64,000 nucleotides of DNA from Patescibacteria group bacterium (lineage in GTDB: Bacteria; Patescibacteriota; Doudnabacteria; UBA920). Position numbers and translations under genes: made by a program. The stretch spans positions 188,885 through 252,884 of the forward strand of contig DAIMCS010000001.1 in the NCBI GenBank assembly GCA_036726225.1. The letters run 5' to 3'. The notes under the pieces are model-generated. The model was not told where the DNA came from, did not search any database, and saw nothing but the letters and a program-made list of their open reading frames with translations. Below are positions 1 to 64,000 of this stretch, one piece after another (the first letter of the stretch is position 1; the number at the start of each line of letters is the position of its first letter).

Positions 1-872
1 ACCCCAATTAACACGCCCGTGTCCAGCAAATCTCCGGCCGCAGAAATACCCTCGTTATACATAATGTCGAACTCCGCCACTTTAAACGGCGGCGCGACTT
101 TATTTTTTACAATTTTTGCCTTAACCCGGTTGCCGATAATTTTATCGCCATTTTTTATTTGCGCGTTTCTGCGCACTTCAATTCTCACACTGGCGTAAAA
201 TTTAAGCGCGTTGCCGCCGGTGGTGGTTTCGGGGTTGCCGAACATTACCCCAATTTTCATTCGAATTTGGTTTATAAAAATAACTGTGGTAGAAGTTTTA
301 CTAATAATTGCAGTAAGCTTCCGCAAAGCCTGCGACATAAGCCTGGCGTGAAGTCCCATATGACTGTCGCCCATTTCGCCTTCAATTTCATTTCTAGGAG
401 TAAGCGCAGCAACGGAGTCTATAACAATTAAATCCACACCATTGCTCCTGACCAAAGTTTCGCAAATATCCAAAGCCTGCTCGCCGTTGTCCGGCTGGGA
501 AATAAGCAAGTCCTCCAATTTAACGCCGATCCTTTTAGCGTATTCCGGGTCAAGCGCGTGCTCGGCATCTATAAATGCAGCCAGTCCCCCGCGCTTTTGC
601 GCTTCGGCTATCATATGGAGGGTTAAAGTGGTTTTTCCCGAACTCTCCGGCCCGTAAATTTCAATTACCCGGCCTTTGGGAATGCCGCCCACGCCCAAGG
701 CTAAATCTAATGAAATGGAGCCGGTAGGCACAGTTTCCACGTTTAAGGCTTTAGTGTCAGACAGCTTCATTATGCTGCCGTCGCCAAACTTGTCTTTAAT
801 TTGATCAAGCGCCGACTCTATGGCTTTCCACTTGCCGGAATCCACAGGGGTTTTGGTTGCAGATTTGCTCAT
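1..872 (-). CDS. recA: Recombinase RecA (C-terminal end truncated by window edge)
   Basis: Reverse-complement translation gives [19 protein letters not shown]...[38 protein letters not shown]...; start codon rc ATG at 870-872; runs off window start. Confidence 0.9.
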
Positions 873-1057
873 ATATTAAATATATTAATTTTTTTTATTT
901 TATTTCAATTAATATTGTTGTCAATAAACAACAACAAACATTACCGGATAAACTGGGCTTTTTAGTTTGTTTGTCCTTTTATGCAAACACTAAAATCCCT
1001 ATTGTCCCTGTATATTATACGAACGTTCACCTAATGTCAAATATTATTTGTGGATAA

Positions 1058-2002
1058 CTAATTTCCGCTGTGAAAGGAAGCCAAAAAAGGGATGTTGTTA
1101 AGCATCTCCCCTACGCTGCCAAGAGGCCCTAAATTTTCTCCGTTTAAATTAACCACAGTGGCTCCGGCATTGGAAGTGGAAAGCACAATTTTCTCCCTGC
1201 CGGCAAAAATTTTACTGTCGCCTGCGCTGAAATTTATGGTTTGCATACTTTCGTCGTCTATAGTAAAACTAAACTCCACCGAATCTGTAAAATTAACCCT
1301 AAGTTCCAGGCCGGCTTTTACAATCTCGGCCTGGCTGGTTGCGGTAACCGTAATAACTTTGCCCACTGACTTGCCGAACCTATTTTTAGCAACCACGGAA
1401 ATTTCTTTTGGCCCGGGAGCCAGGCCCAACTGGGTTTTAAACCGGCCCTCGCTGTCCACAAAAACATTTTGTCCGTTTATAGCTACGCTCATACCCGGCT
1501 CGGTAAGACCCGTAATTTCCACAGCTGCCCCGGCTATAATAGAAAAATTTTCGGGCGATTCAATTTTTAAAGACGGTGCTCTGTTAATTGACCATACCTG
1601 CCAGACAATATAGCTCACGGTCATCACCACAAAAGCCACCCCAACAGCCAAGCTTAAAATTTTGGGAGTAATAACAACTTTGCCAAAAATTTGCCTGGGC
1701 AAAATTTTGGAAGCAAAACCCTGTTTAACCAAATTTTTGTGAATGCCCTTTTCTTTTTTGTACTGCTCAATAAGTTCTTCTGAATTTACCGAATACATTC
1801 TGGCCAGCTGGGCTAAAAAACCCAAAACATAAACGTCTGCGGGTAAAACAGCAAAGTCACCGCTTTCTAAGGCGGCTAAAAACTTTGGCTGAATCCCGGT
1901 TTGGCTGCTGACTTCGTTTAAAGAAAGGTTTAAATTCTGCCTGACTCCGGCTAAATATTCGCTTAAAGTTTCGGTCTGGATTTTTTTTCTTTCAAATGAC
2001 AT
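1058..2002 (-). CDS. RodZ-like cytoskeleton protein (N-terminal HTH, one TM segment, C-terminal DUF4115-like domain)
   Basis: 314-aa ORF; XRE-type HTH at N-terminus, hydrophobic segment, beta-rich C-terminal domain. Confidence 0.55.
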   Translation of the reverse strand: MSFERKKIQTETLSEYLAGVRQNLNLSLNEVSSQTGIQPKFLAALESGDFAVLPADVYVLGFLAQLARMYSVNSEELIEQYKKEKGIHKNLVKQGFASKILPRQIFGKVVITPKILSLAVGVAFVVMTVSYIVWQVWSINRAPSLKIESPENFSIIAGAAVEITGLTEPGMSVAINGQNVFVDSEGRFKTQLGLAPGPKEISVVAKNRFGKSVGKVITVTATSQAEIVKAGLELRVNFTDSVEFSFTIDDESMQTINFSAGDSKIFAGREKIVLSTSNAGATVVNLNGENLGPLGSVGEMLNNIPFLASFHSGN

Positions 2003-2111
2003 TAAAATAAATTCCGATAACCAATTATCAAATTACAAACAAATTCCAATAATCGAAATTGAAAATTGGAATTTTTATTTGTTTTTGGTTTTGGTATTTG
2101 TAATTTGAAGT

Positions 2112-4391
2112 TTACGATTCGTCTTCCTGTATTCCATATTCCGCCTTCTCGTCGGGCGGCACCACACCATACACCTCCCTGGGTTTTGCGCCTTCACCCG
2201 GGCCAATTACCCCTTTGGCTTCCAAAATATCCAGCAGCCTTGCCGCGCGGGCGTAACCCACCCGCAAGCGCCTTTGAAGCAACGAAGCCGAAGCCTTGCC
2301 CGCGCGCTTAACTTCTTCCATAGCTTCTTGCAGGAGCGGATCGTCATCGCCGTCACCGCTGTCCCCTTCTAACCCCGGGATTCCCAGGGCCCGCTTTGGT
2401 TTTTCTAAAATTTCTTCGTTGTAAATGACTGCGCCGGTCTGCTGCTTAAAGAAATCCACAACTTTTTTAACTTCCTTTTCACCAATGTAAGCGCCCTGGA
2501 CTCTTTTGGGTTTGTTAAATTCTGCCGAGGTGTAAAGCATATCGCCGTTGCCCAAAAGTTTTTCAGCTCCCGAGGAGTCTAAAATTGTGCGGCTGTCTAT
2601 TTGGCTGGCGACGGCAAATGCAATTCTGGAAGTGATGTTGGCTTTAATAAGTCCGGTAATAATATCTACAGACGGCCTTTGGGTGGCCAGCACTAAATGG
2701 ATGCCCACAGCGCGCGCCATTTGGGCCAAACGCACAATTGCGGCTTCCACTTCTGCCTGGGCCACGGACATAAGGTCTGCAAGTTCGTCTACCAAAATTA
2801 CAATGTAAGGCATAGACAAACCGGATGCTTCGTTGTACTCCACAATATTCCTTTTACCGACTTCGGACAAAAGCTTATAGCGGCGGTCCATTTCCGCCAC
2901 TGCCCATTTGAGCGCATTAACTGCTTTTTCATTTTCCGTTACCACAGGCGTAAGCAAATGCGGAATGCCGTTATACGGTGTCATTTCCACGCGCTTTGGG
3001 TCAATAACAATAAACTTAACGTCCTGCGGCGTGTTCCTGTAAAGCAAGCCAATGAACAAGCTGTTAATAGCCACGCTTTTGCCCGTGCCGGTGGCGCCGG
3101 CAATAAGCATATGCGGCATTCTGGCCAAATCTACTATAATTGGATGTCCGGCCACGTCCCTGCCCAAAGCCAAAGCCAGTTTGCTTTTGTAATCCACAAA
3201 TTCAGCTGTTTGCATAACCTCGCGTAAGCGCACAATAGCCGTAGATTTGTTAGGCACTTCTATGCCGACTAAGGCTTTACCCGGAATTGGCAGCTCCATA
3301 CGGATGCTGTGAGCGGCAAGGGCAAGCGCAAGGTCGTTTTGCAAAGCCGCAATTTGCGAAAGCTTAACTCCCACTGCCGGGCGCAAAGTGTACTGGGTAA
3401 CTGTTGGTCCCACGTTAACTTCCCCCATTTCCACCTCTATCCCAAAATCCGCCAAAGTCTTTTTTATAACCGCGACATTCACTTCTATGTTGCCGCTGTC
3501 CACGGCGGTTTGGTTGTCGTCGAGCAAATCAAACTGCGGCAGCTTCCAGTCTTTGCGGTCTTGCACTGTCATGGCATCTAACTGCGGAGACTTAATGGTT
3601 TTTGTCTGTATGGTTTGCGAACTGGTTTTACTTTCCGCTTCATTAGCAACTTTTGGATTTTTCTCTAACACCTTTTCTTCCAAAAACCCGCTTTGGCCCA
3701 TAGCGTTAATTTTCAAAACCGGCTGCTCCAAATTATGGACAACCGGCGCCTCTGCTTCTTTCGGCTTTTCTTGTCCGTCTTCTTTCTTCTCCCAGAGTGA
3801 CTTAAGCGACACGTCAAAAATAATTAACAGGCTAATTACAATGAGCGCCACTAAAATTAAGCTGCCCGCCCAAAAACCCAAAAACGAAAACAGCGGACTG
3901 GAAACTGCGGCGCCTAAATAGCCGCCACCCCGGCCTTCTGATGCAATTTCAAAAGCGCTTAAGCCCGAATTTAAATAAAAAATATGAATAAGTCCGCCCA
4001 GGCCGACGCAAAGCAAAACCGCGCCCAAATAAATCCTTAAATAAAAACTGTGGTGCTTGCTCTCTTCATTTAAATCCTGTTTGTACAACGACACAGCAAC
4101 GCTTAACAAAATTAAAGGCACTAAGTAGGCCATTAGCCCGGACGCCCAGGAGAGGCCTTGGAAAAATTGCCGGCCGAGTGAGCCCGCCAGCCCTGCCAAA
4201 CTTAAAAGTGAAACTAAAGCCAAAGCAGTAAACACCACCACCATTATGCCGCGTTTGGTTTCAGGGGAGAGGTCGAGTTTGGGCTTGTTCCTTTTCTTCT
4301 CAGCTTTTTCCAGCTTTTCTAATTTTTCCAATTTTTGCAGCTTTTTTTTGTATCTGTCCATGAATAATTTCCTTATAGTTTCCCTCCCCAA
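2112..4391 (-). CDS. ftsK: DNA translocase FtsK/SpoIIIE
   Basis: 759 aa; N-terminal TM helices, Walker A GATGTGKSV, C-terminal winged-helix gamma domain (LLQEAMEEV...RLRVGYARAARLLD). Confidence 0.9.
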   Translation of the reverse strand: MGRETIRKLFMDRYKKKLQKLEKLEKLEKAEKKRNKPKLDLSPETKRGIMVVVFTALALVSLLSLAGLAGSLGRQFFQGLSWASGLMAYLVPLILLSVAVSLYKQDLNEESKHHSFYLRIYLGAVLLCVGLGGLIHIFYLNSGLSAFEIASEGRGGGYLGAAVSSPLFSFLGFWAGSLILVALIVISLLIIFDVSLKSLWEKKEDGQEKPKEAEAPVVHNLEQPVLKINAMGQSGFLEEKVLEKNPKVANEAESKTSSQTIQTKTIKSPQLDAMTVQDRKDWKLPQFDLLDDNQTAVDSGNIEVNVAVIKKTLADFGIEVEMGEVNVGPTVTQYTLRPAVGVKLSQIAALQNDLALALAAHSIRMELPIPGKALVGIEVPNKSTAIVRLREVMQTAEFVDYKSKLALALGRDVAGHPIIVDLARMPHMLIAGATGTGKSVAINSLFIGLLYRNTPQDVKFIVIDPKRVEMTPYNGIPHLLTPVVTENEKAVNALKWAVAEMDRRYKLLSEVGKRNIVEYNEASGLSMPYIVILVDELADLMSVAQAEVEAAIVRLAQMARAVGIHLVLATQRPSVDIITGLIKANITSRIAFAVASQIDSRTILDSSGAEKLLGNGDMLYTSAEFNKPKRVQGAYIGEKEVKKVVDFFKQQTGAVIYNEEILEKPKRALGIPGLEGDSGDGDDDPLLQEAMEEVKRAGKASASLLQRRLRVGYARAARLLDILEAKGVIGPGEGAKPREVYGVVPPDEKAEYGIQEDES

Positions 4392-4535
4392 GTTTGGGGA
4401 GGGCCGGGGAGGGGTTGATTGATCCCTCTAATTCTCGCTGCCTTATTTTAACATTTTTTTATCCAAACTAAAACCCCGCTTTTTGGCGGGGTTTTTGTAT
4501 CTGCGTAATCTGTCAGTTATCTGTGTATCTGTGGT

Positions 4536-5102
4536 CTACATTCCTTTTACTCTGACCTTCTTGGTCTTGGCTTTGGCTGCTTTGGGTACAACAATTGTCA
4601 GAATTCCGTCTTTCAGGTCTGCTTCTATGTTTTCGCTGTCTATATCTATTGGGATAATTACCGAGCGGGAAAAATTTCCCCAGTAGCATTCCTGGTAAAA
4701 ATAATCGTCAGTCGTTACGCTTTCTTCCTTTCTGCGGCTGCCTTTTACGGTAAGCATATCGTTGGCAACCGTAATATCTATGTCTTCGGGCTTAACTCCC
4801 GCGATTGTAGATTTGATAATCACGTTATCCTTAGTCTGGTACATATCTATGTTAAGCTGGCCTTCAAAATCACTAAGCCATTCCTCGTTGCTTTCCTTAG
4901 CTGTCTGCCTTACTGGCTGGCTTTCCGCCTCTTCTACAATTTCCAAATCTTGATCCTGCTCTTCAACAACGTCCGGAGCAAGCTCTTCCGGTTCTAAATC
5001 CTGTTGGCTGACTTGTGAAACACTAACAGGCTGCGGAGCTTCGTCGGTAACGCTTCCCCCCATAATTTTTCCAAAAAATGATGCTCGTTCTTTCTTAGCC
5101 AT
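4536..5102 (-). CDS. Hsp20/alpha-crystallin family small heat-shock protein
   Basis: 188 aa; alpha-crystallin domain (DMYQTKDNVIIKSTIAGVKPEDIDITV...GILTIVVPK) with acidic N-terminal extension. Confidence 0.8.
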   Translation of the reverse strand: MAKKERASFFGKIMGGSVTDEAPQPVSVSQVSQQDLEPEELAPDVVEEQDQDLEIVEEAESQPVRQTAKESNEEWLSDFEGQLNIDMYQTKDNVIIKSTIAGVKPEDIDITVANDMLTVKGSRRKEESVTTDDYFYQECYWGNFSRSVIIPIDIDSENIEADLKDGILTIVVPKAAKAKTKKVRVKGM

Positions 5103-5309
5103 AACTCTAAAATTTAATTCTTTCTCTGCTGTAGTATGATAAACAATTAAGAATAGGGCGTCAACCCCGTTGCAGTTTCCCTAAATTGTGATATTTTTGA
5201 TGATAAAATCTGTGGAGCAATTGTAATAAAATCAGCAATCTTTCATTACACAAACTGCAATGGGGTCAAACCCTCTAAATCTTGATGGAAAGCAGTGAAA
5301 CAGCGCAAT

Positions 5310-6389
5310 TTAAAGATAGTTTTTAACGGCCCCAAAAACTACCTCTCCTCTATCTGTAATCGCGCTGATGTATTGATTGTTTTGCAGTTGCTTTCTAAAC
5401 TCGCCGCTTTCCAACTCCGTTTTTACTTCGTTGAACAAATTTTTTCCGCCCAGCAGAATTAATTTGCGCTCTACCAGGTAGTCCACGTTGTCTTCCTCCT
5501 GCCCGGGCAGGGTAAAAGTTATTAAAAGAGGCAGTCTCCACTGCAAAGATTCGGCAGTACTAAGCCCGCCCGGTTTGCCCACAAAAATGTCAGCAATTGA
5601 GTAAAGCTCGGCCATGGGAGAGTAGAAAGAAAGCGGGATTACGTTTTTATAGCCTAAGCTATGTATAGAATTAAAAAGCTGCTTATTTTTTCCACAGGCA
5701 AAAATTATTTTGGTATTGGGTAAATTTACCAATTTTTCTAAATCTTCCAGCTTAAAACCAATGCCCAAAGACCCTGTGCCTATTAGCACCACTTTTTCAT
5801 TTTGCGATATGCCCAATTTTTGCCTGACTAATGACGGATCAATTTCTAATTTTGGTTTAAGCGCCATGCCGCAAACAAAAATTTTGTCCGCTGGAAAACC
5901 GCGAGCCACTAATGCCTGTTTTTGCTCTTCAATATTGGCCAAATAAAAATCGGCTTGCTCGTAAAGCCAAAACGGATGCAAGTGGTAATCGCTAAAGCCT
6001 ATGCCAAAAGGTTTGGTGTAAAGTTTTTTACGTTTAAGATAAGCAATAACGCCGGAGGCGGCTGTTTGCACGCTAATTACCATATCGGGCTTAAAGTTGT
6101 TAATAAGATTTAACGCCTGCTTATGGTTAAAACTTGCAATAAAGAGCCTAAAGGGCATACCGGCCAAGTAACCCCATCTATATATCCAGCCCCACACAAA
6201 GGGTAAATGCTTGTTTATAAATTGGTGTATGACAAAAGTTGTGTGGGAAAATTTTCCTTCCTCAACTTTGCCAATATCTTCTAAGCGGACCTCAAAGCCG
6301 GCCCGGGCGAGATGCCAGCCAATATTCTCGGCCATGGTTTTGTGGCCCAGACCAACCGAAGTATGGAAAATTAAGATTTTTTTAGACAT
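5310..6389 (-). CDS. Glycosyltransferase, MGDG synthase/UgtP-like (GT28 family)
   Basis: 359 aa; N-terminal GxGH motif (HTSVGLGHKT), MurG/UgtP-like two-domain architecture. Confidence 0.55.
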   Translation of the reverse strand: MSKKILIFHTSVGLGHKTMAENIGWHLARAGFEVRLEDIGKVEEGKFSHTTFVIHQFINKHLPFVWGWIYRWGYLAGMPFRLFIASFNHKQALNLINNFKPDMVISVQTAASGVIAYLKRKKLYTKPFGIGFSDYHLHPFWLYEQADFYLANIEEQKQALVARGFPADKIFVCGMALKPKLEIDPSLVRQKLGISQNEKVVLIGTGSLGIGFKLEDLEKLVNLPNTKIIFACGKNKQLFNSIHSLGYKNVIPLSFYSPMAELYSIADIFVGKPGGLSTAESLQWRLPLLITFTLPGQEEDNVDYLVERKLILLGGKNLFNEVKTELESGEFRKQLQNNQYISAITDRGEVVFGAVKNYL

Positions 6390-7791
6390 CCCTAAAGTTT
6401 ACTGCTTTATTAAACTCCTTATTTGTAAGTAACTTTTTTCCCACAACCACATCGCGCAAAGTTTTTCCCGATGACACCGCTTCTTTTACCACCTGCTTCA
6501 TAGTCTCGTAACCGAATTTTGGCGTGAGTAGGGTTGCGTAGGCAGTGGATTTTTCCAAAAGTTCACGGCAGCGTTTTGGGTTGGCTTTGATGGTTTTGAT
6601 GCAGCGATCGGTAAAAATCTGTAAAACCTGCGAAGCCATTTTTATTGAATGGATGAGTTTGTCAGCCACAGGCGGAACCATAACAGCTAAATTTAACTGC
6701 GCGCCGTGAGCTGCGTGCTCTATAGTTAAATTATTTCCAGAAACTGTGTAATACAAAACATTTACTGTTTCAGGTAAAATTGGGTTTACTTTACCCGGCA
6801 TTATGGAAGAACCGTTTTGAAGTTCGGCTAAAGTAATTTCGCCAAATCCCCCTCGCGGGCCGCTCGACATAAGTCTCAAATCGGATGCGATCTTCGAGCA
6901 ATCCAAACATAGAGCAGTAATGGCTTGCGAAATTTGTAAAAAATCAGAGGAGCTGGAAGTGTGGGCAACAAAATTTTTAGCCGGTATAAAATTTTGTTTG
7001 GTAATTTTATTTAACTCTTTATACACACTCTTTATGTATCTAGGGCTCGCATTAACAGAATTACCCACCGCAGTTCCGCCTAGATGCAAGGTTAATGCGA
7101 GAGATTTTACCCGGGTGATTTCTTTTTGGTGACCACGGATAATTTCTGCGTAAGCGAAAAATTCTTCTCCCAAAGTAATTGGCACTGCGTCCTGCAAATG
7201 AGTTCGGGCTAATTTTAAAATATTTTTAAACTGTTTACCTTTGCTTTCCAGTGCAGCTGATAAATTTTCTAAAACTGATGATAATTGGTCAAGCAAATTT
7301 GCGGACGCAACCTTAATCGCAGTAGGGTTTACATCGTTTGTAGATTGGCTTCGGTTAACGTGGTCGTTAGCATTTACTACTTCACTCCCTCTCCCCTTGC
7401 GGGAGAGGGTTGGGGTGAGGGGTTTATTTAATATCTCATTCGCCCGACTCGCTATCACTTCATTGACGTTCATGTGAATGGACGTGCCGGCTCCACCCAT
7501 AAGTGAAGGCAAGGGAAATTGATAATCAAAAAATTTCCTTTTTACCCTCTCCCTTTGGGAGAGGGTGGCCGAAGGCCGGGTGAGGGTTCCATGCTCTATT
7601 ATTTCATCCGCCGCCTTTACAATTGCATTCTTTACGTTGCGGTTAAAATTTCCCGCGGTAAAATTTGCAATCGCTGCCGCTTTTTTTATTTGCGCCAGCG
7701 CAATAATAAATTCCCTATGAAACGGGCTCGTATCAAAGGGAAAATTTTTTAATGCTTTTTGTGTTTGCTCGCCAAAATACTTTTTTTGCAT
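6382..7791 (-). CDS. Aspartate ammonia-lyase / class II fumarase family lyase, carrying two in-frame palindromic-element insertions
   Basis: 469 aa; signature GSSIMPGKVNP; insertions at 7385-7422 and 7545-7587 encode low-complexity PTLSRKGRGSE-type segments. Confidence 0.7.
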   Translation of the reverse strand: MQKKYFGEQTQKALKNFPFDTSPFHREFIIALAQIKKAAAIANFTAGNFNRNVKNAIVKAADEIIEHGTLTRPSATLSQRERVKRKFFDYQFPLPSLMGGAGTSIHMNVNEVIASRANEILNKPLTPTLSRKGRGSEVVNANDHVNRSQSTNDVNPTAIKVASANLLDQLSSVLENLSAALESKGKQFKNILKLARTHLQDAVPITLGEEFFAYAEIIRGHQKEITRVKSLALTLHLGGTAVGNSVNASPRYIKSVYKELNKITKQNFIPAKNFVAHTSSSSDFLQISQAITALCLDCSKIASDLRLMSSGPRGGFGEITLAELQNGSSIMPGKVNPILPETVNVLYYTVSGNNLTIEHAAHGAQLNLAVMVPPVADKLIHSIKMASQVLQIFTDRCIKTIKANPKRCRELLEKSTAYATLLTPKFGYETMKQVVKEAVSSGKTLRDVVVGKKLLTNKEFNKAVNFRDV

Positions 7792-7793
7792 AG

Positions 7794-8390
7794 CTATTTC
7801 AACTTAAGCAAAGCTTGTCCGCCTGCCTGCCAATTTTTTATGGCATCCACGGGATGGATTAGCATAATAATATTCAGCGTTAGGTTATCCCTCACCCACC
7901 AGAGCAAAAGCAATTCAATGCCAACTATAGCCAAAACACTTTGCCAGACTTTGGCCCGCCACGCCACCCAAAAACCAATAGCCATCATTACAATGTCGCT
8001 TAAGGAATTTAAAACACTATCACCCACATAGCCGTAATTCACGGTCATATTGCGGTAACGGTCTATTATAAAAGGCGAGTTTTCCAAAATTTCCCACGCG
8101 CCTTCTAAAACAATTGCGGCAATTAGGCGATGCTTTGGCGACAGCTTTCTTGCCACCAGCCAAAGAAAAAAATAAAACAAAAAACCGTGGATTACATGGG
8201 TTAAAGAATAAGCGTCAAAAACTCGCTGGGAATTTTCGCTTCCGTAAATATTCCCGTCCCACCAGCCAAACCTGCCGTCAGGACCAAAGCCCGACCTGCC
8301 CATAAAAAATTCTGCCGCCGCTACAATTACAAAAACCAGTACGCAAGAAAGAATTATCCATTTGTGCTGCTTGATAAATTGCATATGCAT
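7794..8390 (-). CDS. Membrane protein, DUF2585-like
   Basis: 198 aa, multiple TM helices; family assignment from memory only. Confidence 0.4.
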   Translation of the reverse strand: MHMQFIKQHKWIILSCVLVFVIVAAAEFFMGRSGFGPDGRFGWWDGNIYGSENSQRVFDAYSLTHVIHGFLFYFFLWLVARKLSPKHRLIAAIVLEGAWEILENSPFIIDRYRNMTVNYGYVGDSVLNSLSDIVMMAIGFWVAWRAKVWQSVLAIVGIELLLLWWVRDNLTLNIIMLIHPVDAIKNWQAGGQALLKLK

Positions 8391-8557
8391 TAATTATCCT
8401 TTTGTCCTAATTTTCTCTCCCCCTCTGCCTCATCTATAGCTTTACCGTAACGCCTTACCCAGGGAAATTTATCTACTAACTCCCCGTCTTGCAAAGCGCC
8501 TGCGCTATAAGGGCCATCTGCATCCAACCTGTTTTTATAGTCATCTTTCTCCATAAA

Positions 8558-9211
8558 TTAAATAAATTTTAAAAGTTTGTTAATTGTAATCTTTCTAAAA
8601 TCTTTTATTACCAAATTTGCATGCGAGAGTTCTTTGGGATGGTGAGAAGTTGCAACAGCAATTACTTTCATTTTAGCTCTTTGCCCGGCTTTTATGCCGT
8701 TTAAGCTGTCTTCGAACACTACGCATTTTTTCGGACTGACTTTAAGTTTTTTAGCAGCCTTTAAAAAAATTTCCGGGTCAGGTTTTCCGTGTTTTACGCC
8801 TTTTGAATCAACAATAGTATGAAAATATTTTCTTACCCCCGTGCGGCCTAAAACAAAATTCACATTCACAGTTGGCGCAGCAGTTGCCAGCGCAATTTTT
8901 ACTTTATGCTGTTTTAAACTTTCTAAAAATTCTTTCAAACCACTAAGCGGTTTAATATACGGAGCGTAAATTTTGCGGTAATAGGCTTCTCTTTTTATAT
9001 CTAACTTTTCTATTTCTTTATTTGTCAGCCCCTGTCCCAGCATTTGCCGAATAGTTTCGCGCGCAAATTTACCCAAAAATTTTGTCCTGACAGTTTTAGA
9101 CGAAAGCTTAATGCCAAACCTTTTAGCAAACCTAATCCAATTCAACACGTGATACTTAGTATTGTTGACTATAACCCCGTCCATGTCAAAAATTACAGCA
9201 AAATTTTTCAT
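8558..9211 (-). CDS. HAD-IA family hydrolase (beta-phosphoglucomutase-like)
   Basis: Motif I FDMDGV, motif IV FEDSLNGIKAG; start trimmed to internal Met (MKNFAVIFDMDG) because the upstream 10 codons of the track ORF run into a terminal inverted repeat. Confidence 0.75.
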   Translation of the reverse strand: MKNFAVIFDMDGVIVNNTKYHVLNWIRFAKRFGIKLSSKTVRTKFLGKFARETIRQMLGQGLTNKEIEKLDIKREAYYRKIYAPYIKPLSGLKEFLESLKQHKVKIALATAAPTVNVNFVLGRTGVRKYFHTIVDSKGVKHGKPDPEIFLKAAKKLKVSPKKCVVFEDSLNGIKAGQRAKMKVIAVATSHHPKELSHANLVIKDFRKITINKLLKFI

Positions 9212-9307
9212 GTTTGATATATAGGTTCCTAGGGTTCCCAAAGATCAGGGATTTTTGGGACAAAAGAGCAGCGTCCAAAGCGAACGAAGTGAGGACGATT
9301 GACCCGT

Positions 9308-9397
9308 GGCGGAGAGGGAGGGATTCGAACCCTCGATGCCCTTGCGGACATAGCAGTTTTCGAGACTGCCCGATTCAACCACTCTCGCACCTCTCCG
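9308..9397 (-). tRNA. tRNA-Ser(CGA)
   Basis: rc sequence GGAGAGGTGCGAGAGTGG...CTCGAAA...long variable arm...GGTTCGAATCCCTCCCTCTCCGCCA; anticodon loop CTCGAAA. Confidence 0.85.
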
Positions 9398-9660
9398 CGT
9401 CGCAACTTGCTACGAGCCATCGGAATTAACTAAAGTTAATTCCTCAAACTCTCCGCAGTTGCTCCTTATCCCAAAAATCCGTGCTCGTCCAGACAAAGCC
9501 CTGGACTGCGCTCCTAATTTTTGGGAACCCTAAGTGGCTCCCCTTATTATAAATTAAAAACCGCCTATTCTCAATACGGAACTCTTGATAGATCACCCTA
9601 ATATATGTTATATTCAGCCAATCTAAATAGGGTACCAACCACACACAAGGGAGGAAAACA

Positions 9661-10452
9661 ATGAGAAAGACATTGGCTTTCATGACAATTATCATGGCGG
9701 CCTTAAGCAGTGGATGCGTAAAAAAAGAAGGTTTCAAAACCGTTACACAAGCGCCGTTATACGAACCCACGCCAAGCTACGCGGATCTCACTCGGTTGGA
9801 GAAGCTCGGCGTACCAGACAACTGCCGGGACCACCTCAAAAAGCCGGCCAAACAGATCCCTGAATTTTTCAACGATGAACGTGAAGCTTTCCGCTGCGGC
9901 GGTATGTATACCGACAAGCCGTGGCTTTATGGAACACTCATGAAAACGGTGGAAAAAAAAGGATGGAATGGCACCGGAGGGTACTGGGCACTTGTATTTT
10001 ACTACCAGTACGAAAAAGAACCCTGGGCGCCGCAGATGTTTTTAAAAGCCGTAAAGCTAGACCCTGTCGGTGTATTCCATTTCTTCACTGAGCGCATCAG
10101 TTATAACGGCAAGTACGGAAATAGCCACCCGCCTGCTTGGTACGAAAGCCGCATCCCAGGCCTAATGTCCTTGCTTAAACAGTCCATTGAAACTTCAGTT
10201 GAAAAGGGGCACGGACTGGACGCACTGAAATTTCTAAACAAGGAAGTTGATTTCCCTGACAGAGAAGCCCTGCTTGAAAGCCTGATTCCTGAACTTGTCT
10301 TTCGGGAAAATATCCGCTCTATAAACCTCGTCGACATTGCCAGGCAACTACGGGAAATGAACGAGCCGTATGCCAAGTCGGCGTTAGACAGGCTAAAAGC
10401 CGATGTGCATGGAAACTACGCCTTTTTCATACGCGAATCCCCCAACTTTTAG
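9661..10452 (+). CDS. Predicted lipoprotein, hypothetical; markedly GC-rich relative to surroundings
   Basis: 263 aa; signal peptide with lipobox-like ALSSGC; RBS AAGGGAGG upstream; intrinsic terminator downstream. Confidence 0.6.
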   Translation: MRKTLAFMTIIMAALSSGCVKKEGFKTVTQAPLYEPTPSYADLTRLEKLGVPDNCRDHLKKPAKQIPEFFNDEREAFRCGGMYTDKPWLYGTLMKTVEKKGWNGTGGYWALVFYYQYEKEPWAPQMFLKAVKLDPVGVFHFFTERISYNGKYGNSHPPAWYESRIPGLMSLLKQSIETSVEKGHGLDALKFLNKEVDFPDREALLESLIPELVFRENIRSINLVDIARQLREMNEPYAKSALDRLKADVHGNYAFFIRESPNF

Positions 10453-10475
10453 GGTGACAAGCGCTGCTAAGCGAA

Positions 10476-10509
10476 CCGCCGAGATCCGTTGATCTCGGCG
10501 GTTTTTTTA
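10476..10509 (+). terminator. Rho-independent terminator
   Basis: ccgccgagatccgttgatctcggcgg hairpin followed by T7. Confidence 0.8.
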
Positions 10510-11205
10510 AACTGATAAATTTTGGCAAAAACTTAAACGGTGAATAGCGGAAAGGCCGTTTTGCAAAATGAGTTTTCGATGCTGCTGTGTAGCATAACCT
10601 TTGTGCTGTTTGAGATTGTAGATTGGATAAGTTTCATGCAACTTTTGCATTAAACTATCTCTATAAACTTTTGCGATAATTGATGCAGAGGCGATTGAAA
10701 GAATTTTATTGTCACCGTCTACAACTGCTTCTTGTTCAATTGTTAAGCCGGGAATTTTAAACTTGCCGTCAACAACTACCATGACTTTGTCATTCCCGCG
10801 AAAGCGGGAATCTTTTTTAAGATCCCCGATCGGGTCGGGGATGACATAAAAAGATAGCAGATTCTCAACGGCTTTTCTCATTGCAAGCAAGCTTGCGTTG
10901 TGAATATTTATTCTGTCAATCTCTTCAGGTGAAACTTCCGCAATGCTCCAGGCAATTGCATTCTCTTTTATAATTGGCGCTAATTCTTCTCTTTTTTCAG
11001 CCGAAAGCAGTTTGCTGTCCTTAATTCCACAAGACTTTATAACTTTATAACTTTCTACTTTTAACTTGTCGTTTGCATCCGATATAGGCAAAATCACCGC
11101 GGATGCGACGACAGGCCCGGCCAAACATCCCCTGCCGACTTCGTCACAGCCGATGATGTGGGAAAAACCTTGTGATATTTTTTTGTTTTCGTATTTGTTG
11201 TTCAT
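10507..11205 (-). CDS. rnhB: Ribonuclease HII with in-frame palindromic-element insertion
   Basis: 232 aa; GCDEVGRGCLAGPVV and HKGYATQQH motifs; 10789-10845 palindromic element encodes ...DPIGDLKKDSRFRGND... Confidence 0.85.
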   Translation of the reverse strand: MNNKYENKKISQGFSHIIGCDEVGRGCLAGPVVASAVILPISDANDKLKVESYKVIKSCGIKDSKLLSAEKREELAPIIKENAIAWSIAEVSPEEIDRINIHNASLLAMRKAVENLLSFYVIPDPIGDLKKDSRFRGNDKVMVVVDGKFKIPGLTIEQEAVVDGDNKILSIASASIIAKVYRDSLMQKLHETYPIYNLKQHKGYATQQHRKLILQNGLSAIHRLSFCQNLSV

Positions 11206-11402
11206 GTTTTTAGCTTCCCTCCCCCTTGCCTGCCTACCGCAGGCAGGTGGGGAGGGCTAGGGAGGGGGTAAGATCGACAATAATTTTCACCCTCCCCTAA
11301 CCCCTCCCATCAAGGGAGGGGAATCAGAATATTTTGTTCAATGTAAAACGACCTATGCTAACATACCGGTTCCACGAAGTAAAGTGGAAAACTCGAGAAA
11401 CA

Positions 11403-12587
11403 TTACTCTTTTAGTTTTGCCGATTTTAACTTAGATCCATTTAACTGTTTAAGCACACTGGATTCAAAAGTAAAGTTGGTCTGCTTGGACTGCTCGTGCT
11501 TTTCTTGGGCAAATTTTATTAATTCTTTCAATAATTGATCGAGTTCAACCCCCGAAGCCTTCCACAAATGATGGTACAAAGTTCCCGGCAGCGGGTTTAT
11601 TTCATTGGCAAAAAATTCTTTAGTTTGTTTATTATAGAGGAAATCTACTCTAGATATTCCCGAAAGTCCTAATGTTTTATAAACTTTTTTGGCGCTTTCC
11701 TGAATGGCCGATGTTGTAGCATCATCTAACCTTGCCGGAATAACCAAATTGTTTAGCGCTTTGCCGGTTTGCGCTCCGCCTTCGCTAATATATTTGTCTT
11801 CAAAGTTAAAAAGATCATCTTTAAATACGGATTCCTGGAGTAGCGATGCGCGCGGATTTTCGTTGCCAATAAGGCAGCAGGTAACGTCCATTAAATTTTC
11901 CACGCCTTCTTCCACCAAAACTTTTTCGTCGTAGTGCAGCGCCACTTCAATTTTTTGCTCTAACTCTTTAATATTTTGGTCTTTAACTTTGGAAATGCCG
12001 ATAGATGAACCCAAGTGCACGGGTTTAACAAACACCGGCCACTTTAATTTTTTTATTTGGCTGATAATACTCTCTCTATTCTCCTGCCAATCTTTTCTGT
12101 AAAAATAAATAAATTTGGTTGTTGGGATTCCTGCCTGCTGCATTACAATTTTAGTCAGTGCTTTGTCCATGGAAACGGCCGATGCCGGTACATTGCAGCC
12201 AACATAAGGTATGCCTAAAAGCTCAAACCAGCCTTGCATAGTACCGTCTTCGCCAAAAGTTCCATGAAGCGCCGGGAAAGCCAAGTCCACAGTGATGGAT
12301 TTTCCCATAATCCCCTTTTTCTTAAAAACCAGTTTGCCGCTGGATTCTTCTAAGTCCAAATAATATTCAGTAAAACTTTTTTCATCCTCAATTTTTTTAC
12401 CGGGGTCTGTAAAACTTTTTAAGTTTCCCAATTCTTCTGAAATCATCCACTTGCCCGCTTTGGTAATGTAAACCGGCGTGACTTGGTAATTAAGTCCTTT
12501 AAGTCCGCTTATTATAAGCTGGGCAGTGATAATGGAAATATCGTGCTCACTACTCTTGCTTCCAAAGAACACACCAATGTTTTTCAT
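11403..12587 (-). CDS. ddl: D-alanine--D-alanine ligase
   Basis: 394 aa; ATP-grasp; LHGTFGEDGTMQGWFELLGIPYVG and C-terminal VDFLYN...NEINPLPG motifs. Confidence 0.8.
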   Translation of the reverse strand: MKNIGVFFGSKSSEHDISIITAQLIISGLKGLNYQVTPVYITKAGKWMISEELGNLKSFTDPGKKIEDEKSFTEYYLDLEESSGKLVFKKKGIMGKSITVDLAFPALHGTFGEDGTMQGWFELLGIPYVGCNVPASAVSMDKALTKIVMQQAGIPTTKFIYFYRKDWQENRESIISQIKKLKWPVFVKPVHLGSSIGISKVKDQNIKELEQKIEVALHYDEKVLVEEGVENLMDVTCCLIGNENPRASLLQESVFKDDLFNFEDKYISEGGAQTGKALNNLVIPARLDDATTSAIQESAKKVYKTLGLSGISRVDFLYNKQTKEFFANEINPLPGTLYHHLWKASGVELDQLLKELIKFAQEKHEQSKQTNFTFESSVLKQLNGSKLKSAKLKE

Positions 12588-12606
12588 ACGATTATTTTAT
12601 CATAAA

Positions 12607-14124
12607 TTAAAGATACTGGTCTCCCCAGTCGTTCTGGAATAAAACCACATCGTACGGCTGTAAAATATTTTTTAACTCTTGATGCGCCTGCAAAGCTGTA
12701 TTAAACCAAACTACTTTTGGTTTTCTCCCGCCATCTCCTAATTCCAGACTCTTGATCCCTTCTTCAATATAAGGTGATACGCTGTTTTTTATTAAAATGA
12801 CAATATCAACCGCCCCAACTAATCTTCTGCCAATTTCGCGGTGAATTTCCGCCTCCTGGTCCCCCATTTCCACGAGCCCCGGGGTAATGTAAATTTTCCT
12901 GCGGTGCGGAAAACGGCGCAACAACGCAATTGCCTCGGCAGCGCCGTTTGGGTTGCCGTTGTAACTGTCGTCTATTACTAAAATATTACCCCCCGATTTA
13001 ATTGGCTGGAGCCTGTGCTCAACCGGTTTTATTTCGGCTGTGCCTTTTTTTATGTCTTCATTGCTCAAACCCAAAATTTTAGCCGCCTTAATTGCTGCAT
13101 CAATGTCGCCAAGCGCGTATTCTCCCAACAATTTAATTTCCAATTCTCCAATTTCCTCAAATCCCCCTTTCCAAATTAGTCTTTCGGGGTCAAAAATTCT
13201 ATTTTGTATGCTTTCTGCCGTATACTGCTGCACTTGGTTGTCCGGCCAAACAAATTTTTCATAATTTTCCGTTACTAGGGCATTGTCCGCATTCAAAAGT
13301 ATATGTGCCCGTGGCTTTGCGTTGGAAACAATTTCAAAAATAGTAGCAACTACACTTTCCATAGTTTGCATTCTTTCCAAATGCGCCTGGTTAATACCCG
13401 TAACTACGGCAATGTCCGGCGGGGTAATTTTACAAAGCTGCTTTACATCACCTAAATAGTGCTCTCCCATTTCCACTATTAAAATTTCTGTAGAGGCGTC
13501 AACCTTTTCCAAAATCCATCTCGCTACCCCAATAGGCACATTTACACTTTCCGGCGTACTGAGTACTGTATACTGTGTACTGAGTACTGACTTCAATACT
13601 TCTTTCATTGTGGTCTTGCCGTAACTGCCCGCAATGCCAATTACTTTTATATCACGCAAACCTTTTATTTTAAACCTCGCCCTTAAAATTAAAATTTCTT
13701 TTGTAAAAAAATCTGCCGGCCAAATTAAAATTGTTGCGGCCGATAAAAATATGGGGGCAAAAAAATCTAAAACATAGACTGTAACCAAAAAAGTCAGGGC
13801 TTTTTGCCACCAATAAGCAAACGGCATAAAAAATCCTTTATAAAACAAAAAGGCCGCGAGCGCCAAAATTAAAATTTCAGCCAGGCCAAAAAGCAGTTTG
13901 GCTTTAGTGGTCCAAACTAAATTTTTTCTCTGCTCCCCCTTTGGAAACCAGCCTTTTTTTAAAAGCAATGCCCAAAAGCGCGGGAGTTCGTAATTTTCCA
14001 GCTGGAGAAGATAAAGGTGATATTTAATTAAAACGTATGGGTCAAAGGTCATAAAAATATTCTTCGACCTTGTGGAGAAGATATTTTCTTTCACAAGGTA
14101 TTGTTCTCGATTCCACTCGAACAA
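12607..14124 (-). CDS. murF: Mur ligase family protein, MurF-like, with unusual N-terminal membrane region
   Basis: 505 aa; P-loop GSYGKTTMKE, Mur ligase middle and C domains; about 160 aa hydrophobic N-terminus; adjacent to ddl. Confidence 0.65.
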   Translation of the reverse strand: MFEWNREQYLVKENIFSTRSKNIFMTFDPYVLIKYHLYLLQLENYELPRFWALLLKKGWFPKGEQRKNLVWTTKAKLLFGLAEILILALAAFLFYKGFFMPFAYWWQKALTFLVTVYVLDFFAPIFLSAATILIWPADFFTKEILILRARFKIKGLRDIKVIGIAGSYGKTTMKEVLKSVLSTQYTVLSTPESVNVPIGVARWILEKVDASTEILIVEMGEHYLGDVKQLCKITPPDIAVVTGINQAHLERMQTMESVVATIFEIVSNAKPRAHILLNADNALVTENYEKFVWPDNQVQQYTAESIQNRIFDPERLIWKGGFEEIGELEIKLLGEYALGDIDAAIKAAKILGLSNEDIKKGTAEIKPVEHRLQPIKSGGNILVIDDSYNGNPNGAAEAIALLRRFPHRRKIYITPGLVEMGDQEAEIHREIGRRLVGAVDIVILIKNSVSPYIEEGIKSLELGDGGRKPKVVWFNTALQAHQELKNILQPYDVVLFQNDWGDQYL

Positions 14125-14126
14125 TA

Positions 14127-14879
14127 TTATTTTATAAAATTATTCAAAATCTGATTAAACTCCATGGGTTTGTCTACAAAACTAAAATGTCCTGCGTCTT
14201 TTAAAATTTCAAGTTGGGAGTTTGGAATTAAAGAATTCATTTTTTTGCCAAACACTACTGGCGTATCTATATCGTTCTCCCCGGTAACTATGAGGGTTGG
14301 GCAGGTAATTTTTTTCATGTCTTCTGTTAAATCCTCGCCTATAATGTTAACAAAAGTTTTTTGAAGCTCGGGAGTTGCCACATAATCTTCGGCGCCGAGT
14401 TTTTCATAAATTTTTTTTCGCAGCGGCTGCATAAATTTTGGTTTAAAAAAGGGACTTACAATTTTTGCCGCCGTGCCAATTAAACTTTTTTTATTGAAAT
14501 CCATAGCAAATCCCGCACTGTCTACTAAAATTAGTTTGTTAATTAATTCCCTATGATGCGCGGCCAGTTTAATCCCCACTCGCCCGCCAAAAGAATGGCC
14601 AACGATGATGGTATTTTTTAAATCCAACTTTTCTATAAATTCTTTAACCACTTCCGCATAATCCCCTACGGTCATTGGTGTGGATGGGGTCTGCGATCCT
14701 CCAAAACCTGGGAAATCAATTGCGTAAGATTTTTCCTGCAGCTGGCTGATTACTGGCAACCAAATTTCTTTGTTCGACCGCCAGCCATGCAAAAAAAGCA
14801 AGCTTTTACTTGCTTGATTTTCCTGATTTAAAACCGAGTAATTAACTAACAAATTTTTTATAATTATCTGGCCATTCAT
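14127..14879 (-). CDS. Alpha/beta hydrolase fold protein
   Basis: GHSFGG nucleophile elbow; start trimmed to internal MNGQIIIKN because the track ORF upstream extension overlaps tRNA-Pro and its leader. Confidence 0.7.
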   Translation of the reverse strand: MNGQIIIKNLLVNYSVLNQENQASKSLLFLHGWRSNKEIWLPVISQLQEKSYAIDFPGFGGSQTPSTPMTVGDYAEVVKEFIEKLDLKNTIIVGHSFGGRVGIKLAAHHRELINKLILVDSAGFAMDFNKKSLIGTAAKIVSPFFKPKFMQPLRKKIYEKLGAEDYVATPELQKTFVNIIGEDLTEDMKKITCPTLIVTGENDIDTPVVFGKKMNSLIPNSQLEILKDAGHFSFVDKPMEFNQILNNFIK

Positions 14880-14957
14880 AAACGTATAATACCATTGCTC
14901 AAAGCAAATTAAAAGGCTATAATATATTGGATTTTTGACCCGAAATAAACATAAGGG

Positions 14958-15073
14958 CTCCCAAAAATACTGATGAGCATTCACAAAGGTATTTTTGGGA
15001 AAGACGAGCGCCCGCGGAGAGCGAAAGTCCCGATTTTTAAATCGGGACGTGAGCTCGGAGCAAGGCGCGAGGA
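14958..15073 (+). ncRNA. Structured tRNA-leader element (copy A) immediately upstream of tRNA-Pro
   Basis: cccaaaaat-hairpin-atttttggg module, then GGAGAGCGAAAGTCCCGAT-loop-ATCGGGAC-GTGAGCTCGGA enclosed by outer stem gcgcc/ggcgc. Confidence 0.5.
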
Positions 15074-15147
15074 CGGGATGTAGTATACCGGTAGTACACA
15101 CGCTTCGGGTGCGTGGAGACTGGGTTCGATTCCCAGCATCCCGACCA
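15074..15147 (+). tRNA. tRNA-Pro(CGG)
   Basis: CGGGATG acceptor/CATCCCG, anticodon loop TTCGGGT, T-arm GGTTCGATTCC, encoded CCA. Confidence 0.8.
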
Positions 15148-15183
15148 AAAACCACCAATCATTAGATTGGTGGTTTTTGTTGA
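15148..15183 (+). terminator. Rho-independent terminator
   Basis: accaccaatcattagattggtggt hairpin + T5. Confidence 0.75.
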
Positions 15184-15192
15184 CAGGAATAT

Positions 15193-15513
15193 TTAAGCCA
15201 TCGCATTAAATAACTTATCGATCTTTGGAAATTTTTTATAAATCTGCTTAAACAAACAATAAACACCTAAACAAATTATTGTAAATAACAAAATGGAGAT
15301 TAAGGCTTGTTGAGCGAAAAATAAATACACTGCTAACATGAACAATAACCCAATACAAACTGCAAAAACCTGTTTGTTAAATTCCTTTGTTTTATAAATT
15401 CCATATTTCCAGTATTGTGGTCTAGAAAAAGTAGCAATTCCACCTAGAGCAATAACAATAAAAAAGGCTGACACACAAATATATTCAAATAAATTTCGCT
15501 GTTCGTTCACCAT
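15193..15513 (-). CDS. Small membrane protein, hypothetical
   Basis: 106 aa, three predicted TM helices. Confidence 0.45.
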   Translation of the reverse strand: MVNEQRNLFEYICVSAFFIVIALGGIATFSRPQYWKYGIYKTKEFNKQVFAVCIGLLFMLAVYLFFAQQALISILLFTIICLGVYCLFKQIYKKFPKIDKLFNAMA

Positions 15514-15558
15514 AAATAAATTATATCACAAAAATACCTCCAATCTGGAGGTATTTTT

Positions 15559-15632
15559 TGGTGGACCAACCGGGAATCGGACCCGGCACTCATCCATGCC
15601 ATGGATGTGTATTACCACTATACTATTGGCCC
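15559..15632 (-). tRNA. tRNA-Ala(GGC)
   Basis: rc GGGCCAATAGTATAGTGG...ATGGCAT loop...GGTCCGATTCCCGG...TTGGTCCACCA; G3:U70 Ala identity pair. Confidence 0.8.
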
Positions 15633-15701
15633 AATAAAGAAAGTGTAGGAAACTTTTATTCGTCTAGACATTTTATCTAATTTTCTACTATAAATCAAGG
15701 C

Positions 15702-16046
15702 CTACCGGTTCACATTTACAACCTGTCCGTCGGGTAAAGTAATTTGATAATTCCCTTTTAGCTCACTCCCCTGCCCTTCCTGATTCTGATCACCATTGCC
15801 GCCCAAAATTGCCGAAGCTTTGCCCATCATAATTTGAAAATTTTTCATTTGGTCTCTAAGCTGCGGTAATACTCCGCTCTTGTCCAATATCCAGCCCAAA
15901 ATTAAAATTACAATAATTAAACCTACCGCGTAACCAAAAGCTCCGAATATCCCGTTAAAAAACGCGCGTCCAATCCCGTGGCCTTTTTTTATATTTACTA
16001 AATTGGTGTTTATTTCGTCTAACTTTTTTTGTAAATCCGGATCCAT
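15702..16046 (-). CDS. Hypothetical membrane protein
   Basis: 114 aa, central TM hairpin, Gly-rich C-terminus. Confidence 0.45.
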   Translation of the reverse strand: MDPDLQKKLDEINTNLVNIKKGHGIGRAFFNGIFGAFGYAVGLIIVILILGWILDKSGVLPQLRDQMKNFQIMMGKASAILGGNGDQNQEGQGSELKGNYQITLPDGQVVNVNR

Positions 16047-16206
16047 CCCGTTAGAAGTCTTAATTTTTTTTACGAAAGATTAAAATTTTATCAAAGTCTA
16101 TTTTATTTGGACGCCGCTAGTGGTTTGTAACAAACTTCTAACGGGATCCATGGTGTAATTATACCAAATAAGTTTTTATTTTTGCTCCCCGCCCGCCTGA
16201 CTTGTC

Positions 16207-16281
16207 TGGTGACCTCGGCTGGAATTGAACCAACATCAATAGCTTAGGACGCTACTGCTCTATCCGTTGAGCTACGAGGTC
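16207..16281 (-). tRNA. tRNA-Arg(CCT)
   Basis: rc GACCTCGTAGCTCAACGGATAGAGCA...anticodon loop GTCCTAA...GGTTCAATTCC...CGAGGTCACCA; embedded between imperfect inverted repeats cccgcccgcctgac / gtcaggcgagtcgggcggg. Confidence 0.65.
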
Positions 16282-16478
16282 GTCAGGCGAGTCGGGCGGG
16301 TATCCACTCCGACGTTCAACAAAGTTGAAGTCGGAGCCCCGACCGCTTGCGCGTCGGGGTTGAGCCTGCCTGCCAGCAGGCAGGCTACGAAGGCCAAAGA
16401 CACCAAAAAATTATACCATAAAAAACGCCCCTTATGATAGAATCATTAGGGGCCGATTTTTTGAGATTTTGACACTAT

Positions 16479-17816
16479 ATGTATAATTATATCATAAATT
16501 TAAGAAATAGTCAAAAATTTACTAAAATCCTTTTATTTTTGCTGGTTTTGTCTATTTTCATACCCATTAGGAATGTTTTTTTAAGTTCCCAGTCCTACCT
16601 GACTGGTGATTATTCTGACTTTACATCGATCTCCTTATATTTAAGCGATATTTTGTTATTTACCACGTGGTTTTTGTTAATTTTACCACGTGGTAGAGCT
16701 TCCCACCACGTGGGAAGACCTATAAAATTGCTTATTTTATGGGTTTTTTTGGGTTTTTTAATAAATTTTGGACTTTATAAAGGCTTAAACACTTATTTTC
16801 TCTTTAAATGGCTGGAATTAATTGTTGCATATGAAACATTTAGGCTAATTTTCCGAGAAACAGGCTTAAAAATGAGCTTTTTTAAGCTTTTCGCCTGGTT
16901 TTGTGGCATCCAGTCAGTTTTAGCAATCATACAATTCTGCACCCAAACCTCTGTCGGAATCTATAAACTAGGGGAGTCACATTTAAGCCCATTAATATTG
17001 GGAGTAGCTAAAATTGTTTCAGGTGGAACAACCTATATTCGAGGATATGGCACATTTCCGCATCCAAACGCTCTTTCTGCTTTTTTGGTGGTAGGAATTT
17101 TAATTTCTATATATCTTTTACTTAATTCGGCTAAAACCAGATCAAAAATCACCTATGCTACCATACTTTTCGTAAATACCCTAGGATTAACCGTTACTTT
17201 CTCACGTGGAGCATATTTAGCTTTGGCATTAGGATTGATAATTTTCTTCGGATTTTTGTTTTCCTCAAGAGGGGAATCCTCTAAAGAGGATTCCCCTCTT
17301 GCAAAGTTACTAATTTTTTCCCTTTTATCAATCGCCGTCTCGTTTTTAATCTTTAAACCCTTCCTCATTTCTCGCGCAGAGTTTTCCGACAGCTCATTTA
17401 TTGAAAGAAAATTTTATAACGAGACCGGCTTAAAAATGGCTAAAAATAATCCCATTTTTGGGGTTGGGATGGGGGAGAGTGTGCTTCATATGGAACAGTA
17501 CTCGGGTTTAAGGCTGGAACCTTGGGAAAAACAACCGCCTCACAATTATTTCATCATCGCCGCCGCTGAACTTGGCATTGGCGGAGCGCTTATTTTGCTT
17601 TGGATATTTCTGTCTCATTTTTGGGGGCTGATTAAAAAAATAAAATCCGAGGTTAATCCCGGACTTGTCACTTTTCACTTGTTACTTGTCACTGTCCTTG
17701 CCACTTTTTTGCTTCTAATGCAATTCGACCATTATTTTTATACTTTACAGCAAACTCAATTGCTTCTTTGGATGATTTTAGGGATAATAAGCGCTGAGAT
17801 GAATGAAAAACAATAG
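16479..17816 (+). CDS. O-antigen ligase/polymerase-like (Wzy_C) membrane protein with in-frame palindromic insertions
   Basis: 445 aa, many TM helices, TFSRGAYLALALG motif; insertions at 16659-16720 (3x ACCACGTGG) and 17263-17301 (perfect palindrome agaggggaatcctct-aaag-aggattcccctct). Confidence 0.65.
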   Translation: MYNYIINLRNSQKFTKILLFLLVLSIFIPIRNVFLSSQSYLTGDYSDFTSISLYLSDILLFTTWFLLILPRGRASHHVGRPIKLLILWVFLGFLINFGLYKGLNTYFLFKWLELIVAYETFRLIFRETGLKMSFFKLFAWFCGIQSVLAIIQFCTQTSVGIYKLGESHLSPLILGVAKIVSGGTTYIRGYGTFPHPNALSAFLVVGILISIYLLLNSAKTRSKITYATILFVNTLGLTVTFSRGAYLALALGLIIFFGFLFSSRGESSKEDSPLAKLLIFSLLSIAVSFLIFKPFLISRAEFSDSSFIERKFYNETGLKMAKNNPIFGVGMGESVLHMEQYSGLRLEPWEKQPPHNYFIIAAAELGIGGALILLWIFLSHFWGLIKKIKSEVNPGLVTFHLLLVTVLATFLLLMQFDHYFYTLQQTQLLLWMILGIISAEMNEKQ

Positions 17817-17836
17817 TTAAAACAATCAAAGGGGGA

Positions 17837-18124
17837 TTGATGGCAAAAAATAATTTAGGTGTTGTTCTGACACAATTTTCAAAGGCGTGCGCCACTTTAA
17901 CAAAACGCCTTAGGAAAGACGAAGACACGGAAATCGAGGAGGCAGTAATAAAGGTACTCAATGAAATTTTGCTCCAATGGGATTTAATTAACCTTGCTCA
18001 AACTGAAACCCTTAGCACCTGCCTGCTTCTGCTGGAAAATTCCTATGGGGACTGCCCTAAAATACGCAAGATACTAATAGGTCTTGCGGATAAACACAAA
18101 ATTCAGCTAAGTAACCGCACTTAA
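17837..18124 (+). CDS. Hypothetical small protein
   Basis: 95 aa ORF followed by intrinsic terminator 18126-18158. Confidence 0.4.
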   Translation: MMAKNNLGVVLTQFSKACATLTKRLRKDEDTEIEEAVIKVLNEILLQWDLINLAQTETLSTCLLLLENSYGDCPKIRKILIGLADKHKIQLSNRT

Positions 18125-18198
18125 AAGGCGCTGTCTTGTAAACAGCGCCCTTTTTTTATGGTGACTTTTTTGCCCGAAATTTTTACAATGATTTTTTA

Positions 18199-18669
18199 TC
18201 ATTTGTGGTACTCTTTACCGGCAAGAATTGTTCCGGCGCGATAAATCTGTTCAATTAAAATTAGGCGGGCAAGATTATGCGGAAAGGTAAGAGGGGAGAG
18301 CGAAATCGAATAGTTACTATAAGCCTTAAGGCTGCCGTGAAGGCCAATGCCGCTGCCAATTACAAACACCAATTCTTTTCCCAGTCCGCCGGTTCTTTGT
18401 AAAAACTGCGCAAAATCCTGCGAATTTCTTAAAGTGCCTTTTTCTTCCAGCAAAATAATAATTCCGTCATCAGGTAATTGTTTTATTATTTTTTCCGCTT
18501 CTTTTTCTTTTACTTTATCTAAATCTTGGTTGCCGTGGTAGGGCACTTCGGGTAGTTCCACAATTTTAATCTTTGCATACGATGACATCCTTTTTAAATA
18601 TTCTTTTTCCAATTCCAAAAACGCCTGCTCCTTAAATTTTCCTAAAGCAATAATCTTTATTTTAAACAT
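18199..18669 (-). CDS. rlmH: 23S rRNA (pseudouridine1915-N3)-methyltransferase RlmH
   Basis: SPOUT fold, MFKIKIIALGK... start; track ORF 5' extension (54 aa) judged spurious. Confidence 0.8.
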   Translation of the reverse strand: MFKIKIIALGKFKEQAFLELEKEYLKRMSSYAKIKIVELPEVPYHGNQDLDKVKEKEAEKIIKQLPDDGIIILLEEKGTLRNSQDFAQFLQRTGGLGKELVFVIGSGIGLHGSLKAYSNYSISLSPLTFPHNLARLILIEQIYRAGTILAGKEYHK

Positions 18670-18734
18670 AGGTTCTTTACTCACTATAGCCTGTAAGGTA
18701 AAATTAGACCAGCTCGGTTTTAAAGGAGGTTTAG

Positions 18735-18938
18735 GTGAAAAAACAACCACACCTGCTAAAGGCACTAATGTCCGACGGCGACTTAAAACGTCTACAAACC
18801 TTACTCGCCAATCCCAAAACAAAAGGCTCAATAAGAAAAACTCTCATAAGCAAGCTCGGGCAATTGGGGTTGAAAGCAAAAAAAGCGGACGAGATTGTGG
18901 AAATTGCAATTAAAGAAATAATGCGGTCCAAAACCTAA
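18735..18938 (+). CDS. Hypothetical small basic protein
   Basis: 67 aa, followed by intrinsic terminator 18941-18973. Confidence 0.4.
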   Translation: MKKQPHLLKALMSDGDLKRLQTLLANPKTKGSIRKTLISKLGQLGLKAKKADEIVEIAIKEIMRSKT

Positions 18939-19166
18939 AAAGGCGTACCGATGTCATCGGTACGCCTTTTTTCTTTATCGTGGTGGATAAACAATTTGAC
19001 TCAAAATTTTGAGCGGGTCTACAATTAAAATAGCCGTAATTCTCCGCAGGAGAATGTTGTTCGCGGCCGTGGCCCGCTTGTGTGCCGGTTCCCATTAGCT
19101 GAAAATGCCTTAGGGGATACGTGCTATGCAAGTAGCGATGCCGCCATCAAAAAACTAGGAGGATCC

Positions 19167-19922
19167 ATGTTCCAATTAGTGAACGATGGCGGAAATTCAA
19201 GGCGCGTTACTGTGTTGTTGCTGAGAGGGTTAGCAATTCTTCTCTGCACTACGGTATCGCTAACTGTTTACCAAACGTGGCACATTCAAACTCTGTCGGC
19301 AGACCAATTGGCCGGACGTTTGTACCCGTCACCGCCTGTCGGAATACCACATATCACTGTGCTGTTCCCAGCAGGCAAGGAAAGGAGAACCCAGCCTAAC
19401 AGAAGAACCACCAACATTCCTGAACTCCAATTCACTTCACCCCGGGAAATTCCAAAGGGCATTCCGAACATCCCGTTTACAGAAATACCAAACACGTTTG
19501 GTGTCCCTAACGGAGTTCCGGGCGGTGAAATTTCCAAGATTCCGAATTTTGAGTTTTTCTCGAGAGAACCGGAAGCCTTGCCTGTTCCGCCTCCTCCGCC
19601 CCCGCCTCCACCGGTTGTTCCAGCGCCGGCTCCGCGAGCCCGTGTGGGCGGTAATGTAATTGCGGCAAACCTAATCTCTCAGGTTAAGCCGGCATATCCG
19701 CAACTGGCCAGACAGGCCCGCATTTCGGGCGTGGTTGTGCTTGAGGCGGAAATAAACAAGGAGGGGAGCATTGAAAACCTCAAGGTCATCACGGGCCATC
19801 CGCTGCTTATCCAAGCGGCCATTGACGCCGTCAAGCAATGGCGTTACAAACCAACTTTGCTTAACAGCGAACCGGTTGCCGTGGTAACCACAATTACTGT
19901 AAATTTTGCGTTCGCCCAATAA
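19167..19922 (+). CDS. TonB C-terminal domain protein (N-terminal TM anchor, Pro-rich linker, TonB_C domain)
   Basis: Strong RBS AGGAGGA before ATG at 19167; PPPPPPPPPVVPAPAP linker; C-terminal NVIAANLISQVKPAYP...GVVVLEAEINKEG...PVAVVTTITVNF; GC-rich; terminators on both sides. Confidence 0.65.
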   Translation: MFQLVNDGGNSRRVTVLLLRGLAILLCTTVSLTVYQTWHIQTLSADQLAGRLYPSPPVGIPHITVLFPAGKERRTQPNRRTTNIPELQFTSPREIPKGIPNIPFTEIPNTFGVPNGVPGGEISKIPNFEFFSREPEALPVPPPPPPPPPVVPAPAPRARVGGNVIAANLISQVKPAYPQLARQARISGVVVLEAEINKEGSIENLKVITGHPLLIQAAIDAVKQWRYKPTLLNSEPVAVVTTITVNFAFAQ

Positions 19923-20008
19923 CTTGAGCTGATGCAAAAAACGCCCCGGTGACCATCGGGGCGTTTTTATTTAATTACAAAAAATTATTCAAAATGCAAT
20001 AACTTCAC

Positions 20009-21058
20009 CTACCATTTTAATGCGCGCACAACTTCCCAGGCTTTTTTTTGAGTCCCGTCGGCTTTAAGCAGGCCAAAAGTTTGAAATCTTTCGTCAACGC
20101 CGGTATTTGAAGGAATGTCGTACAAGCCGAATTGAGTAACGTATTCAGGCTTAACCTCTTTTAAAAGTTCAGGCAATGCGGCATAAAATTGTGACTGAAT
20201 TTCTTCAGAACCGCCTGCGCCGGAATAAAAAGCAATTTCCGAAATAGCAATTCGTTGGGTGGGCAAGTATTTGCGAATCTCCCCAAAAAAATTCTTCGGT
20301 AATTTAGAAGGCGTGGGAGCGCTTAAAATATTTGGGTAGGTGGTAAAGGAAAAAATATCCGAGCTGTCTTTGAATTGGGACAAAATTTCATACTGTTTAT
20401 CCATACGCATTACATCCCAGGCAAAACTTAAAGTTACCGTTTGGTTTGGGTACTTCTTTTTTACTGCAGCATAAGTTTCTTTACTAAGTGAGACGTAGTC
20501 CGAAAATTCCTGTTCATTTTTCTCATGCAACATTAAGTTCACTTCTGTGCCAATGCCCAGCACGTCAGGTTTCCACGCTGCAATTTTTAAAGTTTCATTA
20601 ATAAAAGCCTGTCTAACCTCGGCGTCAGAAAAATGCCTGCCTTTTAAAGGATCTGGCGGCGCAGCTTCCGCGTGGGACCAACCGGTAAGCGGATCTAAAT
20701 GGATATGGACTTTAAGTCCTTTCTTTTTCGCCTGGTCTAGCACCTGTTTGGTCAACCCTTGGAGTTCTTGTTCATCCCAGCGCATAAGAACACTGGTATG
20801 GTCGCCAATTTCCAAAGCACGCGCAAAATACTCATCAATTTCCTGTTGCTGCATATTTAAAAATGAAGCGGGAAAATTACGCGGCGCAAAATAACTGCCA
20901 AATTCCGTGGTGCCGCCTAAGACAGGCGAGGGGCTCACAGGTTCGGGCGAAGGATCTTTTTCTTTGTTGCCACCCAAAACATTAATAATTAATGCCAGCA
21001 CAAAAAGCCCGGCGAAAAAAATAACAAACCACTTTAAAACTTTTTTTATAAAACCCAT
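20009..21058 (-). CDS. Membrane-anchored hypothetical protein, possible TIM-barrel glycoside hydrolase
   Basis: 349 aa; N-terminal TM, Pro/Ser linker, weak GH5/GH26-like resemblance. Confidence 0.35.
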   Translation of the reverse strand: MGFIKKVLKWFVIFFAGLFVLALIINVLGGNKEKDPSPEPVSPSPVLGGTTEFGSYFAPRNFPASFLNMQQQEIDEYFARALEIGDHTSVLMRWDEQELQGLTKQVLDQAKKKGLKVHIHLDPLTGWSHAEAAPPDPLKGRHFSDAEVRQAFINETLKIAAWKPDVLGIGTEVNLMLHEKNEQEFSDYVSLSKETYAAVKKKYPNQTVTLSFAWDVMRMDKQYEILSQFKDSSDIFSFTTYPNILSAPTPSKLPKNFFGEIRKYLPTQRIAISEIAFYSGAGGSEEIQSQFYAALPELLKEVKPEYVTQFGLYDIPSNTGVDERFQTFGLLKADGTQKKAWEVVRALKW

Positions 21059-21077
21059 ACTTTTTATGTTAATTCTC

Positions 21078-21151
21078 TGGTGGACCTAGGGAGAATCGAA
21101 CTCCCGCCTCAGCAATGCGAATGCCGCGTCATACCACTTGACTATAGGCCC
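21078..21151 (-). tRNA. tRNA-Ala(CGC)
   Basis: rc GGGCCTATAGTCAAGTGG...TTCGCAT loop...GAGTTCGATTCTCCCTAGGTCCACCA; G3:U70. Confidence 0.8.
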
Positions 21152-21206
21152 GTTTAAATCCTAAACATTTTAGCTTATAATGAAGTTAAGGTAAAGACGC
21201 TAACAA

Positions 21207-21458
21207 ATGTTTTATTTCTACATTTTAAAATGCAAAGACGGCACACTGTACTGCGGCAGCGCAAAGGATCTTAACGAAAGATTAAAAAAGCACAATGACG
21301 GGATTGGTTCTAAATATGTCAGAAGCCGCGGGGGCGGGAGGATTGTTTACAGCGAGAGATTCAAATCTTGGGGCAAAACTTTAAGCCGTGAAGCGAAAGT
21401 AAAAAAATTATCTAGATTACAAAAAATTGCTTTAATAAAAACAAAACCCTCCGTTTAG
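21207..21458 (+). CDS. GIY-YIG nuclease family protein
   Basis: 83 aa; YFYILKCKDGTLYCGSAKDLNERLKKHN motif. Confidence 0.75.
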   Translation: MFYFYILKCKDGTLYCGSAKDLNERLKKHNDGIGSKYVRSRGGGRIVYSERFKSWGKTLSREAKVKKLSRLQKIALIKTKPSV

Positions 21459-21471
21459 GAGGGTTTTGTTT

Positions 21472-22983
21472 TTATATACTATGTATCATTTCTATTTTTG
21501 CGCCCAAAGATTTTAACCTGGCGACTAAATTTTCATAGCCGCGGTTTATAGAATAAACATTGCGGAGCACAGATGTGCCGCGGGCGGCGAGCATGGCAAT
21601 TAAAATAATCGCAGCCGGACGCAAAGCCGGCGGACAAATAACTTCCGCGCCCCTAAGTTCTGTTGGCCCTTCCACATACACGCGGTGCGCATCTGCCAAA
21701 ATAATGTTAGCGCGAAGTTTATTTAATTCCATATAGTAAATTGCGCGGTTTTCGTAAACCCAATCGTGAATAAGTGTGGTGCCTTTGGCCTGCGTGGCCA
21801 CGGGCACAAAGAAGGGGAGATTGTCTATATTTATTCCGGCGGCAGAAGTAAGCGGGTGAATTTTTTCTTCCAAAGCAGAAAGTTTGGAAGAATAGGTTTT
21901 AATATCCACCAAATTAGTTACGCCGTTGTGACTTTTGTATTTTTTTATAATTGAATATTTAAAACCCATCTTTTCTAATTTTAAAAGTTCCAATTCAAGA
22001 AAATCTATTGGGCAGCGCTCAATAATAATGGAAGAATTGGTAGTTGCGGCCAAAGACAAAAACAACATAGCCTCAATTGGATCTTCACTCAAATAAAAAA
22101 CCGCGCGTTTATTAATTTGGGGTTTGCCGTAAATTTTTAAGGTGGATGTGCCAATACCTTCAATTTTCACGCCTAAAACCTGCAGAAAATGGCACAAATC
22201 TTGCACCATATAATTTGCGGATGCCAATTTTATTGTAGTGGCGCCGGAAGTTTTGGCTGCTGCCATAAGCGTATTTTCCGTTACTGTGTCACCCATTTCA
22301 TACAAAACAATTTCTGCCGGTTTCAATTTGGGGGAGCTTACTTGGTAATGGTCGTGGAAAGTTTTAATTTTTACGCCCAATTTTTCTAAAGCAAATAAAT
22401 GAGGCCTGACAGTTCGCTCGCCCAACTTGCAGCCGCCGGCCAAAGGTAAGCGAAAATTGCTCAAAATATGAGCAAGCGGCCCTAAGAGCATAAGCACGCT
22501 TCGGGTTTTAACCGCAGCTTCTTTATCTATATTGTTTAAATTAATTTTCCTACCCGGCACTACCTCCACGTCGCTGCCTTGCCACTTTACGTTTACGCCA
22601 ATGCTGCTTAAAACCTCAATGACTCTATGAACTTCCTCTATTTTAGGCACATTTTTTAAAACCGTTTTACCTTCATTTAGCAAAGTGGCGCAGAGTAAGG
22701 CCACAGCCGCATTCTTTGAGGTGTTTATTGAAACTTTACCGGAAAGTTTATGCCCGCCCTCAATTTTAAAGTTAACCGACTTGTCGGCCAGAGTAATAAT
22801 TTCCTGGTTTAACACCGAACTTATTTTAGCCAGCATTTCCGTGGTTAAGTTCTGCTGGCCTTTTTCCATTCTGGCTACGGCCGACTGGCTGGTCTTTAAG
22901 GCTTTGGCAAAACCGCTTTGGGTAAAACCCTTTTGTTCCCTGACTTCTGCAATAAACTGTCCGATTTTTTGCTGGTCTTTCAT
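21472..22983 (-). CDS. murA: HTH(XRE)-fused UDP-N-acetylglucosamine 1-carboxyvinyltransferase MurA
   Basis: 503 aa; N-terminal approx. 60-aa XRE HTH then full MurA (KLSGKVSINTSKNAAVALLCATLL...). Confidence 0.85.
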   Translation of the reverse strand: MKDQQKIGQFIAEVREQKGFTQSGFAKALKTSQSAVARMEKGQQNLTTEMLAKISSVLNQEIITLADKSVNFKIEGGHKLSGKVSINTSKNAAVALLCATLLNEGKTVLKNVPKIEEVHRVIEVLSSIGVNVKWQGSDVEVVPGRKINLNNIDKEAAVKTRSVLMLLGPLAHILSNFRLPLAGGCKLGERTVRPHLFALEKLGVKIKTFHDHYQVSSPKLKPAEIVLYEMGDTVTENTLMAAAKTSGATTIKLASANYMVQDLCHFLQVLGVKIEGIGTSTLKIYGKPQINKRAVFYLSEDPIEAMLFLSLAATTNSSIIIERCPIDFLELELLKLEKMGFKYSIIKKYKSHNGVTNLVDIKTYSSKLSALEEKIHPLTSAAGINIDNLPFFVPVATQAKGTTLIHDWVYENRAIYYMELNKLRANIILADAHRVYVEGPTELRGAEVICPPALRPAAIILIAMLAARGTSVLRNVYSINRGYENLVARLKSLGAKIEMIHSI

Positions 22984-23094
22984 AACATGATATATAGTGA
23001 TTGTATTTTAACAGATAATTGGCAGTTTTGCAACTATTTATATCACATATGACAAAACCGCCCTTGGGGCGGCTCGTTTTCCCCATTAATATTT

Positions 23095-23883
23095 CTACTT
23101 AGATAAACTCGAAGCCATGCTATAAATTTTCTCAAATGCTGACTCTAACAGTTCATCTGGAGTTATATCGGGATTGGCTTGAATTTGGGCCACAATATGC
23201 TCAGTAATTCCGCCCTTAGTCTGCATCAATTTTAGCATCTCCTCAGGATTTCCAGGCGGGCAAAGATCTTCAGCTTCTTCGGGCTTTATTCCTAAAAGAG
23301 GACTTATTGCTTCCAAATGCCGGTCCGGTTCTTTAATAGTTTTGAGCTTCTTCATCAATAGAGTGACAAACATATAGCTCATAGTAGCAGTAAACTCGTC
23401 TACCTGCTTATCAGTTTCGACCGACAAAGTCGGATGAACCGTTAGACCCCCAAAAAATCTTTCGAAATTTTCTTTCGAAAAATCGGGAGTAGCAACTGCT
23501 GCTGAAATTTTCCACCACGGGTCCGCCATGCCTCTTGCTGCGGGACGCCCGGTAATTTCATGGATGGAACTTAAAGGATAGAACCCCGCAAAAGAAACAA
23601 TTTGAGCATCTTTTTTTAAAACAGGGGTAATTTCTCTCAATAACTGCTCAGTGTTATTTGGTTGTACTGATACTACAATCAAATCAGAATTTTCAACGAC
23701 CTCTCGATTATGTAGTTTATCTACGGTGGCCAGCGTATTAAACTTTTTTTCACTGCCTGCAAGCAAACGGTCTTTTAACGCGCCCCCAAACTTTCCTTGC
23801 GCTCCAAGAATCGCGAGTATAGGAAGCTGTGGTTCAAACTCTTTACTAAAATGCAAACCGGATTTTTCCATACTATCTGACAT
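23095..23883 (-). CDS. Pyrroline-5-carboxylate reductase-like NAD(P) oxidoreductase
   Basis: 262 aa; Rossmann N-terminus, C-terminal dimerisation-like region with KGGITEHIV. Confidence 0.45.
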   Translation of the reverse strand: MSDSMEKSGLHFSKEFEPQLPILAILGAQGKFGGALKDRLLAGSEKKFNTLATVDKLHNREVVENSDLIVVSVQPNNTEQLLREITPVLKKDAQIVSFAGFYPLSSIHEITGRPAARGMADPWWKISAAVATPDFSKENFERFFGGLTVHPTLSVETDKQVDEFTATMSYMFVTLLMKKLKTIKEPDRHLEAISPLLGIKPEEAEDLCPPGNPEEMLKLMQTKGGITEHIVAQIQANPDITPDELLESAFEKIYSMASSLSK

Positions 23884-23888
23884 CGCAG

Positions 23889-24110
23889 CTAGAAATGAAA
23901 TATTTTTGCAAAAAAATTATCTACCACGTGCGAACTCTTGTTTGCATAATACAGCCCTAAAAGAGCGACTAAGTATACAACATTTAAAATTACCACCTTA
24001 ATTAAATCCACTTTAATTATGTTGTATTCAGCTTGGTGTTGGGAAGCTGCAGGCTGGCCGGCCGATGTTTGGAACATTTGGCCAAAGTGTTTTTTGTGCT
24101 TTTTCGACAT
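23889..24110 (-). CDS. Small membrane protein, hypothetical
   Basis: 73 aa, one TM helix. Confidence 0.4.
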   Translation of the reverse strand: MSKKHKKHFGQMFQTSAGQPAASQHQAEYNIIKVDLIKVVILNVVYLVALLGLYYANKSSHVVDNFFAKIFHF

Positions 24111-24119
24111 AAATAAATA

Positions 24120-24200
24120 TACAAATTAACAAATGTACAAATGAAACCAATAACAACAAATTGGTGACTATCAGTTTCATTTGTACATCAGTATATTTGT
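24120..24200. repeat. Inverted-repeat element ACAAATGTACAAATGAAAC...GTTTCATTTGTACAT (copy 1 of 2)
   Basis: Second copy at 48590-48690 with same arms and ATAACAACAAAT core. Confidence 0.6.
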
Positions 24201-24351
24201 ATCATAATTACCATTTGAAAGCAACTGCCTTCGGGTGCTACAATGGTTTAGCTACACGCCGCCGTTAAATTATTTTTTCATCCAAAAAGATGCATAATTT
24301 TGGGGCAATTATACTTTTTATAGTAAAATTAAGACCAATTAATTTAATAAG

Positions 24352-24846
24352 ATGCAGGGTAATATTCAAAATTTAAGCCTAATTTTAAGTATTTTGGCGG
24401 TTTTGTTAGGCGCTTACTGTTTCTGGCAAATCCGCTCGCTTTCCAAGCTGCGCTCCATTTTTTTTGGGGGGAGCAAGGGCATAGATTTAGAAGAAGTAAT
24501 TTATTCCCTGGGCAGTGAAATAAAAGACAGCCGTCAGCATTTGGATTTGTTGCAAACCACGCTTAGCCAGTTAAAGTCGGACTTCGGGTTTGCTGTCCAA
24601 AAGGTTGGCCTAATCCGGTTTAATCCTTTTAATGACGGCGGCGGCAATTTTAGTTTCGCGCTAGCCCTGCTCGACGCGCACAACACCGGGGTTATAATTA
24701 CTTCTATGTACGGACGGGAGCAAAACCGCGTATATACCAAAAAAATTGTGGAGGGCGAATGTGAAAACCAGCTCACGGACGAAGAGATACAGGCCATAGA
24801 ACTGGCAAATTCCAAATTTCAAGAACCAAAACTCAAACAAAAATAA
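24352..24846 (+). CDS. DUF4446-like protein
   Basis: 164 aa; N-terminal TM; LIRFNPFNDGGGNFSFALALLD...ITSMYGRE motif. Confidence 0.5.
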   Translation: MQGNIQNLSLILSILAVLLGAYCFWQIRSLSKLRSIFFGGSKGIDLEEVIYSLGSEIKDSRQHLDLLQTTLSQLKSDFGFAVQKVGLIRFNPFNDGGGNFSFALALLDAHNTGVIITSMYGREQNRVYTKKIVEGECENQLTDEEIQAIELANSKFQEPKLKQK

Positions 24847-24982
24847 AAATCCAAATTTTAAAACTTACATTTGTTTGGTACTTGTAATTTGGTCCTTGGT
24901 ACTTTTATAAACCCCTCGTGGGAAATTTTAAAAACAATTTACTATTATTTAGATAGTCTTAACTATCGGAAATACCCATCTT

Positions 24983-25393
24983 ATGGAAAAAATGTTAGAC
25001 AGTGACCTTAACGCCCCGGCCGAAACTGTAGTCGGCCCCAGTGTAAAAATCCAGGGCGATTTAAACAGCGAAGGCAACATAAAAATTGAAGGCATGGTAA
25101 ACGGCAAGGTTAAAACCAGCCAAAGCGTATTTATAGTTCCCGGCGCTAAAATTACGGCCGACGTTTTGGCAGGCAATGCGGTAATTGGCGGTGAAATACT
25201 GGGCAACATAAAAATTTCCGGCCATTTGGTGCTGCAGGGCACTGCAAAAATTTCCGGTGATATTACCTGCAGTGTGCTAAGGGTAGAGGACGGCGCGCAA
25301 TTTTCCGGCAAATGCACTATGGGTAACGGAGGCACTGCGCCGGTTAGCAACGGCACAGGCAAAAGAAAACCCGAGCTGGAACCGGAAGAATAA
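24983..25393 (+). CDS. Bactofilin family cytoskeletal protein
   Basis: 136 aa; beta-helical repeat pattern, DUF583. Confidence 0.8.
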   Translation: MEKMLDSDLNAPAETVVGPSVKIQGDLNSEGNIKIEGMVNGKVKTSQSVFIVPGAKITADVLAGNAVIGGEILGNIKISGHLVLQGTAKISGDITCSVLRVEDGAQFSGKCTMGNGGTAPVSNGTGKRKPELEPEE

Positions 25394-25394
25394 A

Positions 25395-25475
25395 TTCTTT
25401 ACGGAGTACGGATGAATACGGATTTACGGAATAAATCGTATCCGTATATCCGTAAATTTTCGTAATCCGTAAAGT
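25395..25475. repeat. TACGGA/TCCGTA direct and inverted repeat cluster (copy 1 of 2)
   Basis: acggatgaatacggatttacggaataaatcgtatccgtatatccgtaaattttcgtaatccgtaaag; related cluster at 36715-36805. Confidence 0.6.
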
Positions 25476-25476
25476 T

Positions 25477-26319
25477 ATGCATTACTACATAATTGACCAA
25501 GGCAATTTGCCTGTTGAAAAATTTGAAAAGCTACAGACCGAACTTTCAGGCCTGCTGGCTGAATTTAAAATTTCAGGCGAAATTGCGCGTGTCACTCCGC
25601 TGCGTACTGTTGCTGAACTCGTAGACACAGCCAGCCAAAGAGGCGCCAAAACTTTAATAGCCTGCGGCAGTGACGACACTTTTAATTTAATGCTAGCTGC
25701 GCTTAAAGGACGCGATTTCACTTTAGGTTTTATTCCCTTTGACGACAACTCCACTCTGGCAAAAATTTTAGGCATCAGTGATGTTTTTGTCGGCATTAAA
25801 ACCATTGCCGGAAGGCGCGTTGAAAAAATTGACCTGGCAAAAATTTCCGGCAACTATTTTATTAGCTTTTTAGAATTTGGCGTTATGTCGCAGCAGCTTA
25901 AAGACGCTTCCACCTGGCAAATTTTAAAGCTGCTCTCTACGGAAGCTAAGGCTTTCCAAATTCGCATAGACGATTCTTACAATGTGACCATTAGCGGACT
26001 TGGGGGGCTTGTTGCCAACATCCGTCTGACTTCCGACCGAAATGAAAAAATTGCCAACCCCACGGACGGCAACTTAGATTTAATAATTATTGAACGCTTG
26101 GGTAAAATGCAAATACTAACCCACAAACAGGATATTGCCGAAGGAAGCTTAGAAAAACTTCCTAAGACTACAATTATAAAATGCAAAAAAATTGAATTCC
26201 TTGAACCCCGTGGCCTGCCGTTAACCATGCTCGGCAGAGTTGTGGCAAAATTTCCGTCCGTAGTTGAAATTATCCCGCAAAGGCTTAGGCTGATAGTTGG
26301 AAAAAACCGAACATTTTAA
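25477..26319 (+). CDS. Diacylglycerol kinase catalytic domain (YegS/DAGK_cat) family lipid kinase
   Basis: 280 aa; GSDDTFN (GGDGT-like) motif. Confidence 0.6.
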   Translation: MHYYIIDQGNLPVEKFEKLQTELSGLLAEFKISGEIARVTPLRTVAELVDTASQRGAKTLIACGSDDTFNLMLAALKGRDFTLGFIPFDDNSTLAKILGISDVFVGIKTIAGRRVEKIDLAKISGNYFISFLEFGVMSQQLKDASTWQILKLLSTEAKAFQIRIDDSYNVTISGLGGLVANIRLTSDRNEKIANPTDGNLDLIIIERLGKMQILTHKQDIAEGSLEKLPKTTIIKCKKIEFLEPRGLPLTMLGRVVAKFPSVVEIIPQRLRLIVGKNRTF

Positions 26320-26551
26320 CTACTCAAAACAATTTTCAAGCAGGCTCACACGCCTGCTTTTTGCTTGATTTTATTAGGGTTTTCTGGTAAGGTAAATAAG
26401 TTAAATAGCTTTCAACCTAATTTATTCTCTCCAATGCCTGGAGAGATGTCTCAAACTTCAGTTTGAGACAGAGAGGTTAGTCCCAAGGTTAACCTCTCCC
26501 CCGACCCCTCTCCAGGAATTGGAGAGGGGAAATCAATAAGGAAAAACTAAC

Positions 26552-28483
26552 TTGAACCTATCTTCTCTATCTTCACAGCTAAATATGTCCATCCAGGACC
26601 TTCGCCAAAAAGCCAAGGAGAAGGGTTATTTTATTTCGCCCAAAGCCAACAAAGTAGACAACTATGTAGCCAGAAAACTTATGGAGGCATTTGGCCAGCC
26701 GGTTAAAACGGCTGACGCGGGTCCAAAAGAAATTAAAAAAATAAAATTACCGGCGTTTATTAAAGTCCGAGATTTTGCCGATGTTTTAAAATTGCCGGTG
26801 ACTAAAGTCATTACTGTTCTAATCCAAAACGGCGTTATGGCTACAATTAACGAAGAGGTGGATTTTGACACTGCCTCCATTGTCGCCAGCGATTTGGGCT
26901 TTGAAGTTTCCAGCGAAGTAGATACAGCCATAGCCGAGTTTGGCATTGGCTTTTTGCAGGAAGTTTTAAAAGCAGAAAAAGAAGAAAACCTTAAACTCCG
27001 CCCGCCCATTGTGGCAATTATGGGACACGTTGACCACGGAAAAACCACGCTGCTTGATACCATCCGCAAAGCCAAAGTTGCCGAAGGCGAGTCCGGCGGC
27101 ATTACCCAGCACATTGGCGCTTACACTGTTAAGAAAAACGGCAAAATGGTCACCTTTTTAGACACGCCCGGCCACGAAGCTTTTACTGAAATGCGCGCAC
27201 GCGGGGCTAATGTTACAGATATGATAGTGCTTGTAGTTGCAGCTGACGACGGCATACGCCCGCAAACCGTGGAAGTTATAAACCGCGCAAAGTTTACCAA
27301 CACGCCAATGATTGTGGCAATAAACAAGATTGATAAACCCGAGGCTAATGTAATGAAAGTTAAACAGGAATTAGCCGGTCAAGGCGTGCTTACCGAAGAG
27401 TGGGGCGGCAAAACTGTTGCAGTAGAAATTTCCGCCAAACAAAACATTGGCATAGACAATTTGCTAGAAATGATCCTTTTAACTGCGGAAGTGGAAAATT
27501 TCCGCGCCAATCCACATGGCAAAACCGTGGGTACTATTATTGAAAGCAAAGTCACCCAGGGAAAAGGTGCAACAGCCACAGTTATTGTCCAAAATGGCAG
27601 TCTTAAAGTCGGCGACATTATTGCGGCCGGGGCGGTTTTCGGGCGCATCCGAAGTCTGGAAGATGAAACCGGAAAAAAATTAAAAGAAGCCATGCCTTCC
27701 ACGCCGGCGCAAATTTCAGGACTTTCCGAAGTCCCGCAAGCCGGAGATATTTTGCAAACCACAGCAGATTTAGATACTGCCAAACAAATTGCTATGAGCG
27801 TGCAAAAGAAAAACCGCAGCCATAGTCTGTCCAGCAAGCAGGCAATTGTAGGCGACATTAAAAATAAGACTTTAAACTTAATTGTAAAAACAGATGTTGC
27901 GGGATCGCTAGAAGCCATTAAACAGTCTATTGGCAAACTCAAAAACGACGAAGTTAAAATTTCTATCTTGGCTGAAGGCGTGGGTGAAATAAACGAGAGC
28001 GATGTGTTGCTTGCTTCCAGCTCGAATGCAACCATAATTGGTTTCCACACCAAAGTTAACCCCAAAGCCATAAATTTAGCCAAGCAAAAAAAGGTTGTGG
28101 TGGACTCTTACGAAGTTATTTACGAACTGGTGGAAGACATAACCTCGGCGGTTATAAAAATGTTCACGCCGGAACTGGAAAAAGTTGCCTTTGGCACAGC
28201 AAAAGTCCTGGCAATTTTTAGAACAGAAAAAGGTTTAATGATTGTCGGCGGAAGAGTGGAACAAGGGGAGTTAAAAAAGAACAGCAAGATTATGGTTTTC
28301 CGTGAGGGAGCCGAACTCGGCCGCGCGGAAATAACCGAGCTGCAGCAAAGCAAAGTCGCCGCCCGCTCCATTGGCAAAGGTGAAGAATTTGGGATCAAAC
28401 TCAAAACCCCTGTCAAAATTTTGGAAGGGGATGTCCTGGAAAGTTTTGAGGAAAAAATCAAACAGAAAACGTTAAGCACCTAA
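26552..28483 (+). CDS. infB: Translation initiation factor IF-2
   Basis: 643 aa; G1 [24 protein letters not shown]; true start may be internal MSIQDLRQ (26585). Confidence 0.9.
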
Positions 28484-28484
28484 A

Positions 28485-28511
28485 AAACCTCTCCATCTGG
28501 AGAGGTTTTTT
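28485..28511 (+). terminator. Rho-independent terminator after infB
   Basis: aaaacctctccatctggagaggtttttt. Confidence 0.8.
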
Positions 28512-28711
28512 AATCACCCTTGATAAAAACTAAAAATTTGGCTATACTGGTTAGCTGTTATAATTAAAAAGTAATTCATTACTTTTTATCCCCGCGGAGG
28601 CGGGGATCCAAATAATAGATTCCGGATAAATTTTCTAACCTCATTTTTAACCTCTCTGTCCCTTCGGGACATCTCTCCATGAATTGGAGAGAATAATAAA
28701 GATTAAAATCT

Positions 28712-29140
28712 ATGAAACCTGTAAAAAAAGACACCAATAGAATTGCCAAGGTTAACTCCCTTATCCAGCATGAATTAGGGCCGATTTTGCTTGAATTTTT
28801 AGGGGAATTTAATGCCTTAGTTACTATTACAAAAGTTGATACTTCCAAAGATATGAAATGGGCAAAAATATGGATTTCTATTGTACCTACAGGCCTGCAG
28901 CCTGAGCCACAAATTGAAAAGCCCTCGGGAAAAAAAGAAAAAGAATTTTCCGTTTTGGACAAAAAAATCCTGGATTTTTTAGCCAAAAATATTTACGACA
29001 TCCAGGGCGAAGTTAACAAACATTTCCACACCAAAATAATTCCGCGGATTAGTTTTCATTTAGACGTCTCACCGCGCTACGCTCAGCATATAGATGAATT
29101 GATTAAAACAATTCATGAAGAACCAAACACCAAATTATAA
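28712..29140 (+). CDS. rbfA: Ribosome-binding factor A
   Basis: 142 aa; RIAKVNSLIQHELGPILL...VTITKVDTSKDMKWAKIWISI; infB-rbfA synteny. Confidence 0.7.
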   Translation: MKPVKKDTNRIAKVNSLIQHELGPILLEFLGEFNALVTITKVDTSKDMKWAKIWISIVPTGLQPEPQIEKPSGKKEKEFSVLDKKILDFLAKNIYDIQGEVNKHFHTKIIPRISFHLDVSPRYAQHIDELIKTIHEEPNTKL

Positions 29141-29206
29141 GAACCAAACAAGGATTAAATTTAAAATTTTAATATTAAAATTTGTTTGGTACTTGGATCT
29201 TGAATT

Positions 29207-30211
29207 TTGAAATTTATTTTAAAGATGGAACAGAATTTTAAAAAAGCTAAATCACTGATTGACGACTCCTACCGAATTCTGCTGACCATGCACGAACGCA
29301 TGGACGGGGACGACGGAGGAGCGCTTTTAGCTATGGGCCACCATTTGGAAAAAATGGGCAAGGTCGTAACTTATGCCATCAAGAAAGGCGTTCCGCCAGC
29401 TTTGGCTTTTTTACCCGGCTCGGAGAAAATTGCGGATGACATAGACCACCACAACTTTGATTTGCTCATAACTTTCGGTTGCTCCACTCTCGACAGATGC
29501 GGCAGCGCTAAAATCTTAAACCTTTCCGCCCAAGGCGGATCCGCCTCCGGCGGAAAATCGGGAACTTCAATCATAAATATTGACCACCACCCTGACAACA
29601 GCCATTTTGGAAATGTAAACGTAGTAGACCACACTAAATCTTCGGTCGCTGAACTAATTTACGATTTTTTTATGTTCCATAACTGGCCAATAACTAAAGA
29701 AGTAGCCACCTGTTTACTCACCGGCATTATTACTGACACCGGCAGTTTTATGCATTCCAACACCCAAAGTTCCACACTTAAAACCGCCGCAGAGCTTATG
29801 AAAAAAGGCGCGCACGTAAGTAAAATTATAAAGCACACTTACAAAAGCAAATCGCTTTCGGTGCTTAAAGCCTGGGGCAGGGCTTTGGAAAATTCTTTTT
29901 ACGACGAAAAAAATAAAATTATTTATTCTGTAATGACGGAAACAGATTTACAGGAATTTGAAAAATTACCCCTGGCTGCTTTTGAAGGTTTTGCCGAAAC
30001 CTTAAACACCGTGCCCGAAGCTAAGCTTGCCATGTTTTTAAGGCAGGACGGACCAATTATAAAAGGCAGTTTGAGAAGTGATATTTTCAAAGATGTGGAC
30101 GTCAGTAAAATTGCCCACATTTTTGGCGGCGGGGGACATAAGCTGGCATCCGGATTTTCCGTGGCCGGGAAATTAATGAAGGACGAGAGTGGCAAATGGA
30201 GAGTCATTTAG
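29207..30211 (+). CDS. nrnA: DHH/DHHA1 phosphoesterase, NrnA-like
   Basis: 334 aa; HERMDGDDGGA, DHH (INIDHHPDN), GIITDTGSF. Confidence 0.75.
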   Translation: MKFILKMEQNFKKAKSLIDDSYRILLTMHERMDGDDGGALLAMGHHLEKMGKVVTYAIKKGVPPALAFLPGSEKIADDIDHHNFDLLITFGCSTLDRCGSAKILNLSAQGGSASGGKSGTSIINIDHHPDNSHFGNVNVVDHTKSSVAELIYDFFMFHNWPITKEVATCLLTGIITDTGSFMHSNTQSSTLKTAAELMKKGAHVSKIIKHTYKSKSLSVLKAWGRALENSFYDEKNKIIYSVMTETDLQEFEKLPLAAFEGFAETLNTVPEAKLAMFLRQDGPIIKGSLRSDIFKDVDVSKIAHIFGGGGHKLASGFSVAGKLMKDESGKWRVI

Positions 30212-30292
30212 CCACTCTTCTACTAAATACGAAAGTGCCTAAATACTAAATTAAAAGGCTTCCCTGCGGAGCCTTTTCGTATTTTAGATTAT

Positions 30293-30874
30293 TTAGTATT
30301 TAGTAGATTCATCTCTTGCCTTCTTAAGCGCTTCTGCTGACCAAACCAAACTTTTTAAAAGCCCGTCAACTTTCTTATTATAAGATTCGTCCAAAAGTTT
30401 ACCCTCGGCATCAAAAATATTTTCTATTTTTCCAAACATTACAGTTTCTCTTATTGCAAACATCTTAAAAGCTTCAATTACCGGGCGAATATTTTCTATT
30501 GCCCTGGCCCCTCCTAAAATTCCGGTTGAAACCCCGGCGAGCCCCACTACTTTATGCTCATATTCCGGAAACAGCCAGTCCAGCGCATTCTTTAACACCC
30601 CAGAATAACCGTGGTTGTATTCGGGAACCACTAAAACAAAAGCGTCCGCCGCATCGGCTATTTTACTCCACTTACGCACATTTTCGTTGGGATATTGTCT
30701 CTCATAATCCGAAGGCTCTTTTGGAGTATCTATAAATGGCAAGGGCAACTCTGTAAAATCAACCAATTGGGATGTATGCCCTAAGGCTTTAATTTTTTCA
30801 ACTAAAAACCTAGCCGGCTTTTCACTATGCCTGCCTTCGCGTACACTGCCTAAAATTACGGGGATGTTTAACAT
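30293..30874 (-). CDS. NADPH-dependent FMN reductase family flavoprotein
   Basis: 193 aa; flavodoxin-like, VPEYNHGYSGVLKNALDW. Confidence 0.7.
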   Translation of the reverse strand: MLNIPVILGSVREGRHSEKPARFLVEKIKALGHTSQLVDFTELPLPFIDTPKEPSDYERQYPNENVRKWSKIADAADAFVLVVPEYNHGYSGVLKNALDWLFPEYEHKVVGLAGVSTGILGGARAIENIRPVIEAFKMFAIRETVMFGKIENIFDAEGKLLDESYNKKVDGLLKSLVWSAEALKKARDESTKY

Positions 30875-30877
30875 TAA

Positions 30878-31390
30878 TTATTTTCCCAACAACTTCGTGG
30901 TTAATTTTTTTATCAAAACTTTTTCTGTCTCAGGTGTAGGATAGACCCTGCTTTGATCAATGGCGTTGGCAACGGGGAAATAAAATTCAAAAAGCTCCTT
31001 GGCGGAATCTTCTTCAAGTTTCCTGTGATCGACGTCAGCACTGAATAATACTTTTTTTACTTCTCCGTCTTGAGTTGTTGAGTACTTGGTTAGTCTTACC
31101 AAAACCGGAGAGCTGTCTATTTCAACCTCGCCGGCAATTTCTTCCATTTTTTGCCTATGGTCGCCGGGCAAACTCGAGTTGACTTTAACCTCGTCAACTA
31201 TCAGTTTTAGTTTCGACTTTTCCAACATCTTTTGCTGTTCGACGGATAAGGCATTGTACATTGCTTCCCTTACCTCCGAAGCTGCTTGTTGGTAAACAGG
31301 CATATTTGCTTCTGAAATATCACTAAGACCTTTTTCGTCCTTCGGCTCACCCGCGGCCCTAAAGCCTTGGTCTAACTTATTTTCTTGCAT
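30878..31390 (-). CDS. Hypothetical protein
   Basis: Start trimmed to MQENKLDQ because track ORF N-terminus overlaps tRNA-Leu(GAG). Confidence 0.4.
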   Translation of the reverse strand: MQENKLDQGFRAAGEPKDEKGLSDISEANMPVYQQAASEVREAMYNALSVEQQKMLEKSKLKLIVDEVKVNSSLPGDHRQKMEEIAGEVEIDSSPVLVRLTKYSTTQDGEVKKVLFSADVDHRKLEEDSAKELFEFYFPVANAIDQSRVYPTPETEKVLIKKLTTKLLGK

Positions 31391-31411
31391 ATAATAATTC
31401 TTTATTAATTT

Positions 31412-31498
31412 TGGTGCCCAGGACAGGACTCGAACCTGCACGGGATTGCTCCCGCTACCACCTCAAGGTAGTGCGTATACCAATTCCGCCACCTGGGC
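31412..31498 (-). tRNA. tRNA-Leu(GAG)
   Basis: rc GCCCAGGTGGCGGAATTGG...TTGAGGT loop...long variable arm...GGTTCGAGTCC...CCTGGGCACCA. Confidence 0.85.
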
Positions 31499-31537
31499 TT
31501 ATTTTTTAAATTTGTCTACCAATTATACCGAAAACGA

Positions 31538-31652
31538 TCTTTTTTTTCAATAGTCCTTGTCATTGCGAGTGCAGCCGAAGCAATCTAATCCAAGCAATAA
31601 AAGATTGCCACGTCGGCCGTCCGCCTTAGGCGGACTGGCCTCCTCGCAATGA
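31538..31652. repeat. Long hairpin element with GTCATTGCGAG...CTCGCAATGAC termini
   Basis: Approx. 100-nt imperfect palindrome downstream of pyrC. Confidence 0.55.
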
Positions 31653-31656
31653 CAAA

Positions 31657-32916
31657 TTAATGGCTATAAACCTTCCCGGCAATAATGGTGTATTTCACCC
31701 TTCCCGGAAAAGCCATGCCTTCAAATGGCGACCAAGCGCATTTGGTTTTTAATTTGTCGGCGGTGATCGTAATTGGTTCGTTGGGATTGATTACTGTAAG
31801 GGATCCAATATAACCTTTTTCAATTTTCCCAAAACCTTTACCGCATAGCGGCGGTAAAAATTCATTTACAAATTTTCCCGGATTATAAGCACAAACGCGC
31901 GCAATATCTTGAGGCATAAAAGCGTGCTCCTGCATAAGCCAAGTCGTAAAAGACCCGTAAGTGTCCAAATGCGGCACACCCGAAATGCCTTTTAGCTTTT
32001 CTTCGCGCGTATGTGGTGCGTGGTCAGTGGCTAAATAATCTATATCGCCACGCTTTAAAGCCGCTATCATTTCCAGACGATCCTCTTTGTTCCTAAGCGG
32101 GGGATTCATTTGCAGCAACTTATGATTCCCATCATTTAACATTGAGTCGTCAAAATACAAATGGTGGGGCGTTACTTCACAAGTAACTTTTACGCCTCTT
32201 TTTTTTGCTTCGACGATCTTAGGCAAACCTTCTTTGGTAGAATAGTGGCAAAGCTTGCCTACAAGATTATATTTTTCTATCAAATGCAGTGCAAAATCCG
32301 TAGCTGTAATTTCAGCGGCAGCCGGCCTTTGCTGTTCGTGCGTTGGCGCTGATTTATTAGCTTCCAAAATTTCCGGATCCTCACAATGGAAACTTACATT
32401 TTGACCGGCGTACTTAGAAATAACTTTTTCAAGTTCTGCGGATGACGAAAAAAATAAATCTCCCACAGACGGGCCCATATAAACTTTGTATGGCACTTTT
32501 TTCTTTAAAGGATTGGTATTAGGGCCAATTCCGGCATACAAAATTATGTGCACTTTAGATTCACTACCAAGCTTGGCCTTTTCTACGTATTTTTTATCAT
32601 CCGTCGGCGCAACCGGATTGTTAGGCATATCGGCAAAAAATGTAACACCGCCTGAAACTGCTGCCTCCGATGCGCTTTTAAAATCTTCTTTGTAATTTTG
32701 CGTGCCACTAGCATCTTGCCTGGCGTGCACGTGGATGTCGCCAAAACCCGGGAAAATAAGTTCATTATTTAAAACTAAATCCGCCGCGCCAGTAGCCGGA
32801 CCAACGCTCTCAATTAAACCAGTTTCGCTGTTAATTTCGACTCTCGCAACCGATTCAGAATCGTGGTTTATAATTTTTCCTTCGATTGAAAACATTTTCA
32901 TAAAATTATGTGTCAT
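31657..32916 (-). CDS. pyrC: Dihydroorotase-like amidohydrolase
   Basis: 419 aa; metal ligands HVHAR...ATDHAPH; first gene of pyr cluster. Confidence 0.7.
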   Translation of the reverse strand: MTHNFMKMFSIEGKIINHDSESVARVEINSETGLIESVGPATGAADLVLNNELIFPGFGDIHVHARQDASGTQNYKEDFKSASEAAVSGGVTFFADMPNNPVAPTDDKKYVEKAKLGSESKVHIILYAGIGPNTNPLKKKVPYKVYMGPSVGDLFFSSSAELEKVISKYAGQNVSFHCEDPEILEANKSAPTHEQQRPAAAEITATDFALHLIEKYNLVGKLCHYSTKEGLPKIVEAKKRGVKVTCEVTPHHLYFDDSMLNDGNHKLLQMNPPLRNKEDRLEMIAALKRGDIDYLATDHAPHTREEKLKGISGVPHLDTYGSFTTWLMQEHAFMPQDIARVCAYNPGKFVNEFLPPLCGKGFGKIEKGYIGSLTVINPNEPITITADKLKTKCAWSPFEGMAFPGRVKYTIIAGKVYSH

Positions 32917-32918
32917 TC

Positions 32919-33008
32919 CGCCTGCCTGCGGTAGGCAGGGAAAATTTACATTGTTATTAAATTTATCCGGAATCTATTTAATTGGATTCCCGCCTTCGCG
33001 GGAATGAC
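32919..33008. repeat. Composite palindromic element (GTCATTCC...GGGAATGAC family) in pyrC-pyrD spacer
   Basis: gtcattccgcctgcctgcggtaggcagg...aaatttatccggaatcta...ggattcccgccttcgcgggaatgac. Confidence 0.7.
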
Positions 33009-33014
33009 AAAAGA

Positions 33015-34094
33015 TTAAGCATCCTTTCCTACGGCTTCCGAAATATTTTTAAACCCGTCTCTTTTTAACAATTCAACCAAACCCTGATTAATTTTCTTAA
33101 CCAATCCTGGGCCTTCGTAAATAAGTCCAGTATAAAGCTGGACTAATGATGCCCCGGCTTTTATTTTTTCGTAAGCAGCCTCTGCACTATCAACACCGCC
33201 AAGACCAATTATACATGGTCGTTTAAGCTGTTTGTACGCGTGCCTAATTAAATTCGTAGATTTTTCCCTAATTGGCTGCCCCGAAAGCCCGCCTCTGCCT
33301 ATTTGCGCGACTACCGAAGCATTGGTATTCAAATTTTCTCTGGCTGTTGAAGTATTTGTTAAAATATAACCGTCGATTTTTTTACCCTCACAGATTTCCA
33401 AAATTTTATCTAATTTTTCCAAACTTAAATCGGGTGAAATTTTTACTAAAATTGGCTTCTGTAAATTCAAAGCCATCTTCGCTCTAATAATTTCGTCAAG
33501 CAGAACGTTTAAACTTTCCGGCTCTTCAAAAGTCTTACCTTCGGCAGTGTTGGGGCAACTGATGTTTATTACACTTATATCGGCATGCGGGGACAACTTC
33601 CTAAAACAGGTAACAAAATCTTCCACTGCTTTTTCTCCAACTATTCGAGGGTCGGGGGTTTTAACCAAGCTAACAAAAACAGGGCTTCCAAATTTACGGT
33701 CCTTCAATAAAGCAGCAATAAAATCAGCGCCCTTGTTATTTTGACCTAAGCGATTAATTATAGCCTTGTCTTTTGGCAGGCGGAATAAGCGGGGTCTTGG
33801 GTTGCCGGAATGGGGAAGCGCTGAAACATCGCCTACCTGCATATGGCTAAAACCTAAAGCCGGTAACAAATTTAAAAGTTTACCTGCCTTATCAAAACCG
33901 GCAGAAGTGCCTAAGGAATTTTTAAACTTAATGCCAAAAACTTCACTCTCAAGCGTTGGATGCTCAAAATTGAAAAATGACTTAATTAGATGCTGTGCTC
34001 CTATTGATGATAAAAAAACACCCAAAGCCAACATTTGGTTATGGGTCGTCTCGGCGTCAAACTTAAATAATAAAGGGCGGATTAATTTATACAT
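33015..34094 (-). CDS. pyrD: Dihydroorotate dehydrogenase (class 2-like)
   Basis: 359 aa; NxxG (LGQNNKG), PRLFRL, GGLSG, IGLGGV motifs. Confidence 0.85.
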   Translation of the reverse strand: MYKLIRPLLFKFDAETTHNQMLALGVFLSSIGAQHLIKSFFNFEHPTLESEVFGIKFKNSLGTSAGFDKAGKLLNLLPALGFSHMQVGDVSALPHSGNPRPRLFRLPKDKAIINRLGQNNKGADFIAALLKDRKFGSPVFVSLVKTPDPRIVGEKAVEDFVTCFRKLSPHADISVINISCPNTAEGKTFEEPESLNVLLDEIIRAKMALNLQKPILVKISPDLSLEKLDKILEICEGKKIDGYILTNTSTARENLNTNASVVAQIGRGGLSGQPIREKSTNLIRHAYKQLKRPCIIGLGGVDSAEAAYEKIKAGASLVQLYTGLIYEGPGLVKKINQGLVELLKRDGFKNISEAVGKDA

Positions 34095-34099
34095 AGTTT

Positions 34100-34165
34100 T
34101 TATCCATTCCCGCGAAAGCGGGAATCTATTAACTGGATTCCCGCCTACGCGGGGATGGAATGGCT
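34100..34165. repeat. Composite palindromic element in pyrD-pyrF spacer
   Basis: ccattcccgcgaaagcgggaat...ggattcccgcctacgcggggatgg. Confidence 0.7.
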
Positions 34166-34961
34166 AACGATATTTATTTATCTCATCTCTAAGCTTCTTA
34201 GCTTCTTCTTTAGGATTTTCTGCAAAAATAATTCCCCGGGAGGAGTTGATGATCATTCCCAATTTTTTACTATTAAGTCCGGCCTTAACCGCAGCTTCAA
34301 CATCGCCGCCTTGCACGCCAAGTCCTGGCACTAAAAATGTCATATCGCCGACAAGCGATCTAATTATTTGCATCTCCTCTGGGTAAGTTGCACCCACCAC
34401 CAACATACAGTTGTTATTTTTATTCCATTCTTTGCTGACTCTTTCCGCAACAACCTGCCAAACTTTTTTACCGCCGGATTCTAAATCTTGCAATTCGCCT
34501 GCACCGGGATTAGACGTCCGGCAAAGAATAATCGAGCCTTTATCAGCCCGGTCTAAAAAGGGCTTTAAAGCTTCCTTACCCAGGTACGGATGCAAGGTTA
34601 CGGCGTCAAACCCGAAATAATCAAAAATTGAGAACACATAACCGTTATTCGTATTACCAATGTCCGCGCGCTTGGCATCACAAATCGTAAAAATATCCGG
34701 CTGCTTCTCCCGCAAATAATCCATAGTTAACTTTAACTCCGAAAGTCCCTTATCCCCGCGGGCTTCGTAAAAAGCTGAATTTGGTTTAAAAGCCGCTGCG
34801 AATTCCGCAGTCTCATCAATTATCCATTTGTTAAATTCAAACTGCGGGAATTCCATTGCCTTAAATTTCTCCGGCAATTTTGAAAAATCGGGATCAAGCC
34901 CCACGCAAACCAAAGAGTTTATTTTTTCCGCGCGCTGGTTGTATTTGTCAATTGGGTTCAT
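34164..34961 (-). CDS. pyrF: Orotidine 5'-phosphate decarboxylase (type 2)
   Basis: 265 aa; VGLDP...K...D motif. Confidence 0.8.
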   Translation of the reverse strand: MNPIDKYNQRAEKINSLVCVGLDPDFSKLPEKFKAMEFPQFEFNKWIIDETAEFAAAFKPNSAFYEARGDKGLSELKLTMDYLREKQPDIFTICDAKRADIGNTNNGYVFSIFDYFGFDAVTLHPYLGKEALKPFLDRADKGSIILCRTSNPGAGELQDLESGGKKVWQVVAERVSKEWNKNNNCMLVVGATYPEEMQIIRSLVGDMTFLVPGLGVQGGDVEAAVKAGLNSKKLGMIINSSRGIIFAENPKEEAKKLRDEINKYR

Positions 34962-35599
34962 ATAAGGCCCTTTGCTTGTAAATATTTCTTACCGTGGCCA
35001 ACCTTAACATTAATTGGTATCCCCGAAGCGCACAAAGGACAATCTTTCTCTTCATAAGTTTCAGCCGGAATCTCACACAAAGCGTTAAAATGAAAGCCTA
35101 AGGTTTGGGAGGTTATCTCCTTAGGCACACGGTTAACTATAACGCTAAGCCCCTGGATATGTCCGCCAAATTCTTTTACTGCGTCTATCATTTTGTGTAT
35201 AGACAGTCCTGTGGCAATTGTGTCCTCAATAATTAGGACCTTTTTCCCTTTAATCAACTCATCATAGCCGCGCTTGAAAACCAAAGGGCCTTCGTCGGTC
35301 TTGTCCGCATAAACACTCAATACTTCTTTACCCTGCATTTTAGAAAGATGTTGTGCGGTTAAATGGCCTAAAATTACAGCACCAACTACCGGAGCGGCGA
35401 CAACCTCAACATCCAAATCTTTATTTGTCTGGGCCAAAAGTTTAGCTATTTCTTCTGTTTCGCTCGGATGGGTGAGCAGCCTGTCTTTATTTACATAAAT
35501 AGACATATGCCTGCCCGATGTCCCGACAAAATGGCTATCCGTAAGCACCGCCTCGGTTTTTTTTAAAATTTCTAAAATATTGCTCATATTTATTGTCAT
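34958..35599 (-). CDS. pyrE: Orotate phosphoribosyltransferase
   Basis: 213 aa; PRPP-binding VLIIEDTIATG; overlaps pyrF by 4 nt. Confidence 0.8.
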   Translation of the reverse strand: MTINMSNILEILKKTEAVLTDSHFVGTSGRHMSIYVNKDRLLTHPSETEEIAKLLAQTNKDLDVEVVAAPVVGAVILGHLTAQHLSKMQGKEVLSVYADKTDEGPLVFKRGYDELIKGKKVLIIEDTIATGLSIHKMIDAVKEFGGHIQGLSVIVNRVPKEITSQTLGFHFNALCEIPAETYEEKDCPLCASGIPINVKVGHGKKYLQAKGLI

Positions 35600-35681
35600 T
35601 CCGGAAAATTTTTGTTGACATAAAATTTATCCGGAATCTATTTTCTGGATCCCGGATCAAGTCCGGGATGACACAAATTGA
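35585..35681. repeat. Composite palindromic element in pyrE-prs spacer
   Basis: gtcattccggaaaa...taaaatttatccggaatcta...ggatcccggatcaagtccgggatgac. Confidence 0.7.
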
Positions 35682-36566
35682 TTAAAATAATTTAAGGTTA
35701 CTATCCACAGCGTCCAATAATTTTTGCTTTATGGAAACTTTGGCGTGTTCGTTTAATATGGTATCTGTGGAATAAATACAGTCCGTGAATTTTTTTATTT
35801 TGTCTATGCAATTGTACAAAAAGAGGCCGTGGGTGGCAGCGCAGCAAACTTTTTTCGCGCCGGCTTCGGTTAATTTTTCCAAAGCGCGAAGCATAGTGCC
35901 CCCCGTGCTAATCATATCGTCTAAAATTAAAACATTTTTGTCTTTTACGTCGAACTCACCTTCCATTTCACCTATTTCGCGGTAATGGATTTTGTCCCCT
36001 TCGTATTCCTTGCGCACTTTTTTGTAAGACTGCCCGCCGTGTTCTGCAACTAAATAATTCGCGCCCATATCCGGAGAAATTACTTCAAAACTTTCACCTC
36101 CAAAGCTGTCATTTTTGGCGTAAGCTGCCAGCTCCCTGCCCAAAGAAATATTTTCTATTTGTAGTTCCCCAAATTTGGCCGGGCCTTCCTTGTTTAAAAA
36201 ATGGCAGTCAAAAGTAATTAACTTGTCGCAGCCGGCACGCGAGAGTAAATTACAAACTACGAATGCGCTGGCCACTTCGCCATTTAACTTTTTTTTATCC
36301 TGCCTTGAATAAGGCAGGTAGGGAGAGACCACGGTAATTTTTTGCGCGCCAATTTCCCGCAAAGAATCCAAAATTAAAAGCAGAGTCACCAACGAGGTGT
36401 TCTGCTTTGGATATAATCTATGAAAAACAATTACTTCACGACCCTGGCATTGCTCAATAGAGTTGATTTTAACGTGGCTGTCACCATCCGGGAATTTGCC
36501 AATTTCAATATTTGGTTCAAAAATATCGGCAAAATTGGGGGAAACAAGATGCACGGATTGAGGCAT
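35682..36566 (-). CDS. prs: Ribose-phosphate pyrophosphokinase
   Basis: PRPP motif LILDDMISTGGT; start placed at internal MPQSVHL because upstream 14 codons are ATTGACAA-type repeat sequence. Confidence 0.8.
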   Translation of the reverse strand: MPQSVHLVSPNFADIFEPNIEIGKFPDGDSHVKINSIEQCQGREVIVFHRLYPKQNTSLVTLLLILDSLREIGAQKITVVSPYLPYSRQDKKKLNGEVASAFVVCNLLSRAGCDKLITFDCHFLNKEGPAKFGELQIENISLGRELAAYAKNDSFGGESFEVISPDMGANYLVAEHGGQSYKKVRKEYEGDKIHYREIGEMEGEFDVKDKNVLILDDMISTGGTMLRALEKLTEAGAKKVCCAATHGLFLYNCIDKIKKFTDCIYSTDTILNEHAKVSIKQKLLDAVDSNLKLF

Positions 36567-36574
36567 AGAGTAAT

Positions 36575-36705
36575 TGACAAGAATGACATGATTGAACAAG
36601 ATTGACAAGATTAAGTAAAATCGTGTTCAATCATTCCTGCCTGCCGGCAGGCAGGTAAATCTTTTAAATCCTGTCAATCAATTCTGGCTGTATCATAACA
36701 AAAAT
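36575..36705. repeat. TTGACAAG/CTTGTCAA repeat cluster plus cctgcctgccggcaggcagg palindrome upstream of prs
   Basis: Related arrangement at 48900-48990 upstream of gyrA. Confidence 0.55.
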
Positions 36706-36714
36706 TCAAGGATT

Positions 36715-36805
36715 ATGCTACTATTTACTCTACGGATTACGGATACTCGCGGAAATACGGAAGTTGAAATTCAGTAAATCCGTATAAGGTTCCGTACTCC
36801 GTAGA
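36715..36805. repeat. TACGGA/TCCGTA repeat cluster (copy 2)
   Basis: ctacggattacggatactcgcggaaatacggaag...aatccgtataaggttccgtactccgtag. Confidence 0.6.
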
Positions 36806-36808
36806 ATC

Positions 36809-37123
36809 ATGAAAAAATTCCAAAGAAAAGTTGAAAACTTCATCTGCAGGCATTGCAAAACCAGCGTAAAAGGGGATGGCTACACCAACCATTGCCCCAA
36901 ATGCTTATGGAGCAGGCATGTAGATGTAAACCCGGGCGACCGACAGGAAAAATGCGGGGGGATGATGGAACCCGTGGGCCTGGAAATCAAAAAAACTTCT
37001 TACATTTTAACGCATAAATGCGAAAAGTGCGGAGCCGAAAGAAGGAACCATACAGTGGAAAGTGATAATATAGATGCACTTACAAAGCTGTCTGAAACTC
37101 TTGCAAAAAAGGCACTATTTTGA
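36809..37123 (+). CDS. RNHCP domain zinc-ribbon protein
   Basis: 104 aa; CRHC...GYTNHCPKCLWSRHVD..PGDR...CGG.M.P...HKCEKCG pattern. Confidence 0.6.
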   Translation: MKKFQRKVENFICRHCKTSVKGDGYTNHCPKCLWSRHVDVNPGDRQEKCGGMMEPVGLEIKKTSYILTHKCEKCGAERRNHTVESDNIDALTKLSETLAKKALF

Positions 37124-37280
37124 TATAGTATCCAGGCAAGTTATTCTCGGTCTGGCTTCAGTTACAATTTAAACTTGAGCAATGCTACAAAATAGCAGGT
37201 TTAAATTGAGAGGAACATTTTACGGAGCAGCTGAAATTTTGATGCAGTCAAAATTTAACGCGCGGAGAAAAGTGCGACGA

Positions 37281-37357
37281 GGACGATTAGCTCAGTTGGT
37301 TAGAGCGCCTCGTTTACACCGAGGAGGCCAAAGGTTCGAATCCTTTATCGTCCACCA
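37281..37357 (+). tRNA. tRNA-Val(TAC)
   Basis: GGACGATTAGCTCAGTTGGTTAGAGCG CCTCG TTTACAC CGAGG ... GGTTCGAATCC ... ATCGTCCACCA. Confidence 0.85.
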
Positions 37358-37504
37358 TGAACCATTCGCTCCGCTCAGGTTCATGGCACGCCATAAGCGT
37401 GACATGGAAAATAGAGCGAGTGTTCATGCCCTGACACCCGAACGAAGCGAGTGGTTCAGGGCACGGGTCAACCACCTCTCATTACGTTCAAGGTGCTGCC
37501 CCTT

Positions 37505-37685
37505 ATCCCAAAAATGCCTCCGGCATTTTCGGGAACCCTCAATGAAATCCAAACCGCAAAAACGAGTAGCGCAGCTCCGACGTTTCAGTCGGAGCGAGCA
37601 CGCGTTTTTGTGGAAGAGGAGTTCGTGATGGAGAGCGAGAATCCCGATATTAATCGGGATGAAAGCTCGGAAACACGAACGACTA
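37505..37685 (+). ncRNA. Structured tRNA-leader element (copy B) upstream of tRNA-Phe
   Basis: cccaaaaat hairpin, internal caaaaacg-hairpin-cgtttttg module, GGAGAGCGAGAATCCCGAT-ATTA-ATCGGGATGAAAGCTCGGA core, outer stem gttcgtg/cacgaac. Confidence 0.55.
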
Positions 37686-37760
37686 GCCTCGGTAGCTCAT
37701 TGGTAGAGCGCTGCCCTGAAGAGGCAGGCGTAGTCAGTTCGATTCTGACCCGAGGCACCA
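37686..37760 (+). tRNA. tRNA-Phe(GAA)
   Basis: GCCTCGGTAGCTCATTGGTAGAGCG CTGCC CTGAAGA GGCAG ... GTTCGATTC ... CCGAGGCACCA. Confidence 0.85.
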
Positions 37761-37837
37761 TCGGCCCATTTATCCTTACGGCTTACGTGTGCAAAAAAAT
37801 ATTTTGCCCACTTCAGCCTTCAGGATAATGTGCCTCT

Positions 37838-38016
37838 TTCCCAAAAATGCTAATAGCATTTTTGGGAACCCTCAATGAAATCCAAACCGCAAAAACGAGT
37901 AGCGCAGCTCCGACGTTTCAGTCGGAGCGAGCACGCGTTTTTGTGGAAGAGGAACAACTGCGGAGGGCGAGAGTCCCGATTGAAGATCGGGACGAAAGCC
38001 CGGAGCAAGTTGTGAC
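37838..38016 (+). ncRNA. Structured tRNA-leader element (copy C) upstream of tRNA-Gly; shares an identical approx. 85-nt segment with copy B
   Basis: ...GGAGGGCGAGAGTCCCGAT-TGAAG-ATCGGGACGAAAGCCCGGA core, outer stem acaact/agttgt. Confidence 0.55.
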
Positions 38017-38090
38017 GCGGCTATGGTTCAATGGTAGAACTTCTCCTTGCCATGGAGAGGATAGGGGTTCGATTCCCCTTAGCCGCTCCA
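38017..38090 (+). tRNA. tRNA-Gly(GCC)
   Basis: GCGGCTATGGTTCAATGGTAGAAC TCTCC TTGCCAT GGAGA ... GGTTCGATTCCCC TTAGCCGCTCCA. Confidence 0.85.
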
Positions 38091-38282
38091 AAAGAAAACG
38101 CCTCACCCCTTGTGGGTGGGGCGGTTTCTTTTTTAAGAAGGCACGAGGGGAATCGAACGGGTTGAAGTGAGGCCAGACCGCTTCAGCAGAAGCGGTAGCA
38201 GCCGAGCGATCGGGAATGCGAGCTGGCGCAGCATTCCCGCAACCCCGGGCTACGAGCGAGCCTGCAGGCGAGCGAGGACGAA

Positions 38283-38301
38283 ATTCCCCTTAGCCGCTCC
38301 A
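38283..38301 (+). other. 19-nt direct repeat of tRNA-Gly 3' end (att-like scar or tRNA fragment)
   Basis: attccccttagccgctcca identical to 38072-38090; preceded by a leader-like remnant (cgagcgatcgggaatgcgagc) and followed by a terminator hairpin. Confidence 0.6.
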
Positions 38302-38507
38302 AAGAAAAAACTATCACTTTATGTGGTAGTTTTTTCTTTGGTTAGGATAAGCTTGGGACCTTTTCCCTCGAGCGCAGCGAGACCCCGACCTTCTCGTCGG
38401 GGTTAGCCGATCCTTAAAACCCAAAAAGCAAAGTCGAAGGACCCACAAAAAGAGTTTGACTAAGGATGATTTTTTATATAAATTTAGCCAAAAGGAGGAG
38501 TTTACAA

Positions 38508-38798
38508 ATGCTCATAATTTTCTTTTTGGCGTTTTTAATAGGTGCGGTTTTAGGGGTTGCCCTTGGGTATTTTTTGAACTTAGCTTTGGTAATCGTAGTT
38601 GGCGCGCTTTCGCTTGCAATTTTTATCCAAAGCTTAAGAGGCAAAAGCGGTTCTGAAGGCAGCTGGGTTTACGGCGTAATTGGCTGCGGGGCGCTCGGTT
38701 TATGTTTTTCCATGGTTACAACCGCGGCTGTGGTTAGGCGTCAAGCTGTCACAAGCGTCATAAGCAGCGCCGGCGAATCTACGAAAGGGTTCTTGTAG
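38508..38798 (+). CDS. Hypothetical membrane protein
   Basis: Strong RBS AAAGGAGGAG before ATG 38508; 96 aa, three TM helices. Confidence 0.45.
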   Translation: MLIIFFLAFLIGAVLGVALGYFLNLALVIVVGALSLAIFIQSLRGKSGSEGSWVYGVIGCGALGLCFSMVTTAAVVRRQAVTSVISSAGESTKGFL

Positions 38799-38924
38799 AA
38801 ATATGTGCTTAGGTAAAGCTTTGCAAAATTGGCGGAAGCAATTCCGCCATTTTTTACTAATATTGGCTTTTTAAAAGATTTGCGGTAAAATATAGGTAAT
38901 TCAAATTTTAAGAAACAAAAATAT

Positions 38925-39806
38925 ATGGTAAACCAACAATTAATAGACTACATTAAACACGAACAACAACAGGGCAAAAGCCGCGAAGATATTGTTTCGG
39001 CTTTGCATAGTCAGGGCTGGCAGCAAGCAGACATTGACCAGGGCTTTGCCTCGGCAGCGTCAGGAGCCCCCGCCACACCCATGCCCATGGGTCAGGCGCT
39101 TCCCAAGGCCAAGCAAATATTTAGTGATTCCTGGAGAATTTACAAAAGCCATTTTAAAACCTTAATCATACTAAGCGCCATACCCACCATCTCTTTTGCA
39201 ATCGTTGGCTTGATGTTTGCCGGCGGAGCCGTAGCAGGGACAGCGCTCAAGCTTAACATTCAGGCTTTGGGAATATTAGGTTTGCTAGTTGCCCTGGTTG
39301 CAATAATTTTTTTAATTTACCTTAGCATTTGGTCAGCTGTCGCTCTTCTATTTGCTGTTAAAGACCCGGCCGAAAGCCTTTCCTGGATAGAAGCTTACAA
39401 AAGATCGAAACCCAAAGTAAACGAGTTCTTTTCCACTAATTTACTTTCAGGCCTGGCGACCATTGGAGGGTTCCTATTGTTAATAATTCCTGGAATTATT
39501 TTTGCCCTCTGGTTTAGCCAGTCTTCCTATGTTGTAGTTGAGGAAAATTTGCAAAATTCCGCGGCCTTAAAAAGAAGCAAGTACTATATAACAGGCAGGC
39601 TTGGCGAAGTATTCGGCAAGTTCTTCTTTATAGGCATAATTACTCTGGCGGTTTATATTGCTGTTGGCCTCATTATTTCACCGTTTGGGAGTAAGGAGGG
39701 CAATCCTGCAAGTTTTGTCACAAACATTATATCTATACTTTGGACTCCTCTGACCGTTGTTTACGGGTACCAATTATACAAACATCTAAAAGCAACCAGG
39801 CCCTAA
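38925..39806 (+). CDS. Hypothetical polytopic membrane protein
   Basis: 293 aa; soluble N-terminal approx. 60 aa then 5-6 TM helices. Confidence 0.45.
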   Translation: MVNQQLIDYIKHEQQQGKSREDIVSALHSQGWQQADIDQGFASAASGAPATPMPMGQALPKAKQIFSDSWRIYKSHFKTLIILSAIPTISFAIVGLMFAGGAVAGTALKLNIQALGILGLLVALVAIIFLIYLSIWSAVALLFAVKDPAESLSWIEAYKRSKPKVNEFFSTNLLSGLATIGGFLLLIIPGIIFALWFSQSSYVVVEENLQNSAALKRSKYYITGRLGEVFGKFFFIGIITLAVYIAVGLIISPFGSKEGNPASFVTNIISILWTPLTVVYGYQLYKHLKATRP

Positions 39807-40024
39807 AACTGCTTATTTAAGCACCTTAAAAACCCCTTAAAATAAGGGGTTTTTAAATTCCCCAAAACGGCCAAACCTTAGAATGAAATTATGTTTTTAC
39901 TCATATTTAAGCCAAAAAGCAGCAAAAAGGTCTTGAAAAAGGGCTAAAAAAAGAGTATACTTAGGTGTAAAAGTGCTAACAAGCGCTTTTTCAATTTCCT
40001 TAACAACTTAATGCCTTTTAGGGG

Positions 40025-40148
40025 CCCCCGAATTTTCACTCGAAAATTTGGGGAAAGGGACAACATTCCGAACGTTGTGAGTACGATTTTAATCGGGACG
40101 AACAGAGTGAGGAATCGTTGGCCCGCAGAAAGGAGTTTGATTCAAAAA
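40025..40148 (+). ncRNA. Leader-like structured element (variant F) upstream of a protein-coding gene
   Basis: ccccgaattttcactcgaaaatttgggg hairpin then gtgagtacgattttaatcgggacgaac...; no tRNA follows. Confidence 0.4.
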
Positions 40149-40835
40149 ATGAAAACTCTAATCAGCCTAAAGTCAGCCGTTTCTAAAAGCTTTAACTTAA
40201 ATGTTATTGCCTTGCTCTTGCTGATCCCGGTAATTTTTCCGGAATTAGCATTGGCTTCTGAACTTGCCACTTTAGGTTCACAGGGTCAAATTTTTGAAAT
40301 CAAAATTACTGGTTCAACGGTGTTGGATCAGTCTCCAAAACAAAACGACAACAATTCTTTAACAATGAAAGAGCTTGAGGACAACGACCCGTTGGTTGTT
40401 GCCTTAAGACAATATCTTGAAAAGTTAGGTTCACCTTTAAGCATTTACGCCGCAGATATAGTTAAGCAGCCGCAATGGCAAAGAGCTTTGGCTATTTCCT
40501 GGGTGGAAAGCAACATGGGTAAACACTGCTACGACAACAACTGTAGCGGTATTGGGGTAAAACCCGGCCACCCGGCTTGGAGAAAATATAAAACCAAGCT
40601 GGACTGGTTTATAGACATGTGTAAGCTAATGGAAAAACCTATCTATAAAGAAAAGTACACCACCTTCAAACAAATGAGGGGAGTGTACGTGGTCCCGGGA
40701 AGTGATGCGTGGGTAAACGGAGCTACACAAAAATATGGTCAGTTAGTTTCATTAACTGAACAAGCCTCGTTAGACAGACAGAAAAAGGCGCAATTAGTAG
40801 CAGCCTTAGTTACTTTTCCGGAAAATATAGACTAA
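40149..40835 (+). CDS. Secreted hypothetical protein
   Basis: Start trimmed to MKTLISLKSAVS... (signal peptide); track ORF 5' extension overlaps element F; terminator 40842-40870. Confidence 0.5.
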   Translation: MKTLISLKSAVSKSFNLNVIALLLLIPVIFPELALASELATLGSQGQIFEIKITGSTVLDQSPKQNDNNSLTMKELEDNDPLVVALRQYLEKLGSPLSIYAADIVKQPQWQRALAISWVESNMGKHCYDNNCSGIGVKPGHPAWRKYKTKLDWFIDMCKLMEKPIYKEKYTTFKQMRGVYVVPGSDAWVNGATQKYGQLVSLTEQASLDRQKKAQLVAALVTFPENID

Positions 40836-40884
40836 ATTTTAAAACCCCCTCTGCAAAGAGGGGGTTTTGATTTGCATTAATAGG

Positions 40885-41053
40885 GCTCCCAAAAATGCAA
40901 TGCATTTTTGGGAAAGAGGGGCAGCATCCCAAACGAAGTGAGTCCCGACTTGTCGAGACGAACACAGTGCGGGATGAATGACCCGTGGAGGGGTTTTAGT
41001 TTGGCTATTGAATTAATAGTGCTTTTTGATTAAAATGTATTAGTTATACAAAT
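40885..41053 (+). ncRNA. Structured tRNA-leader element (variant D) upstream of tRNA-Cys
   Basis: gggctcccaaaaatgcaatgcatttttgggaaagagg...gaagtgagtcccgac...cgggatgaatgacccgtgg. Confidence 0.45.
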
Positions 41054-41130
41054 GGCGCAGTGGTGAAGTAGTCTAACACTGCGGTCTGCAAAACCGCTAT
41101 TCGTGGGTGCAAATCCCACCTGCGCCTCCA
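41054..41130 (+). tRNA. tRNA-Cys(GCA)
   Basis: GGCGCAG...GCGGT CTGCAAA ACCGC...GTGGGTGCAAATCCCAC CTGCGCCTCCA. Confidence 0.8.
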
Positions 41131-41204
41131 CGGGTCAATCGTCCTTCACTCATTCATTTTTGACTGAAGTCAAAAAATTCATTATGTTCAGGACGTTGCC
41201 CCTT

Positions 41205-41396
41205 CATCCCAAAAACGCGTGCTCTCCCGACAAAAGTCGGGATGCGCTCCACGTTTTTGGGAGGTCTATATAACAAATCCTCAGCTCAAAAAAGGGCTCT
41301 CAAAAATGCAATGCATTTTTGGGAAAGAGGAGTTCGTGACGCAGAGCGTAAATTCCGACGTTAGTCGGAATGCAAGCTCACAGGCACGAACGACGA
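41205..41396 (+). ncRNA. Structured tRNA-leader element (copy E, two cccaaaaa/tttttggg modules) upstream of tRNA-Leu(TAA)
   Basis: ...GCAGAGCGTAAATTCCGAC-GTTA-GTCGGAATGCAAGCTCACAGG core with compensatory changes in the hairpin relative to copies A-C; outer stem gttcgtg/cacgaac. Confidence 0.55.
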
Positions 41397-41483
41397 GCCT
41401 GGGTGGTGGAACTGGCATACACTACAGACTTAAGATCTGTCGCCCGCAAGGGATTGAGGGTTCGACTCCCTCCCCAGGCACCA
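41397..41483 (+). tRNA. tRNA-Leu(TAA)
   Basis: GCCTGGGTGGTGGAACTGG...ACAGA CTTAAGA TCTGT...long variable arm...GGTTCGACTCC...CCCAGGCACCA. Confidence 0.85.
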
Positions 41484-41498
41484 AATAATATACAACTA

Positions 41499-41846
41499 AT
41501 GAATCCTGTTGTTGAACTACTCCAAAAACTTCCGGTCTGGCTGCTGCTAATTTTGAGCGCCTCCTCGGTCATTGCTGGAGATTTTTTTGCAAAATATTGG
41601 TCAATCCATTTGCGTAGTGTCTTTTATTTCCTCGCAATTGCCAGCTATATGCTGTCCGGATTTTTTTATATTCCTACCCTGCTGCGGGAAGGATTAATTG
41701 TAACTTCGGTCATATGGAGCGTTTTGAGCATTGTGGGGTTCCTAGTAATTGGCCTGCTTATTTTTAAAGAAACTTTATCAACTGTGGAAATAGTTGGCGT
41801 TTTATTTGGCGTGATCTCGCTAGTCATTTTAAGTATAAGTAAATAA
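41499..41846 (+). CDS. Small DMT/SMR-like 4-TM membrane protein
   Basis: Start trimmed to MNPVVELLQ (track ORF begins inside tRNA-Leu); 115 aa, four TM helices. Confidence 0.5.
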   Translation: MNPVVELLQKLPVWLLLILSASSVIAGDFFAKYWSIHLRSVFYFLAIASYMLSGFFYIPTLLREGLIVTSVIWSVLSIVGFLVIGLLIFKETLSTVEIVGVLFGVISLVILSISK

Positions 41847-41867
41847 ATGTCCTAAAGCTTTACAAAA

Positions 41868-42035
41868 ACCATTTGACAAGCTAAAAGCTTTGTCGTAAAT
41901 TATGTGTACTATTAATTTTTGAAGGAGTTGGATAGAAAAAAAGACCCACACGACATCTACAACCAAAAACAAGCAAGTCAACTCAATGGCTCAGTTTGGC
42001 GTAAACAAATTCTTTAAGGGTTTGTTTTTTTATTT
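41868..42035 (+). promoter_or_regulatory. Conserved cis-element copy 1: promoter (TTGACA-17-TAAATT), conserved leader, intrinsic terminator upstream of GNAT gene
   Basis: TTGACA 41873-78, TAAATT 41896-901, aaggagTTG 41922-30, terminator aaacaaattctttaagggtttgtttttttat about 42003-42031; paralog at 42666-42832. Confidence 0.6.
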
Positions 42036-42154
42036 GCCACACAGGCTGGCCAAAAGCATTGACAAAAATTCAAAAAATCTATAAAATAAGCGGTTAGACT
42101 TTTTTCTTCCGCCAATGTTCATCAATTTTTGGTGACTGGTGGCGGAGGGAAAAA

Positions 42155-42574
42155 GTGAAGAACTTCAAAATCAGAGAAGCTACAAAAAAGGATCGGCCGG
42201 CTATTTTGGCACTCATCAGGATGATGGGGCCAAAAAAACTATTTCAGACAAATTTGCCGACCTACAAGTCCTTCTTCGTGGCTGTTGTTGGAGGAAAGGT
42301 AGTGGGCTGCGGCGCCTTGCAGATCTATTCTAAAAGGATTTGCGAAATTAGGAGCTTTGCAGTCCACCCGGATTATCAAGGGAATGGGATCGGGCCAGCG
42401 CTGGGAAAAGCTTGCATGTTCAGAGCTAAAGAGAGAGGAATCATCGAACTCTTCACCATTGCCAACAAGAAAGCTAAAGCAATGTTCCAAAAATTAGGAC
42501 TCAGAACCCTGTTCAACGAAAAATACGCAATGCTTGTCGTTTTTGGCAAAAGCCCCGAAACACTCCCGAAGTGA
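42155..42574 (+). CDS. GNAT family N-acetyltransferase
   Basis: 139 aa, GTG start after GGAGGGA RBS; acetyl-CoA motif QGNGIGPALGKA. Confidence 0.75.
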   Translation: MKNFKIREATKKDRPAILALIRMMGPKKLFQTNLPTYKSFFVAVVGGKVVGCGALQIYSKRICEIRSFAVHPDYQGNGIGPALGKACMFRAKERGIIELFTIANKKAKAMFQKLGLRTLFNEKYAMLVVFGKSPETLPK

Positions 42575-42665
42575 CCACCAAGGAAAAGAGTGTTTGGACA
42601 TCCACAAACACTCTTTCCTCCCATCCTGCTAAAAAACCTTCTCTGCTAATAAAATTTAAGGAAAA

Positions 42666-42832
42666 AATATTTGACAAACAATTAGCTTTACTGTAAATTA
42701 TGTTTAATATTAATTTTTTAAGGAGTTGGAAAGAATAGAACACTCGTCCCTTTTTAACCAAAACCGACAAAGTCAAGTCAATGGCTTAGTTCAACGTTAA
42801 CAAATTCCTAATGAGTTTGTTTTTTTATTATA
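42666..42832 (+). promoter_or_regulatory. Conserved cis-element copy 2 immediately upstream of hss (terminator ends about 25 nt before hss start codon)
   Basis: TTGACA 42671-76, TAAATT 42694-99, aaggagTTG 42720-28, short ORF 42726-42800, terminator aacaaattcctaatgagtttgtttttttat. Confidence 0.6.
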
Positions 42833-42853
42833 AAAATTTTAAATCAACAAAAT

Positions 42854-44302
42854 ATGAAGAAAAAATTTGACCACAAAATTTTAATTATAGGCTACGGCTC
42901 GGTTTCACAGTGCACGCTGCCCATTCTTTTAGAAATGATAGACGTGCCGCTTAACAATGTCACCATAATGGATTTTGAAGACAAGGCGACAATGCTTAAA
43001 CCTTTTACTGACAAAGGCATAAATTTCGTCCGCAACCGCATTACCAAAGAAAATTTAGGCAGTGAACTGGCCAAATACACGGACAAGGGCGGGTTAGTTA
43101 TAGATTTGGCCTGGAACATTGGCGCAAATGACATAATTGGCTGGTGCCACGACAACAATGTTTTTTATGTAAATACTTCTGTGGAAGTTTGGGACTCAAT
43201 TGAAGGTTTATTCAAAGACAGCCCGTACGAAAAATCCCTCTACTTTAGGCAGATGAAGCTTCGGGAGATGACTAAAGACTGGAAAGACGCCACCACAGCC
43301 GTGGTAGACCACGGCGCCAACCCCGGACTTATTTCCCATTTTGTTAAACAGGGCTTAGTGGATATTGCCAATAAAATGATTGCAGATGGCAAAGCCACCG
43401 GGTCTGATAAAGAACAACTGGAACAATTTATAAAAGACCGCCAATTTAACAAACTGGCGCAAAAATTAAGCGTTAAAGTTATTCACTGCAGCGAACGTGA
43501 CACACAAATTACCAACCGGCCAAAAGAGGTAGACGAATTTGTAGGCACTTGGAGCGTGGAGGGCTTACGCGAAGAAGGCACGGCGCCGGCGGAAATGGGC
43601 TGGGGAACACATGAACAAAAATTGCCCGATCTCGCACATGTTCCGCCCATTGGGCCAAAAAATCAGATCTTCTTAGCACAAATGGGTATTAACACCTGGG
43701 TAAGGTCGTGGATTCCAAATGAAGAAATAATTGGTATGGTCATCCGCCACGGCGAAGCATTCGGACTCTCTGACCGTTTAACGGTTTGGGAAGGGGAGAA
43801 GGCGATTTTCAGGCCCACCGTTCACTATGCCTATATGCCTTGTCACGAAACTTTATCCAGTTTAGTGGAGCTAAGGGCTAGAAATTACGAAATGCAGCCA
43901 AAGGTCAGAATTATGCAGGACGAGGTTACTTCAGGCAACGACATTTTAGGAGCTCTCTTAATGGGGCATGCTTACAATTCCTGGTGGACGGGCAGCGACT
44001 TGAGCATTGAAGAAGCACGGCGCTTGGCTCCGGGCCAAAACGCGACCACTTTACAGGTGGCATTAGGCGTAATTTCCGCGGTCTTATGGATGTTTGAAAA
44101 CCCAAACCAGGGCATTTGTCTGCCGGACGATCTTCCCCACGATTTTGTGCTGAATATTTCCAAACCTTACTTAGGCAAATTTATTTCCACGCCTTCAGAC
44201 TGGACGCCGACCAAAAACCGCAAAATCTATTTTAAAGAAAACCCGGCCAGCCAAGCTGCTTCCGACGTATGGCAGTATGAAAATTTTAAATTTATTCCAT
44301 AA
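42854..44302 (+). CDS. hss: Homospermidine synthase (NAD-dependent, bacterial type)
   Basis: 482 aa; collinear with bacterial HSS (GYGSVSQCTLP..., GANPGLISHFVKQ, TWSVEG, GQNATTLQVA, SDWTP). Confidence 0.85.
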   Translation: MKKKFDHKILIIGYGSVSQCTLPILLEMIDVPLNNVTIMDFEDKATMLKPFTDKGINFVRNRITKENLGSELAKYTDKGGLVIDLAWNIGANDIIGWCHDNNVFYVNTSVEVWDSIEGLFKDSPYEKSLYFRQMKLREMTKDWKDATTAVVDHGANPGLISHFVKQGLVDIANKMIADGKATGSDKEQLEQFIKDRQFNKLAQKLSVKVIHCSERDTQITNRPKEVDEFVGTWSVEGLREEGTAPAEMGWGTHEQKLPDLAHVPPIGPKNQIFLAQMGINTWVRSWIPNEEIIGMVIRHGEAFGLSDRLTVWEGEKAIFRPTVHYAYMPCHETLSSLVELRARNYEMQPKVRIMQDEVTSGNDILGALLMGHAYNSWWTGSDLSIEEARRLAPGQNATTLQVALGVISAVLWMFENPNQGICLPDDLPHDFVLNISKPYLGKFISTPSDWTPTKNRKIYFKENPASQAASDVWQYENFKFIP

Positions 44303-44314
44303 TAAAAAACATAA

Positions 44315-45586
44315 ATGATATCCCAAGAACGAAAAAAATTTTTACAGGAATTGGCACAAAAACACGGCACGCCGCTGTTTGTGGTTGACCATGAAATCTT
44401 GCGCAAAAATTACCAGGAATTCCGTGAAAACCTTCCGGACGTCCAGGCTTACTTTGCCGTAAAGGCAAACTGCAACCCCGAAATTATTAAAACCATGTTC
44501 GACATGGGCTCAAGTTTCGACGTGGCTTCAATTTGGGAATTTAAGCAGGTTTACGAAAACATTAAAGACTGGGGTGAAAAAGAAAAACAGGATTTTGTTT
44601 GGGACAAAGTAATTTACGCCAACACAATTAAGCCGGCGAAAGTTTTAAAAAAACTCGACCCCTATAAAATTTTAGTCACCTTCGACAATATTGAAGAATT
44701 AAAAAAGATTAAAGAACATGCGCCCAATGTGCGTTTAGTCCTGCGCATCCGGGTGCCTAACACGGGCTCCATGGTTGAGCTGTCTTCTAAATTCGGCGCG
44801 CATCCGGGAGAAGCCGTGGATTTAATTGGCGAAGCCGTAAATATGGGCCTAAGTGTGGAAGGCATAAGCTTCCATGTGGGCAGCCAGTGCCAAAATTTTG
44901 AAAACTATGTCCAGGCCTTAAACCTTTGCTCTTCCATATTTAAAGAGGCGGAGCTTAGAAATTATGAAATGGGTTTTTTAAACCCGGAAGGCATAAGAGT
45001 AAAAACCTTGGACATTGGCGGAGGCTTCCCGGTAAAATACAACGGCGGCGGAAAACCGTTTAGCTCGCTGGCAAAAAAAATCAATTCGGAAATTAAGCGG
45101 CTGTTCGGCAAAAATGGAATTGATGTTATTGCTGAACCCGGAAGATTTATTGTTGCCACCTCCGCGACTTTGGTGACTAAAATTATTGGAAAATCTGTAC
45201 GGGACGGAAAAACCTGCTACTACCTGGACGACGGTGTCTACCATACATTTTCTGGGCAAGTTTACGACCACCAGCAGTATCCGCTTCACGCCTTTAAAGA
45301 AGGCGAGTTAAAAGTTTGCTCCACCTTTGGCCCGACTTGCGACGCTTTTGACACAATTTCGCTTTCAGACGAGCTGCCGGAAGATTTGCAAATTGACGAT
45401 TTGCTTTACGCTGAAAATATTGGCGCTTATACGCTTGCTTCCGCAACTGACTTTAACGGCTTTCCTGAAGCCCGCATAGTCCACATAAACACTAACCGAC
45501 AACCAATTAAGGAAGGGGAGCCGCCAAAAGAATTCGTAGTTGTAGACAATCCTTTGTCTAAAATGTCCAGCCGCCTAGTCTCATAA
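44315..45586 (+). CDS. PLP-dependent ornithine decarboxylase-like (alanine racemase-fold, group IV decarboxylase)
   Basis: 423 aa; YFAVKANCNPEI PLP-lysine motif, GGGF, EPGR; 12 nt downstream of hss. Confidence 0.8.
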   Translation: MISQERKKFLQELAQKHGTPLFVVDHEILRKNYQEFRENLPDVQAYFAVKANCNPEIIKTMFDMGSSFDVASIWEFKQVYENIKDWGEKEKQDFVWDKVIYANTIKPAKVLKKLDPYKILVTFDNIEELKKIKEHAPNVRLVLRIRVPNTGSMVELSSKFGAHPGEAVDLIGEAVNMGLSVEGISFHVGSQCQNFENYVQALNLCSSIFKEAELRNYEMGFLNPEGIRVKTLDIGGGFPVKYNGGGKPFSSLAKKINSEIKRLFGKNGIDVIAEPGRFIVATSATLVTKIIGKSVRDGKTCYYLDDGVYHTFSGQVYDHQQYPLHAFKEGELKVCSTFGPTCDAFDTISLSDELPEDLQIDDLLYAENIGAYTLASATDFNGFPEARIVHINTNRQPIKEGEPPKEFVVVDNPLSKMSSRLVS

Positions 45587-45688
45587 TTTAAACTTTAAAA
45601 CCCCCTAAATCCGGGGGTTTTTTAATTTTTTTAACTCCTTTGGGCTCAAATTTGCTATAATTATTAGAGAAATAACATTTGAGAGGCG

Positions 45689-45922
45689 GTGAGCAAAATG
45701 AAAATTCTGCATACGATAGCTTTTACCTTGCTGGTGATTGGCGGTCTTAATTGGCTACTTATTGGATTGTTCAATTACAACGTTGTAACCTATTTGGGCG
45801 ACATGGGCGCTAGAATTGTTTATATTTTAGTCGGCGTGTCGGCCGTAGTTGAAATTGCCAGGCACAAACACAACTGCAGGCAGTGCAACCCCGGCGATAT
45901 GGCGACCAAACCTCCAATGTAA
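45689..45922 (+). CDS. DUF378 family small membrane protein
   Basis: LNWLLIGLFNYNVVTYLGDMGARIVYILVGVSAVVEI; terminator 45928-45954. Confidence 0.65.
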   Translation: MSKMKILHTIAFTLLVIGGLNWLLIGLFNYNVVTYLGDMGARIVYILVGVSAVVEIARHKHNCRQCNPGDMATKPPM

Positions 45923-45956
45923 AAAAAGATCCTCCGTTTAAGGAGGATCTTTTATA

Positions 45957-47171
45957 TTATTCGGTTTTAACTTCAACCTGCTCAACAGCGGGTTTTTCTT
46001 CTGCCTTTTTAGACTCGTCCGCCGAAGCTTTAGCGGAAGCAGGCGCCTCGGTTAAAGCTTTAAGCGAAAGCCCTAACCTGTGTTCAGCCGGCTCAATTGA
46101 AATAATTTTAAACTCTTTTTCCTCGCCACTTTTAAGTATTTCGTCCGCGGTCTTGCCCGTTTCGTGGGACAGTTCCATTACGTGCGCCAAGCCCTGAATG
46201 TCTTTGTCGAGTTCTACAAAAACCCCAAAGGGCATAACCTTTGCAACTTTACCTTTAACTACCTGGCCGATTTGGTATTTCTTTACCGCTTCCAGCCAGG
46301 GGTCTTCCTGGAGTTGTTTAATGGATAAAGATACACGGCCTTTGTCTATAGAAATGACTTTAGCCGTAACTTTCTGGCCAACCCTAACAATATCTTTGGG
46401 GTTTTCAATTCTCTGCCAGGCAAGCTCACTAATGTGGACCAAACCTTCCAAGTCGCCAAACTTTACAAAAGCTCCAAAATCTACCACGCCGGTAATAGTG
46501 CCTTCTACCACTTGGCCAATTTTGAGTATGCCAAGCCGGTTTTCCATCTCTTTTTCAAAAACCGCTTTTTCAGAGACAATTAACTTTTCCTCGCCGCTGT
46601 CTGCGGTAATTATTTGCACATCGAACGGTTGGCCAATATAACTGTTTAAGACTTCCAAAATACGGTTCTTGTCGCCGTCTTCCACGCGGGGATAATGCTC
46701 CAGGGAAAGCTGGGATACGGGAAGGAAACCGGTAACATTGTTAATTTCCACCATAAGCCCGCCCTTGTTGGCTTCCAAAATTTTGGTGCAGATGACTTCT
46801 TTGCTCTCCAACTTTTCTTTAAGCGTCTGCCAAACTCTTTCCTGGCCGGCTTGCCTTAAGGAAAGTTCTACAATGCCTTCTTTGTTTTCCGGTTCAACTA
46901 CGGAGACAAAAATTTTGTCGCCCGGTTTGAGTGCGGACAAAGTGGCTTCGTCGTCGTAAAGTTCGCGTCCGCGGACTACGCCAATACCGTAGCCCTCTAA
47001 ATCTACGTAAACCTCATTTTTCCCGACACTAATAAGTGTGCCCTCAACCATGTCCGCGGCCTTTAAAACTTTTATATCCACGCCGCTGCCAATGAGTTCG
47101 GTCATGGTCTTGGCGCTGGCTGCCGCAGCCGAAAAAGTTTGTGCCGGGGTAACTTGATTTTCTTCTGACAT
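45957..47171 (-). CDS. rpsA: 30S ribosomal protein S1 (four S1 domains)
   Basis: 404 aa; repeated S1 OB-fold motifs. Confidence 0.85.
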   Translation of the reverse strand: MSEENQVTPAQTFSAAAASAKTMTELIGSGVDIKVLKAADMVEGTLISVGKNEVYVDLEGYGIGVVRGRELYDDEATLSALKPGDKIFVSVVEPENKEGIVELSLRQAGQERVWQTLKEKLESKEVICTKILEANKGGLMVEINNVTGFLPVSQLSLEHYPRVEDGDKNRILEVLNSYIGQPFDVQIITADSGEEKLIVSEKAVFEKEMENRLGILKIGQVVEGTITGVVDFGAFVKFGDLEGLVHISELAWQRIENPKDIVRVGQKVTAKVISIDKGRVSLSIKQLQEDPWLEAVKKYQIGQVVKGKVAKVMPFGVFVELDKDIQGLAHVMELSHETGKTADEILKSGEEKEFKIISIEPAEHRLGLSLKALTEAPASAKASADESKKAEEKPAVEQVEVKTE

Positions 47172-47470
47172 ATTTTCCTTTTCTAAACCAATTTTTAGGT
47201 TAACACCGTTTAGTCAACGATTAACACGGATCCGTGTTAATCGGTTTTTCATCTGTGTTCATCCAATGTTTCTAAATAAAAAACCAACGTTTTAATTCGT
47301 TGGGTAAATTAAAAACAATATTACTTTGGTTAATTGTTAAATAGTGCTAAATCAATGGCTTATTTGGGGTTAATAATTTTATTTATATTCTTTAGCACTT
47401 ACGCAAATAAGCATTAGGATTATAGCATTTTGTATAAAAAAAGCAAGGGCTTCACGCCCCTGCTTTTCCC

Positions 47471-47695
47471 TTATTTTCCCATATTTTCTATACGCTCTTT
47501 ACAATCTTGGATAAGTCGTTCAGCATCTTCTGTGGGCATTCCTCTCTGTTTCATTTCTTTTAAAGTATCTTCTATATACTTAGGAACTGTCGAAGTTACT
47601 GCCCCCTTTTTAACTTCTGACATCCACTGCTCTGTTCCGCTCCTAATTAGCTGGCTAAACCAACCTTGATCATGTTCCAGTTTTGTTTCATCCAT
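47471..47695 (-). CDS. Hypothetical small protein
   Basis: 74 aa; terminator-like hairpin at 47438-47468. Confidence 0.4.
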   Translation of the reverse strand: MDETKLEHDQGWFSQLIRSGTEQWMSEVKKGAVTSTVPKYIEDTLKEMKQRGMPTEDAERLIQDCKERIENMGK

Positions 47696-47957
47696 AATTT
47701 TCTGATTATTAATTTAAATGCATTATACTCACTCTAAAACAGATCGTCAAACCTTACTAAAAGTCGACGGGAGATTTGAGGCAGGCGTGTCTGAAACCAG
47801 TCGAAAAAAGAATACGGCACGAATGCCTGAACCCGAGTCATTTACACCACCCCTCCTGCTTAAGGAAATTTAAAGCTACCATAATACCAAAAAATAGCCA
47901 AAAATCTAGCCCAAAACCCCTTTTCTTTTTGCCCTAAAACCGCTATAATTCATCTAT

Positions 47958-48584
47958 ATGCAAATCCAGTATTTCGGGCTTTCCAGCTTCAAAATCACCA
48001 CTAAAGAAGCCACAATTATCACCGATCCCTTCCATAAAGACAGCGGCCTAGTTGCCCCCAGGGGAGCCGCCGATATTTTAATTTTGGCCCAAAAAAACAG
48101 CAAGCTTTACAGCGCAGATTCCGGCATTTCAGGGGAACATTTTGACATAACTGACCCAGGCGAATACGACATAAAAGGCGTAACTGTAACCGGCATCCCG
48201 CTCAAGCAGGACGACAAGTACGTAACCGTTTTTTTAATTGAAAGCGAAGATATTCGCGTGCTCAACCTTACCCACATCCACGAGTTTAATATGAAGGAAG
48301 ACGAAGTGGAAAGTTTGGGGGAGATTGATATTTTAATTTTGCCTGTAGGCGGCAACACGGTTATGTCGGCGGCAGCCGCTGCCAAGGTTGTAAATGAAAT
48401 TGAACCAAAAATTGTTATTCCGTCCCACTATAAAATGACAGATTTAATACTCGATTTAGATGCGCCTGAAAAGTTTGTAAAAGAAATGGGCGGTAAAAAA
48501 GAAGATATGGACAAGTTGAGCATAAAAAAGAAAGAGCTGACAGAAGAGGGAACAAAATTAGTGGTGCTTGAACCATTAAGGTAA
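47958..48584 (+). CDS. MBL-fold metal-dependent hydrolase (UPF0173-like)
   Basis: 208 aa; beta-lactamase fold sequence pattern, weak. Confidence 0.5.
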   Translation: MQIQYFGLSSFKITTKEATIITDPFHKDSGLVAPRGAADILILAQKNSKLYSADSGISGEHFDITDPGEYDIKGVTVTGIPLKQDDKYVTVFLIESEDIRVLNLTHIHEFNMKEDEVESLGEIDILILPVGGNTVMSAAAAAKVVNEIEPKIVIPSHYKMTDLILDLDAPEKFVKEMGGKKEDMDKLSIKKKELTEEGTKLVVLEPLR

Positions 48585-48589
48585 ACCAT

Positions 48590-48690
48590 ACAAATATACA
48601 AATGGACAAATGATGCTGATAACAACAAATCTAAATCCATAAATCCGTAGTTATTTGTTTCATTTGTGCATTTGTTAATTTGTATTTATG
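48590..48690. repeat. Inverted-repeat element ACAAATGGACAAATGA...TTCATTTGTGCATTTG (copy 2)
   Basis: Paralog of 24120-24200. Confidence 0.6.
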
Positions 48691-48894
48691 AATTTCATCC
48701 AAAAAATCCAAAATAAAACCACGGCTGAAAAAATGCGAATTATTTGGATTGTGGTAATTATCGCGGCGATTTTGTTGGTTGGGATCTGGATTATAAGCGC
48801 AAAATATTACAAGAATACGGATAAAGACACTACGTTTTTTGAAAGCATAGGCAACGGAGTAAAAGAAGTAAAAGATAACTACAAAAAAAATTGA
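48688..48894 (+). CDS. Hypothetical small membrane protein
   Basis: 68 aa, one TM helix. Confidence 0.35.
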   Translation: MNFIQKIQNKTTAEKMRIIWIVVIIAAILLVGIWIISAKYYKNTDKDTTFFESIGNGVKEVKDNYKKN

Positions 48895-48981
48895 CCAGGA
48901 TTAAATAAGATTTAAAAGATTGAACATGATTTATAATTCTTGTCATTCTTGATCAATCATGGTCAATCTTGTCAATCCCTT

Positions 48982-51447
48982 ATGCCCAAAGATTCATCGC
49001 AGCCATTATCAAGTGACATTGGTGTAGTCAAAGCCCGCGACATCCAAACCGAAATGCAGGAGTCGTATTTAGACTACGCCATGAGCGTAATTGTCAGCCG
49101 CGCCCTGCCCGACGTGCGTGATGGTCTTAAACCTGTGCACAGGCGCATTCTGTACGTTATGCACGAACTGGGCCTTAGGCACAACGTTAAATTCCGCAAA
49201 TCGGCAGCCGTAGTTGGAGATGTGCTTGGTAAATACCATCCGCACGGCGACATTGCGGTTTACGACTCTATGGTGCATATGGCGCAAGAATTTGCCATGC
49301 GCTACCCGTTAATAGACGGCCAGGGAAACTTTGGCTCTATGGACGGGGACGGCGCTGCGGCCATGCGTTACACCGAAGCCAGAATGTCAGCCTTAGCAGA
49401 AGAGTTGCTGGTTGACCTGGATAAAGAGACAGTGGACTGGAGAGATAACTACGATGCCACCAGAAAAGAGCCAATTGTTTTGCCCGGCAAAATGCCTAAC
49501 CTGCTTTTAAACGGCATCTTGGGTATTGCTGTGGGTATGGCAACTGACATTCCGCCGCACAATTTAACCGAAGTGGCAGACGCCATAATTAAACTGATTG
49601 ACGACCCCGAAGCAACCACCGAGGACTTGCTGGAATTTATTAAAGGCCCGGATTTCCCCACAGGCGGCATTATTTACGACGTAGCCGCCATTAAAAACGC
49701 CTATGCCACGGGTAAAGGCGGCATTGTAATGCGGGGCAAAACTGAAATTACCGAAACCAAAACCGGCGCTTTCCAAATTTTAATTCACGAAATTCCGTAC
49801 CGTGTTAACAAGGCCACAATGCTTGAAAAAATTGCGGAGCTTGTGCGCGACAAAAAAATTGAAGGCATTAAAGACGTTAGGGATGAAAGTGACAAAGACG
49901 GCGTTAGGATTGTGGTTGATGTTAAAAAAGACGGGCTGCCGAATAAAATTTTAAACCAACTTTTTTCCTACACCCAACTACAGGAAACTTTTCACTTAAA
50001 TATGCTGGCGTTAGTAGACGGGATTGAGCCGCACGTTTTAAATTTAAAAACGGTACTTGAAAAATATTTAGAGCACCGCCAGGTGGTTATAAAAAGACGC
50101 ACGGCTTTTGAACTTAAAAAAGCCAAAGAACGCGCGCATATTTTAGAAGGCCTGAAAAAAGCCCTCGACCATATTGACGACGTTATAAACACCATCCGCA
50201 AAAGCCCGACCAAAGAAGAAGCGCATGCCAACTTAATGAAAAAGTTTAAGCTGACGGACATTCAGTCTGCCGCAATTTTGGAAATGCGTTTGCAAACTTT
50301 GGCCGGACTGGAACGCAAGAAAATTGACGACGAACTTAAAGAAAAAAAGGTTTTAATAGAAGAGCTGGAAGGCATTTTACAATCTACCAAAAAAATCCTG
50401 GCCATTATTAGAAAAGAAGTTTTGGAGCTTAAAGAAAAATTTGGCGACGAGCGCCGCACACAGGTGGTTAAAAACGCCATTGGTTCGTTTAGCGCCGAAG
50501 ACCTAATTCCCGAAAGCAACGTAATAATTACCGTCACAAAGAGTGGTTACGTAAAACGCCTGGCGCCTGACACTTACAAAGCGCAGGCCCGCGGAGGCAA
50601 AGGCATTATTGGTCAGTCGTTAAAGGAAGAGGACGTTGTCGACAAGCTTATTAGCTCAAATACCCACGACGACATTTTATTCTTTACCAATAAAGGCAGG
50701 GTTTTCCAAACCAAAGTTTATGAGCTTCCCGAAGGCAGCCGCACAGCCAAAGGCCAGGCCTTAGTTAACTTTTTACAGCTGCAGGCAAACGAAACCGCCC
50801 AAGCGATTTTAACCCTTTCCAAAAAGGACGAAACTAAATTCTTAGTTATGGCCACTAAAAAAGGCCTTATTAAAAAAACTTCGCGCGAGGAATTCCAAAA
50901 AGTCCGCAGAAGCGGGATGATAGCCATTACTTTACGCGATGGCGATGAACTAAAGTGGGTGGAATCTTCCGGCGGCGATGACCAGGTTATGCTTTCAACT
51001 TCCGGCGGCCAGGCAATTAGATTTAGTGAAAAAGATGTCCGTCCTATGGGCAGGTCTGCTGCGGGTGTTACCGGTATGCGTATGAGGGGCGATGACCAAA
51101 TTATTTCCATGGACATTATTCGCAAAGAGGTAGACGTTAAAGCTTTAGAAGTTTTGGTCATAACCGAAAACGGCCTTGGCAAAAAAACCGAAGCCGGCTT
51201 TTACAAAGTCCAAAACCGCGGCGGCAGCGGAATAAAAACCTTAAAAGTCACACCTAAAACCGGAAAAATTGTGGCAATGTATATACTCAACAACGCTGAA
51301 GAGCACGACCTGGTAATAATTTCCAAAATGGGCCAAACCATCCGCACCCCGCTTAACAACGTCTCTACCTTAGGCCGCGCCACACAGGGTGTAAGGGTAA
51401 TGAGATTAGATGAAGGCGACAAAGTAGCAAGTGCGACAATCATATAA
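48982..51447 (+). CDS. gyrA: DNA gyrase subunit A
   Basis: [29 protein letters not shown]..., active-site AAMRYTE; start moved to ATG 48982 (MPKDSS) because track TTG-start extension is TTGTCAAT repeat sequence. Confidence 0.95.
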
Positions 51448-51454
51448 ACTAAAA

Positions 51455-51479
51455 CTCCGGCAACCCGCCGGAGTTTTTT
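51455..51479 (+). terminator. Rho-independent terminator after gyrA (bidirectional with tRNA-Ile)
   Basis: aaaactccggcaacccgccggagtttttt. Confidence 0.8.
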
Positions 51480-51523
51480 AATAAACTACGATTATTTTTC
51501 TGAATTCATAAAATAAAATTTTC

Positions 51524-51600
51524 TGGTGGGCGTGCTAGGACTCGAACCTAGGACCCTCTTGGTATAAGCAAGATGCTCTAACCAACTGAGCTACACGCCC
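51524..51600 (-). tRNA. tRNA-Ile(TAT)
   Basis: rc GGGCGTGTAGCTCAGTTGGTTAGAGCA TCTTG CTTATAC CAAGA GGGTC CTAGGTTCGAGTCCTAG CACGCCCACCA; anticodon UAU. Confidence 0.7.
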
Positions 51601-51614
51601 ATAAATCCCATATA

Positions 51615-52286
51615 TTATATTCTATTTCCATAATAATCTGCAATAGCCTTAAGCGCGGCCATAACTCTTTCTTTAAGCCTGCTATTGTTGACTAATAAAC
51701 CGCAAGTCCCGTGGCCAAAGGTGCCTTTATTTGTTATTGCTGCTTTATTAGTTTTCTTAACATAAGGGTTACGGAACTGGCTTAATGGCATTTTCAATTC
51801 CTTGCTCCAAAATTTTATTTCCTCGTCTATATCCATATCATTGTACAAATGCAAGTGCACTTTAATTTGTTTGACTGGGACACCAAGGATGTTTTTATAC
51901 CAAGACAAACCAAACTTCACCAACTGAGGGTTTGTGTTATAAAGACCTAGAGGATATTTTAAATCCTTTACACCTTCACCCCAATATAGAAACAGGCCGG
52001 CAATGAATAATTCTTTTTTTGAAAGCGGCAAATGCTTTGCTTTTTCTTGAATATAAAAATCGTCAAAACGCTTTTCTCTTTTGGCCTGCATAGTCTGCCT
52101 AAATCTCTCTATCCTGACTTCATTTACATCTCTCAAGAGCCTTATTTGCTGTTTACTAAGCGGGTACTTTCTTAACCATAGACTCAAACTGCTCTTGCTG
52201 ACTCTCAGCACAGATTTTATTTGGCTATAACTTTTACCTTGTTTTCTCAGCTCCAATGCTTGATTTTTTAATTCCAATTTAGCCAT
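51615..52286 (-). CDS. HTH-domain protein with possible single LAGLIDADG-like motif (hypothetical)
   Basis: 223 aa; N-terminal HTH (LELRKQGKSYSQIKSVLRVSKSSLSLWLRKY); FIAGLFLYWGEGVK resembles LAGLIDADG; abuts tRNA-Ile. Confidence 0.35.
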   Translation of the reverse strand: MAKLELKNQALELRKQGKSYSQIKSVLRVSKSSLSLWLRKYPLSKQQIRLLRDVNEVRIERFRQTMQAKREKRFDDFYIQEKAKHLPLSKKELFIAGLFLYWGEGVKDLKYPLGLYNTNPQLVKFGLSWYKNILGVPVKQIKVHLHLYNDMDIDEEIKFWSKELKMPLSQFRNPYVKKTNKAAITNKGTFGHGTCGLLVNNSRLKERVMAALKAIADYYGNRI

Positions 52287-52388
52287 AAATATTGAGTGCT
52301 ACTATATACCCATTATATAATAAAGGTTCATTTATTACAAATCTGGTTTATTTGCAGAAATATTATTTTATGTTAAACTACGCACATT

Positions 52389-53075
52389 ATGACATTATCT
52401 TTATTTGTGTTTTGGGGAGTTTTAATTTCGCTGCTCACTTCAGTAGCGGCTTTTTATGCCCGTCGGTACGAACGGTCAGATGCACTGATTGTTCTTTATG
52501 TAGTGCTTATTTTATTTGCCAACCTAACCGCATCTAAAATAGTGAGTTTTGATTTGGGCTTTACTCAAATTTTTGCGCCCGCCGCAGTGTTAATTTTTGC
52601 CGTTACCTTTTTGCTTACCGACATTGTTAACGAAAAATTCGGCCGCAAAGAGACACAAAGAATGATATTTATAGCTTTTGCTTCCCAGATTGTATTAAGC
52701 ATTTTTTCTTACCTAATTGTTAAAACCACCCCTGCCCCGTTTTTCCAAAACCAATCCGCTTTTGAAGCAGTGTTTGGTTATGTGCCGAGAATTGTATTTG
52801 CCAGCCTTACTGCCTTTTTAATTAGCGAAAACGCGGATGCATATATTTTTGCCTGGTTTAAAAACAAAACTTCCGGCAAATATTTATGGATGCGCAACGC
52901 TTTTTCATCCCTTCCTTCCATGTTAATCGATAGCGCAATTTTTATTACCATTGCTTTTTACGGCGGACCGGTTCCTCTAATGGGATTAATTATTGGACAG
53001 ACAACAATTAAATGGCTCATTGGAATTATCGATATTCCATTTATGTACGGAGCGAGAAGAATTTTAAAAGGTTAA
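52389..53075 (+). CDS. Queuosine precursor transporter (YhhQ/DUF165, VUT family)
   Basis: 228 aa; 6 TM; conserved DUF165 pattern. Confidence 0.7.
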   Translation: MTLSLFVFWGVLISLLTSVAAFYARRYERSDALIVLYVVLILFANLTASKIVSFDLGFTQIFAPAAVLIFAVTFLLTDIVNEKFGRKETQRMIFIAFASQIVLSIFSYLIVKTTPAPFFQNQSAFEAVFGYVPRIVFASLTAFLISENADAYIFAWFKNKTSGKYLWMRNAFSSLPSMLIDSAIFITIAFYGGPVPLMGLIIGQTTIKWLIGIIDIPFMYGARRILKG

Positions 53076-53078
53076 TAC

Positions 53079-53332
53079 CTCTTGCAAAAAAAATTTAGAT
53101 GTGCTATAATAACTATAGAAAAGTTAGTTCTTCACTCGAAGAAACCAAAATAAAAACCAATTAAATAGGTTTTAAGCGGTCCCGACTCTTCGGGACACAT
53201 ATCGTCTTTATTTTTTAGGCGATGGGCCGCAAAGCAAAATTTTCCGGCCTTTTAAAACTTCTTTTAACTTTTCCGAAAAACCCCTTTTGCCACAAGACCC
53301 GACGGTCAGGCAAAATAAGGGGTTTTTTCCTT
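53079..53332 (+). ncRNA. Candidate small RNA with consensus promoter and intrinsic terminator
   Basis: TTGCAA-17-TATAAT (53079-53107); hairpins gttcttcactcgaagaaac and ggtcccgactcttcgggac; terminator aaaaaccccttttgcc...ggcaaaataaggggttttttcc about 53275-53332; no ORF. Confidence 0.4.
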
Positions 53333-53401
53333 TTTGGACTTGGCTGATACCCAGTTATTGTTGTATACTTAGAAAATAAAAATATTAATTTACTGGGGTT
53401 T

Positions 53402-53680
53402 ATGGATCAAGAAGATATAAAATCACTGTTCGACGACAAATATCGCAAACTTTTAGGTATGTCGTATGAGGAATGGAGCGAGCAGGGTCCGCAAAACGAA
53501 ACCGAAGCCTACGCCAGGATGCAGGAAATAGATGACGAGCTTAAAGGCTCTTACGATGAATGGTTTGAGGCTGAAGGTGATACTAAGGCAGAATTAGAAG
53601 ACTATCGGGATAAACTAAAAGCTGAATACGACTTTATAGAAGGCGCTTTCGGACTGGAAGCGCCGGATAAGAATTGGTAG
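53402..53680 (+). CDS. Hypothetical acidic protein
   Basis: 92 aa, highly acidic. Confidence 0.4.
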   Translation: MDQEDIKSLFDDKYRKLLGMSYEEWSEQGPQNETEAYARMQEIDDELKGSYDEWFEAEGDTKAELEDYRDKLKAEYDFIEGAFGLEAPDKNW

Positions 53681-53744
53681 CAGATTAACTAATAACTGGT
53701 AATTAATAACTTATAACGGTTACTAGTTATAAATTAATTGTTAT

Positions 53745-54500
53745 ATGTTATACATCGTAGCCACCCCAATTGGAAACCTGGGAGACATTACTTTGCGGGC
53801 CATTGAAACTTTAAAGGCCTGCGCTTTTGTTATTGCTGAAAATCCGGGATACAGCAGAAGGTTGTTACAACATATAGACAGCCTTTCTTCCAATACCATT
53901 CCCGCGAAAGCGGGAATCCAGATGTCGATGTCTGGATCCCCGATCAGGTCGGGGATGGAAAACAAATTAGCCAATAAAGAGATAGTCCAATTTGCAGAAC
54001 ACAACGAACAGCAGGTTGTTAAAGATTTAACACGCCGATTGGGAAAAGCAGACGGGGCTTTAATTACCGACGCCGGCACTCCGGGAATTTCCGACCCGGG
54101 CTTTAGGCTAGTACGTGAATGCGTTAAAGAAAATATCCAGGTTATTCCCATCCCGGGAGCCAATGCTGCCACGGTCGCGCTTTCTGCCTCCGGACTTCCG
54201 ACTGACAAATTTTTATTTTTAGGCTTTTTGCAAAAAACCGCGGCCAAGACAGTGGAAGCGTTACAATCTGCAGCCGATGCAGAGGCAACTGCAATATTTT
54301 ACGAATCACCCGAAAGAATTTTTAAAACTTTGGGCTATATAAATAATGCTTTCCCTACGTCGCAGGTGGTAATTGGGCGCGAGCTTACTAAAATCCACGA
54401 AGAATTTATTCGCGGGACTCCGGACTCGGTGATGGCAGATTTAAAAAAACGAGCGTCTATAAAAGGCGAGCTCACTGTTCTGGTCAGTTTCAAATCCTAA
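53745..54500 (+). CDS. rsmI: 16S rRNA (cytidine1402-2'-O)-methyltransferase RsmI with in-frame palindromic-element insertion
   Basis: MLYIVATPIGNLGDITLRAIETL; insertion 53895-53957 encodes ...TIPAKAGIQMSMSGSPIRSGMEN... Confidence 0.8.
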   Translation: MLYIVATPIGNLGDITLRAIETLKACAFVIAENPGYSRRLLQHIDSLSSNTIPAKAGIQMSMSGSPIRSGMENKLANKEIVQFAEHNEQQVVKDLTRRLGKADGALITDAGTPGISDPGFRLVRECVKENIQVIPIPGANAATVALSASGLPTDKFLFLGFLQKTAAKTVEALQSAADAEATAIFYESPERIFKTLGYINNAFPTSQVVIGRELTKIHEEFIRGTPDSVMADLKKRASIKGELTVLVSFKS

Positions 54501-54524
54501 TTCCTATTTCCTAAATCCTACTCT

Positions 54525-55241
54525 ATGTCCGGGCATAGCAAATGGTCACAAATTAAACGCACCAAAGGGGTCTTAGACCAAAAACGGGGACTGCTATTTT
54601 CCCGCTTAGGCAAAAAAATCTCCATTGCAGTAAAAGAAGGCGGGAGCGGGGACCCGGGTTCTAATTTTAAATTAAAAAGCGTTATTGAATATGCCAAAGC
54701 CCAAGGCATGCCCAATGACAACGTAGAGAGGGCAATTAAGAGCGCCACAGGCAAAGACGCCAAAGAAATTAAAGAAGTCATCTACGAAGGCTATGGGCCG
54801 TTTGGCACAGCTTTTTTAGTAGAAGCGGCAACGGACAACAGCAACCGCACTTACAACAACATAAAATTAATTTTCTCCCAAGCCGGAGGTAGTATTGGCG
54901 CGCAAGGCAGTGTAGCCTGGCAATTTTCGACCAAAGGCCAAATTTTAGTAGAGCGGGATAATAATCTGGCCAATATTGAAATGGCGGCCATTGATGCCGG
55001 CGCAGAAGACGTGCGCGAATCTGCAGAAGGTTTGGAAGTTTACACCCAGGCGCAGGATTTAAATAAAATTAAAGAAATTCTGGCAAAAGCGGGGGCTAAA
55101 ATAGCGCAGGCGGATATTATAAAAGAGTCTTCGCAAGGCACGGACCTTACTGAAGAGCAAAAGCCCAAAGTTGATGCGCTTTTTGCGGCCTTAGAGAATG
55201 ATGAAGACGTTTTAGCCGTACATACTAGCGCAAACTTATGA
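54525..55241 (+). CDS. YebC/PmpR family DNA-binding transcriptional regulator
   Basis: MSGHSKWSQIKRTKG... Confidence 0.9.
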   Translation: MSGHSKWSQIKRTKGVLDQKRGLLFSRLGKKISIAVKEGGSGDPGSNFKLKSVIEYAKAQGMPNDNVERAIKSATGKDAKEIKEVIYEGYGPFGTAFLVEAATDNSNRTYNNIKLIFSQAGGSIGAQGSVAWQFSTKGQILVERDNNLANIEMAAIDAGAEDVRESAEGLEVYTQAQDLNKIKEILAKAGAKIAQADIIKESSQGTDLTEEQKPKVDALFAALENDEDVLAVHTSANL

Positions 55242-55726
55242 TCATCCTCGGCATTGACCCCGGCACAGCGACTACCGGATTTGGAATAATTGAGCACACT
55301 AAAAACCAGCCCGAGCTGGTGGATTTTGGAGTAATATCAACGGATAAAAAATTAAGCGACGCCCAAAGGCTGGAAATTTTAGCAACTGATGTTGATCAGC
55401 TAATAAAAAAACACAGACCGGATGCCGTTGGTGTGGAAAAACTTTTTTTAACCACCAACCAAAAAACCGTAATGACAGTGTCGCAGGCCAGGGGAGTGGT
55501 TCTGCTCATTTGCCAAAAAAATAAACTTCCAATTTTTGAATTTACGCCGCTACAAGTGAAAAGCTTTATTTGCGGTTACGGCAAAGCCGAAAAAAAACAG
55601 GTGCAATACATTGTCCAAAAAACTTTTAAATTAAAAAGCGCGCCCAAACCCGACGATGCAGCAGATGCCTTGGCCATAGCGCTTTGCGCAGCGCATCACT
55701 ACGCAAAAAATTTGCGCATTCGATAA
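55238..55726 (+). CDS. ruvC: Crossover junction endodeoxyribonuclease RuvC
   Basis: MIILGIDPGTATTGFGII...; overlaps yebC by 4 nt. Confidence 0.85.
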   Translation: MIILGIDPGTATTGFGIIEHTKNQPELVDFGVISTDKKLSDAQRLEILATDVDQLIKKHRPDAVGVEKLFLTTNQKTVMTVSQARGVVLLICQKNKLPIFEFTPLQVKSFICGYGKAEKKQVQYIVQKTFKLKSAPKPDDAADALAIALCAAHHYAKNLRIR

Positions 55727-55940
55727 CTGCCTGCTATAATCTGTAAACAGTTTGTTTAAAAATTAAAATAATAAACGTATGTTTTTTGACGACGAAGACG
55801 ACATAAAGGACGGCGGCACTGCAGGCGAAACCGAAGCCCCTCCTACTGAAGAGGAAAAAGAAGGCGAAGGTTCAGGCGAAACTGTATAAAAAACGCGGAT
55901 AGCACGCGGATGTGTACGCTGATTACTCGCAGAAAATGAA

Positions 55941-55968
55941 AAACCCCCGAGAAATTCTCGGGGGTTTT
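55941..55968. terminator. Bidirectional intrinsic terminator
   Basis: aaacccccgagaaattctcgggggtttt. Confidence 0.75.
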
Positions 55969-55970
55969 AA

Positions 55971-57143
55971 CTATTTGATTTTTAAAAATCTTTTACCCAA
56001 ACGAAACAAATCGCCGGAAGCAATTTTTACACGGGCATTCTCATCGGTAATTTTTTGCTGATTATGGTTGACCGCGCCTTCTTTAATTTTCCGCCTGGCT
56101 TCCGATTTAGACGAAGCCAGCTTGCCTTCAACTAAAATATCCAGCAAAATATATTCGCCGTCTTTCTTGCTTAAAACCACATCCGGCTCTATTTCTGAAG
56201 ATGAATTTTTCCCAAATTTTTTCCCAAAATTTTCTTTAGCTTGGGCTGCTATTTTGCCGCCATAATACAGCTCTGTAATTTTTTGGGCCAAAACTAATTT
56301 TTGGTCGCGTGGGTTTGCGTTCGAACGCAATATGCCGTCTATTTCCCCGAGTGGCACGCGGGTAGCCAAAATAAAATACTTTTTTATTAAGTCATCGCTA
56401 ATGGACATAACCTTGCCAAACATATCGTTGGGCTCATCTGTCACATTAATAACATTGCCCCAGGAAGAGGACATTTTTCGGCCGTCCGTGCCTTCTAAAA
56501 TCCCCATCATCAAAATATCTTGGGGTTCTTGGTTGTACAGGGGTTGTATGCGCCTGCCGGCCAAAAGATTAAACCTTTGGTCCGTACCGCCTAATTCTAA
56601 ATCAGCCTTAACAGCAACCGAATCGTAACCTTGAAGTAAAGGATACATAGCTTCGTGAAGCGATACCCTTTGCCCGGCCTTCATACGCCTGGCAATAATT
56701 TCACGTGATTCCATTTCATGCAGCCCAAACAGGTTAGCGAGCTTGGCGAGTTCAAAAAATCCTAACTTATTCAGCCATTTGGAATTATAATGAACCTCGG
56801 TCTTTTTCTTGTCCAAAATTTTGTAGGCCTGCTCAAAATATGTCTTCATATTTGCTTTAACTTCTGCTTCTGTAAGCATAGGACGCTCTGAATCTTTGTC
56901 TGAAGTATCACCCACAAGGCCTGTGGAGTCACCAACAATAAACACCGCCTGGTGACCGGCGTCCTGAAAAGCGCGCAATTTTAAAAGCAAAACCGCCCGG
57001 CCAATGTGGATGTTTTGGGAGGTGGGGTCTATGCCCAGTTTTACTCTAAGTTTCTTCTTTGAAACCAGCTGCCGCTCTAAATGATGGTAATCTATAACCT
57101 CTTCCACCCCGCGGCCCAAAAGTTCTGCAATAGGATTATTCAT
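55971..57143 (-). CDS. tyrS: Tyrosine--tRNA ligase
   Basis: 390 aa; class I; KMSSS motif; C-terminal S4 domain. Confidence 0.85.
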   Translation of the reverse strand: MNNPIAELLGRGVEEVIDYHHLERQLVSKKKLRVKLGIDPTSQNIHIGRAVLLLKLRAFQDAGHQAVFIVGDSTGLVGDTSDKDSERPMLTEAEVKANMKTYFEQAYKILDKKKTEVHYNSKWLNKLGFFELAKLANLFGLHEMESREIIARRMKAGQRVSLHEAMYPLLQGYDSVAVKADLELGGTDQRFNLLAGRRIQPLYNQEPQDILMMGILEGTDGRKMSSSWGNVINVTDEPNDMFGKVMSISDDLIKKYFILATRVPLGEIDGILRSNANPRDQKLVLAQKITELYYGGKIAAQAKENFGKKFGKNSSSEIEPDVVLSKKDGEYILLDILVEGKLASSKSEARRKIKEGAVNHNQQKITDENARVKIASGDLFRLGKRFLKIK

Positions 57144-57203
57144 AAATATGACTAATTATAGCATTTTTATTTAATCTCAAAAACCGCTATAATTACTAGC
57201 ACT

Positions 57204-59840
57204 ATGCGCGTTTACAACTATAAATTCCAAAAAGGCAATTCCAACAACTCTAAATTTAAGCTAAGGAAAAATTCCTGGTTTAAAAGATGGGACGGCAGAA
57301 AAATTTTTACCTGGGCTTTCAGGATTTTTGCTTTAGGGGTACTTTTCGTGGCGGTTTTGTTTTTGTACTATGCTAAAGATTTGCCGGATCCAAACAAATT
57401 AATAGACAGAATTGTACCCGAATCCACCAAAATTTTTGCCAGGGACGGCGAATTGCTTTACGAAATTCACGGCGAGTTCAAGCGCGACCAGGTAAACTTG
57501 GACGAAATCTCCACCTATTTAAAAAACGCCACGGTTGCAATTGAAGATAAAGATTTTTACAAGCACGGCGGCATATCGTTAACCGGTATGGCCAGGGCAG
57601 TAATTGTGGATGTCAGAAACTTAAACAAATCCCAAGGCGGCAGCACCATTACGCAACAGTTTGTAAAAAAAGCAATTTTAACGGATGACAAATCCTGGGA
57701 CCGAAAAATCCGCGAAATTATTTTGGCAATTTCCATTGACTCGCGTTTTTCCAAAGACGAAATTTTAAAACTTTACTTAAACGAAATTCCCTACGGCCGC
57801 AACACTTACGGGATTGAAGCGGCCAGCCAAAGTTATTTTGGCAAAAAGGCCAAAGATTTAAGCTTAGCCGAAAGCGCTTATTTGGCTTCTATACCGCAAG
57901 CGCCCACCCGCTACAATCCGCTTGGTCCTAACAGGGCGGCTTTAGATAACCGCAAAAATACTGTGCTTTTAGCAATGAAGCAACAGGGCTACATTACTGA
58001 AGATGAACAAAAAACGGCTTCTGAAGAAAAAGTGGAATTTTTGCCGCTAAGCCACGGCATTAAAGCGCCGCATTTCACTCTTTGGGTCCAGGACTACCTG
58101 GCCAATAAGTATGGCGAAAAAACCTTAGAAGAAGGCGGGCTAAAAGTTTACACCACCTTAAATTTCAAAATGCAGGAAATTGCCGAAGCCGCTGTAAAAA
58201 ACGGCGTAGAAAAAACCGCGACCAAATATAACGTGGGCAATGCGGCGCTGGTTGCCATAGACCCCAAAACCGGACAAATTTTAGCTATGGTTGGAGGCAA
58301 AGATTATTTTGGGGACGTCCTGCCCGAAGGCTGTAAGCCCGGAAAAAATTGCGTGTTTGAACCAAACGTGAATGTAGCGGTTTCGCAAAGGCAACCCGGC
58401 TCCAGTTTTAAGCCGTATGTTTACGCCACTGCATTTAAAAAAGAATTTAAATATTCTCCGGCCTCAATGCTGGTGGATGTAGTTACCAATTTCGGCACCT
58501 TTGGCGGCAAAGACTACATTCCGCGCAACTACAATGAACAATCTTACGGGCCGCTGTCTATGAGAAAAGCCCTGGCGGGAAGTTTAAACGTGCCCGCAGT
58601 AAAAACTTTAGCCTTAGTCGGCGTGGGCAGCGCTACACAAACCGCCCACGACTTGGGCATTACCAGCCCGCTTGCTGACTGCGGCCTTTCCTTGGTGTTG
58701 GGCGGCTGCGAAGTAAGGCTGGTTGACCACGTAGCTGCGTTTTCGGTTATTGCCAATGGGGGAGTTAAGAATGAAAAAACGCCGATTTTAAAAATTGAGG
58801 ACAAAGACGGAAAAATTATTGAAGAATTCAAAAGCGACCCTAAAGAAGTTTTAGACCCGGAGGCCGCTTACGAGTTAATTAGCATAATGACAGACAACGA
58901 CGCCCGAAGTTTTGTTTTCGGCGCCAACTCGCCGCTAATTTTGCCCGGGTGGGTGGTGGCTGCCAAAACCGGCACCACACAAAACTGGCACGACGGCTGG
59001 GCCTTAGGCTTTACGCCCTCTTTGGCTGCCGGCGTGTGGGCAGGCAACAACGACGGCACCCTGCTTAAAAAAGGCGCGGACGGCGTGTTCGTGGCGGCGC
59101 CAATTTGGAATGAATTTATGAAAAACGCCCTCAAAGACACCCCGGCAGAAAACTTTAGCCGGCCTTCCGGCATTCAACAGGTGGTTGTAGATGAAGTTTC
59201 AGGAAAACTTCCCACCAATGCCACGCCCAATACTAAAACCGAAATTTTTGCCAGCTATTCAGTGCCCGAGAGCTACGACAATGTGCATATTAGAGCCGCT
59301 ATAGATATTTTAACCGGGCTGCCCGCAGACGCCCTCACCCCACCGGAGAGAATAAGCTACCAGCTTTTTAACGTGCTGCACAGCGAAAAACCAGAAAATC
59401 CAAGCTGGGAACAGCCGGTGATAGCCTGGGCACTTGCCCATGGTTACAGCTATCCAAGTGCGGAAGTCTCGGGCGGCGGAGCAAGCCCGTCTGCGCCCAA
59501 CACCGGCCAGGGCCCCAACGTAAGTTTTGAACAGCCCGTGGAAGGCTCGGTAATATTCTCTTTGCCAATAAACGTGAGTGTGGCTGCGGCCGGGCCCAAC
59601 CCGGTGGCAAGAGTAGATTTGTCAGTAGACGGCGAATTTGTAAAAAGCCTAACCCAGGCACCTTACACCTTTAGCTTAAACAAAACCTATAGCAACGGTC
59701 GCCACGTTTTGGCTGCCAAAGCAGTCGACACTTTAGGCAACAGTTCTGACACCAGCATTAATATAAGTTTTGAAATAAATTCCGGCCCTCCCCCCGGTTT
59801 ACCGTTCCCTGGTGATTTTAATACAACCACTCCGCAGTAA
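57204..59840 (+). CDS. Penicillin-binding protein 1A (bifunctional transglycosylase/transpeptidase) with C-terminal extension
   Basis: GT51 motifs EDKDFYKHGG, GGSTITQQ; transpeptidase SSFKP, KTGTT. Confidence 0.9.
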   Translation: MRVYNYKFQKGNSNNSKFKLRKNSWFKRWDGRKIFTWAFRIFALGVLFVAVLFLYYAKDLPDPNKLIDRIVPESTKIFARDGELLYEIHGEFKRDQVNLDEISTYLKNATVAIEDKDFYKHGGISLTGMARAVIVDVRNLNKSQGGSTITQQFVKKAILTDDKSWDRKIREIILAISIDSRFSKDEILKLYLNEIPYGRNTYGIEAASQSYFGKKAKDLSLAESAYLASIPQAPTRYNPLGPNRAALDNRKNTVLLAMKQQGYITEDEQKTASEEKVEFLPLSHGIKAPHFTLWVQDYLANKYGEKTLEEGGLKVYTTLNFKMQEIAEAAVKNGVEKTATKYNVGNAALVAIDPKTGQILAMVGGKDYFGDVLPEGCKPGKNCVFEPNVNVAVSQRQPGSSFKPYVYATAFKKEFKYSPASMLVDVVTNFGTFGGKDYIPRNYNEQSYGPLSMRKALAGSLNVPAVKTLALVGVGSATQTAHDLGITSPLADCGLSLVLGGCEVRLVDHVAAFSVIANGGVKNEKTPILKIEDKDGKIIEEFKSDPKEVLDPEAAYELISIMTDNDARSFVFGANSPLILPGWVVAAKTGTTQNWHDGWALGFTPSLAAGVWAGNNDGTLLKKGADGVFVAAPIWNEFMKNALKDTPAENFSRPSGIQQVVVDEVSGKLPTNATPNTKTEIFASYSVPESYDNVHIRAAIDILTGLPADALTPPERISYQLFNVLHSEKPENPSWEQPVIAWALAHGYSYPSAEVSGGGASPSAPNTGQGPNVSFEQPVEGSVIFSLPINVSVAAAGPNPVARVDLSVDGEFVKSLTQAPYTFSLNKTYSNGRHVLAAKAVDTLGNSSDTSINISFEINSGPPPGLPFPGDFNTTTPQ

Positions 59841-61072
59841 TGTTTATTCTAATACTCCTCGCAACTCTAATACTAACCCCGGCCTATACGGTAAGGTTTA
59901 ACTTTTTTGGTATGCCCGCAAACTTACTTATGATGTGGGTGTTTTTAGTTTGGGTTGTCTTTTTTATTTGGTTAATGGTAAAAAATCAGCTATCACAATT
60001 TTTAGAGTCCGTTAAAAATTGTCATAGAAAAATTTTAGTTTTTACCGGATTATTTTTCCTGTCAGGATTAATTAGCCTCTTTGTAAACGGCTTTAGCATT
60101 GCAAAGTTTGGGCAATTCATTGTTTTGTTCCTGCAGCCGATTTTGTTATTTTTTATTGCCCGATATATTTTTGAGCTATCCCCACAAACCAAGACCCGTT
60201 TACTGTTTACTGTTTACTGTTTACTTGCCTTTGCCGGCTTATATGCGATTCTGCAATACCTAACCCTCATCGGCCTTCCGGAAATCTACTGGGGCAACGC
60301 CAACGAACCCAAACGCGCATTAAGCTTTTTTGCCCATCCCAACTTTTACGCCCTTTGGTCTGCGCCCCTGCTTGCGCTTTTGATTCCCGATCTTTTTCAA
60401 AATCTTAAATCTTCAATCTTAAATCTTAAATCTTTTTTTTGGCTTTTAGGCGCTCTTGGCCTGCTGTTTTCTTTTTCCCGTGCAGGCTGGCTGGGACTAG
60501 GTGCGGCTATGGGTATTTACCTGCTAATTGCCGGCGACAAAAAAATTCGCAAACTTGCTCTTGCAGCTGTTATTGTTATAGTTATTGTTATAGTCTCAAT
60601 TCCGAACTTGCGATGGCGCTTTGTTTTACCTTTCTATGGTGAAAAATCAGCCGTCTCCAGATTAAGTTTATGGAATACGGGAGCTAAAGCTATAAAAGAA
60701 TCGCCCATTTTAGGTTTGGGATTAACCGGATTTAACAACAACTGGCAACGGCTCAATACCGACCCCAACCTGGACACCCACAACTTCCCGCATAATATAT
60801 TTTTAAATTTTTGGGTGGAGACCGGACTTCTGGGCTTAATTAGCTTTTTAGGATTAGCCTCGGTTTTAATTTATCGCGGCCTGCGTCGCTCTGTCATCCC
60901 GGACTCCGATCCGGGATCCAGAATTTTAGATTCTCGCTTTCGCGGGAATGACACTATCAAGTTAAGCGTCGCCCTTTTCCTCATCTGCTTAATTTTTCAA
61001 GGACTAATTGATAACCCTTATTTTAAAAACGATTTAGCCTTGGTGTTTTGGATGGTACTATCTTTGTTTTAA
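59840..61072 (+). CDS. O-antigen ligase-like (Wzy_C) membrane protein, second paralog, with in-frame palindromic-element insertion
   Basis: FSRAGWLGLGAAMG motif; insertion 60893-60952 encodes ...VIPDSDPGSRILDSRFRGNDTI... Confidence 0.65.
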   Translation: MFILILLATLILTPAYTVRFNFFGMPANLLMMWVFLVWVVFFIWLMVKNQLSQFLESVKNCHRKILVFTGLFFLSGLISLFVNGFSIAKFGQFIVLFLQPILLFFIARYIFELSPQTKTRLLFTVYCLLAFAGLYAILQYLTLIGLPEIYWGNANEPKRALSFFAHPNFYALWSAPLLALLIPDLFQNLKSSILNLKSFFWLLGALGLLFSFSRAGWLGLGAAMGIYLLIAGDKKIRKLALAAVIVIVIVIVSIPNLRWRFVLPFYGEKSAVSRLSLWNTGAKAIKESPILGLGLTGFNNNWQRLNTDPNLDTHNFPHNIFLNFWVETGLLGLISFLGLASVLIYRGLRRSVIPDSDPGSRILDSRFRGNDTIKLSVALFLICLIFQGLIDNPYFKNDLALVFWMVLSLF

Positions 61073-61091
61073 AAAGCAATAAGGAGGCCAA

Positions 61092-61379
61092 ATGAAAAAA
61101 GTAATTGTGGACCTGGTTGGAATACCTTCAGAGCACGGATTAAAGCCCCTCCGGTTCGAAAGCAGGAGTGAGGGCTGGCCGTTTGCAATACTTCGGTATT
61201 CCATCAACGGAGAGACACAGGAGCACGGGATACGCTTTGACTTCGGCAAAAAAGACAAATCGGACCTGACGCTGACACTGGACAATTTTCAGGAACCGAA
61301 TTTCGAAAATGCAGTAAATTCTATGAGGCAAAAATTGGAGGAATTCCTGCCTTCAGTCCGAAGACATCTCTGGAAGTAA
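61092..61379 (+). CDS. Hypothetical small protein (moderately GC-enriched insertion)
   Basis: 95 aa; RBS AAGGAGG; terminator 61390-61413. Confidence 0.45.
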   Translation: MKKVIVDLVGIPSEHGLKPLRFESRSEGWPFAILRYSINGETQEHGIRFDFGKKDKSDLTLTLDNFQEPNFENAVNSMRQKLEEFLPSVRRHLWK

Positions 61380-61454
61380 CGCACAAAATAAACCCGGAAA
61401 GGTTTTCGGGTTTATTTTAATTTATCGCCGCATAAAAATCGGTAGGACTTCTAC

Positions 61455-61565
61455 AAATTATTCATCGCTCTCTTTCTCATTGTAATAATAACTCAAGGTC
61501 TGATTGATAGTCCTTATTTTAAAAACGATTTGGCTTTAGTATCCTGGCTACTTCTGGCATTTTAA
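61455..61565 (+). pseudogene. Duplicated 3' fragment of the O-antigen-ligase-like gene
   Basis: 61460-61560 approx. 75% identical to 60975-61072 (encodes ...LFLIVIITQGLIDSPYFKNDLALVSWLLLAF*). Confidence 0.6.
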
Positions 61566-61651
61566 AAAAACACCCTATGTCCAGGGTGTTTTTAAAAACA
61601 AACTATTAAGGGATCCTTCGCTTCGCTCAGGATGACGCCGGGTTGTCAGCG

Positions 61652-62131
61652 TCATCTTTTCAGCCTTATAACCACTTTCCTATAAGGTTCGTTGTCTATG
61701 GAGGAACTTTCAACTTCGGGGTGGTGTTCCTGCAAATACGCGTGGACTAATCTTCGTTCATAGTTCGGCATGGGTTCTAACGCCTGCGCCCTGCCCGTCA
61801 TCTTCAACTTTTCCACTGCCGCCTTAGCCGTTTCTTTTAAAAACCATTCGCGCTTTCTTTTGTAGTCATCGACATCCAATGTAAACCAAAAGGGCTGGGT
61901 TGTGTCATTGGCATTAAATTTCTTTGCAGCTAAAGCTTGGGCTAAAATTTGCAGAGAATGCAAAGTTGCGCCCTGACGGCCAATTAAAAGGTAAGAGTCG
62001 GGTGAAGAAATGTTAAAGACCAAACCTTTGGTAAGACTCTCTTCGAATTCCACACTTCCCAAAATCCCGGCCTTTTGTAAAATTTCATTTATTATTTGTT
62101 TTACCTGTTCAATCTTATTATAGTCAGTCAT
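61652..62131 (-). CDS. jag: Jag/KhpB RNA-binding protein (KH + R3H)
   Basis: 159 aa; R3H motif near C-terminus; downstream of yidC. Confidence 0.75.
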   Translation of the reverse strand: MTDYNKIEQVKQIINEILQKAGILGSVEFEESLTKGLVFNISSPDSYLLIGRQGATLHSLQILAQALAAKKFNANDTTQPFWFTLDVDDYKRKREWFLKETAKAAVEKLKMTGRAQALEPMPNYERRLVHAYLQEHHPEVESSSIDNEPYRKVVIRLKR

Positions 62132-62198
62132 TGGATCGGAATTATGAATTATGAATTATGAATCAGGGGATACGCCCATAATTCCTAATTCTTACTTC

Positions 62199-62903
62199 CT
62201 AATTCACCTTTGGCTGTTTTCTTATTATATAGTACTGCTGGGCTACGGCAAAGAGGGTGGTAACTATCCAGTAAAGCGGCAAACCGGCCGGCAGCTTCAT
62301 AGCAATAACCACGCTTATTACCGGCAAAACGTAAGTGGTTTGCAATTGCATAGCTCTCATTGTAGTGTCTTGGCCGGTAGTTTTGGGCATCATTAATTTC
62401 GATTGCCAAAATTGGGCAAGACCGGCAATTACGCCTAACACAATACTCGGTTTGCTTAGGTCCAAAAGATTTAAAAATCTAGGGTCTAAATTTGCCGGAT
62501 GCATAACAAAGTTATACAAACCGCTTAAATTATTGTTCAAAGCTTTGCTGAAAACCTGGTAGAGCGCAATTAAAATTGGCAGCTGGACGAGCAAGGGCAA
62601 ACACGAGGAAAGCGGATTAATTTTATGTTCCTTGTACAGTTCCATCATAGCTTTGGCCTGGGCTTCCTTGTCGTGCTTGTGTTTTTCGCGGACCTCATTT
62701 AATTTAGGCTGCAAATCGTTCATTGCCTTTTGGCTCTTAAGGCTTTTGTGGAAGCTTGGCGCCAACAATAAACGGATAAGCAAAGTGACAAGAATAATTA
62801 CAATGCCTATGTCGTGCCCGGGAATGACATTGTAAAAAAACACCAACAGGTTAAGTAGGGGGCGGTAAATAACTTCGTTGTACGCTAAGGTAAGAAAAGA
62901 CAT
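62199..62903 (-). CDS. yidC: Membrane protein insertase YidC (short form)
   Basis: 234 aa; Oxa1-family core. Confidence 0.85.
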   Translation of the reverse strand: MSFLTLAYNEVIYRPLLNLLVFFYNVIPGHDIGIVIILVTLLIRLLLAPSFHKSLKSQKAMNDLQPKLNEVREKHKHDKEAQAKAMMELYKEHKINPLSSCLPLLVQLPILIALYQVFSKALNNNLSGLYNFVMHPANLDPRFLNLLDLSKPSIVLGVIAGLAQFWQSKLMMPKTTGQDTTMRAMQLQTTYVLPVISVVIAMKLPAGLPLYWIVTTLFAVAQQYYIIRKQPKVN

Positions 62904-62910
62904 AAAGGGA

Positions 62911-63183
62911 TTAGGATTTAGGGACTAAATCTACGCTTGGCTCTGCCCAGGGATGACATTTGCTTAGTCTTTTTAGGCTTAAATACAGTCCTTTAATTAA
63001 ACCAAATTTTATTACAGCTTCTTTAGAATACTGGCTACAGGAAGGGTAATGGCGGCAGTAACCATAAGGAAAACGTGCCCGAAGCCAGCTGTGGTCAGGC
63101 GAAAGCAAAAATTGATAAACATTAATTAACATTACAATAATGTTTTTAGGGAGGTTAATTAATTGTTTAAAAAACTTTTTCAT
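62911..63183 (-). CDS. yidD: Membrane protein insertion efficiency factor YidD
   Basis: FPYGYCRHYPSCSQYSKEAVIKFG motif. Confidence 0.8.
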   Translation of the reverse strand: MKKFFKQLINLPKNIIVMLINVYQFLLSPDHSWLRARFPYGYCRHYPSCSQYSKEAVIKFGLIKGLYLSLKRLSKCHPWAEPSVDLVPKS

Positions 63184-63186
63184 AAA

Positions 63187-63513
63187 TTATTTTACTTTAC
63201 TGCAAAGCTCGGAAAATGCGTTTAAAATTTGTTTTTCCGGAGACGAGCTAATTTTTTGCCTGGCAATTATTGTATAGTCGCCGTTCTTAAACAAATTTAA
63301 ATTTTTCCTTACAAATTCCCGAACCAATCTTTTAAGCCGGTTTCTCTTGACCGCCGATTTAAAAATTTTGGTGGAAACCACTACGGTAAAACGTTTACCC
63401 TGAGGCCTGCTCAAAAATTTTATGCTGAAAAAAGGGTTAAAAAAAGCCCGCCCTTTTGCAAAGACTGCCTTCAGGTCCGTTTCCTTTGCAAGACGGTTTT
63501 TCTTATGGAGCAT
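63187..63513 (-). CDS. rnpA: Ribonuclease P protein component
   Basis: 108 aa basic; RNR motif region NRLKRLVREFVR. Confidence 0.8.
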   Translation of the reverse strand: MLHKKNRLAKETDLKAVFAKGRAFFNPFFSIKFLSRPQGKRFTVVVSTKIFKSAVKRNRLKRLVREFVRKNLNLFKNGDYTIIARQKISSSPEKQILNAFSELCSKVK

Positions 63514-63517
63514 AAAT

Positions 63518-63652
63518 TTAAACCGCTAGTCTCTTTCGCCCCTTAGCCCTGCGCCTGGCAATAACATTTCTGCCGGTTTTAGTCTGCATGCGTTTTAAAA
63601 ACCCGTGCCTGCGCGCTCTTCTTATTTTTTTTGGCTGATATGTCCTTTTCAT
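63518..63652 (-). CDS. rpmH: 50S ribosomal protein L34
   Basis: rc translation [44 protein letters not shown]; not in ORF track (<60 aa). Confidence 0.85.
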
Positions 63653-63828
63653 AAATACTCCGTTAATTCACAAATAGGGAACAAATTTAACCGATGCCAA
63701 ACTTATAGAAATTATCTATAAATCCGCGTCATCTAATTTAATCTGCGTATCTGTGATCGTTAAGTCTTGAATAATTATAAAGAAAATTGTCCCTTAGGTC
63801 AACCTTGCGCGCCCGGCAAAAACCAAAC

Positions 63829-63999
63829 TTAAACTTTCTCACACCTTTTCCACAGCATATTAACATCCTCATAAAATTCCCGCTTACCTTCGACCCTTTC
63901 AGCATCATTTACATGTTGATAACTTAACTGGTAGACTACAGAAAGCACGAAAAGACAAAAATCTTCCGTTACACGCTCGTTCCCTTTTTTGTAGTCTTC
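63829..63999 (-). CDS. Partial ORF (C-terminal 56 codons; continues beyond window end), hypothetical
   Basis: Open frame ...EDYKKGNERVTEDF...FYEDVNMLWKRCEKV*; no support beyond ORF. Confidence 0.25.
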   Translation of the reverse strand, partial: EDYKKGNERVTEDFCLFVLSVVYQLSYQHVNDAERVEGKREFYEDVNMLWKRCEKV

Positions 64000-64000
64000 G

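Follow-up and report, generated by a model that had tools for sequence, protein, structure and literature searches.

A first-pass annotation of the 64-kb stretch of Patescibacteria DNA analyzed here (the window) proposed that two palindromes (7385-7422 and 7545-7587) belonging to a dispersed family had been inserted in-frame into an aspA-like gene, and that the gene had kept its GSSIMPGKVNP signature and its full length. This raises the question of what these palindromes are, how they came to lie within the coding sequence of an enzyme and what became of the enzyme. Both palindromes were found as placed, at 7387-7422 and 7545-7587; both are in-frame, and they share orientation and reading frame. 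The gene and its inserts are as follows:

6382-7791, minus strand: aspartate ammonia-lyase (aspA-like) gene, 469 aa, host of insert 1 and insert 2
7387-7422, minus strand: insert 2, a BoxC/TMECO-type triplex-motif copy, encoding P124-G135 (PLTPTLSRKGRG)
7537-7587, minus strand: insert 1, encoding T69-R85 (TLTRPSATLSQRERVKR), composed of the triplex-motif copy at 7545-7587 and 8 additional nt (TAAAAAGG)

Pfam analysis of the 469-aa ORF revealed Lyase_1 (2.7e-72) and FumaraseC_C domains, and the protein matched the PDB aspartase 1j3u (E=9e-98). The ORF is intact, as annotated, with the GSSIMPGKVNP signature and all catalytic motifs present; the latter are invariant in the homologue alignment. 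The identical 469-aa protein together with identical element DNA was found on 18 contigs from several independent assemblies or samples, which rules out an assembly artefact.

Insert 2 at 7387-7422 reads CCCTCTCCC-CTTGC-GGGAGAGGG followed by TTG and GGGTGAGGG, and its sense strand reads CCCCTCACCCC-AA-CCCTCTCCC-GCAAG-GGGAGAGGG. The insert 1 copy at 7544-7587 reads (A)CCCTCTCCC-TTT-GGGAGAGGG(T) followed by GGCCGAAGGCC and GGGTGAGGG, and its second loop is a 12-nt mini-hairpin, GGCCTTCGGCC. The predicted RNA hairpin of insert 2 has an energy of -21.7 kcal/mol (z=-3.7), that of insert 1 an energy of -25.9 kcal/mol. Read from the sequence, the G-rich strand fits the G-quadruplex motif G3N3G3N2G4N3G4, and single-stranded element DNA could fold as a hairpin, as an intrastrand triplex or as a G-quadruplex. 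GGAA is present on both sides of insert 1 and may be a target duplication, chance being possible as well. The variant peptide of insert 1 (LIRPSATF) recurs at site 2, the position of insert 2, in the homologue P0112.

The family was identified by comparison with the published TMECO pattern, CCCTCNCCC-N3-6-GGGNGAGGG-N3-GGGNGAGGG with one mismatch allowed (Holder et al., 2015, PMC4666352), a paper that also cites earlier work of the Maher laboratory on BoxC/PIT/TMECO. Positions 7387-7421 match this pattern exactly, the only match in the window against 0.00 expected; in the three-part pattern search a second loop of 2-3 nt was allowed, and insert 2 has 3 nt (TTG). The copy at 7545-7587 fails the strict pattern, having three perfect arms and a second loop of 12 nt (TGGCCGAAGGCC) instead of 3, and is a structural variant of the BoxC/TMECO family. 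In blastn searches, the closest among the tens of thousands of copies on E. coli chromosomes was 97.3% identical to insert 2 over query positions 3-39 (about 37 nt). Matches were obtained in 5374 of 5426 E. coli genomes, at a median of 16 places per genome; 558 plasmid or chromid records, among them Azospirillum, Klebsiella and Rhizobium, gave matches as well. A single position out of 36 separates the copy between E. coli nrdA and nrdB from insert 2. At the level of sequence, these matches show the window palindrome family to be the already described BoxC/PIT/TMECO motif. The repeat itself is known; what is new is the Patescibacteria host and the presence of copies inside housekeeping genes.

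The likeness to BoxC/TMECO extends to the three-part sequence, the dispersed multi-copy occurrence, the inverted pairs, which have been described in E. coli (PMC4666352), the conserved arms with variable loops, the lineage-dependent abundance and the lack of an associated transposase. The catalogued motif comprises 3610 copies from 262 proteobacterial genomes and showed no association with mobile elements (PMC4666352). E. coli MG1655 carries 23 copies, "always located intergenically" (PMC4666352), which is a description for that strain and not a definition of BoxC. The window copies differ from those of E. coli in that they reside in a Patescibacteria genome of low GC content (42%), in that two of the six, like the majority in the related genomes L009 and L010, are found in-frame within genes, and in that copies of their type recur in one and the same protein loop.

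The first-pass annotation had listed further, intergenic members of the family, and the following were recovered:

4382-4425, minus strand: intergenic member; the plus strand reads CCCTCCCC-AAGTTT-GGGGAGGG-CC-GGGGAGGGG
11217-11269, minus strand: intergenic member with a second palindrome (CCTGCC..GGCAGG family) nested in the hairpin loop
11290-11322, plus strand: intergenic member, inverted relative to 11217-11269 and forming an inverted pair with it
26487-26529, plus strand: intergenic member reading CCTCTCCCCC-GA-CCCCTCTCC-AGGAAT-TGGAGAGGGG

The remainder of the interval annotated at 26395-26545 consists of other hairpins, and 28640-28700, whose arms read TCTCTCC, proved to be no more than a diverged relative that is richer in AT. 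The pattern CCTCTCC-N3-12-GGAGAGG matched four times in the window against 0.00 expected from shuffles, and 24 GC-rich perfect hairpins were found against 2-6 in shuffled sequence. ORFs occupy about 83% of the window, yet four of its six family copies lie between genes, an excess that speaks for a purifying filter. The candidate at 28488-28505 was rejected as a family member; it is an ordinary hairpin flanked by A6/T6.

In order to assess whether the inserts are conserved segments of the enzyme, the 120 closest homologues were aligned. The site-1 segment comprises 11 aa in 106 proteins and 30 aa in the window protein alone, and insert 1 was missing from all 119 nearest homologues. The site-2 loop typically has 16 aa among the 120 homologues and 25 aa in the window protein, and insert 2 was missing from most homologues. 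Solved aspartases showed gaps at both insert sites, and in eight orthologues the DNA runs directly GGA AAA where the window has the 51 extra nt of insert 1. The proposed in-frame insertion of dispersed palindromes into the aspartase gene is supported by these comparisons, since the segments are not conserved in the subfamily. Within the reach of alignment, the data show that both inserts entered the gene secondarily and stand in-frame.

In a neighbor-joining tree, similar elements were present at site 2 in at least seven separate clades, so that across CPR lineages this site is a hot spot that has received insertions repeatedly. P0017 carries an element and its 95%-identical relative P0031 does not. 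A clean filled/empty pair was sought with these two proteins and not obtained: at the junction, about 15 nt of the loop are replaced and not cleanly interrupted, and no unambiguous target-site duplication was definable between the two. The P0015 copy is flanked by GAAAA. The three relatives in the GTDB species set (54-60% identity) have no element copies at their loci.

The annotation had suggested mapping the inserts onto surface loops of the fold. The AF2 model of AspA superimposed on 3r6v and 1j3u with a TM score of 0.85, the aspartase fold being kept. The region with pLDDT below 50 coincides exactly with residues 125-134 of insert 2, and the model puts this insert in a disordered loop of a retained aspartase fold. 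The surface-loop expectation was clearly borne out for insert 2 and weakly for insert 1, whose block has moderate confidence (pLDDT 72-84) and is partly helical. On the basis of this model, AspA would tolerate both inserts and the enzyme would stay intact.

The related genomes L009 and L010, each with nine hairpins of BoxC type, carry the element at orthologous sites in genes for a Mur ligase, Ddl, Alr, a hydrolase and AspA, in-frame in every case, and the elements have persisted at these five sites across about 15-28% protein divergence. Comparison of the two genomes revealed changes at 3 of 86 arm positions (3.5%), 12 of 36 loop positions (33%) and 185 of 892 flanking positions (21%; Fisher p=2e-5 for arms against flanks). 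Two of the three arm changes form one compensatory T:A to C:G pair, whose state, CCCTCCCCC/GGGGGAGGG, is another common variant of the family; the arm change in aspA alters amino acids. The C-rich strand is the sense strand in all of about 12 independent in-gene copies from the CPR lineages studied, and elsewhere some copies have the G-rich strand as sense. Further in-frame copies were found in a DinG-like helicase, a polyprenyl synthase and a Sphingomonas E2 linker. The contigs recovered by a metagenome pattern scan were mostly of high GC content, at which long ORFs cannot be relied on; its low-GC contigs held nine motifs, two of them in-frame in recognizable genes, too few for statistics, and one of these two contradicts a strict orientation rule.

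Several explanations were weighed against these observations. The elements may be kept for a nucleic-acid structure, a hairpin, triplex or G-quadruplex that acts in the pausing of transcription or translation, in mRNA stabilization or as the site of a protein specific for DNA structure, so that their presence in coding DNA would be selected and not tolerated. The conservation of the arms relative to the flanks, the compensatory pair beside freely varying loops, the persistence at five orthologous sites, the uniform C-rich sense strand and the significant fold energies all agree with such a role. However, gene conversion among near-identical copies would conserve the arms too, and the compensatory state belongs to the common variants of the family; presence is patchy, and close relatives that lack the elements encode a normal enzyme. 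Moreover, in published work the E. coli motif neither acted as a promoter or terminator nor affected RNA polymerase, and it left no triplex footprint in vivo (PMC4666352). At aspA, a search for intrinsic terminators over 7200-7800 gave no terminator-like site, and Rfam at gathering thresholds returned tRNAs only, with sub-threshold chance matches over 7300-7700 in E-value mode. With G-rich-sense copies existing elsewhere as well, we consider a structural function rather unlikely. Strong stem conservation, for its part, counts against plain decaying junk DNA, and we think that the conserved stems reflect either structure-level selection or homogenization among copies.

Selection might instead act on the peptides, loops rich in Pro/Ser/Thr and then in Gly/Arg that would lend AspA and other enzymes a novel surface trait, for instance an interaction site or better solubility. 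The frame LTP..TLS..R.R indeed recurs in insert 1, insert 2, P0015 and P0016, but other copies at the same site-2 loop are read in other frames (NPSPARGEG, SPLPNPPHQGEG), and the same DNA is intergenic in the window and in E. coli. Conservation follows the DNA arms and not the peptide, given that the loops are not alike and that residues are altered by the arm change in aspA, and the AF2 model shows a disordered loop; adaptive peptides thus appear very improbable. That the inserts are ancestral segments of the aspartase subfamily, lost by most relatives and palindromic by accident, is effectively refuted. P0002, P0003 and P0004, the immediate clade of the window protein, do all have some extra sequence at site 2, but these are hairpins of other, unrelated kinds; in the set of 120 homologues insert 1 stands alone, the same 36-nt sequence lies in non-coding DNA of the window and of E. 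coli, and retention in at least seven scattered clades with dozens of independent losses would be needed. Finally, the inserts could be excised before translation as small intron-like or processed segments, leaving a protein of normal length. Stable hairpins could be recognized by an RNA-processing enzyme, and CPR genomes carry unusual insertions in rRNA genes. Every in-gene copy examined, however, is in-frame and stop-free, which excision would not require, and no match to a known intron or ribozyme family was obtained; we give excision hardly any credence.

The explanation that we regard as probable is that a BoxC-class, selfish-type repeat was secondarily inserted, filtered and translated as extra loops. 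The inserts are copies of a BoxC/PIT/TMECO-class repeat that is dispersed, non-coding and rich in GC; each consists of a 9-bp hairpin and a third copy of one arm, and both entered aspA in A-rich, lysine-coding loop DNA. The element, stop-free in five of its six frames, would persist through a survivorship filter wherever its length keeps the frame, and the inserts appear to occupy N-terminal-domain loops that are remote from the catalytic motifs. Because the frame is kept, no stop is introduced and the position is in loops, the ribosome would read the inserts through as extra residues and the enzyme would remain intact; this read-through would add 12-19 residues (PLTPTLSRKGRG and TLTRPSATLSQRERVKR), and we infer that both inserts are translated as extra loops.

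Set beside a MITE, which is defined by terminal inverted repeats, a target-site duplication and descent from an IS, the element has the hairpin itself as its only inverted repeat, and no IS element was seen among 40 window ORFs scanned; a phage-vector search gave five weak phage matches only. Spread most likely occurred by mobilization in trans as a selfish element or by gene-conversion copying. A more far-reaching reading holds that BoxC/TMECO is a cross-phylum mobile or self-propagating module, reaching from E. coli to Patescibacteria, which colonizes CPR coding DNA, is kept by selection on DNA or RNA structure and generates surface loops at hot spots, the strand bias arising because G-quadruplex or triplex mRNA is not tolerated. 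As a whole, this reading seems to us distinctly unlikely.

Other known systems offer partial parallels. REP/REPIN elements are GC-rich imperfect palindromes of 20-40 nt that are mobilized by RAYT transposases (Di Nocera et al., 2013, PMC3733652). The window elements resemble them as GC-rich, mostly extragenic palindromes with many copies, often in inverted pairs. Unlike REP/REPIN, they have a third arm; reading of the flanks showed the GTAG/CGTC tag adjoining none of the six window copies. In the 64 kb of the genome covered, 40 ORFs scanned with Pfam gave no RAYT-like gene, transposase or integrase. The quadruplex/triplex repeats of methanogens, for which a choice between hairpin, triplex and G4 has been described, were reported only from intergenic DNA (PMC8044849). 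Like the present elements, these repeats and the GC clusters known from the mitochondrial DNA of yeast are modules of high GC content, palindromic or capable of forming triplex or G4, that are spread across AT-rich genomes, but sequences and hosts are different. In the yeast var1 gene, such GC clusters can be located in-frame.

A similar behavior is that of the Rickettsia palindromic elements (RPEs), which are outlined in PMC10969869 after Ogata et al. (2000) as Rickettsia-specific sequence families of about 100-150 bp with a conserved encoded peptide. As far as that outline goes, both systems comprise selfish-looking palindromes in-frame in unrelated housekeeping genes of a bacterium with a reduced genome, translated and tolerated in Rickettsia and presumably here too; the present elements lie in AspA and, in the related genomes, in Mur ligase, Ddl, Alr and hydrolase genes, and the AspA fold is kept in the model. 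The same outline sets the window elements apart by description, as they have 35-51 nt, are GC-rich, belong to the BoxC class and use several reading frames. By analogy, the elements would work like RPEs, which is a likeness in behavior and not an identification as RPEs.

BoxC/PIT/TMECO has been unexplained since the 1990s: it is abundant, highly conserved and forms a triplex in vitro, and it has been described as intergenic and catalogued in Proteobacteria. Beside Rickettsia, the CPR case would be the second clear example of selfish DNA inside protein-coding genes. A search of a limited literature collection returned nothing relevant on CPR/Patescibacteria palindromes inside coding DNA. The CPR elements lie in genes of essential pathways, in-frame and repeatedly in one enzyme loop, with stems kept while neighboring codons diverge. 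They open new routes of study, namely the comparison of filled and empty orthologous sites and the relation between sense-strand bias and G-quadruplex intolerance in mRNA, and the patchy phyletic distribution could be used to search for a mobilizing enzyme. Many "PSP..GRG" segments of low complexity in predicted CPR proteins, and unusual length variants among them, would be explained by such inserts, which annotation as well as structure prediction should recognize.

With regard to a replication-strand cause of the orientation bias, the GC-skew profile of the window tracks gene orientation and gave no clear origin. Other palindrome families are also inserted in-frame in further genes of the window, RNase HII and rsmI:

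10777-10852, minus strand: RNase HII gene, with the hairpins CATTCCCGCGAAAGCGGGAATC and GATCCCCGATCGGGTCGGGGATGACA in-frame, adding residues 118-143
53893-53966, plus strand: rsmI gene, with the two hairpin types of the RNase HII insert in-frame (NTIPAKAGIQMSMSGSPIRSGMENK)
60909-60964, plus strand: Wzy_C (O-antigen-ligase-like) membrane protein, near the C-terminus, with the RNase HII/rsmI hairpin types in-frame (DPGSRILDSRFRGNDTIKL), as read in the window sequence

The RNase HII insert corresponds to a gap relative to the T. maritima enzyme (3o3g), whose chain residues 97 and 102 flank it, and the rsmI insert to a gap relative to RsmI (3kwp), between chain residues 61 and 66.

The aspartase gene is a single minus-strand ORF whose 469-aa product carries the Pfam domains Lyase_1 (2.7e-72) and FumaraseC_C. 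Among solved structures the closest are aspartate ammonia-lyases (top hit 1j3u, E=9e-98), and its closest database homologues come from metagenome bins of Patescibacteria (CPR). Two perfect GC-rich palindromes, referred to as inserts 1 and 2, lie within this ORF, in a window of 42% G+C:

6382-7791, minus strand: aspartase ORF, 469 aa
7387-7422, in the aspartase ORF: insert 2, plus strand reading CCCTCTCCC-CTTGC-GGGAGAGGG-TTG-GGGTGAGGG
7545-7587, in the aspartase ORF: insert 1, plus strand reading CCCTCTCCC-TTT-GGGAGAGGG-TGGCCGAAGGCC-GGGTGAGGG

Chance cannot account for these palindromes. Matches in the window number four for the simple arm pattern and one for the three-part pattern, against 0.00 expected for each, and the window holds 24 perfect GC-rich hairpins vs 2-6 in shuffles. 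On the coding strand both inserts run C-rich arm, C-rich arm, loop, G-rich arm and share one reading frame, giving the peptides PLTPTLSRKGRG (insert 2, residues 124-135) and TLTRPSATLSQRERV (insert 1, within residues 69-85). An identical protein with identical element DNA occurs on 18 contigs, which stem from several independent assemblies, so an assembly artefact was excluded.

The first-pass annotation had described these palindromes as in-frame insertions, and the comparison with homologues bears this out. Solved aspartases show alignment gaps of 18 residues at site 1 (insert 1) and about 8 at site 2 (insert 2). In an alignment of the 120 closest homologues, the site-1 segment is 11 aa long in 106 proteins and 30 aa in the window protein alone, and the site-2 loop measures 25 aa instead of the typical 16 aa. 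Compared as DNA, eight orthologues have an uninterrupted GGA AAA at site 1, where the window has 51 extra nt with GGAA on either flank. In a neighbour-joining tree of the homologues, site-2 elements are scattered over at least seven separate clades. The homologue alignment, the orthologue DNA and this tree therefore show that the inserts are not conserved segments of the enzyme subfamily, and an ancestral segment is unlikely.

Site 2 of AspA is an insertion hot spot. The same type of element is found there in P0015/P0016, P0017, P0105, P0022, the P0071/P0072/P0112 clade and P0098 (all AspA homologues), with peptides including LTPTLSQRERE, LTPNPSPARGEG, SPLPNPPHQGEG and LIRPSATFPQGGKG, and the loop carries other palindromes in P0003/P0004, P0060 and P0002. 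The element is present in P0017 and absent from P0031, which are 95% identical in protein and 88% in DNA; at their junction about 15 nt of the loop were replaced and there is no clean insertion. Copies also occur nested, in the window at 11217-11269 and in P0060 at site 2. This nesting, and the way different hairpins have occupied site 2 one after another, suggest that existing hairpin loops attract further insertions.

Other inserts were also seen in AspA. A different in-frame hairpin, CCGCCTCGGCTCGAC..GTCGAGACGGG, encoding IRLGSTVDLAESRRA, lies at a third site (after YK.LNKI) in P0004 and P0011 (loci L008 and L013), and P0005 and P0009 have yet another insert, GLSTSLK, at site 1. In the AspA homologue P0066 (509 aa) an N-terminal GIY-YIG domain (PF01541) is joined to aspartase, which suggests that a homing-endonuclease-like gene was either fused to aspA or mis-called together with it.

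Each copy has a three-part architecture, in which a 9-bp hairpin is accompanied, at a distance of 2-12 nt, by a third copy of one arm. Six family copies occur in the window, four of them besides the two inserts:

4382-4425: family copy
11217-11269: family copy whose loop holds a nested second palindrome
11290-11322: family copy, inverted relative to 11217-11269
26487-26529: family copy

This architecture is that of BoxC (also PIT or TMECO), a GC-rich intrastrand-triplex repeat of E. coli with the pattern 5'-CCCTCNCCC-N3-6-GGGNGAGGG-N3-GGGNGAGGG (Holder et al., 2015, PMC4666352). Insert 2 matches the published pattern exactly and can be assigned to the family by its sequence; insert 1, with a mini-hairpin in the second loop, is a structural variant, and since P0112 has this variant too, at site 2, it is a subfamily and not an accident. 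With the 43-nt element as query, blastn found matches in 5374 of 5426 complete E. coli genomes (median 16 places, identity up to 97%) and in 558 plasmid or chromid records, including Azospirillum (20-30 places per replicon), Klebsiella, Sinorhizobium and Rhizobium. Between E. coli nrdA and nrdB lies an intergenic copy, CCCCTCACCCTAACCCTCTCCCGCAAGGGGAGAGGGG, with a single difference from insert 2 in 36 positions; as this is the closest among a great many copies, the identity of the loops should not be over-read. Rfam holds no family for the repeat.

BoxC counts 3610 copies in 262 proteobacterial genomes, and the 23 copies of MG1655 are "always located intergenically" (Holder et al., 2015, PMC4666352). 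Comparable repeats of methanogens, which can switch between hairpin, triplex and G-quadruplex, are likewise all intergenic (PMC8044849). The repeat family itself is thus already known; a limited literature search found no description of it in CPR bacteria or inside coding sequences, an absence that is not proof.

Copies inside genes are not confined to aspA. The contigs L009 and L010, which encode P0015 and P0016, show synteny both to one another and to the window, with 72-85% identity between their proteins. On each of them nine family-type hairpins occur in about 20 kb, nearly all intragenic. In-frame copies occupy orthologous sites in five genes: three sites in a Mur ligase gene, two in the D-Ala-D-Ala ligase gene, and further sites in those for alanine racemase, an alpha/beta hydrolase and AspA. 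None of these elements is present in the Mur ligase, Ddl and hydrolase genes of the window itself, and four other relatives (L001, L002, L013, L014) have zero copies. Abundance thus varies with lineage, as reported for BoxC in E. coli and Salmonella (Holder et al., 2015, PMC4666352). Outside the lineage of the window three in-frame copies were found: in a DinG-like helicase (L018) and a polyprenyl synthase (L063), both on low-GC metagenome contigs, and in an inter-domain linker of a dihydrolipoamide acetyltransferase on the Sphingomonas parapaucimobilis plasmid NZ_CP155755.1 (L017). In a metagenome sample most motifs lie outside long ORFs, and in the window four of six copies are intergenic despite about 83% ORF; the copies within genes are thus those that passed a filter.

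As read from its sequence, the element is open in five of six frames, with TGA in one G-rich-strand frame only, and therefore any frame-preserving insertion is translatable. AA precedes nearly every copy in C-first orientation and empty sites are A-rich Lys/Gly loop codons (e.g., GGA AAA or AAA GGC AAA), which suggests that A-tract targets are preferred or else that AA belongs to the element. The sense strand is C-rich in all of about 12 independent in-gene copies of the CPR lineages, with a chance of ~0.6^12 (~0.002) if orientation is random among stop-free frames. The G-rich strand is a canonical G-quadruplex motif (G3N3G3N2G4N3G4), and an attractive hypothesis is that a quadruplex or triplex would not be tolerated on the non-template strand or in the mRNA. 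The rule has exceptions, since two copies outside the CPR lineages (L017 and L018) have a G-rich sense strand.

Five orthologous elements were compared between L009 and L010.

Positions changed between L009 and L010
Hairpin arms: 3/86 (3.5%)
Third arm: 4/43 (9.3%)
Loops: 12/36 (33%)
Flanking coding DNA: 185/892 (20.7%)

In aspA, two of the three arm changes compensate each other (T:A to C:G), while the third, in alr, leaves a one-sided C·A mismatch. Arms changed far less than flanks (Fisher p=2e-5), so the stems are under active maintenance, by structure-level selection or by gene conversion among many copies, and the data fit either. The main rival to selfish spread is that the elements are kept for a structural role beneficial to the host. 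BoxC has neither promoter nor terminator activity, and single-stranded BoxC DNA forms a stable purine-motif triplex in vitro, a signal absent for double-stranded DNA and in vivo (Holder et al., 2015, PMC4666352); the element studied here is not terminator-like.

The catalytic motifs of the aspartase (GGAGTS, SQSTND, THLQDA and the SS loop GSSIMPGKVNP) are invariant. An AlphaFold2 model (mean pLDDT 83.8, pTM 0.85) superimposes on Bacillus aspartase with a TM of 0.85. The expectation that the inserts map to loops held for insert 2, residues 125-134 between helices 105-122 and 141-146 being the sole long stretch with pLDDT<50 and coinciding exactly with the insert. Insert 1, between helices 51-68 and 79-91, has lower confidence (block mean pLDDT 72-84) and is modelled as partly helical, so its loop character is tentative. 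We propose that two BoxC/TMECO-class copies entered the gene secondarily and would survive by being in frame, stop-free and placed in tolerant loops of the N-terminal domain. The inserts are most probably translated, and we infer that they are neutral for the enzyme. Excision at the RNA level is unlikely, the frame running open through both inserts; an adaptive role of the encoded peptides is also unlikely.

Neither transposase, integrase nor RAYT was found among 40 window ORFs, and phage hits were negligible. BoxC is likewise not associated with mobile elements, and local rearrangement is more frequent at the loci that contain it (Holder et al., 2015, PMC4666352). A selfish module spreading by mobilisation in trans or by conversion copying is most likely. 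Its behaviour resembles that of Rickettsia palindromic elements, which sit in frame within unrelated housekeeping genes in a bacterium whose genome is small (Ogata et al., 2000, via PMC10969869); identity with them was rejected because size, sequence and peptide conservation differ. REP/REPIN was rejected since the element lacks the GTAG/CGTC tag and has a third arm, and no clear MITE hallmarks were seen.

Palindromes of other families are also inserted in frame in the window:

10777-10852: RNase HII gene, residues 118-143, absent from 3o3g
53893-53966: rsmI gene, RsmI residues 46-78, absent from 3kwp
60909-60964: Wzy_C-like membrane protein gene, a candidate insertion

These are the GC-rich palindromes CATTCCCGCGAAAGCGGGAATC and GATCCCCGATCGGGTCGGGGATGACA, often paired, with peptides such as DSRFRGNDK, IPAKAGIQ and SPIRSGMENK; intergenic copies lie at 28588-28623, 32965-33009, 34105-34160 and 35629-35679. 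At 11217-11322 two inverted triplex-motif copies stand 20 nt apart, and nested in the hairpin loop of one is a palindrome from a different family, CCTGCCTACCGCAGGCAGG, which also occurs at 16363, 32921 and 36636; the whole 131 nt fold at -71.9 kcal/mol (z=-6.6). The IF-2 gene (infB) is bracketed by two composites of three AT-richer hairpins (TCTCTCCA..TGGAGAGA, TGTCTCAAAC..GTTTGAGACA and GAGAGGTTA..TAACCTCTC), upstream at 26400-26486 and, inverted, downstream at 28640-28718 (inverted repeat I4, 79%). Intergenic AT-rich palindromic arrays of ATACAAAT..ACAAATG..CATTTGT units at 24112-24209 and 48588-48685, 24 kb apart with arms 89% complementary, could be protein-binding sites.

Finally, a tRNA cluster at 37182-41500 (tRNAs at 37281, 37686, 38017, 41054 and 41397) lies within repeated units of 115 nt (37506/37839, 95% identical), 92 nt (37602/41313) and 41 nt (40879/41290), and the sequences flanking the tRNAs look like duplicated modules. 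A small GNAT acetyltransferase gene (42155-42574) stands between the two units of a direct repeat about 170 nt long (41864-42040 and 42662-42834, about 80% identical, spacing 795-798 nt). On the minus strand, an EPSP_synthase-family (MurA-like) ORF at 21472-22983 carries an N-terminal XRE-type HTH_3 domain, an unusual fusion.

Follow-up and report, generated by a model that had tools for sequence, protein, structure and literature searches.

The locus described here is built around a single tRNA gene, tRNA-Ser(CGA), on the minus strand of a 64-kb stretch of DNA that we analysed in full and refer to as the window; the window sequence lies in a 496-kb soil-metagenome contig, Ga0137465_1000001. 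Two hairpins precede the gene (HP1 and HP2, the leader), two follow it (T1 and HP1', the trailer), and an inverted repeat brackets the whole. In the order in which they are met on the minus strand, the features are:

9546-9574, minus strand: predicted sigma-70-type promoter of the tRNA-Ser unit, TTGAGA-17-TATAAT, agreeing with the consensus at 11 of 12 positions

9520-9534, minus strand: right arm of the inverted repeat, made up of the 5' flank AGGGTT and the 5' strand of leader HP1

9469-9526, minus strand: leader hairpin HP1, UCCCAAAAAU...AUUUUUGGGA, with a GC-rich hairpin inside

9397-9467, minus strand: leader hairpin HP2, composed of P1-P2-P3 with purine-rich internal loops (covariance model R1, 69.6 bits, E 1.5e-15)

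9307-9396, minus strand: tRNA-Ser(CGA) with encoded CCA, on which ARAGORN and Rfam agree; 90% identical to its orthologues in L020 and L021

9266-9306, minus strand: trailer hairpin T1, CGGGUCAAUCGUCC...GGACGCUGCUC, which begins 1 nt past the CCA

9236-9260, minus strand: trailer hairpin HP1', UCCCAAAAAUCCCUGAUCUUUGGGA, an HP1 module in inverse orientation

8558-9211, minus strand: gene for a HAD-family phosphatase, its ATG 17 nt past the trailer

Along that strand the unit runs promoter, AGGGUU, HP1, a purine linker (AAGGAG), HP2, tRNA, T1, HP1' and ACCCUAG. HP2 ends at position -1 of the tRNA, with a 5-nt tail, GACGC, before the tRNA +1. HP1' together with its 3' flank ACCCUAG occupies 9229-9260 on the minus strand, and this interval includes the left arm of the repeat, 9229-9243. 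The adjoining ORF (9661-10452) is GC-rich, as an earlier note on this DNA had remarked, at 0.45-0.50 against 0.36-0.41 in its neighbours; its N-terminus resembles a signal peptide, ending ...LSSGC, and a Pfam search with it returned no match.

The two arms, ctagggttcccaaag (9229-9243) and tttgggaaccctaag (9520-9534), are reverse complements at 15 of 15 bp. We estimate that about 0.02 perfect 15-bp inverted pairs, 300 bp apart or less, would be expected by chance per 64 kb, and the repeat, which the earlier note had pointed out, is real and far beyond chance. A repeat search extends the arms to 20 nt at 90% identity (9230-9249 and 9513-9532) and finds a second inverted pair nested within them, 21 nt long and 86% identical (9243-9263 and 9466-9486); the exact 13-mer core, TAGGGTTCCCAAA, occurs in the two arms and nowhere else in the window. 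The leader opens with HP1 and the trailer closes with an inverted HP1, and so the 15-bp repeat consists of the outer parts of these two hairpins. There are, as had been claimed, two related elements facing inward, for the HP1 module lies on both sides of the tRNA in opposite orientation. The description of both as leader-like was right in part: each side has an HP1 module and a purine stretch, AAGAG/AAGGAG, but HP2 is found upstream alone, where model R1 has its only match around this tRNA (9397-9467, minus strand), and the downstream side has a T1 of its own.

The promoter, close to consensus, is situated immediately beyond the right repeat arm, which makes a joint transcript of the unit probable. 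Between the end of the trailer and the ATG of the HAD gene no terminator is predicted, the sole terminator-like match in a consensus scan being weak and internal to T1 (9272-9286, minus strand), and in two loci from relatives (L040/L041) tRNA-Ser likewise lies directly 5' of the HAD gene. From these last two observations we infer that a mixed tRNA-mRNA transcript is likely: the flanks and tRNA-Ser are probably transcribed as a single pre-tRNA that includes the downstream HAD gene. When folded, the Ser unit (9226-9538, minus strand) has an MFE of -146 kcal/mol (z = -9) and its leader pairs with its trailer; the MFE and centroid folds both predict a leader-trailer helix of about 35 bp that encloses the tRNA. 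The unit of tRNA-Phe, in which both modules are also present, folds in prediction into local hairpins with no long-range helix, and orthologues lack it; the long-range helix of the Ser unit may for these reasons be an incidental by-product.

The same modules recur elsewhere in the window. HP1+HP2 leaders precede the tRNAs for Ser, Pro, Val, Phe, Gly and Leu-TAA, and T1+HP1' trailers follow those for Ser, Val, Phe and Cys. Leaders occur without trailers (Pro, Gly, Leu-TAA), and a trailer occurs without a leader (Cys). Where tRNAs are clustered (Val-Phe-Gly, Cys-Leu), a trailer and then a leader make up each spacer. Beyond the Ser locus, the copies are:

14953-15073, plus strand: HP1+HP2 leader of tRNA-Pro(CGG), without a trailer; a terminator follows the tRNA

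37165-37280, plus strand: leader of tRNA-Val, with an HP1 (AAUUUAAAC/GGUUUAAAUU) that is divergent but fully compensated, then HP2

37464-37540, plus strand: T1+HP1' trailer after tRNA-Val

37554-37685, plus strand: HP1+HP2 leader of tRNA-Phe

37761-37873, plus strand: T1+HP1' trailer of tRNA-Phe

37887-38016, plus strand: HP1+HP2 leader of tRNA-Gly

40880-40991, minus strand: inverted copy of the 3' end of tRNA-Cys (CCTCCA, its last 6 nt) and of its trailer

41131-41265, plus strand: T1+HP1' trailer of tRNA-Cys

41291-41396, plus strand: HP1+HP2 leader of tRNA-Leu(TAA)

The inverted copy at 40880-40991 sits between a terminator and the predicted promoter of tRNA-Cys, upstream of the latter, a position in which it is probably not transcribed with tRNA-Cys; by way of this copy, tRNA-Cys, too, is bracketed by an inverted repeat. 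At tRNA-Arg(CCT) there is a leader-trailer stem of another kind, 15 nt long, abutting the tRNA and unrelated to the modules.

HP1 is a palindromic hairpin module of the form YCCCAAAAAT...ATTTTTGGGR. A hairpin search of the window found 10 of this type, none of them more than about 200 nt from a tRNA gene (Ser, Pro, Val, Phe, Gly, Cys or Leu-TAA), and the sequences ATTTTTGGGA/TCCCAAAAAT occur there 11 times, versus 0.9 expected. The module is found in both orientations, that of the leader in L028 and that of the trailer in the Val-Phe and Phe-Gly spacers of the window, and the spacing between its half-sites ranges from 3 to 38 nt. In eight distinct leader copies the base stem is fully paired, with compensatory changes at 7 of its 10 pairs, a count biased toward pairing because the strands were taken from MFE folds; on the tRNA-sense strand this stem contains four G.U pairs and no A.C. 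The HP1 hairpins of Val and of the Glu leader in L035 are wholly different in sequence and have kept their complementarity. Within the window, the Phe and Gly leaders have identical HP1 parts. In the Ser and Val trailers, HP1' has an A.C mismatch on the tRNA-sense strand, which is a G.U pair on the opposite strand. A conserved flank, AGGGYTCCC, lies near the predicted transcription start and is unpaired in units that have a leader only. GC-rich hairpins of a comparable kind, CCCGAY...RTCGGG, are present within ORFs too.

HP2 is a 71-nt hairpin that abuts the 5' end of 6 of the 12 tRNAs in the window and is found in other Candidatus Doudnabacteria contigs as well. Alignment of 12 copies yields a three-helix hairpin of 21 base pairs, 16 of them with compensatory changes. 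Paired cells amount to 94.8%; shuffles give 76.6% and slid versions of the structure 24-40%, and none of 500 shuffles reached the observed score. The positions that are conserved best are the unpaired ones: the loops GGA/GGA and GARA/GAAA, and the tail GACGA. Covariance model R1 finds six sites in the 64 kb and others in L021, L022/L036, L027, L028 (two sites), L035, L037 and L039. Every match is in the orientation of a tRNA and ends at its 5' end, 2 nt or less from ARAGORN's +1; no match lies away from a tRNA, in the window or in the loci fetched from other contigs, and the tRNAs that HP2 precedes are of seven different species. Stems that covary, purine loops that are conserved, and a position and orientation that are fixed relative to the tRNA +1 suggest that HP2 behaves like a functional cis-acting RNA.

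Metagenome contigs were also scanned with a narrow pattern, and this one scan is the source of what is known of the motif's taxonomic range. It returned 11 loci. At seven of them the match (eight matches in all) stops 2-3 nt before a tRNA, the tRNAs at the scan loci being Ser-GCT, Ser-TGA, Ser-GGA, Ser-CGA, Glu and Pro; the remaining four are chance matches in GC-rich coding DNA. Pattern scans of viral contigs gave no match. Rfam 15, searched at gathering thresholds over the whole window and at E <= 10 over 9150-9700 and 37150-38350, returned tRNAs and chance-level matches only. Leaders of bacterial tRNAs are usually short, unstructured and non-conserved, and a literature search found no description of structured ones such as these.

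More familiar identities were tried and set aside. A self-cleaving ribozyme in the flanks (HDV-like, hatchet, etc.) finds no Rfam signal, and by eye there is no P1 partner for CGGGUCAA. A K-turn in HP2 does not fit, again by eye, the internal loops being symmetric, with no 3-nt bulge followed by GA. A leader peptide behind the SD-like AAGAGGAG would have a start codon in the Phe and Leu copies only, and no frame is conserved. A boxA-like antitermination signal, UGCUCUUUU, can be read in the Ser trailer, but other trailers have UGCCCCUU instead. A helix GGGU/ACCC closing the trailer shows no covariation in the Phe and Cys copies.

The history of the Ser locus can be followed in Candidatus Doudnabacteria MAGs, the relatives of the organism by Ddl (73-77% identity). 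Synteny of tRNA-Ser(CGA) extends to L020-L024 and, beside the HAD gene, to L038-L041. Seven species (L020, L021, L022, L023, L024, L038 and L040/L041) have the tRNA and lack both flanks, in the same promoter context, TTATAATA..AGCCACTT, wherever this can be aligned; the -10 box and the AGCCACTT downstream of it are conserved in L020, L021 and L038. An eighth, L039, has an HP1+HP2 leader followed by an unrelated trailer, and so has no inverted repeat. Since all eight keep the tRNA and the promoter, seven without flanks and one with a leader only, tRNA-Ser is the resident and its flanks are the variable part. An empty site, lacking the whole unit, is what one would look for if the tRNA had arrived between its repeats, as the earlier note proposed; there is none among these eight species.

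At tRNA-Pro the picture is similar. The window, L021 and L022 have its leader, and L023, L024 and L020 do not; the promoter region is common to all of the species compared. At both loci, Ser and Pro, promoter and tRNA are conserved, and the flanks are clean indels of about 125-135 nt between the two. The Pro leaders, three in all, appear to be orthologues, for they share their promoter context, and the HP1 loops of the window and L021 copies are similar. That all of their stems are paired despite many substitutions suggests that selection has long maintained the structure, and that some lineages have since lost the leader. The window's Ser leader, by contrast, may have been copied later from a different tRNA locus; a long insert in HP1 is common to the Ser, Phe and Gly leaders there. 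Relatives at 80-95% identity, from which the gain at the Ser locus might be dated, are absent from the protein database, in which the next homologue of the HAD protein is 62% identical. Among same-strain contigs from other samples, presence and absence do not vary: full-length matches to 9200-9660 are all 100% identical, and a partial contig, L019, has a single mismatch. Many short contigs of this strain stop inside the Ser locus, which suggests that the repeat induces breaks in assembly.

Two further observations concern tRNA genes in these organisms. Relative to Ddl, tRNA-Ser, tRNA-Pro and tRNA-Ala(CGC) point one way in some species and the other way in others. And in L020 and L022, a promoter and tRNA-Ala(CGC) form a cassette between 16-bp inverted repeats, nested within the anticodon loop of a resident tRNA-Ala gene whose counterpart in the window is uninterrupted; tRNA cassettes may, then, move in the Doudnabacteria clade.

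How are these findings to be understood? The explanation we favour, with moderate confidence, is that leader and trailer are transcribed, modular and structured external spacers of pre-tRNAs, that they form a lineage-specific family, and that HP2, as part of the same reading, is a functional cis-acting RNA. On this explanation the modules would have been gained, lost, duplicated and inverted at tRNA loci over time while the tRNA stayed put. Their most likely role, we infer from position and structure, is to direct or protect the endonucleolytic maturation of the tRNA: they might separate it from neighbouring tRNAs or from downstream mRNA, and they might stop exonucleases. The two HP1 modules of the Ser unit could, as an alternative to folding alone, pair with each other and so form the helix of about 35 bp round the tRNA in the manner of an RNase III stalk. 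Transcription of the flanks, their processing, and the involvement of RNase III or RNase P are all to be taken as suppositions that fit the arrangement.

More tentatively, and here our confidence falls a little short of even, HP2, HP1 and the T1 trailer could constitute a new class of cis-acting pre-tRNA element, proper to Doudnabacteria and perhaps to other CPR. In CPR, the RNase P RNAs are reported to be divergent (PMC8172020). HP2, a hairpin of 71 nt that covaries and adjoins the site at which RNase P would cut many different tRNAs, could serve as a signal for recognition, processing or regulation. It might compensate for that divergence; alternatively, the modules might direct an RNase III-type release of tRNAs from mixed tRNA-mRNA transcripts. 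They would have spread among tRNA loci through copying.

Of the competing explanations, the one that survives best, though we consider it rather unlikely, is that the modules, HP1 in the first place with its AGGGYT flank, are selfish, non-autonomous repeats of the REP/REPIN or MITE type, inserted or copied beside tRNAs in either orientation. Their hairpins would then be kept for the sake of a mobility machinery and not of the pre-tRNA, and the Ser locus would have one on each side by chance. There is much in this to take seriously. At the orthologous loci of tRNA-Ser and tRNA-Pro, species either have the modules or lack them, and the boundaries are sharp; HP1 occurs in both orientations (in L028 as against the Val-Phe and Phe-Gly spacers), and the identity of HP1 between the Phe and Gly leaders points to recent copying. 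The inverted tRNA-Cys trailer includes 6 nt of the tRNA's own 3' end and lies at a spot that is probably untranscribed, two of the trailer hairpins are mismatched (A.C) when read in the tRNA sense, and similar CCCGAY...RTCGGG hairpins occur inside ORFs. The trailer mismatches, the two orientations together with the copy at 40880-40991, and the fact that the flanks are dispensable in related species all favour copying at the level of DNA over a function in RNA. Selfish repeats would, however, be expected to stray, and in 64 kb no HP1 copy does: all 10 are about 200 nt or less from a tRNA. The strict orientation of HP2, and its ending at the +1 of seven tRNA species, would be hard to achieve by insertion of DNA, and the orthologous Pro leaders, with every stem still paired, speak for long-term structural selection. 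Nor is there a target-site duplication, a transposase or RAYT-like gene within 10 kb, or any polymorphism among the contigs of the same strain from several samples. Each of the two explanations may hold in part, with an HP2 that is functional and an HP1 that gets copied about.

It is considerably less probable that the palindromes act as DNA, either as regulator sites for tRNA transcription or as recombinase sites that invert segments carrying tRNAs. AGGGYTCCC, near the predicted start and unpaired in leader-only units, would suit a regulator, and the flips of the Ser, Pro and Ala(CGC) tRNAs relative to Ddl, together with the inverted repeats that bracket tRNA-Ser and tRNA-Cys, would suit a recombinase. 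Readings of this sort are weakened by the distance between HP1 half-sites, which at 3-38 nt is unlike that of a site for a dimeric DNA-binding protein. Extensions of the stem covary and G.U pairs are tolerated, and the HP1 hairpins of Val and of L035-Glu are altogether different in sequence yet remain complementary. The species in which the tRNAs are flipped do not have the repeats, and no recombinase gene lies nearby.

As for the unit proposed in the earlier note, in which the whole of 9229-9534 would be a MITE-like or cassette-like element that carries tRNA-Ser(CGA) between terminal inverted repeats, we regard it as very improbable indeed: the 15-bp repeat is perfect and the tRNA-Ala(CGC) of L020/L022 is a real cassette of this design in relatives, but the repeat resolves into separable hairpin modules, the promoter lies outside it, the tRNA is 90% identical to and syntenic with the flank-free copies of L020 and L021 in the same promoter context, L039 has the leader and no inverted trailer, leaders and trailers are found independently and in either orientation at other tRNAs, the sequences that border the arms (...ATATAGGTTC| and |TGGCTCCCCT) contain no in-register direct repeat of 2 bp or more and hence no target-site duplication, no second whole unit occurs in the window or the fetched loci, where BLAST with 9200-9660 returned the same-strain locus or the tRNA alone, and the genes called within 10 kb on either side include no transposase or integrase. 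By that note's own account, its idea would fall if the repeats were just two leader elements in opposite orientation, with no other hallmark of a mobile element and no polymorphism in presence or absence. Two hairpin modules in opposite orientation are indeed what makes up the repeat; presence and absence do vary, for the flanks only.

If the pre-tRNA reading is right, covarying hairpins that abut the RNase P site and the CCA end of many tRNAs would mean that, in a CPR lineage with a reduced genome, a layer of tRNA maturation or control has gone unrecognised. The patchy gain and loss of these hairpins at orthologous loci raises the question of how structured RNA modules spread between genes. 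There are practical consequences, too: adding the modules to libraries of RNA families could improve the annotation of CPR genomes, and the short contigs suggest that the modules break metagenome assemblies at tRNA loci.

Known systems resemble the Ser unit to different degrees. Like MITEs (Correia/NEMIS of Neisseria, ERIC, RUP, BOX), it is small and non-coding, with terminal inverted repeats, hairpins at the level of RNA and a variable presence. Unlike them, its flanks lack a target-site duplication, and its ends are independent modules around a resident, syntenic tRNA; the modules are confined to the flanks of tRNAs, and the orientation and distance of HP2 are fixed. HP1 brings to mind REP, BIME and REPIN sequences, for it is a short palindromic hairpin that is repeated, in both orientations and sometimes in inverted pairs. 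It is not dispersed as those are, however, all 10 copies being beside tRNAs; HP2 and T1 have no counterpart in REP sequences, and no RAYT-type gene occurs in the 20 kb inspected.

Systems that act on RNA come closer. In the glyW-cysT-leuZ precursor of Escherichia coli, the 3'ETS acts as an sRNA sponge, and here, too, a spacer of a tRNA precursor might have a function of its own; the E. coli spacer is unrelated in sequence and structure, whereas the modules of the window form a repeated family before many tRNAs. The R1.1-type processing hairpins of phage T7, cut by RNase III, are composed of stem, internal loop and stem. HP2 is likewise a coaxial hairpin of about 21 bp with conserved internal loops, placed at the boundary of an RNA product. 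It differs from R1.1 in sequence, and its loops are symmetric and purine-rich (GGA/GGA, GARA/GAAA).

The leader-trailer stalks that flank 16S and 23S rRNA in bacterial rRNA operons are substrates of RNase III. Like these, the Ser unit has complementary flanks on either side of a gene for a stable RNA, one predicted transcript, and an enclosing helix of about 35 bp in the MFE fold. It differs in that it encloses a single tRNA and each of its arms also folds alone, and in that conservation does not extend to the long-range pairing: the predicted hairpins of the Phe unit are local, L039 has no matching trailer, and most tRNAs that have a leader have no trailer at all. By analogy, the Ser unit would nonetheless appear to work most like rRNA leader-trailer stalks and RNase III processing hairpins.

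The interval between the RNase HII gene and tRNA-Ser(CGA) is a variable spot. In the window it holds one additional gene:

9661-10452, putative lipoprotein gene

Its product has no Pfam match, its GC content is 0.45-0.50 versus 0.36-0.41 in its neighbours, and it is missing at the equivalent position in all of the related loci. Two of these (L020 and L038) have tRNA-Ser directly after RNase HII, with no intervening gene, and a third (L040) has a PadR-like gene there, instead. Many short contigs of the same population and strain, assembled from other samples (L005, L007-L010, L016-L019), stop within the tRNA-Ser leader or the tRNA region. Ends of this kind are consistent with short-read assemblies being broken by the repeated hairpin modules that flank many of the tRNA genes.

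Between related species (L020-L024 versus the window), single tRNA genes flip orientation relative to the conserved gene Ddl. The gene order around them is largely conserved. tRNA-Ser is inverted in L022 and L024; tRNA-Pro is both inverted and relocated in L020; and tRNA-Ala-CGC differs in orientation between L020 and L022. In the window, tRNA-Ala(CGC) is a plain gene:

21078-21151, uninterrupted tRNA-Ala(CGC) gene, without insert

At its counterparts in L020 (2912-3112) and L022 (~1720-1960), and also in L036 (~1-230), 16-bp inverted repeats, TCACCCCGTCACTAAA / TTTAGTGACGGGGCGA, enclose a complete tRNA-Ala(CGC) gene that has its own TACAAT box inside the repeats. A second tRNA-Ala(CGC) gene, of the resident type, takes up the whole insert in its anticodon loop; the outer cloverleaf can still be folded, the repeat helix lengthening its anticodon stem. 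The arrangement has the look of a genuine tRNA cassette bounded by TIRs or, alternatively, of an intervening sequence that bears a tRNA.

The flank of tRNA-Arg(CCT) is structured, too, in a different way:

16187-16206 and 16282-16300, leader-trailer stem of tRNA-Arg(CCT), with further leader hairpins to ~16400

Directly adjoining the tRNA is the 15-nt stem, CCCGCCCGACUCGCCUGAC / GUCAGGCGGGCGGGG; upstream, the leader also contains three GC-rich hairpins. The flank folds with a z-score of -6.6, and is missing at the orthologous loci of L020, L022 and L023. The 'tRNA-His(atg)' called by ARAGORN at 56337-56424 is unconfirmed by the Rfam tRNA model, and is probably a false positive because the sequence around it resembles coding DNA.

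Both spacers and ORFs contain small hairpins that are rich in GC and conform to CCCGAY...RTCGGG:

10825-10839, within the RNase HII ORF (10507-11205)
7300-7600, within a fumarase-like ORF (6382-7791)
23421, 38384 and 53939, further sites

In the RNase HII and fumarase-like ORFs, odd peptide inserts that keep the reading frame (IPDPIGDLKKDSRFRGNDK; PLTPTLSRKGRGSE) are found where the hairpins lie, and GC content rises locally. The hairpins may represent a second family of hairpin repeats, one that tolerates insertion into genes.

Certain tRNA genes have duplicated 3' ends. Such duplications occur after tRNA-Glu (L035), after tRNA-Ser(GCT) (L028) and, in the window, after tRNA-Gly:

38070-38303, direct repeat of the final 19-20 nt of tRNA-Gly, ATTCCCCTTAGCCGCTCCA

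The second copy lies ~210 bp downstream of the first, and a terminator follows each. This is an att-like direct repeat bounding a tiny insert, and resembles what an integration event leaves behind in the T-loop or at the 3' end of a tRNA gene.

Follow-up and report, generated by a model that had tools for sequence, protein, structure and literature searches.

Three genes on a 64,000-nucleotide stretch of DNA from a Patescibacteria group bacterium (GCA_036726225.1 DAIMCS010000001.1:188885-252884; analysed at full length and called the window below) carry short palindromic segments that leave their reading frames open. A first-pass annotation had read these segments as members of one element family lying in frame inside housekeeping genes, adding surface peptides to otherwise conserved proteins, and had likened them to the Rickettsia palindromic elements (RPEs). 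The locus raises the question of what these elements are, how they could have come to lie in coding DNA, and whether it is the DNA or the encoded peptide that is maintained.

A dispersed family of palindromic doublets

The three intragenic sites are copies of one dispersed palindromic repeat family. They lie in frame within their ORFs at the positions first reported, and the same modules recur in intergenic DNA. The first-pass annotation had suggested counting copies genome-wide by coding and intergenic location; within the 64-kb window, repeat searches, reading of the sequence and two custom detectors gave a count of eight, namely three intragenic, four intergenic and one partial. Seven complete doublets (inverted dimers) plus one partial copy in 64 kb compare with about 0.1 expected. 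In the window, a 16-mer hairpin had seven matches at ≤3 mismatches against 0.56 expected and a 19-mer had four against 0.01, and a detector combining terminus and fold returned nine candidates, seven of them real, against about 0.1 in simulated sequence. As a negative control, a strict hairpin detector found no doublets in about 800 kb of mostly non-CPR (Candidate Phyla Radiation) loci; long-stem families (GTCATTGCGAGG..., GTCATTCTGAG...) escape this detector, and the copy numbers at other loci are lower bounds.

Doublet A (10789-10845, 57 bp; GTCATTCCCGCGAAAGCGGGAATC-TTTTTTAA-GATCCCCGATCGGGTCGGGGATGAC) lies inside the RNase HII gene and is composed of a left half on the + strand (10789-10812), which forms the hairpin GTC-ATTCCCGC-GAAA-GCGGGAAT-C, and a right half on the - strand (10821-10845), which forms GTC-ATCCCCGA-CCCGA-TCGGGGAT-C. 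Doublet B (53895-53959, 65 bp), inside the RsmI gene, reuses the two hairpin types of A with CCAT/ATGG ends, and its spacer holds a third, small hairpin. Doublet C (60893-60952, 60 bp; GTCATCCCGGACTCCGATCCGGGATC...GATTCTCGCTTTCGCGGGAATGAC), inside a Wzy/O-antigen-ligase-like gene, joins a left hairpin of type 3 on the + strand (ATCCCGGA-CTCCGA-TCCGGGAT) to a right hairpin of type 1 on the - strand with one mismatch.

Five further copies, D to H, were absent from the list in the first-pass annotation. Four of these are complete and fill four successive intergenic gaps in a co-directional row of genes (a pyrC-like amidohydrolase gene, pyrD, pyrF, pyrE and prs). Doublet H (31559-31653, 95 bp), of the GTCATTGCGAG...CTCGCAATGAC family, begins 4 nt past the stop codon of the amidohydrolase gene; doublet D (32912-33008, 97 bp) lies between the amidohydrolase gene and pyrD, with a left half whose stem is interrupted and whose loop is long and AT-rich, and a type-1 hairpin as its right half; doublet E (34103-34159, 57 bp), between pyrD and pyrF, contains type 1 twice with xCC tags; and doublet F (35595-35672, 78 bp), between pyrE and prs, has a left half with a long AT-rich loop. 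The partial copy G (28588-28634) occupies the gap between infB and rbfA and lacks the outer GTCAT tags.

Architecture and folding

The complete copies follow a common plan on the + strand, that is, (T)GTC-AT-stem-loop-stem-AT-C plus a tail, which a short spacer separates from its mirror image. A doublet is accordingly two hairpins in inverted orientation with the tags outward and the tails inward, so that the 5′ end of each DNA strand bears a single hairpin in the correct orientation. The intragenic doublets span 57-65 bp and have (T)GTCAT tags at their outer ends (xCC in B). In A, C, D and F, each half has TGTC directly ahead of its stem, and H begins with GTCAT; the exceptions are B and E, which carry A/T-CC where the others have GTC (in B, ACCAT... 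/ ...ATGGA). According to the detector, ten halves have an 8-bp arm, a loop of 4-6 nt and a stem opening with A-T, the exceptions being H and the left halves of D and F with their long AT-rich loops. The tail reads C-CAG in both halves of B, the left half of C and the right halves of E and F, and C-CAA in the right half of D, while C-TTT, C-TTA or C-TAT is found in A and the left half of E. At least four hairpin types are mixed freely, as a mosaic, over the eight copies in the window, with A and B pairing types 1 and 2, C types 3 and 1, E type 1 with itself, and F types 4 and 3. Because both halves of E are of type 1, this doublet can alternatively fold as one long hairpin.

When folded as single-stranded DNA, both strands of A, B and C gave two hairpins; compared with shuffled sequences, the folds scored z = -3.0 to -5.2 (-4.9/-5.2 for A). 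The doublet ends (TGTCAT/ATGACA) are inverted, and inspection by eye revealed no target-site duplication flanking any of the seven complete copies. With uniform boundaries, the doublets measure 57, 65 and 60 bp in coding DNA and 57, 78, 97 and 95 bp in intergenic DNA; a rule that coding copies are a multiple of three in length and intergenic copies are not was considered and dropped, since the lengths under consistent boundaries show no such rule. The short doublets are open, i.e. free of stop codons, in two to five of the six frames, and the long intergenic doublets D and H in none or one.

Relation to known repeat systems

Judged from their sequence, the halves belong to the CGTC-tagged REP superfamily, which corresponds to the dRS3/NTS and Ssn-related motifs. 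The left half of A (GTCATTCCCGCGAAAGCGGGAATC) is the exact 24-nt core of the Neisseria NTS (GTCATTCCCGCGMAVGCGGGAATC), whose consensus, CGTCATTCCCGCGMAVGCGGGAATCYRG, encompasses the classical repeat dRS3 (Chenal et al. 2025, Nat Commun 16:2388, PMC11893778). The published SRM pattern, HGTCWYN(0-2)YYVSBRHN(0-5)WNVSBRGN(0-2)RNCYNB (PMC11893778), matches three halves, at 10788-10815(+), 35645-35673(-) and 60892-60921(+), and the remaining halves fall one or two positions short of it. In Neisseria, the 94-aa protein SsnA consists of a single GIY-YIG domain; it binds the hairpin solely as single-stranded DNA and cuts a few nucleotides upstream of it. Cutting is affected by the three bases ahead of the palindrome and binding by the C behind it, and the NTS-ssnA-NTS arrangement resembles an insertion sequence (PMC11893778). 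Most window copies retain these upstream nucleotides as well as the following C, and with their tags pointing outward the doublets share the geometry of the NTS-ssnA-NTS cassettes. They differ from the Neisseria NTS in forming tight doublets instead of large clusters, and copies B and E are without the GTC tag, a feature important for cleavage in Neisseria (PMC11893778). In-frame coding insertions are apparently not discussed for NTS, given that neither "in-frame" nor "intragenic" occurs in the text of that paper (PMC11893778).

As described in 2013 (Di Nocera, De Gregorio & Rocco, BMC Genomics 14:522, PMC3733652), CGTC-tagged REPs have a CGTC, TGTC or CCTC tag, an A-T-starting stem of 8-9 bp, a 4-5 nt loop and a CCA-like tail; they are mostly dimers, often heterodimers, which typically lie just 3′ of genes when intergenic and which in several species also form in-frame intragenic dimers of 20-30 aa. 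The window elements have in common with the CGTC-1 and CGTC-2 elements of that superfamily the unpaired (C/T)GTC tag, the A-T-starting 8-bp stem, the CCA-like tail, the (hetero)dimeric organization, the intergenic copies just 3′ of genes and the in-frame intragenic dimers, and their loops are 4-6 nt as compared with the published 4-5 nt. They depart from the definition given there in the xCC tags of B and E, the long AT-rich loops of D and F, and the longer imperfect stems of H. CGTC-1 is identified there with dRS3 and R. conorii RPE-6, and CGTC-4 with RPE-4, and the five phyla listed exclude Patescibacteria/CPR, the host here (PMC3733652). The Rickettsia parallel of the first-pass annotation thereby becomes closer than a parallel, as the elements would belong to the same superfamily as RPE-4 and RPE-6, a kinship taken from this published CGTC equivalence.

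Like RPEs, the window elements are palindromic repeats lying in frame, at fold-compatible places, in unrelated housekeeping genes that stay intact, and in both cases the bacterium has a small genome and depends on a host. The Rickettsia elements were reportedly described by Ogata et al. in 2000 and 2002; the classic RPE-1, at ~100-150 bp, exceeds the present doublets (57-65 bp) in length and codes for a conserved peptide, whereas the peptides of the doublets are not conserved. The doublets also resemble the replicating unit of the REPIN-RAYT system (Bertels & Rainey 2011) in consisting of two inverted REP hairpins with a short spacer. Unlike that system, they carry a (C/T)GTC rather than a GTAG tag, the candidate enzyme is a GIY-YIG nuclease rather than a Y1/HUH transposase, and most of them are heterodimers with separately folding halves. 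REPINs are said, following the 2011 work of Bertels and Rainey, to be served by a single-copy trans-acting enzyme acting on single-stranded hairpins and to persist as populations within a lineage. Bacterial MITEs such as the Correia element (PMC10969869) are likewise small, non-coding and multicopy, with inverted ends and occasional in-frame fusions to host ORFs, but the doublets are far shorter and have neither target-site duplications nor long IS-derived terminal inverted repeats.

The first-pass suggestion that such insertions had not been described for this kind of genome stands for CPR/Patescibacteria, as literature searches combining CPR with palindromic elements, RPE or REPIN, and others on the peptide strings, turned up no report; it fails for the family itself and for in-frame intragenic dimers, both of which are already described (PMC3733652). 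The element family and its in-frame habit are known under three names, and CPR appears to be a new host phylum.

Host genes and inserted peptides

Doublet A is hosted by RNase HII (10507-11205, - strand, 232 aa), doublet B by RsmI, the 16S rRNA (cytidine1402-2′-O)-methyltransferase (53745-54500, + strand, 251 aa), and doublet C by a membrane protein of the Wzy_C/O-antigen-ligase family (59840-61072, + strand; a 410-aa ORF, 380 aa according to gene callers). RNase HII and RsmI are intact, with Pfam matches near full length (RNase_HII, profile positions 1-198 of 199; TP_methylase/RsmI, 1-207 of 212) and with NCBIfam equivalog matches backing both assignments, and the Wzy_C domain of the third protein is complete (residues 202-337). 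The first-pass reading of intact host proteins is consequently borne out: the peptides it quoted are correct, the three ORFs are uninterrupted, and none is a pseudogene. RPE-type protein domain models in NCBIfam match neither the host proteins nor the bare insert peptides.

Read on the - strand, doublet A gives VIPDPIGDLKKDSRFRGND; the insert constitutes residues 122-140 of RNase HII, placed between helix 93-120 and strand 141-146, and ends six residues ahead of the invariant Asp146. Doublet B, read on the + strand, gives TIPAKAGIQMSMSGSPIRSGM, and the extra RsmI segment sits between helix 34-49 and strand 79-82. Doublet C is read as VIPDSDPGSRILDSRFRGND; the insert begins at residue 352 and is flanked by two hydrophobic stretches. 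A stretch spanning an insert junction is, for example, ...SFYVIPDPIGDLK.... One hairpin module read in its two orientations yields unrelated peptides, VIPAKAGIQ versus ...DSRFRGND. AlphaFold2 modelled the insert as coil with pLDDT <50 in both RNase HII (mean pLDDT 79.6) and RsmI (mean 73.9), which places these two inserts in predicted disordered loops between conserved secondary-structure elements. The loop position anticipated in the first-pass annotation thus agrees with the models of both enzymes, from which any surface exposure of the peptides is read as well.

Variable occupancy of the same loops

The least expected result was that, in all three host genes, the same loop is variably occupied across the clade. 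When RNase HII was aligned with the Thermotoga enzyme, residues ~118-141 had no counterpart, and 40 close homologs (58-73% identity; their source names point to Doudnabacteria/Patescibacteria) have from 0 to about 60 extra residues at the insert site. Residues ~46-78 of RsmI are missing in solved orthologs; among 120 close homologs, 55 have a 12-residue loop (proteins of 221-222 aa) and 65 have 18-64 residues there. For the Wzy-like protein, the query was aligned with 120 close homologs; of these 121 sequences, 66 show the bare motif xGLKNRxDIxKL at the site, 54 have 10 to 54 additional residues at the same place, and distant representatives mostly have few residues there. About a quarter to a half of the closest orthologs carry no insert at these sites, and occupancy varies between genes apparently located on one contig; an empty-site allele in a near-identical strain was not seen. 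The lineage specificity proposed in the first-pass annotation accordingly finds support, the segment being missing from solved orthologs, distant Wzy-like homologs and many close orthologs, and the inserts are thus lineage-variable additions of ~20 aa to loops of intact proteins.

At the DNA level, four of five RNase HII orthologs carry a doublet at the same codon position. These four share GTCAT...ATGAC ends (CCAT in one half) and differ in their hairpins, which comprise GTCATTCT..., GTCATTGCGAGG..., GTCATTCCGGCC... and one exact NTS core on the opposite strand. An RNase HII ortholog counted as insert-free (L003) has a perfect hairpin with a 12-bp stem at the site (z -6.6), encoding SANSCELA, and related ANSxEL peptides recur in further RNase HII orthologs. 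In one RsmI ortholog (L130) the left hairpin is of the type found in the window and the right one is different, while an insert-free RsmI ortholog (L129) has no hairpin. On a related contig (L102), RNase HII again has a doublet at this site, and a different Wzy-like protein carries an in-frame 72-bp doublet. We infer that the DNA tags and the hairpin complementarity, rather than the peptide, are conserved; different peptides and hairpins beneath the same DNA ends, along with the openness of the frames, fit passive read-through of tolerated DNA and not selected peptides.

The occupants of these loops include CGTC-type doublets of several families and other palindrome-type inserts, e.g. those encoding SPPxxxGG... 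or PLLxKEGxGEV peptides. What appears to be new is that, for each of the three loops, some close homologs have nothing there and others hold differing palindromic inserts. Fitch parsimony of insert presence on neighbor-joining trees required 25 steps for RsmI against 40 after shuffling and 22 against 29 for RNase HII, indicating some phylogenetic signal together with many changes on weakly resolved trees. Insert-bearing sequences also agree in their flanks (QYIDxL... as opposed to GAWPKE in RsmI, GLR as opposed to GLK in the Wzy-like protein), which could reflect common descent or flanks that arrived together with the insert. Occupancy in many lineages could likewise stem from old resident elements instead of repeated insertion, and the present data are compatible both with repeated site-preferring insertion and with old residents subject to turnover or gene conversion. 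We put forward only tentatively, and with considerable doubt, that the loops of RNase HII, RsmI and the Wzy-like protein are recurrent landing pads for hairpin elements in this CPR clade. If they were, a hairpin-specific enzyme system in CPR would act on single-stranded DNA and steer insertion or conversion by site or structure, and an Ssn-like system would have co-evolved for a long time with intragenic hairpins, as a REPIN/RAYT-like "replicator" living largely inside the genes of an ultra-small genome.

Candidate nucleases and Ssn-type cassettes

One GIY-YIG gene is present in the window, a single-domain ORF of 83 aa (21207-21458, + strand; Pfam E 3.5e-17), which by its superfamily alone is a candidate for a trans-acting nuclease. 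Its best solved relatives are UPF0213 proteins (PDB 1zg2, E 4e-15), and no hairpin lies within 150 nt of it, either in the window or in 17 metagenome orthologs; a role as the cognate Ssn enzyme was considered and found unsupported. A scan of ~20 ORFs against Pfam identified no hairpin-flanked Ssn-type gene or transposase in the window.

A chance find on another contig (L112) has the organization of a canonical cassette, namely a 98-aa GIY-YIG ORF with GTCATTCCCGCGAAGGCGGGAATC on both sides and the tags outward. The encoded Ssn-type protein is 31% identical to the GIY-YIG protein of the window and much more remote from UPF0213 structures (E 1e-3). The exact NTS core was found on at least 120 viral or proviral contigs. 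Among the matches listed, inverted neighbouring cores are arranged tags-outward in 20 cases and tags-inward in 3; the gaps between paired cores cluster at 52-60 nt, corresponding to doublets, with three at 275-331 nt; and Ssn-type ORFs adjoin the core in five of the listed loci, in two of which the core flanks the ORF on either side. Owing to the shared tags-outward geometry, the doublets look like a cassette minus its gene, which is the basis for regarding them as non-autonomous derivatives.

Origin of the doublets and alternative explanations

Taken together, the doublets are probably non-autonomous pairs of CGTC/TGTC REP hairpins, copied or converted as single-stranded DNA by a trans-acting enzyme, with the intragenic copies being read through. 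They would be, or would once have been, non-autonomous elements of presumed mobility. A hairpin-specific enzyme acting in trans may copy or convert them at the single-stranded DNA level, the foremost candidate being a GIY-YIG nuclease of the Ssn type. Copies inside genes may represent the survivors of selection; they are short, GC-rich and stop-free in two to five of six frames. Hosted by loops tolerating ~20 extra residues, they would simply be translated through, and the peptides would be a by-product of element DNA.

Among the alternatives, the one that fares best, although we regard it as unlikely, is that the doublets are domesticated DNA sites, at which a hairpin-specific ssDNase cuts adjacent single-stranded DNA and modulates the recombination of incoming or replicating DNA, the intragenic position being retained for this purpose. 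NTS and Ssn do modulate transformation in N. meningitidis (PMC11893778), the same loops of three genes are filled in many CPR lineages, four successive gaps of the pyr/prs row hold one doublet each, and RNase HII is a gene of the replication and repair class in which, according to the CGTC paper (PMC3733652), intragenic REPs are in excess. A retained function at these sites is, however, difficult to reconcile with the quarter to half of the closest orthologs that are insert-free, with unequal occupancy between genes apparently on one contig, and with an Ssn-type gene not having been found in the window.

An action as RNA, in which the hairpins would serve as mRNA stabilisers, attenuators or terminators and the coding-region copies would tune host-gene expression, is less probable still. 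The hairpins are stable, and the intergenic copies lie between co-directional genes right after stop codons, the position that the CGTC paper gives as typical of REPs (PMC3733652). Yet a hairpin on both strands with an orientation-specific tag points to a strand-symmetric DNA substrate, and ribosomes would need to unwind the intragenic hairpins; furthermore, an Rfam scan returned tRNAs only, with no family matched by the doublets, and no run of T follows the hairpins.

We strongly disfavour the view that the inserted peptides are selected protein modules conferring new surface functions on the host enzymes. The inserts are in frame, stable across samples and recurrent at the same loops, but the peptides at one site are wholly different among orthologs while the DNA ends and the hairpin character are kept, the orientation of a module changes its peptide entirely, the modelled inserts are low-confidence coil, and many orthologs lack them. 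An artefact (errors of assembly, pseudogenes, or loops specific to a lineage and palindromic by coincidence) calls for prior caution only because the data are metagenome assemblies and is refuted by an identical insert-bearing RNase HII encoded on 17 contigs, two of them known to be from different samples, which is not an assembly accident, by full-length ORFs in which the catalytic columns flanking the insert are invariant, by the same hairpin modules in intergenic DNA and by the large enrichment over chance.

Implications

With the doublets read as probable non-autonomous hairpin elements, the CGTC-REP, dRS3-NTS and RPE-4/-6 superfamily, and with it the in-frame colonisation of essential genes, is extended to the Candidate Phyla Radiation, whose tiny, gene-dense genomes leave little non-coding room for a mobile or converting repeat. 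This also joins three literatures that name the same DNA differently, those on Rickettsia RPEs, on CGTC REPs and on the Ssn nuclease system. The variably occupied loops and the missing nuclease merit following up, and the shared, variably filled loops offer a natural test between targeted reinsertion of hairpins and vertical persistence with turnover. For annotators, the doublets supply a simple source for the recurrent peptides "VIPAKAGIQ", "SRFRGND", "CHCE..." and "...RNDK" and for length variation among CPR proteins.

Palindromes at the RNase HII insertion loop

The loop of RNase HII that carries palindromic inserts in some orthologs is also occupied by a second, untagged palindrome family. 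In contig L003, whose RNase HII ortholog (P0002) has an 'empty' site, a perfect hairpin with a 12-bp stem (TCGGCTAATTCG/CGAATTAGCCGA) lies at the codons for SANSCELAD, and its DNA fold has an energy of -11.6 kcal/mol (z -6.6). Peptides resembling ANS[CRH]EL were found at the insertion site in several further orthologs, and in the ortholog P0067 a peptide of this type adjoins a CGTC-tagged doublet, i.e., a pair of inverted REP hairpins with their tags outward.

GIY-YIG genes and the NTS core in other contigs

A complete hairpin-ssn-hairpin cassette was found at 2281-2636 of L112, an unrelated metagenome contig. Its GIY-YIG ORF (98 aa; 2314-2610, - strand) is flanked on both sides by identical 24-nt Neisseria Transformation Sequence (NTS) cores with tags outward, and another, different GIY-YIG ORF is located 1.7 kb from the cassette (4309-4650). 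The exact 24-nt NTS core was present in at least 120 IMG/VR contigs, and among the matches listed some contigs, such as L145, carried it in arrays that reach 13 copies; DNA classified as phage or prophage is therefore a common location of the motif. In the related contig L007, a GIY-YIG gene (1-67) lies immediately upstream of the Mur ligase-Ddl-RNase HII row, and the GIY-YIG gene of the window (21207-21458) is found about 6 kb past that row, beside a tRNA.

Doublets at ORF starts and on the opposite strand

Two intergenic doublets overlap the beginnings of mechanically listed ORFs on the - strand. The first ATG (32914-32916) of the amidohydrolase ORF (31657-32916) belongs to the terminal ATGAC of doublet D (32912-33008), and that of the pyrE ORF (34958-35599), at 35597-35599, belongs to the terminal ATGAC of doublet F (35595-35672). 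The amidohydrolase ORF has an alternative ATG five codons downstream of the first. The true starts of both genes are therefore uncertain, and the doublets may or may not supply the start codons. Doublet B (53895-53959), within RsmI, is crossed by an antisense ORF of 168 aa (53741-54247, - strand), which is probably spurious and is open in part because the doublet is free of stop codons in five of the six frames.

tRNA leaders and other repeats in the window

Repeat comparison in the window revealed that four tRNA genes, all on the + strand, each have a conserved leader, about 85 nt long, in front of them (leader regions 14978-15078, 37590-37690, 37921-38021 and 41301-41401; tRNA starts 15074, 37686, 38017 and 41397, respectively). 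The four copies have the layout TTTTTGGGAAAGAGGAG...GGAGAGCGAnAnTCCCGA-loop-TCGGGAnGnAAGC..., and their outer stem seems to carry compensatory changes (GTTCGTG/CACGAAC, CAACTG/AGTTGTG and GCGCCCG/GGCGCG). The Rfam scan returned no family covering the leader, a possible structured element preceding tRNAs. Two distant intergenic regions (24112-24209 and 48588-48685) share AT-rich repeats, both inverted and direct (ATACAAATnnACAAATGnACAAATGA...), and each forms a local palindrome. Two stretches of about 170 bp (41864-42039 and 42662-42834) lie 795 bp apart and have about 80% identity to each other, and both contain a promoter-like TTGACA...TAAATT stretch and a T-rich end, suggesting that a small gene and its control region were duplicated in tandem.
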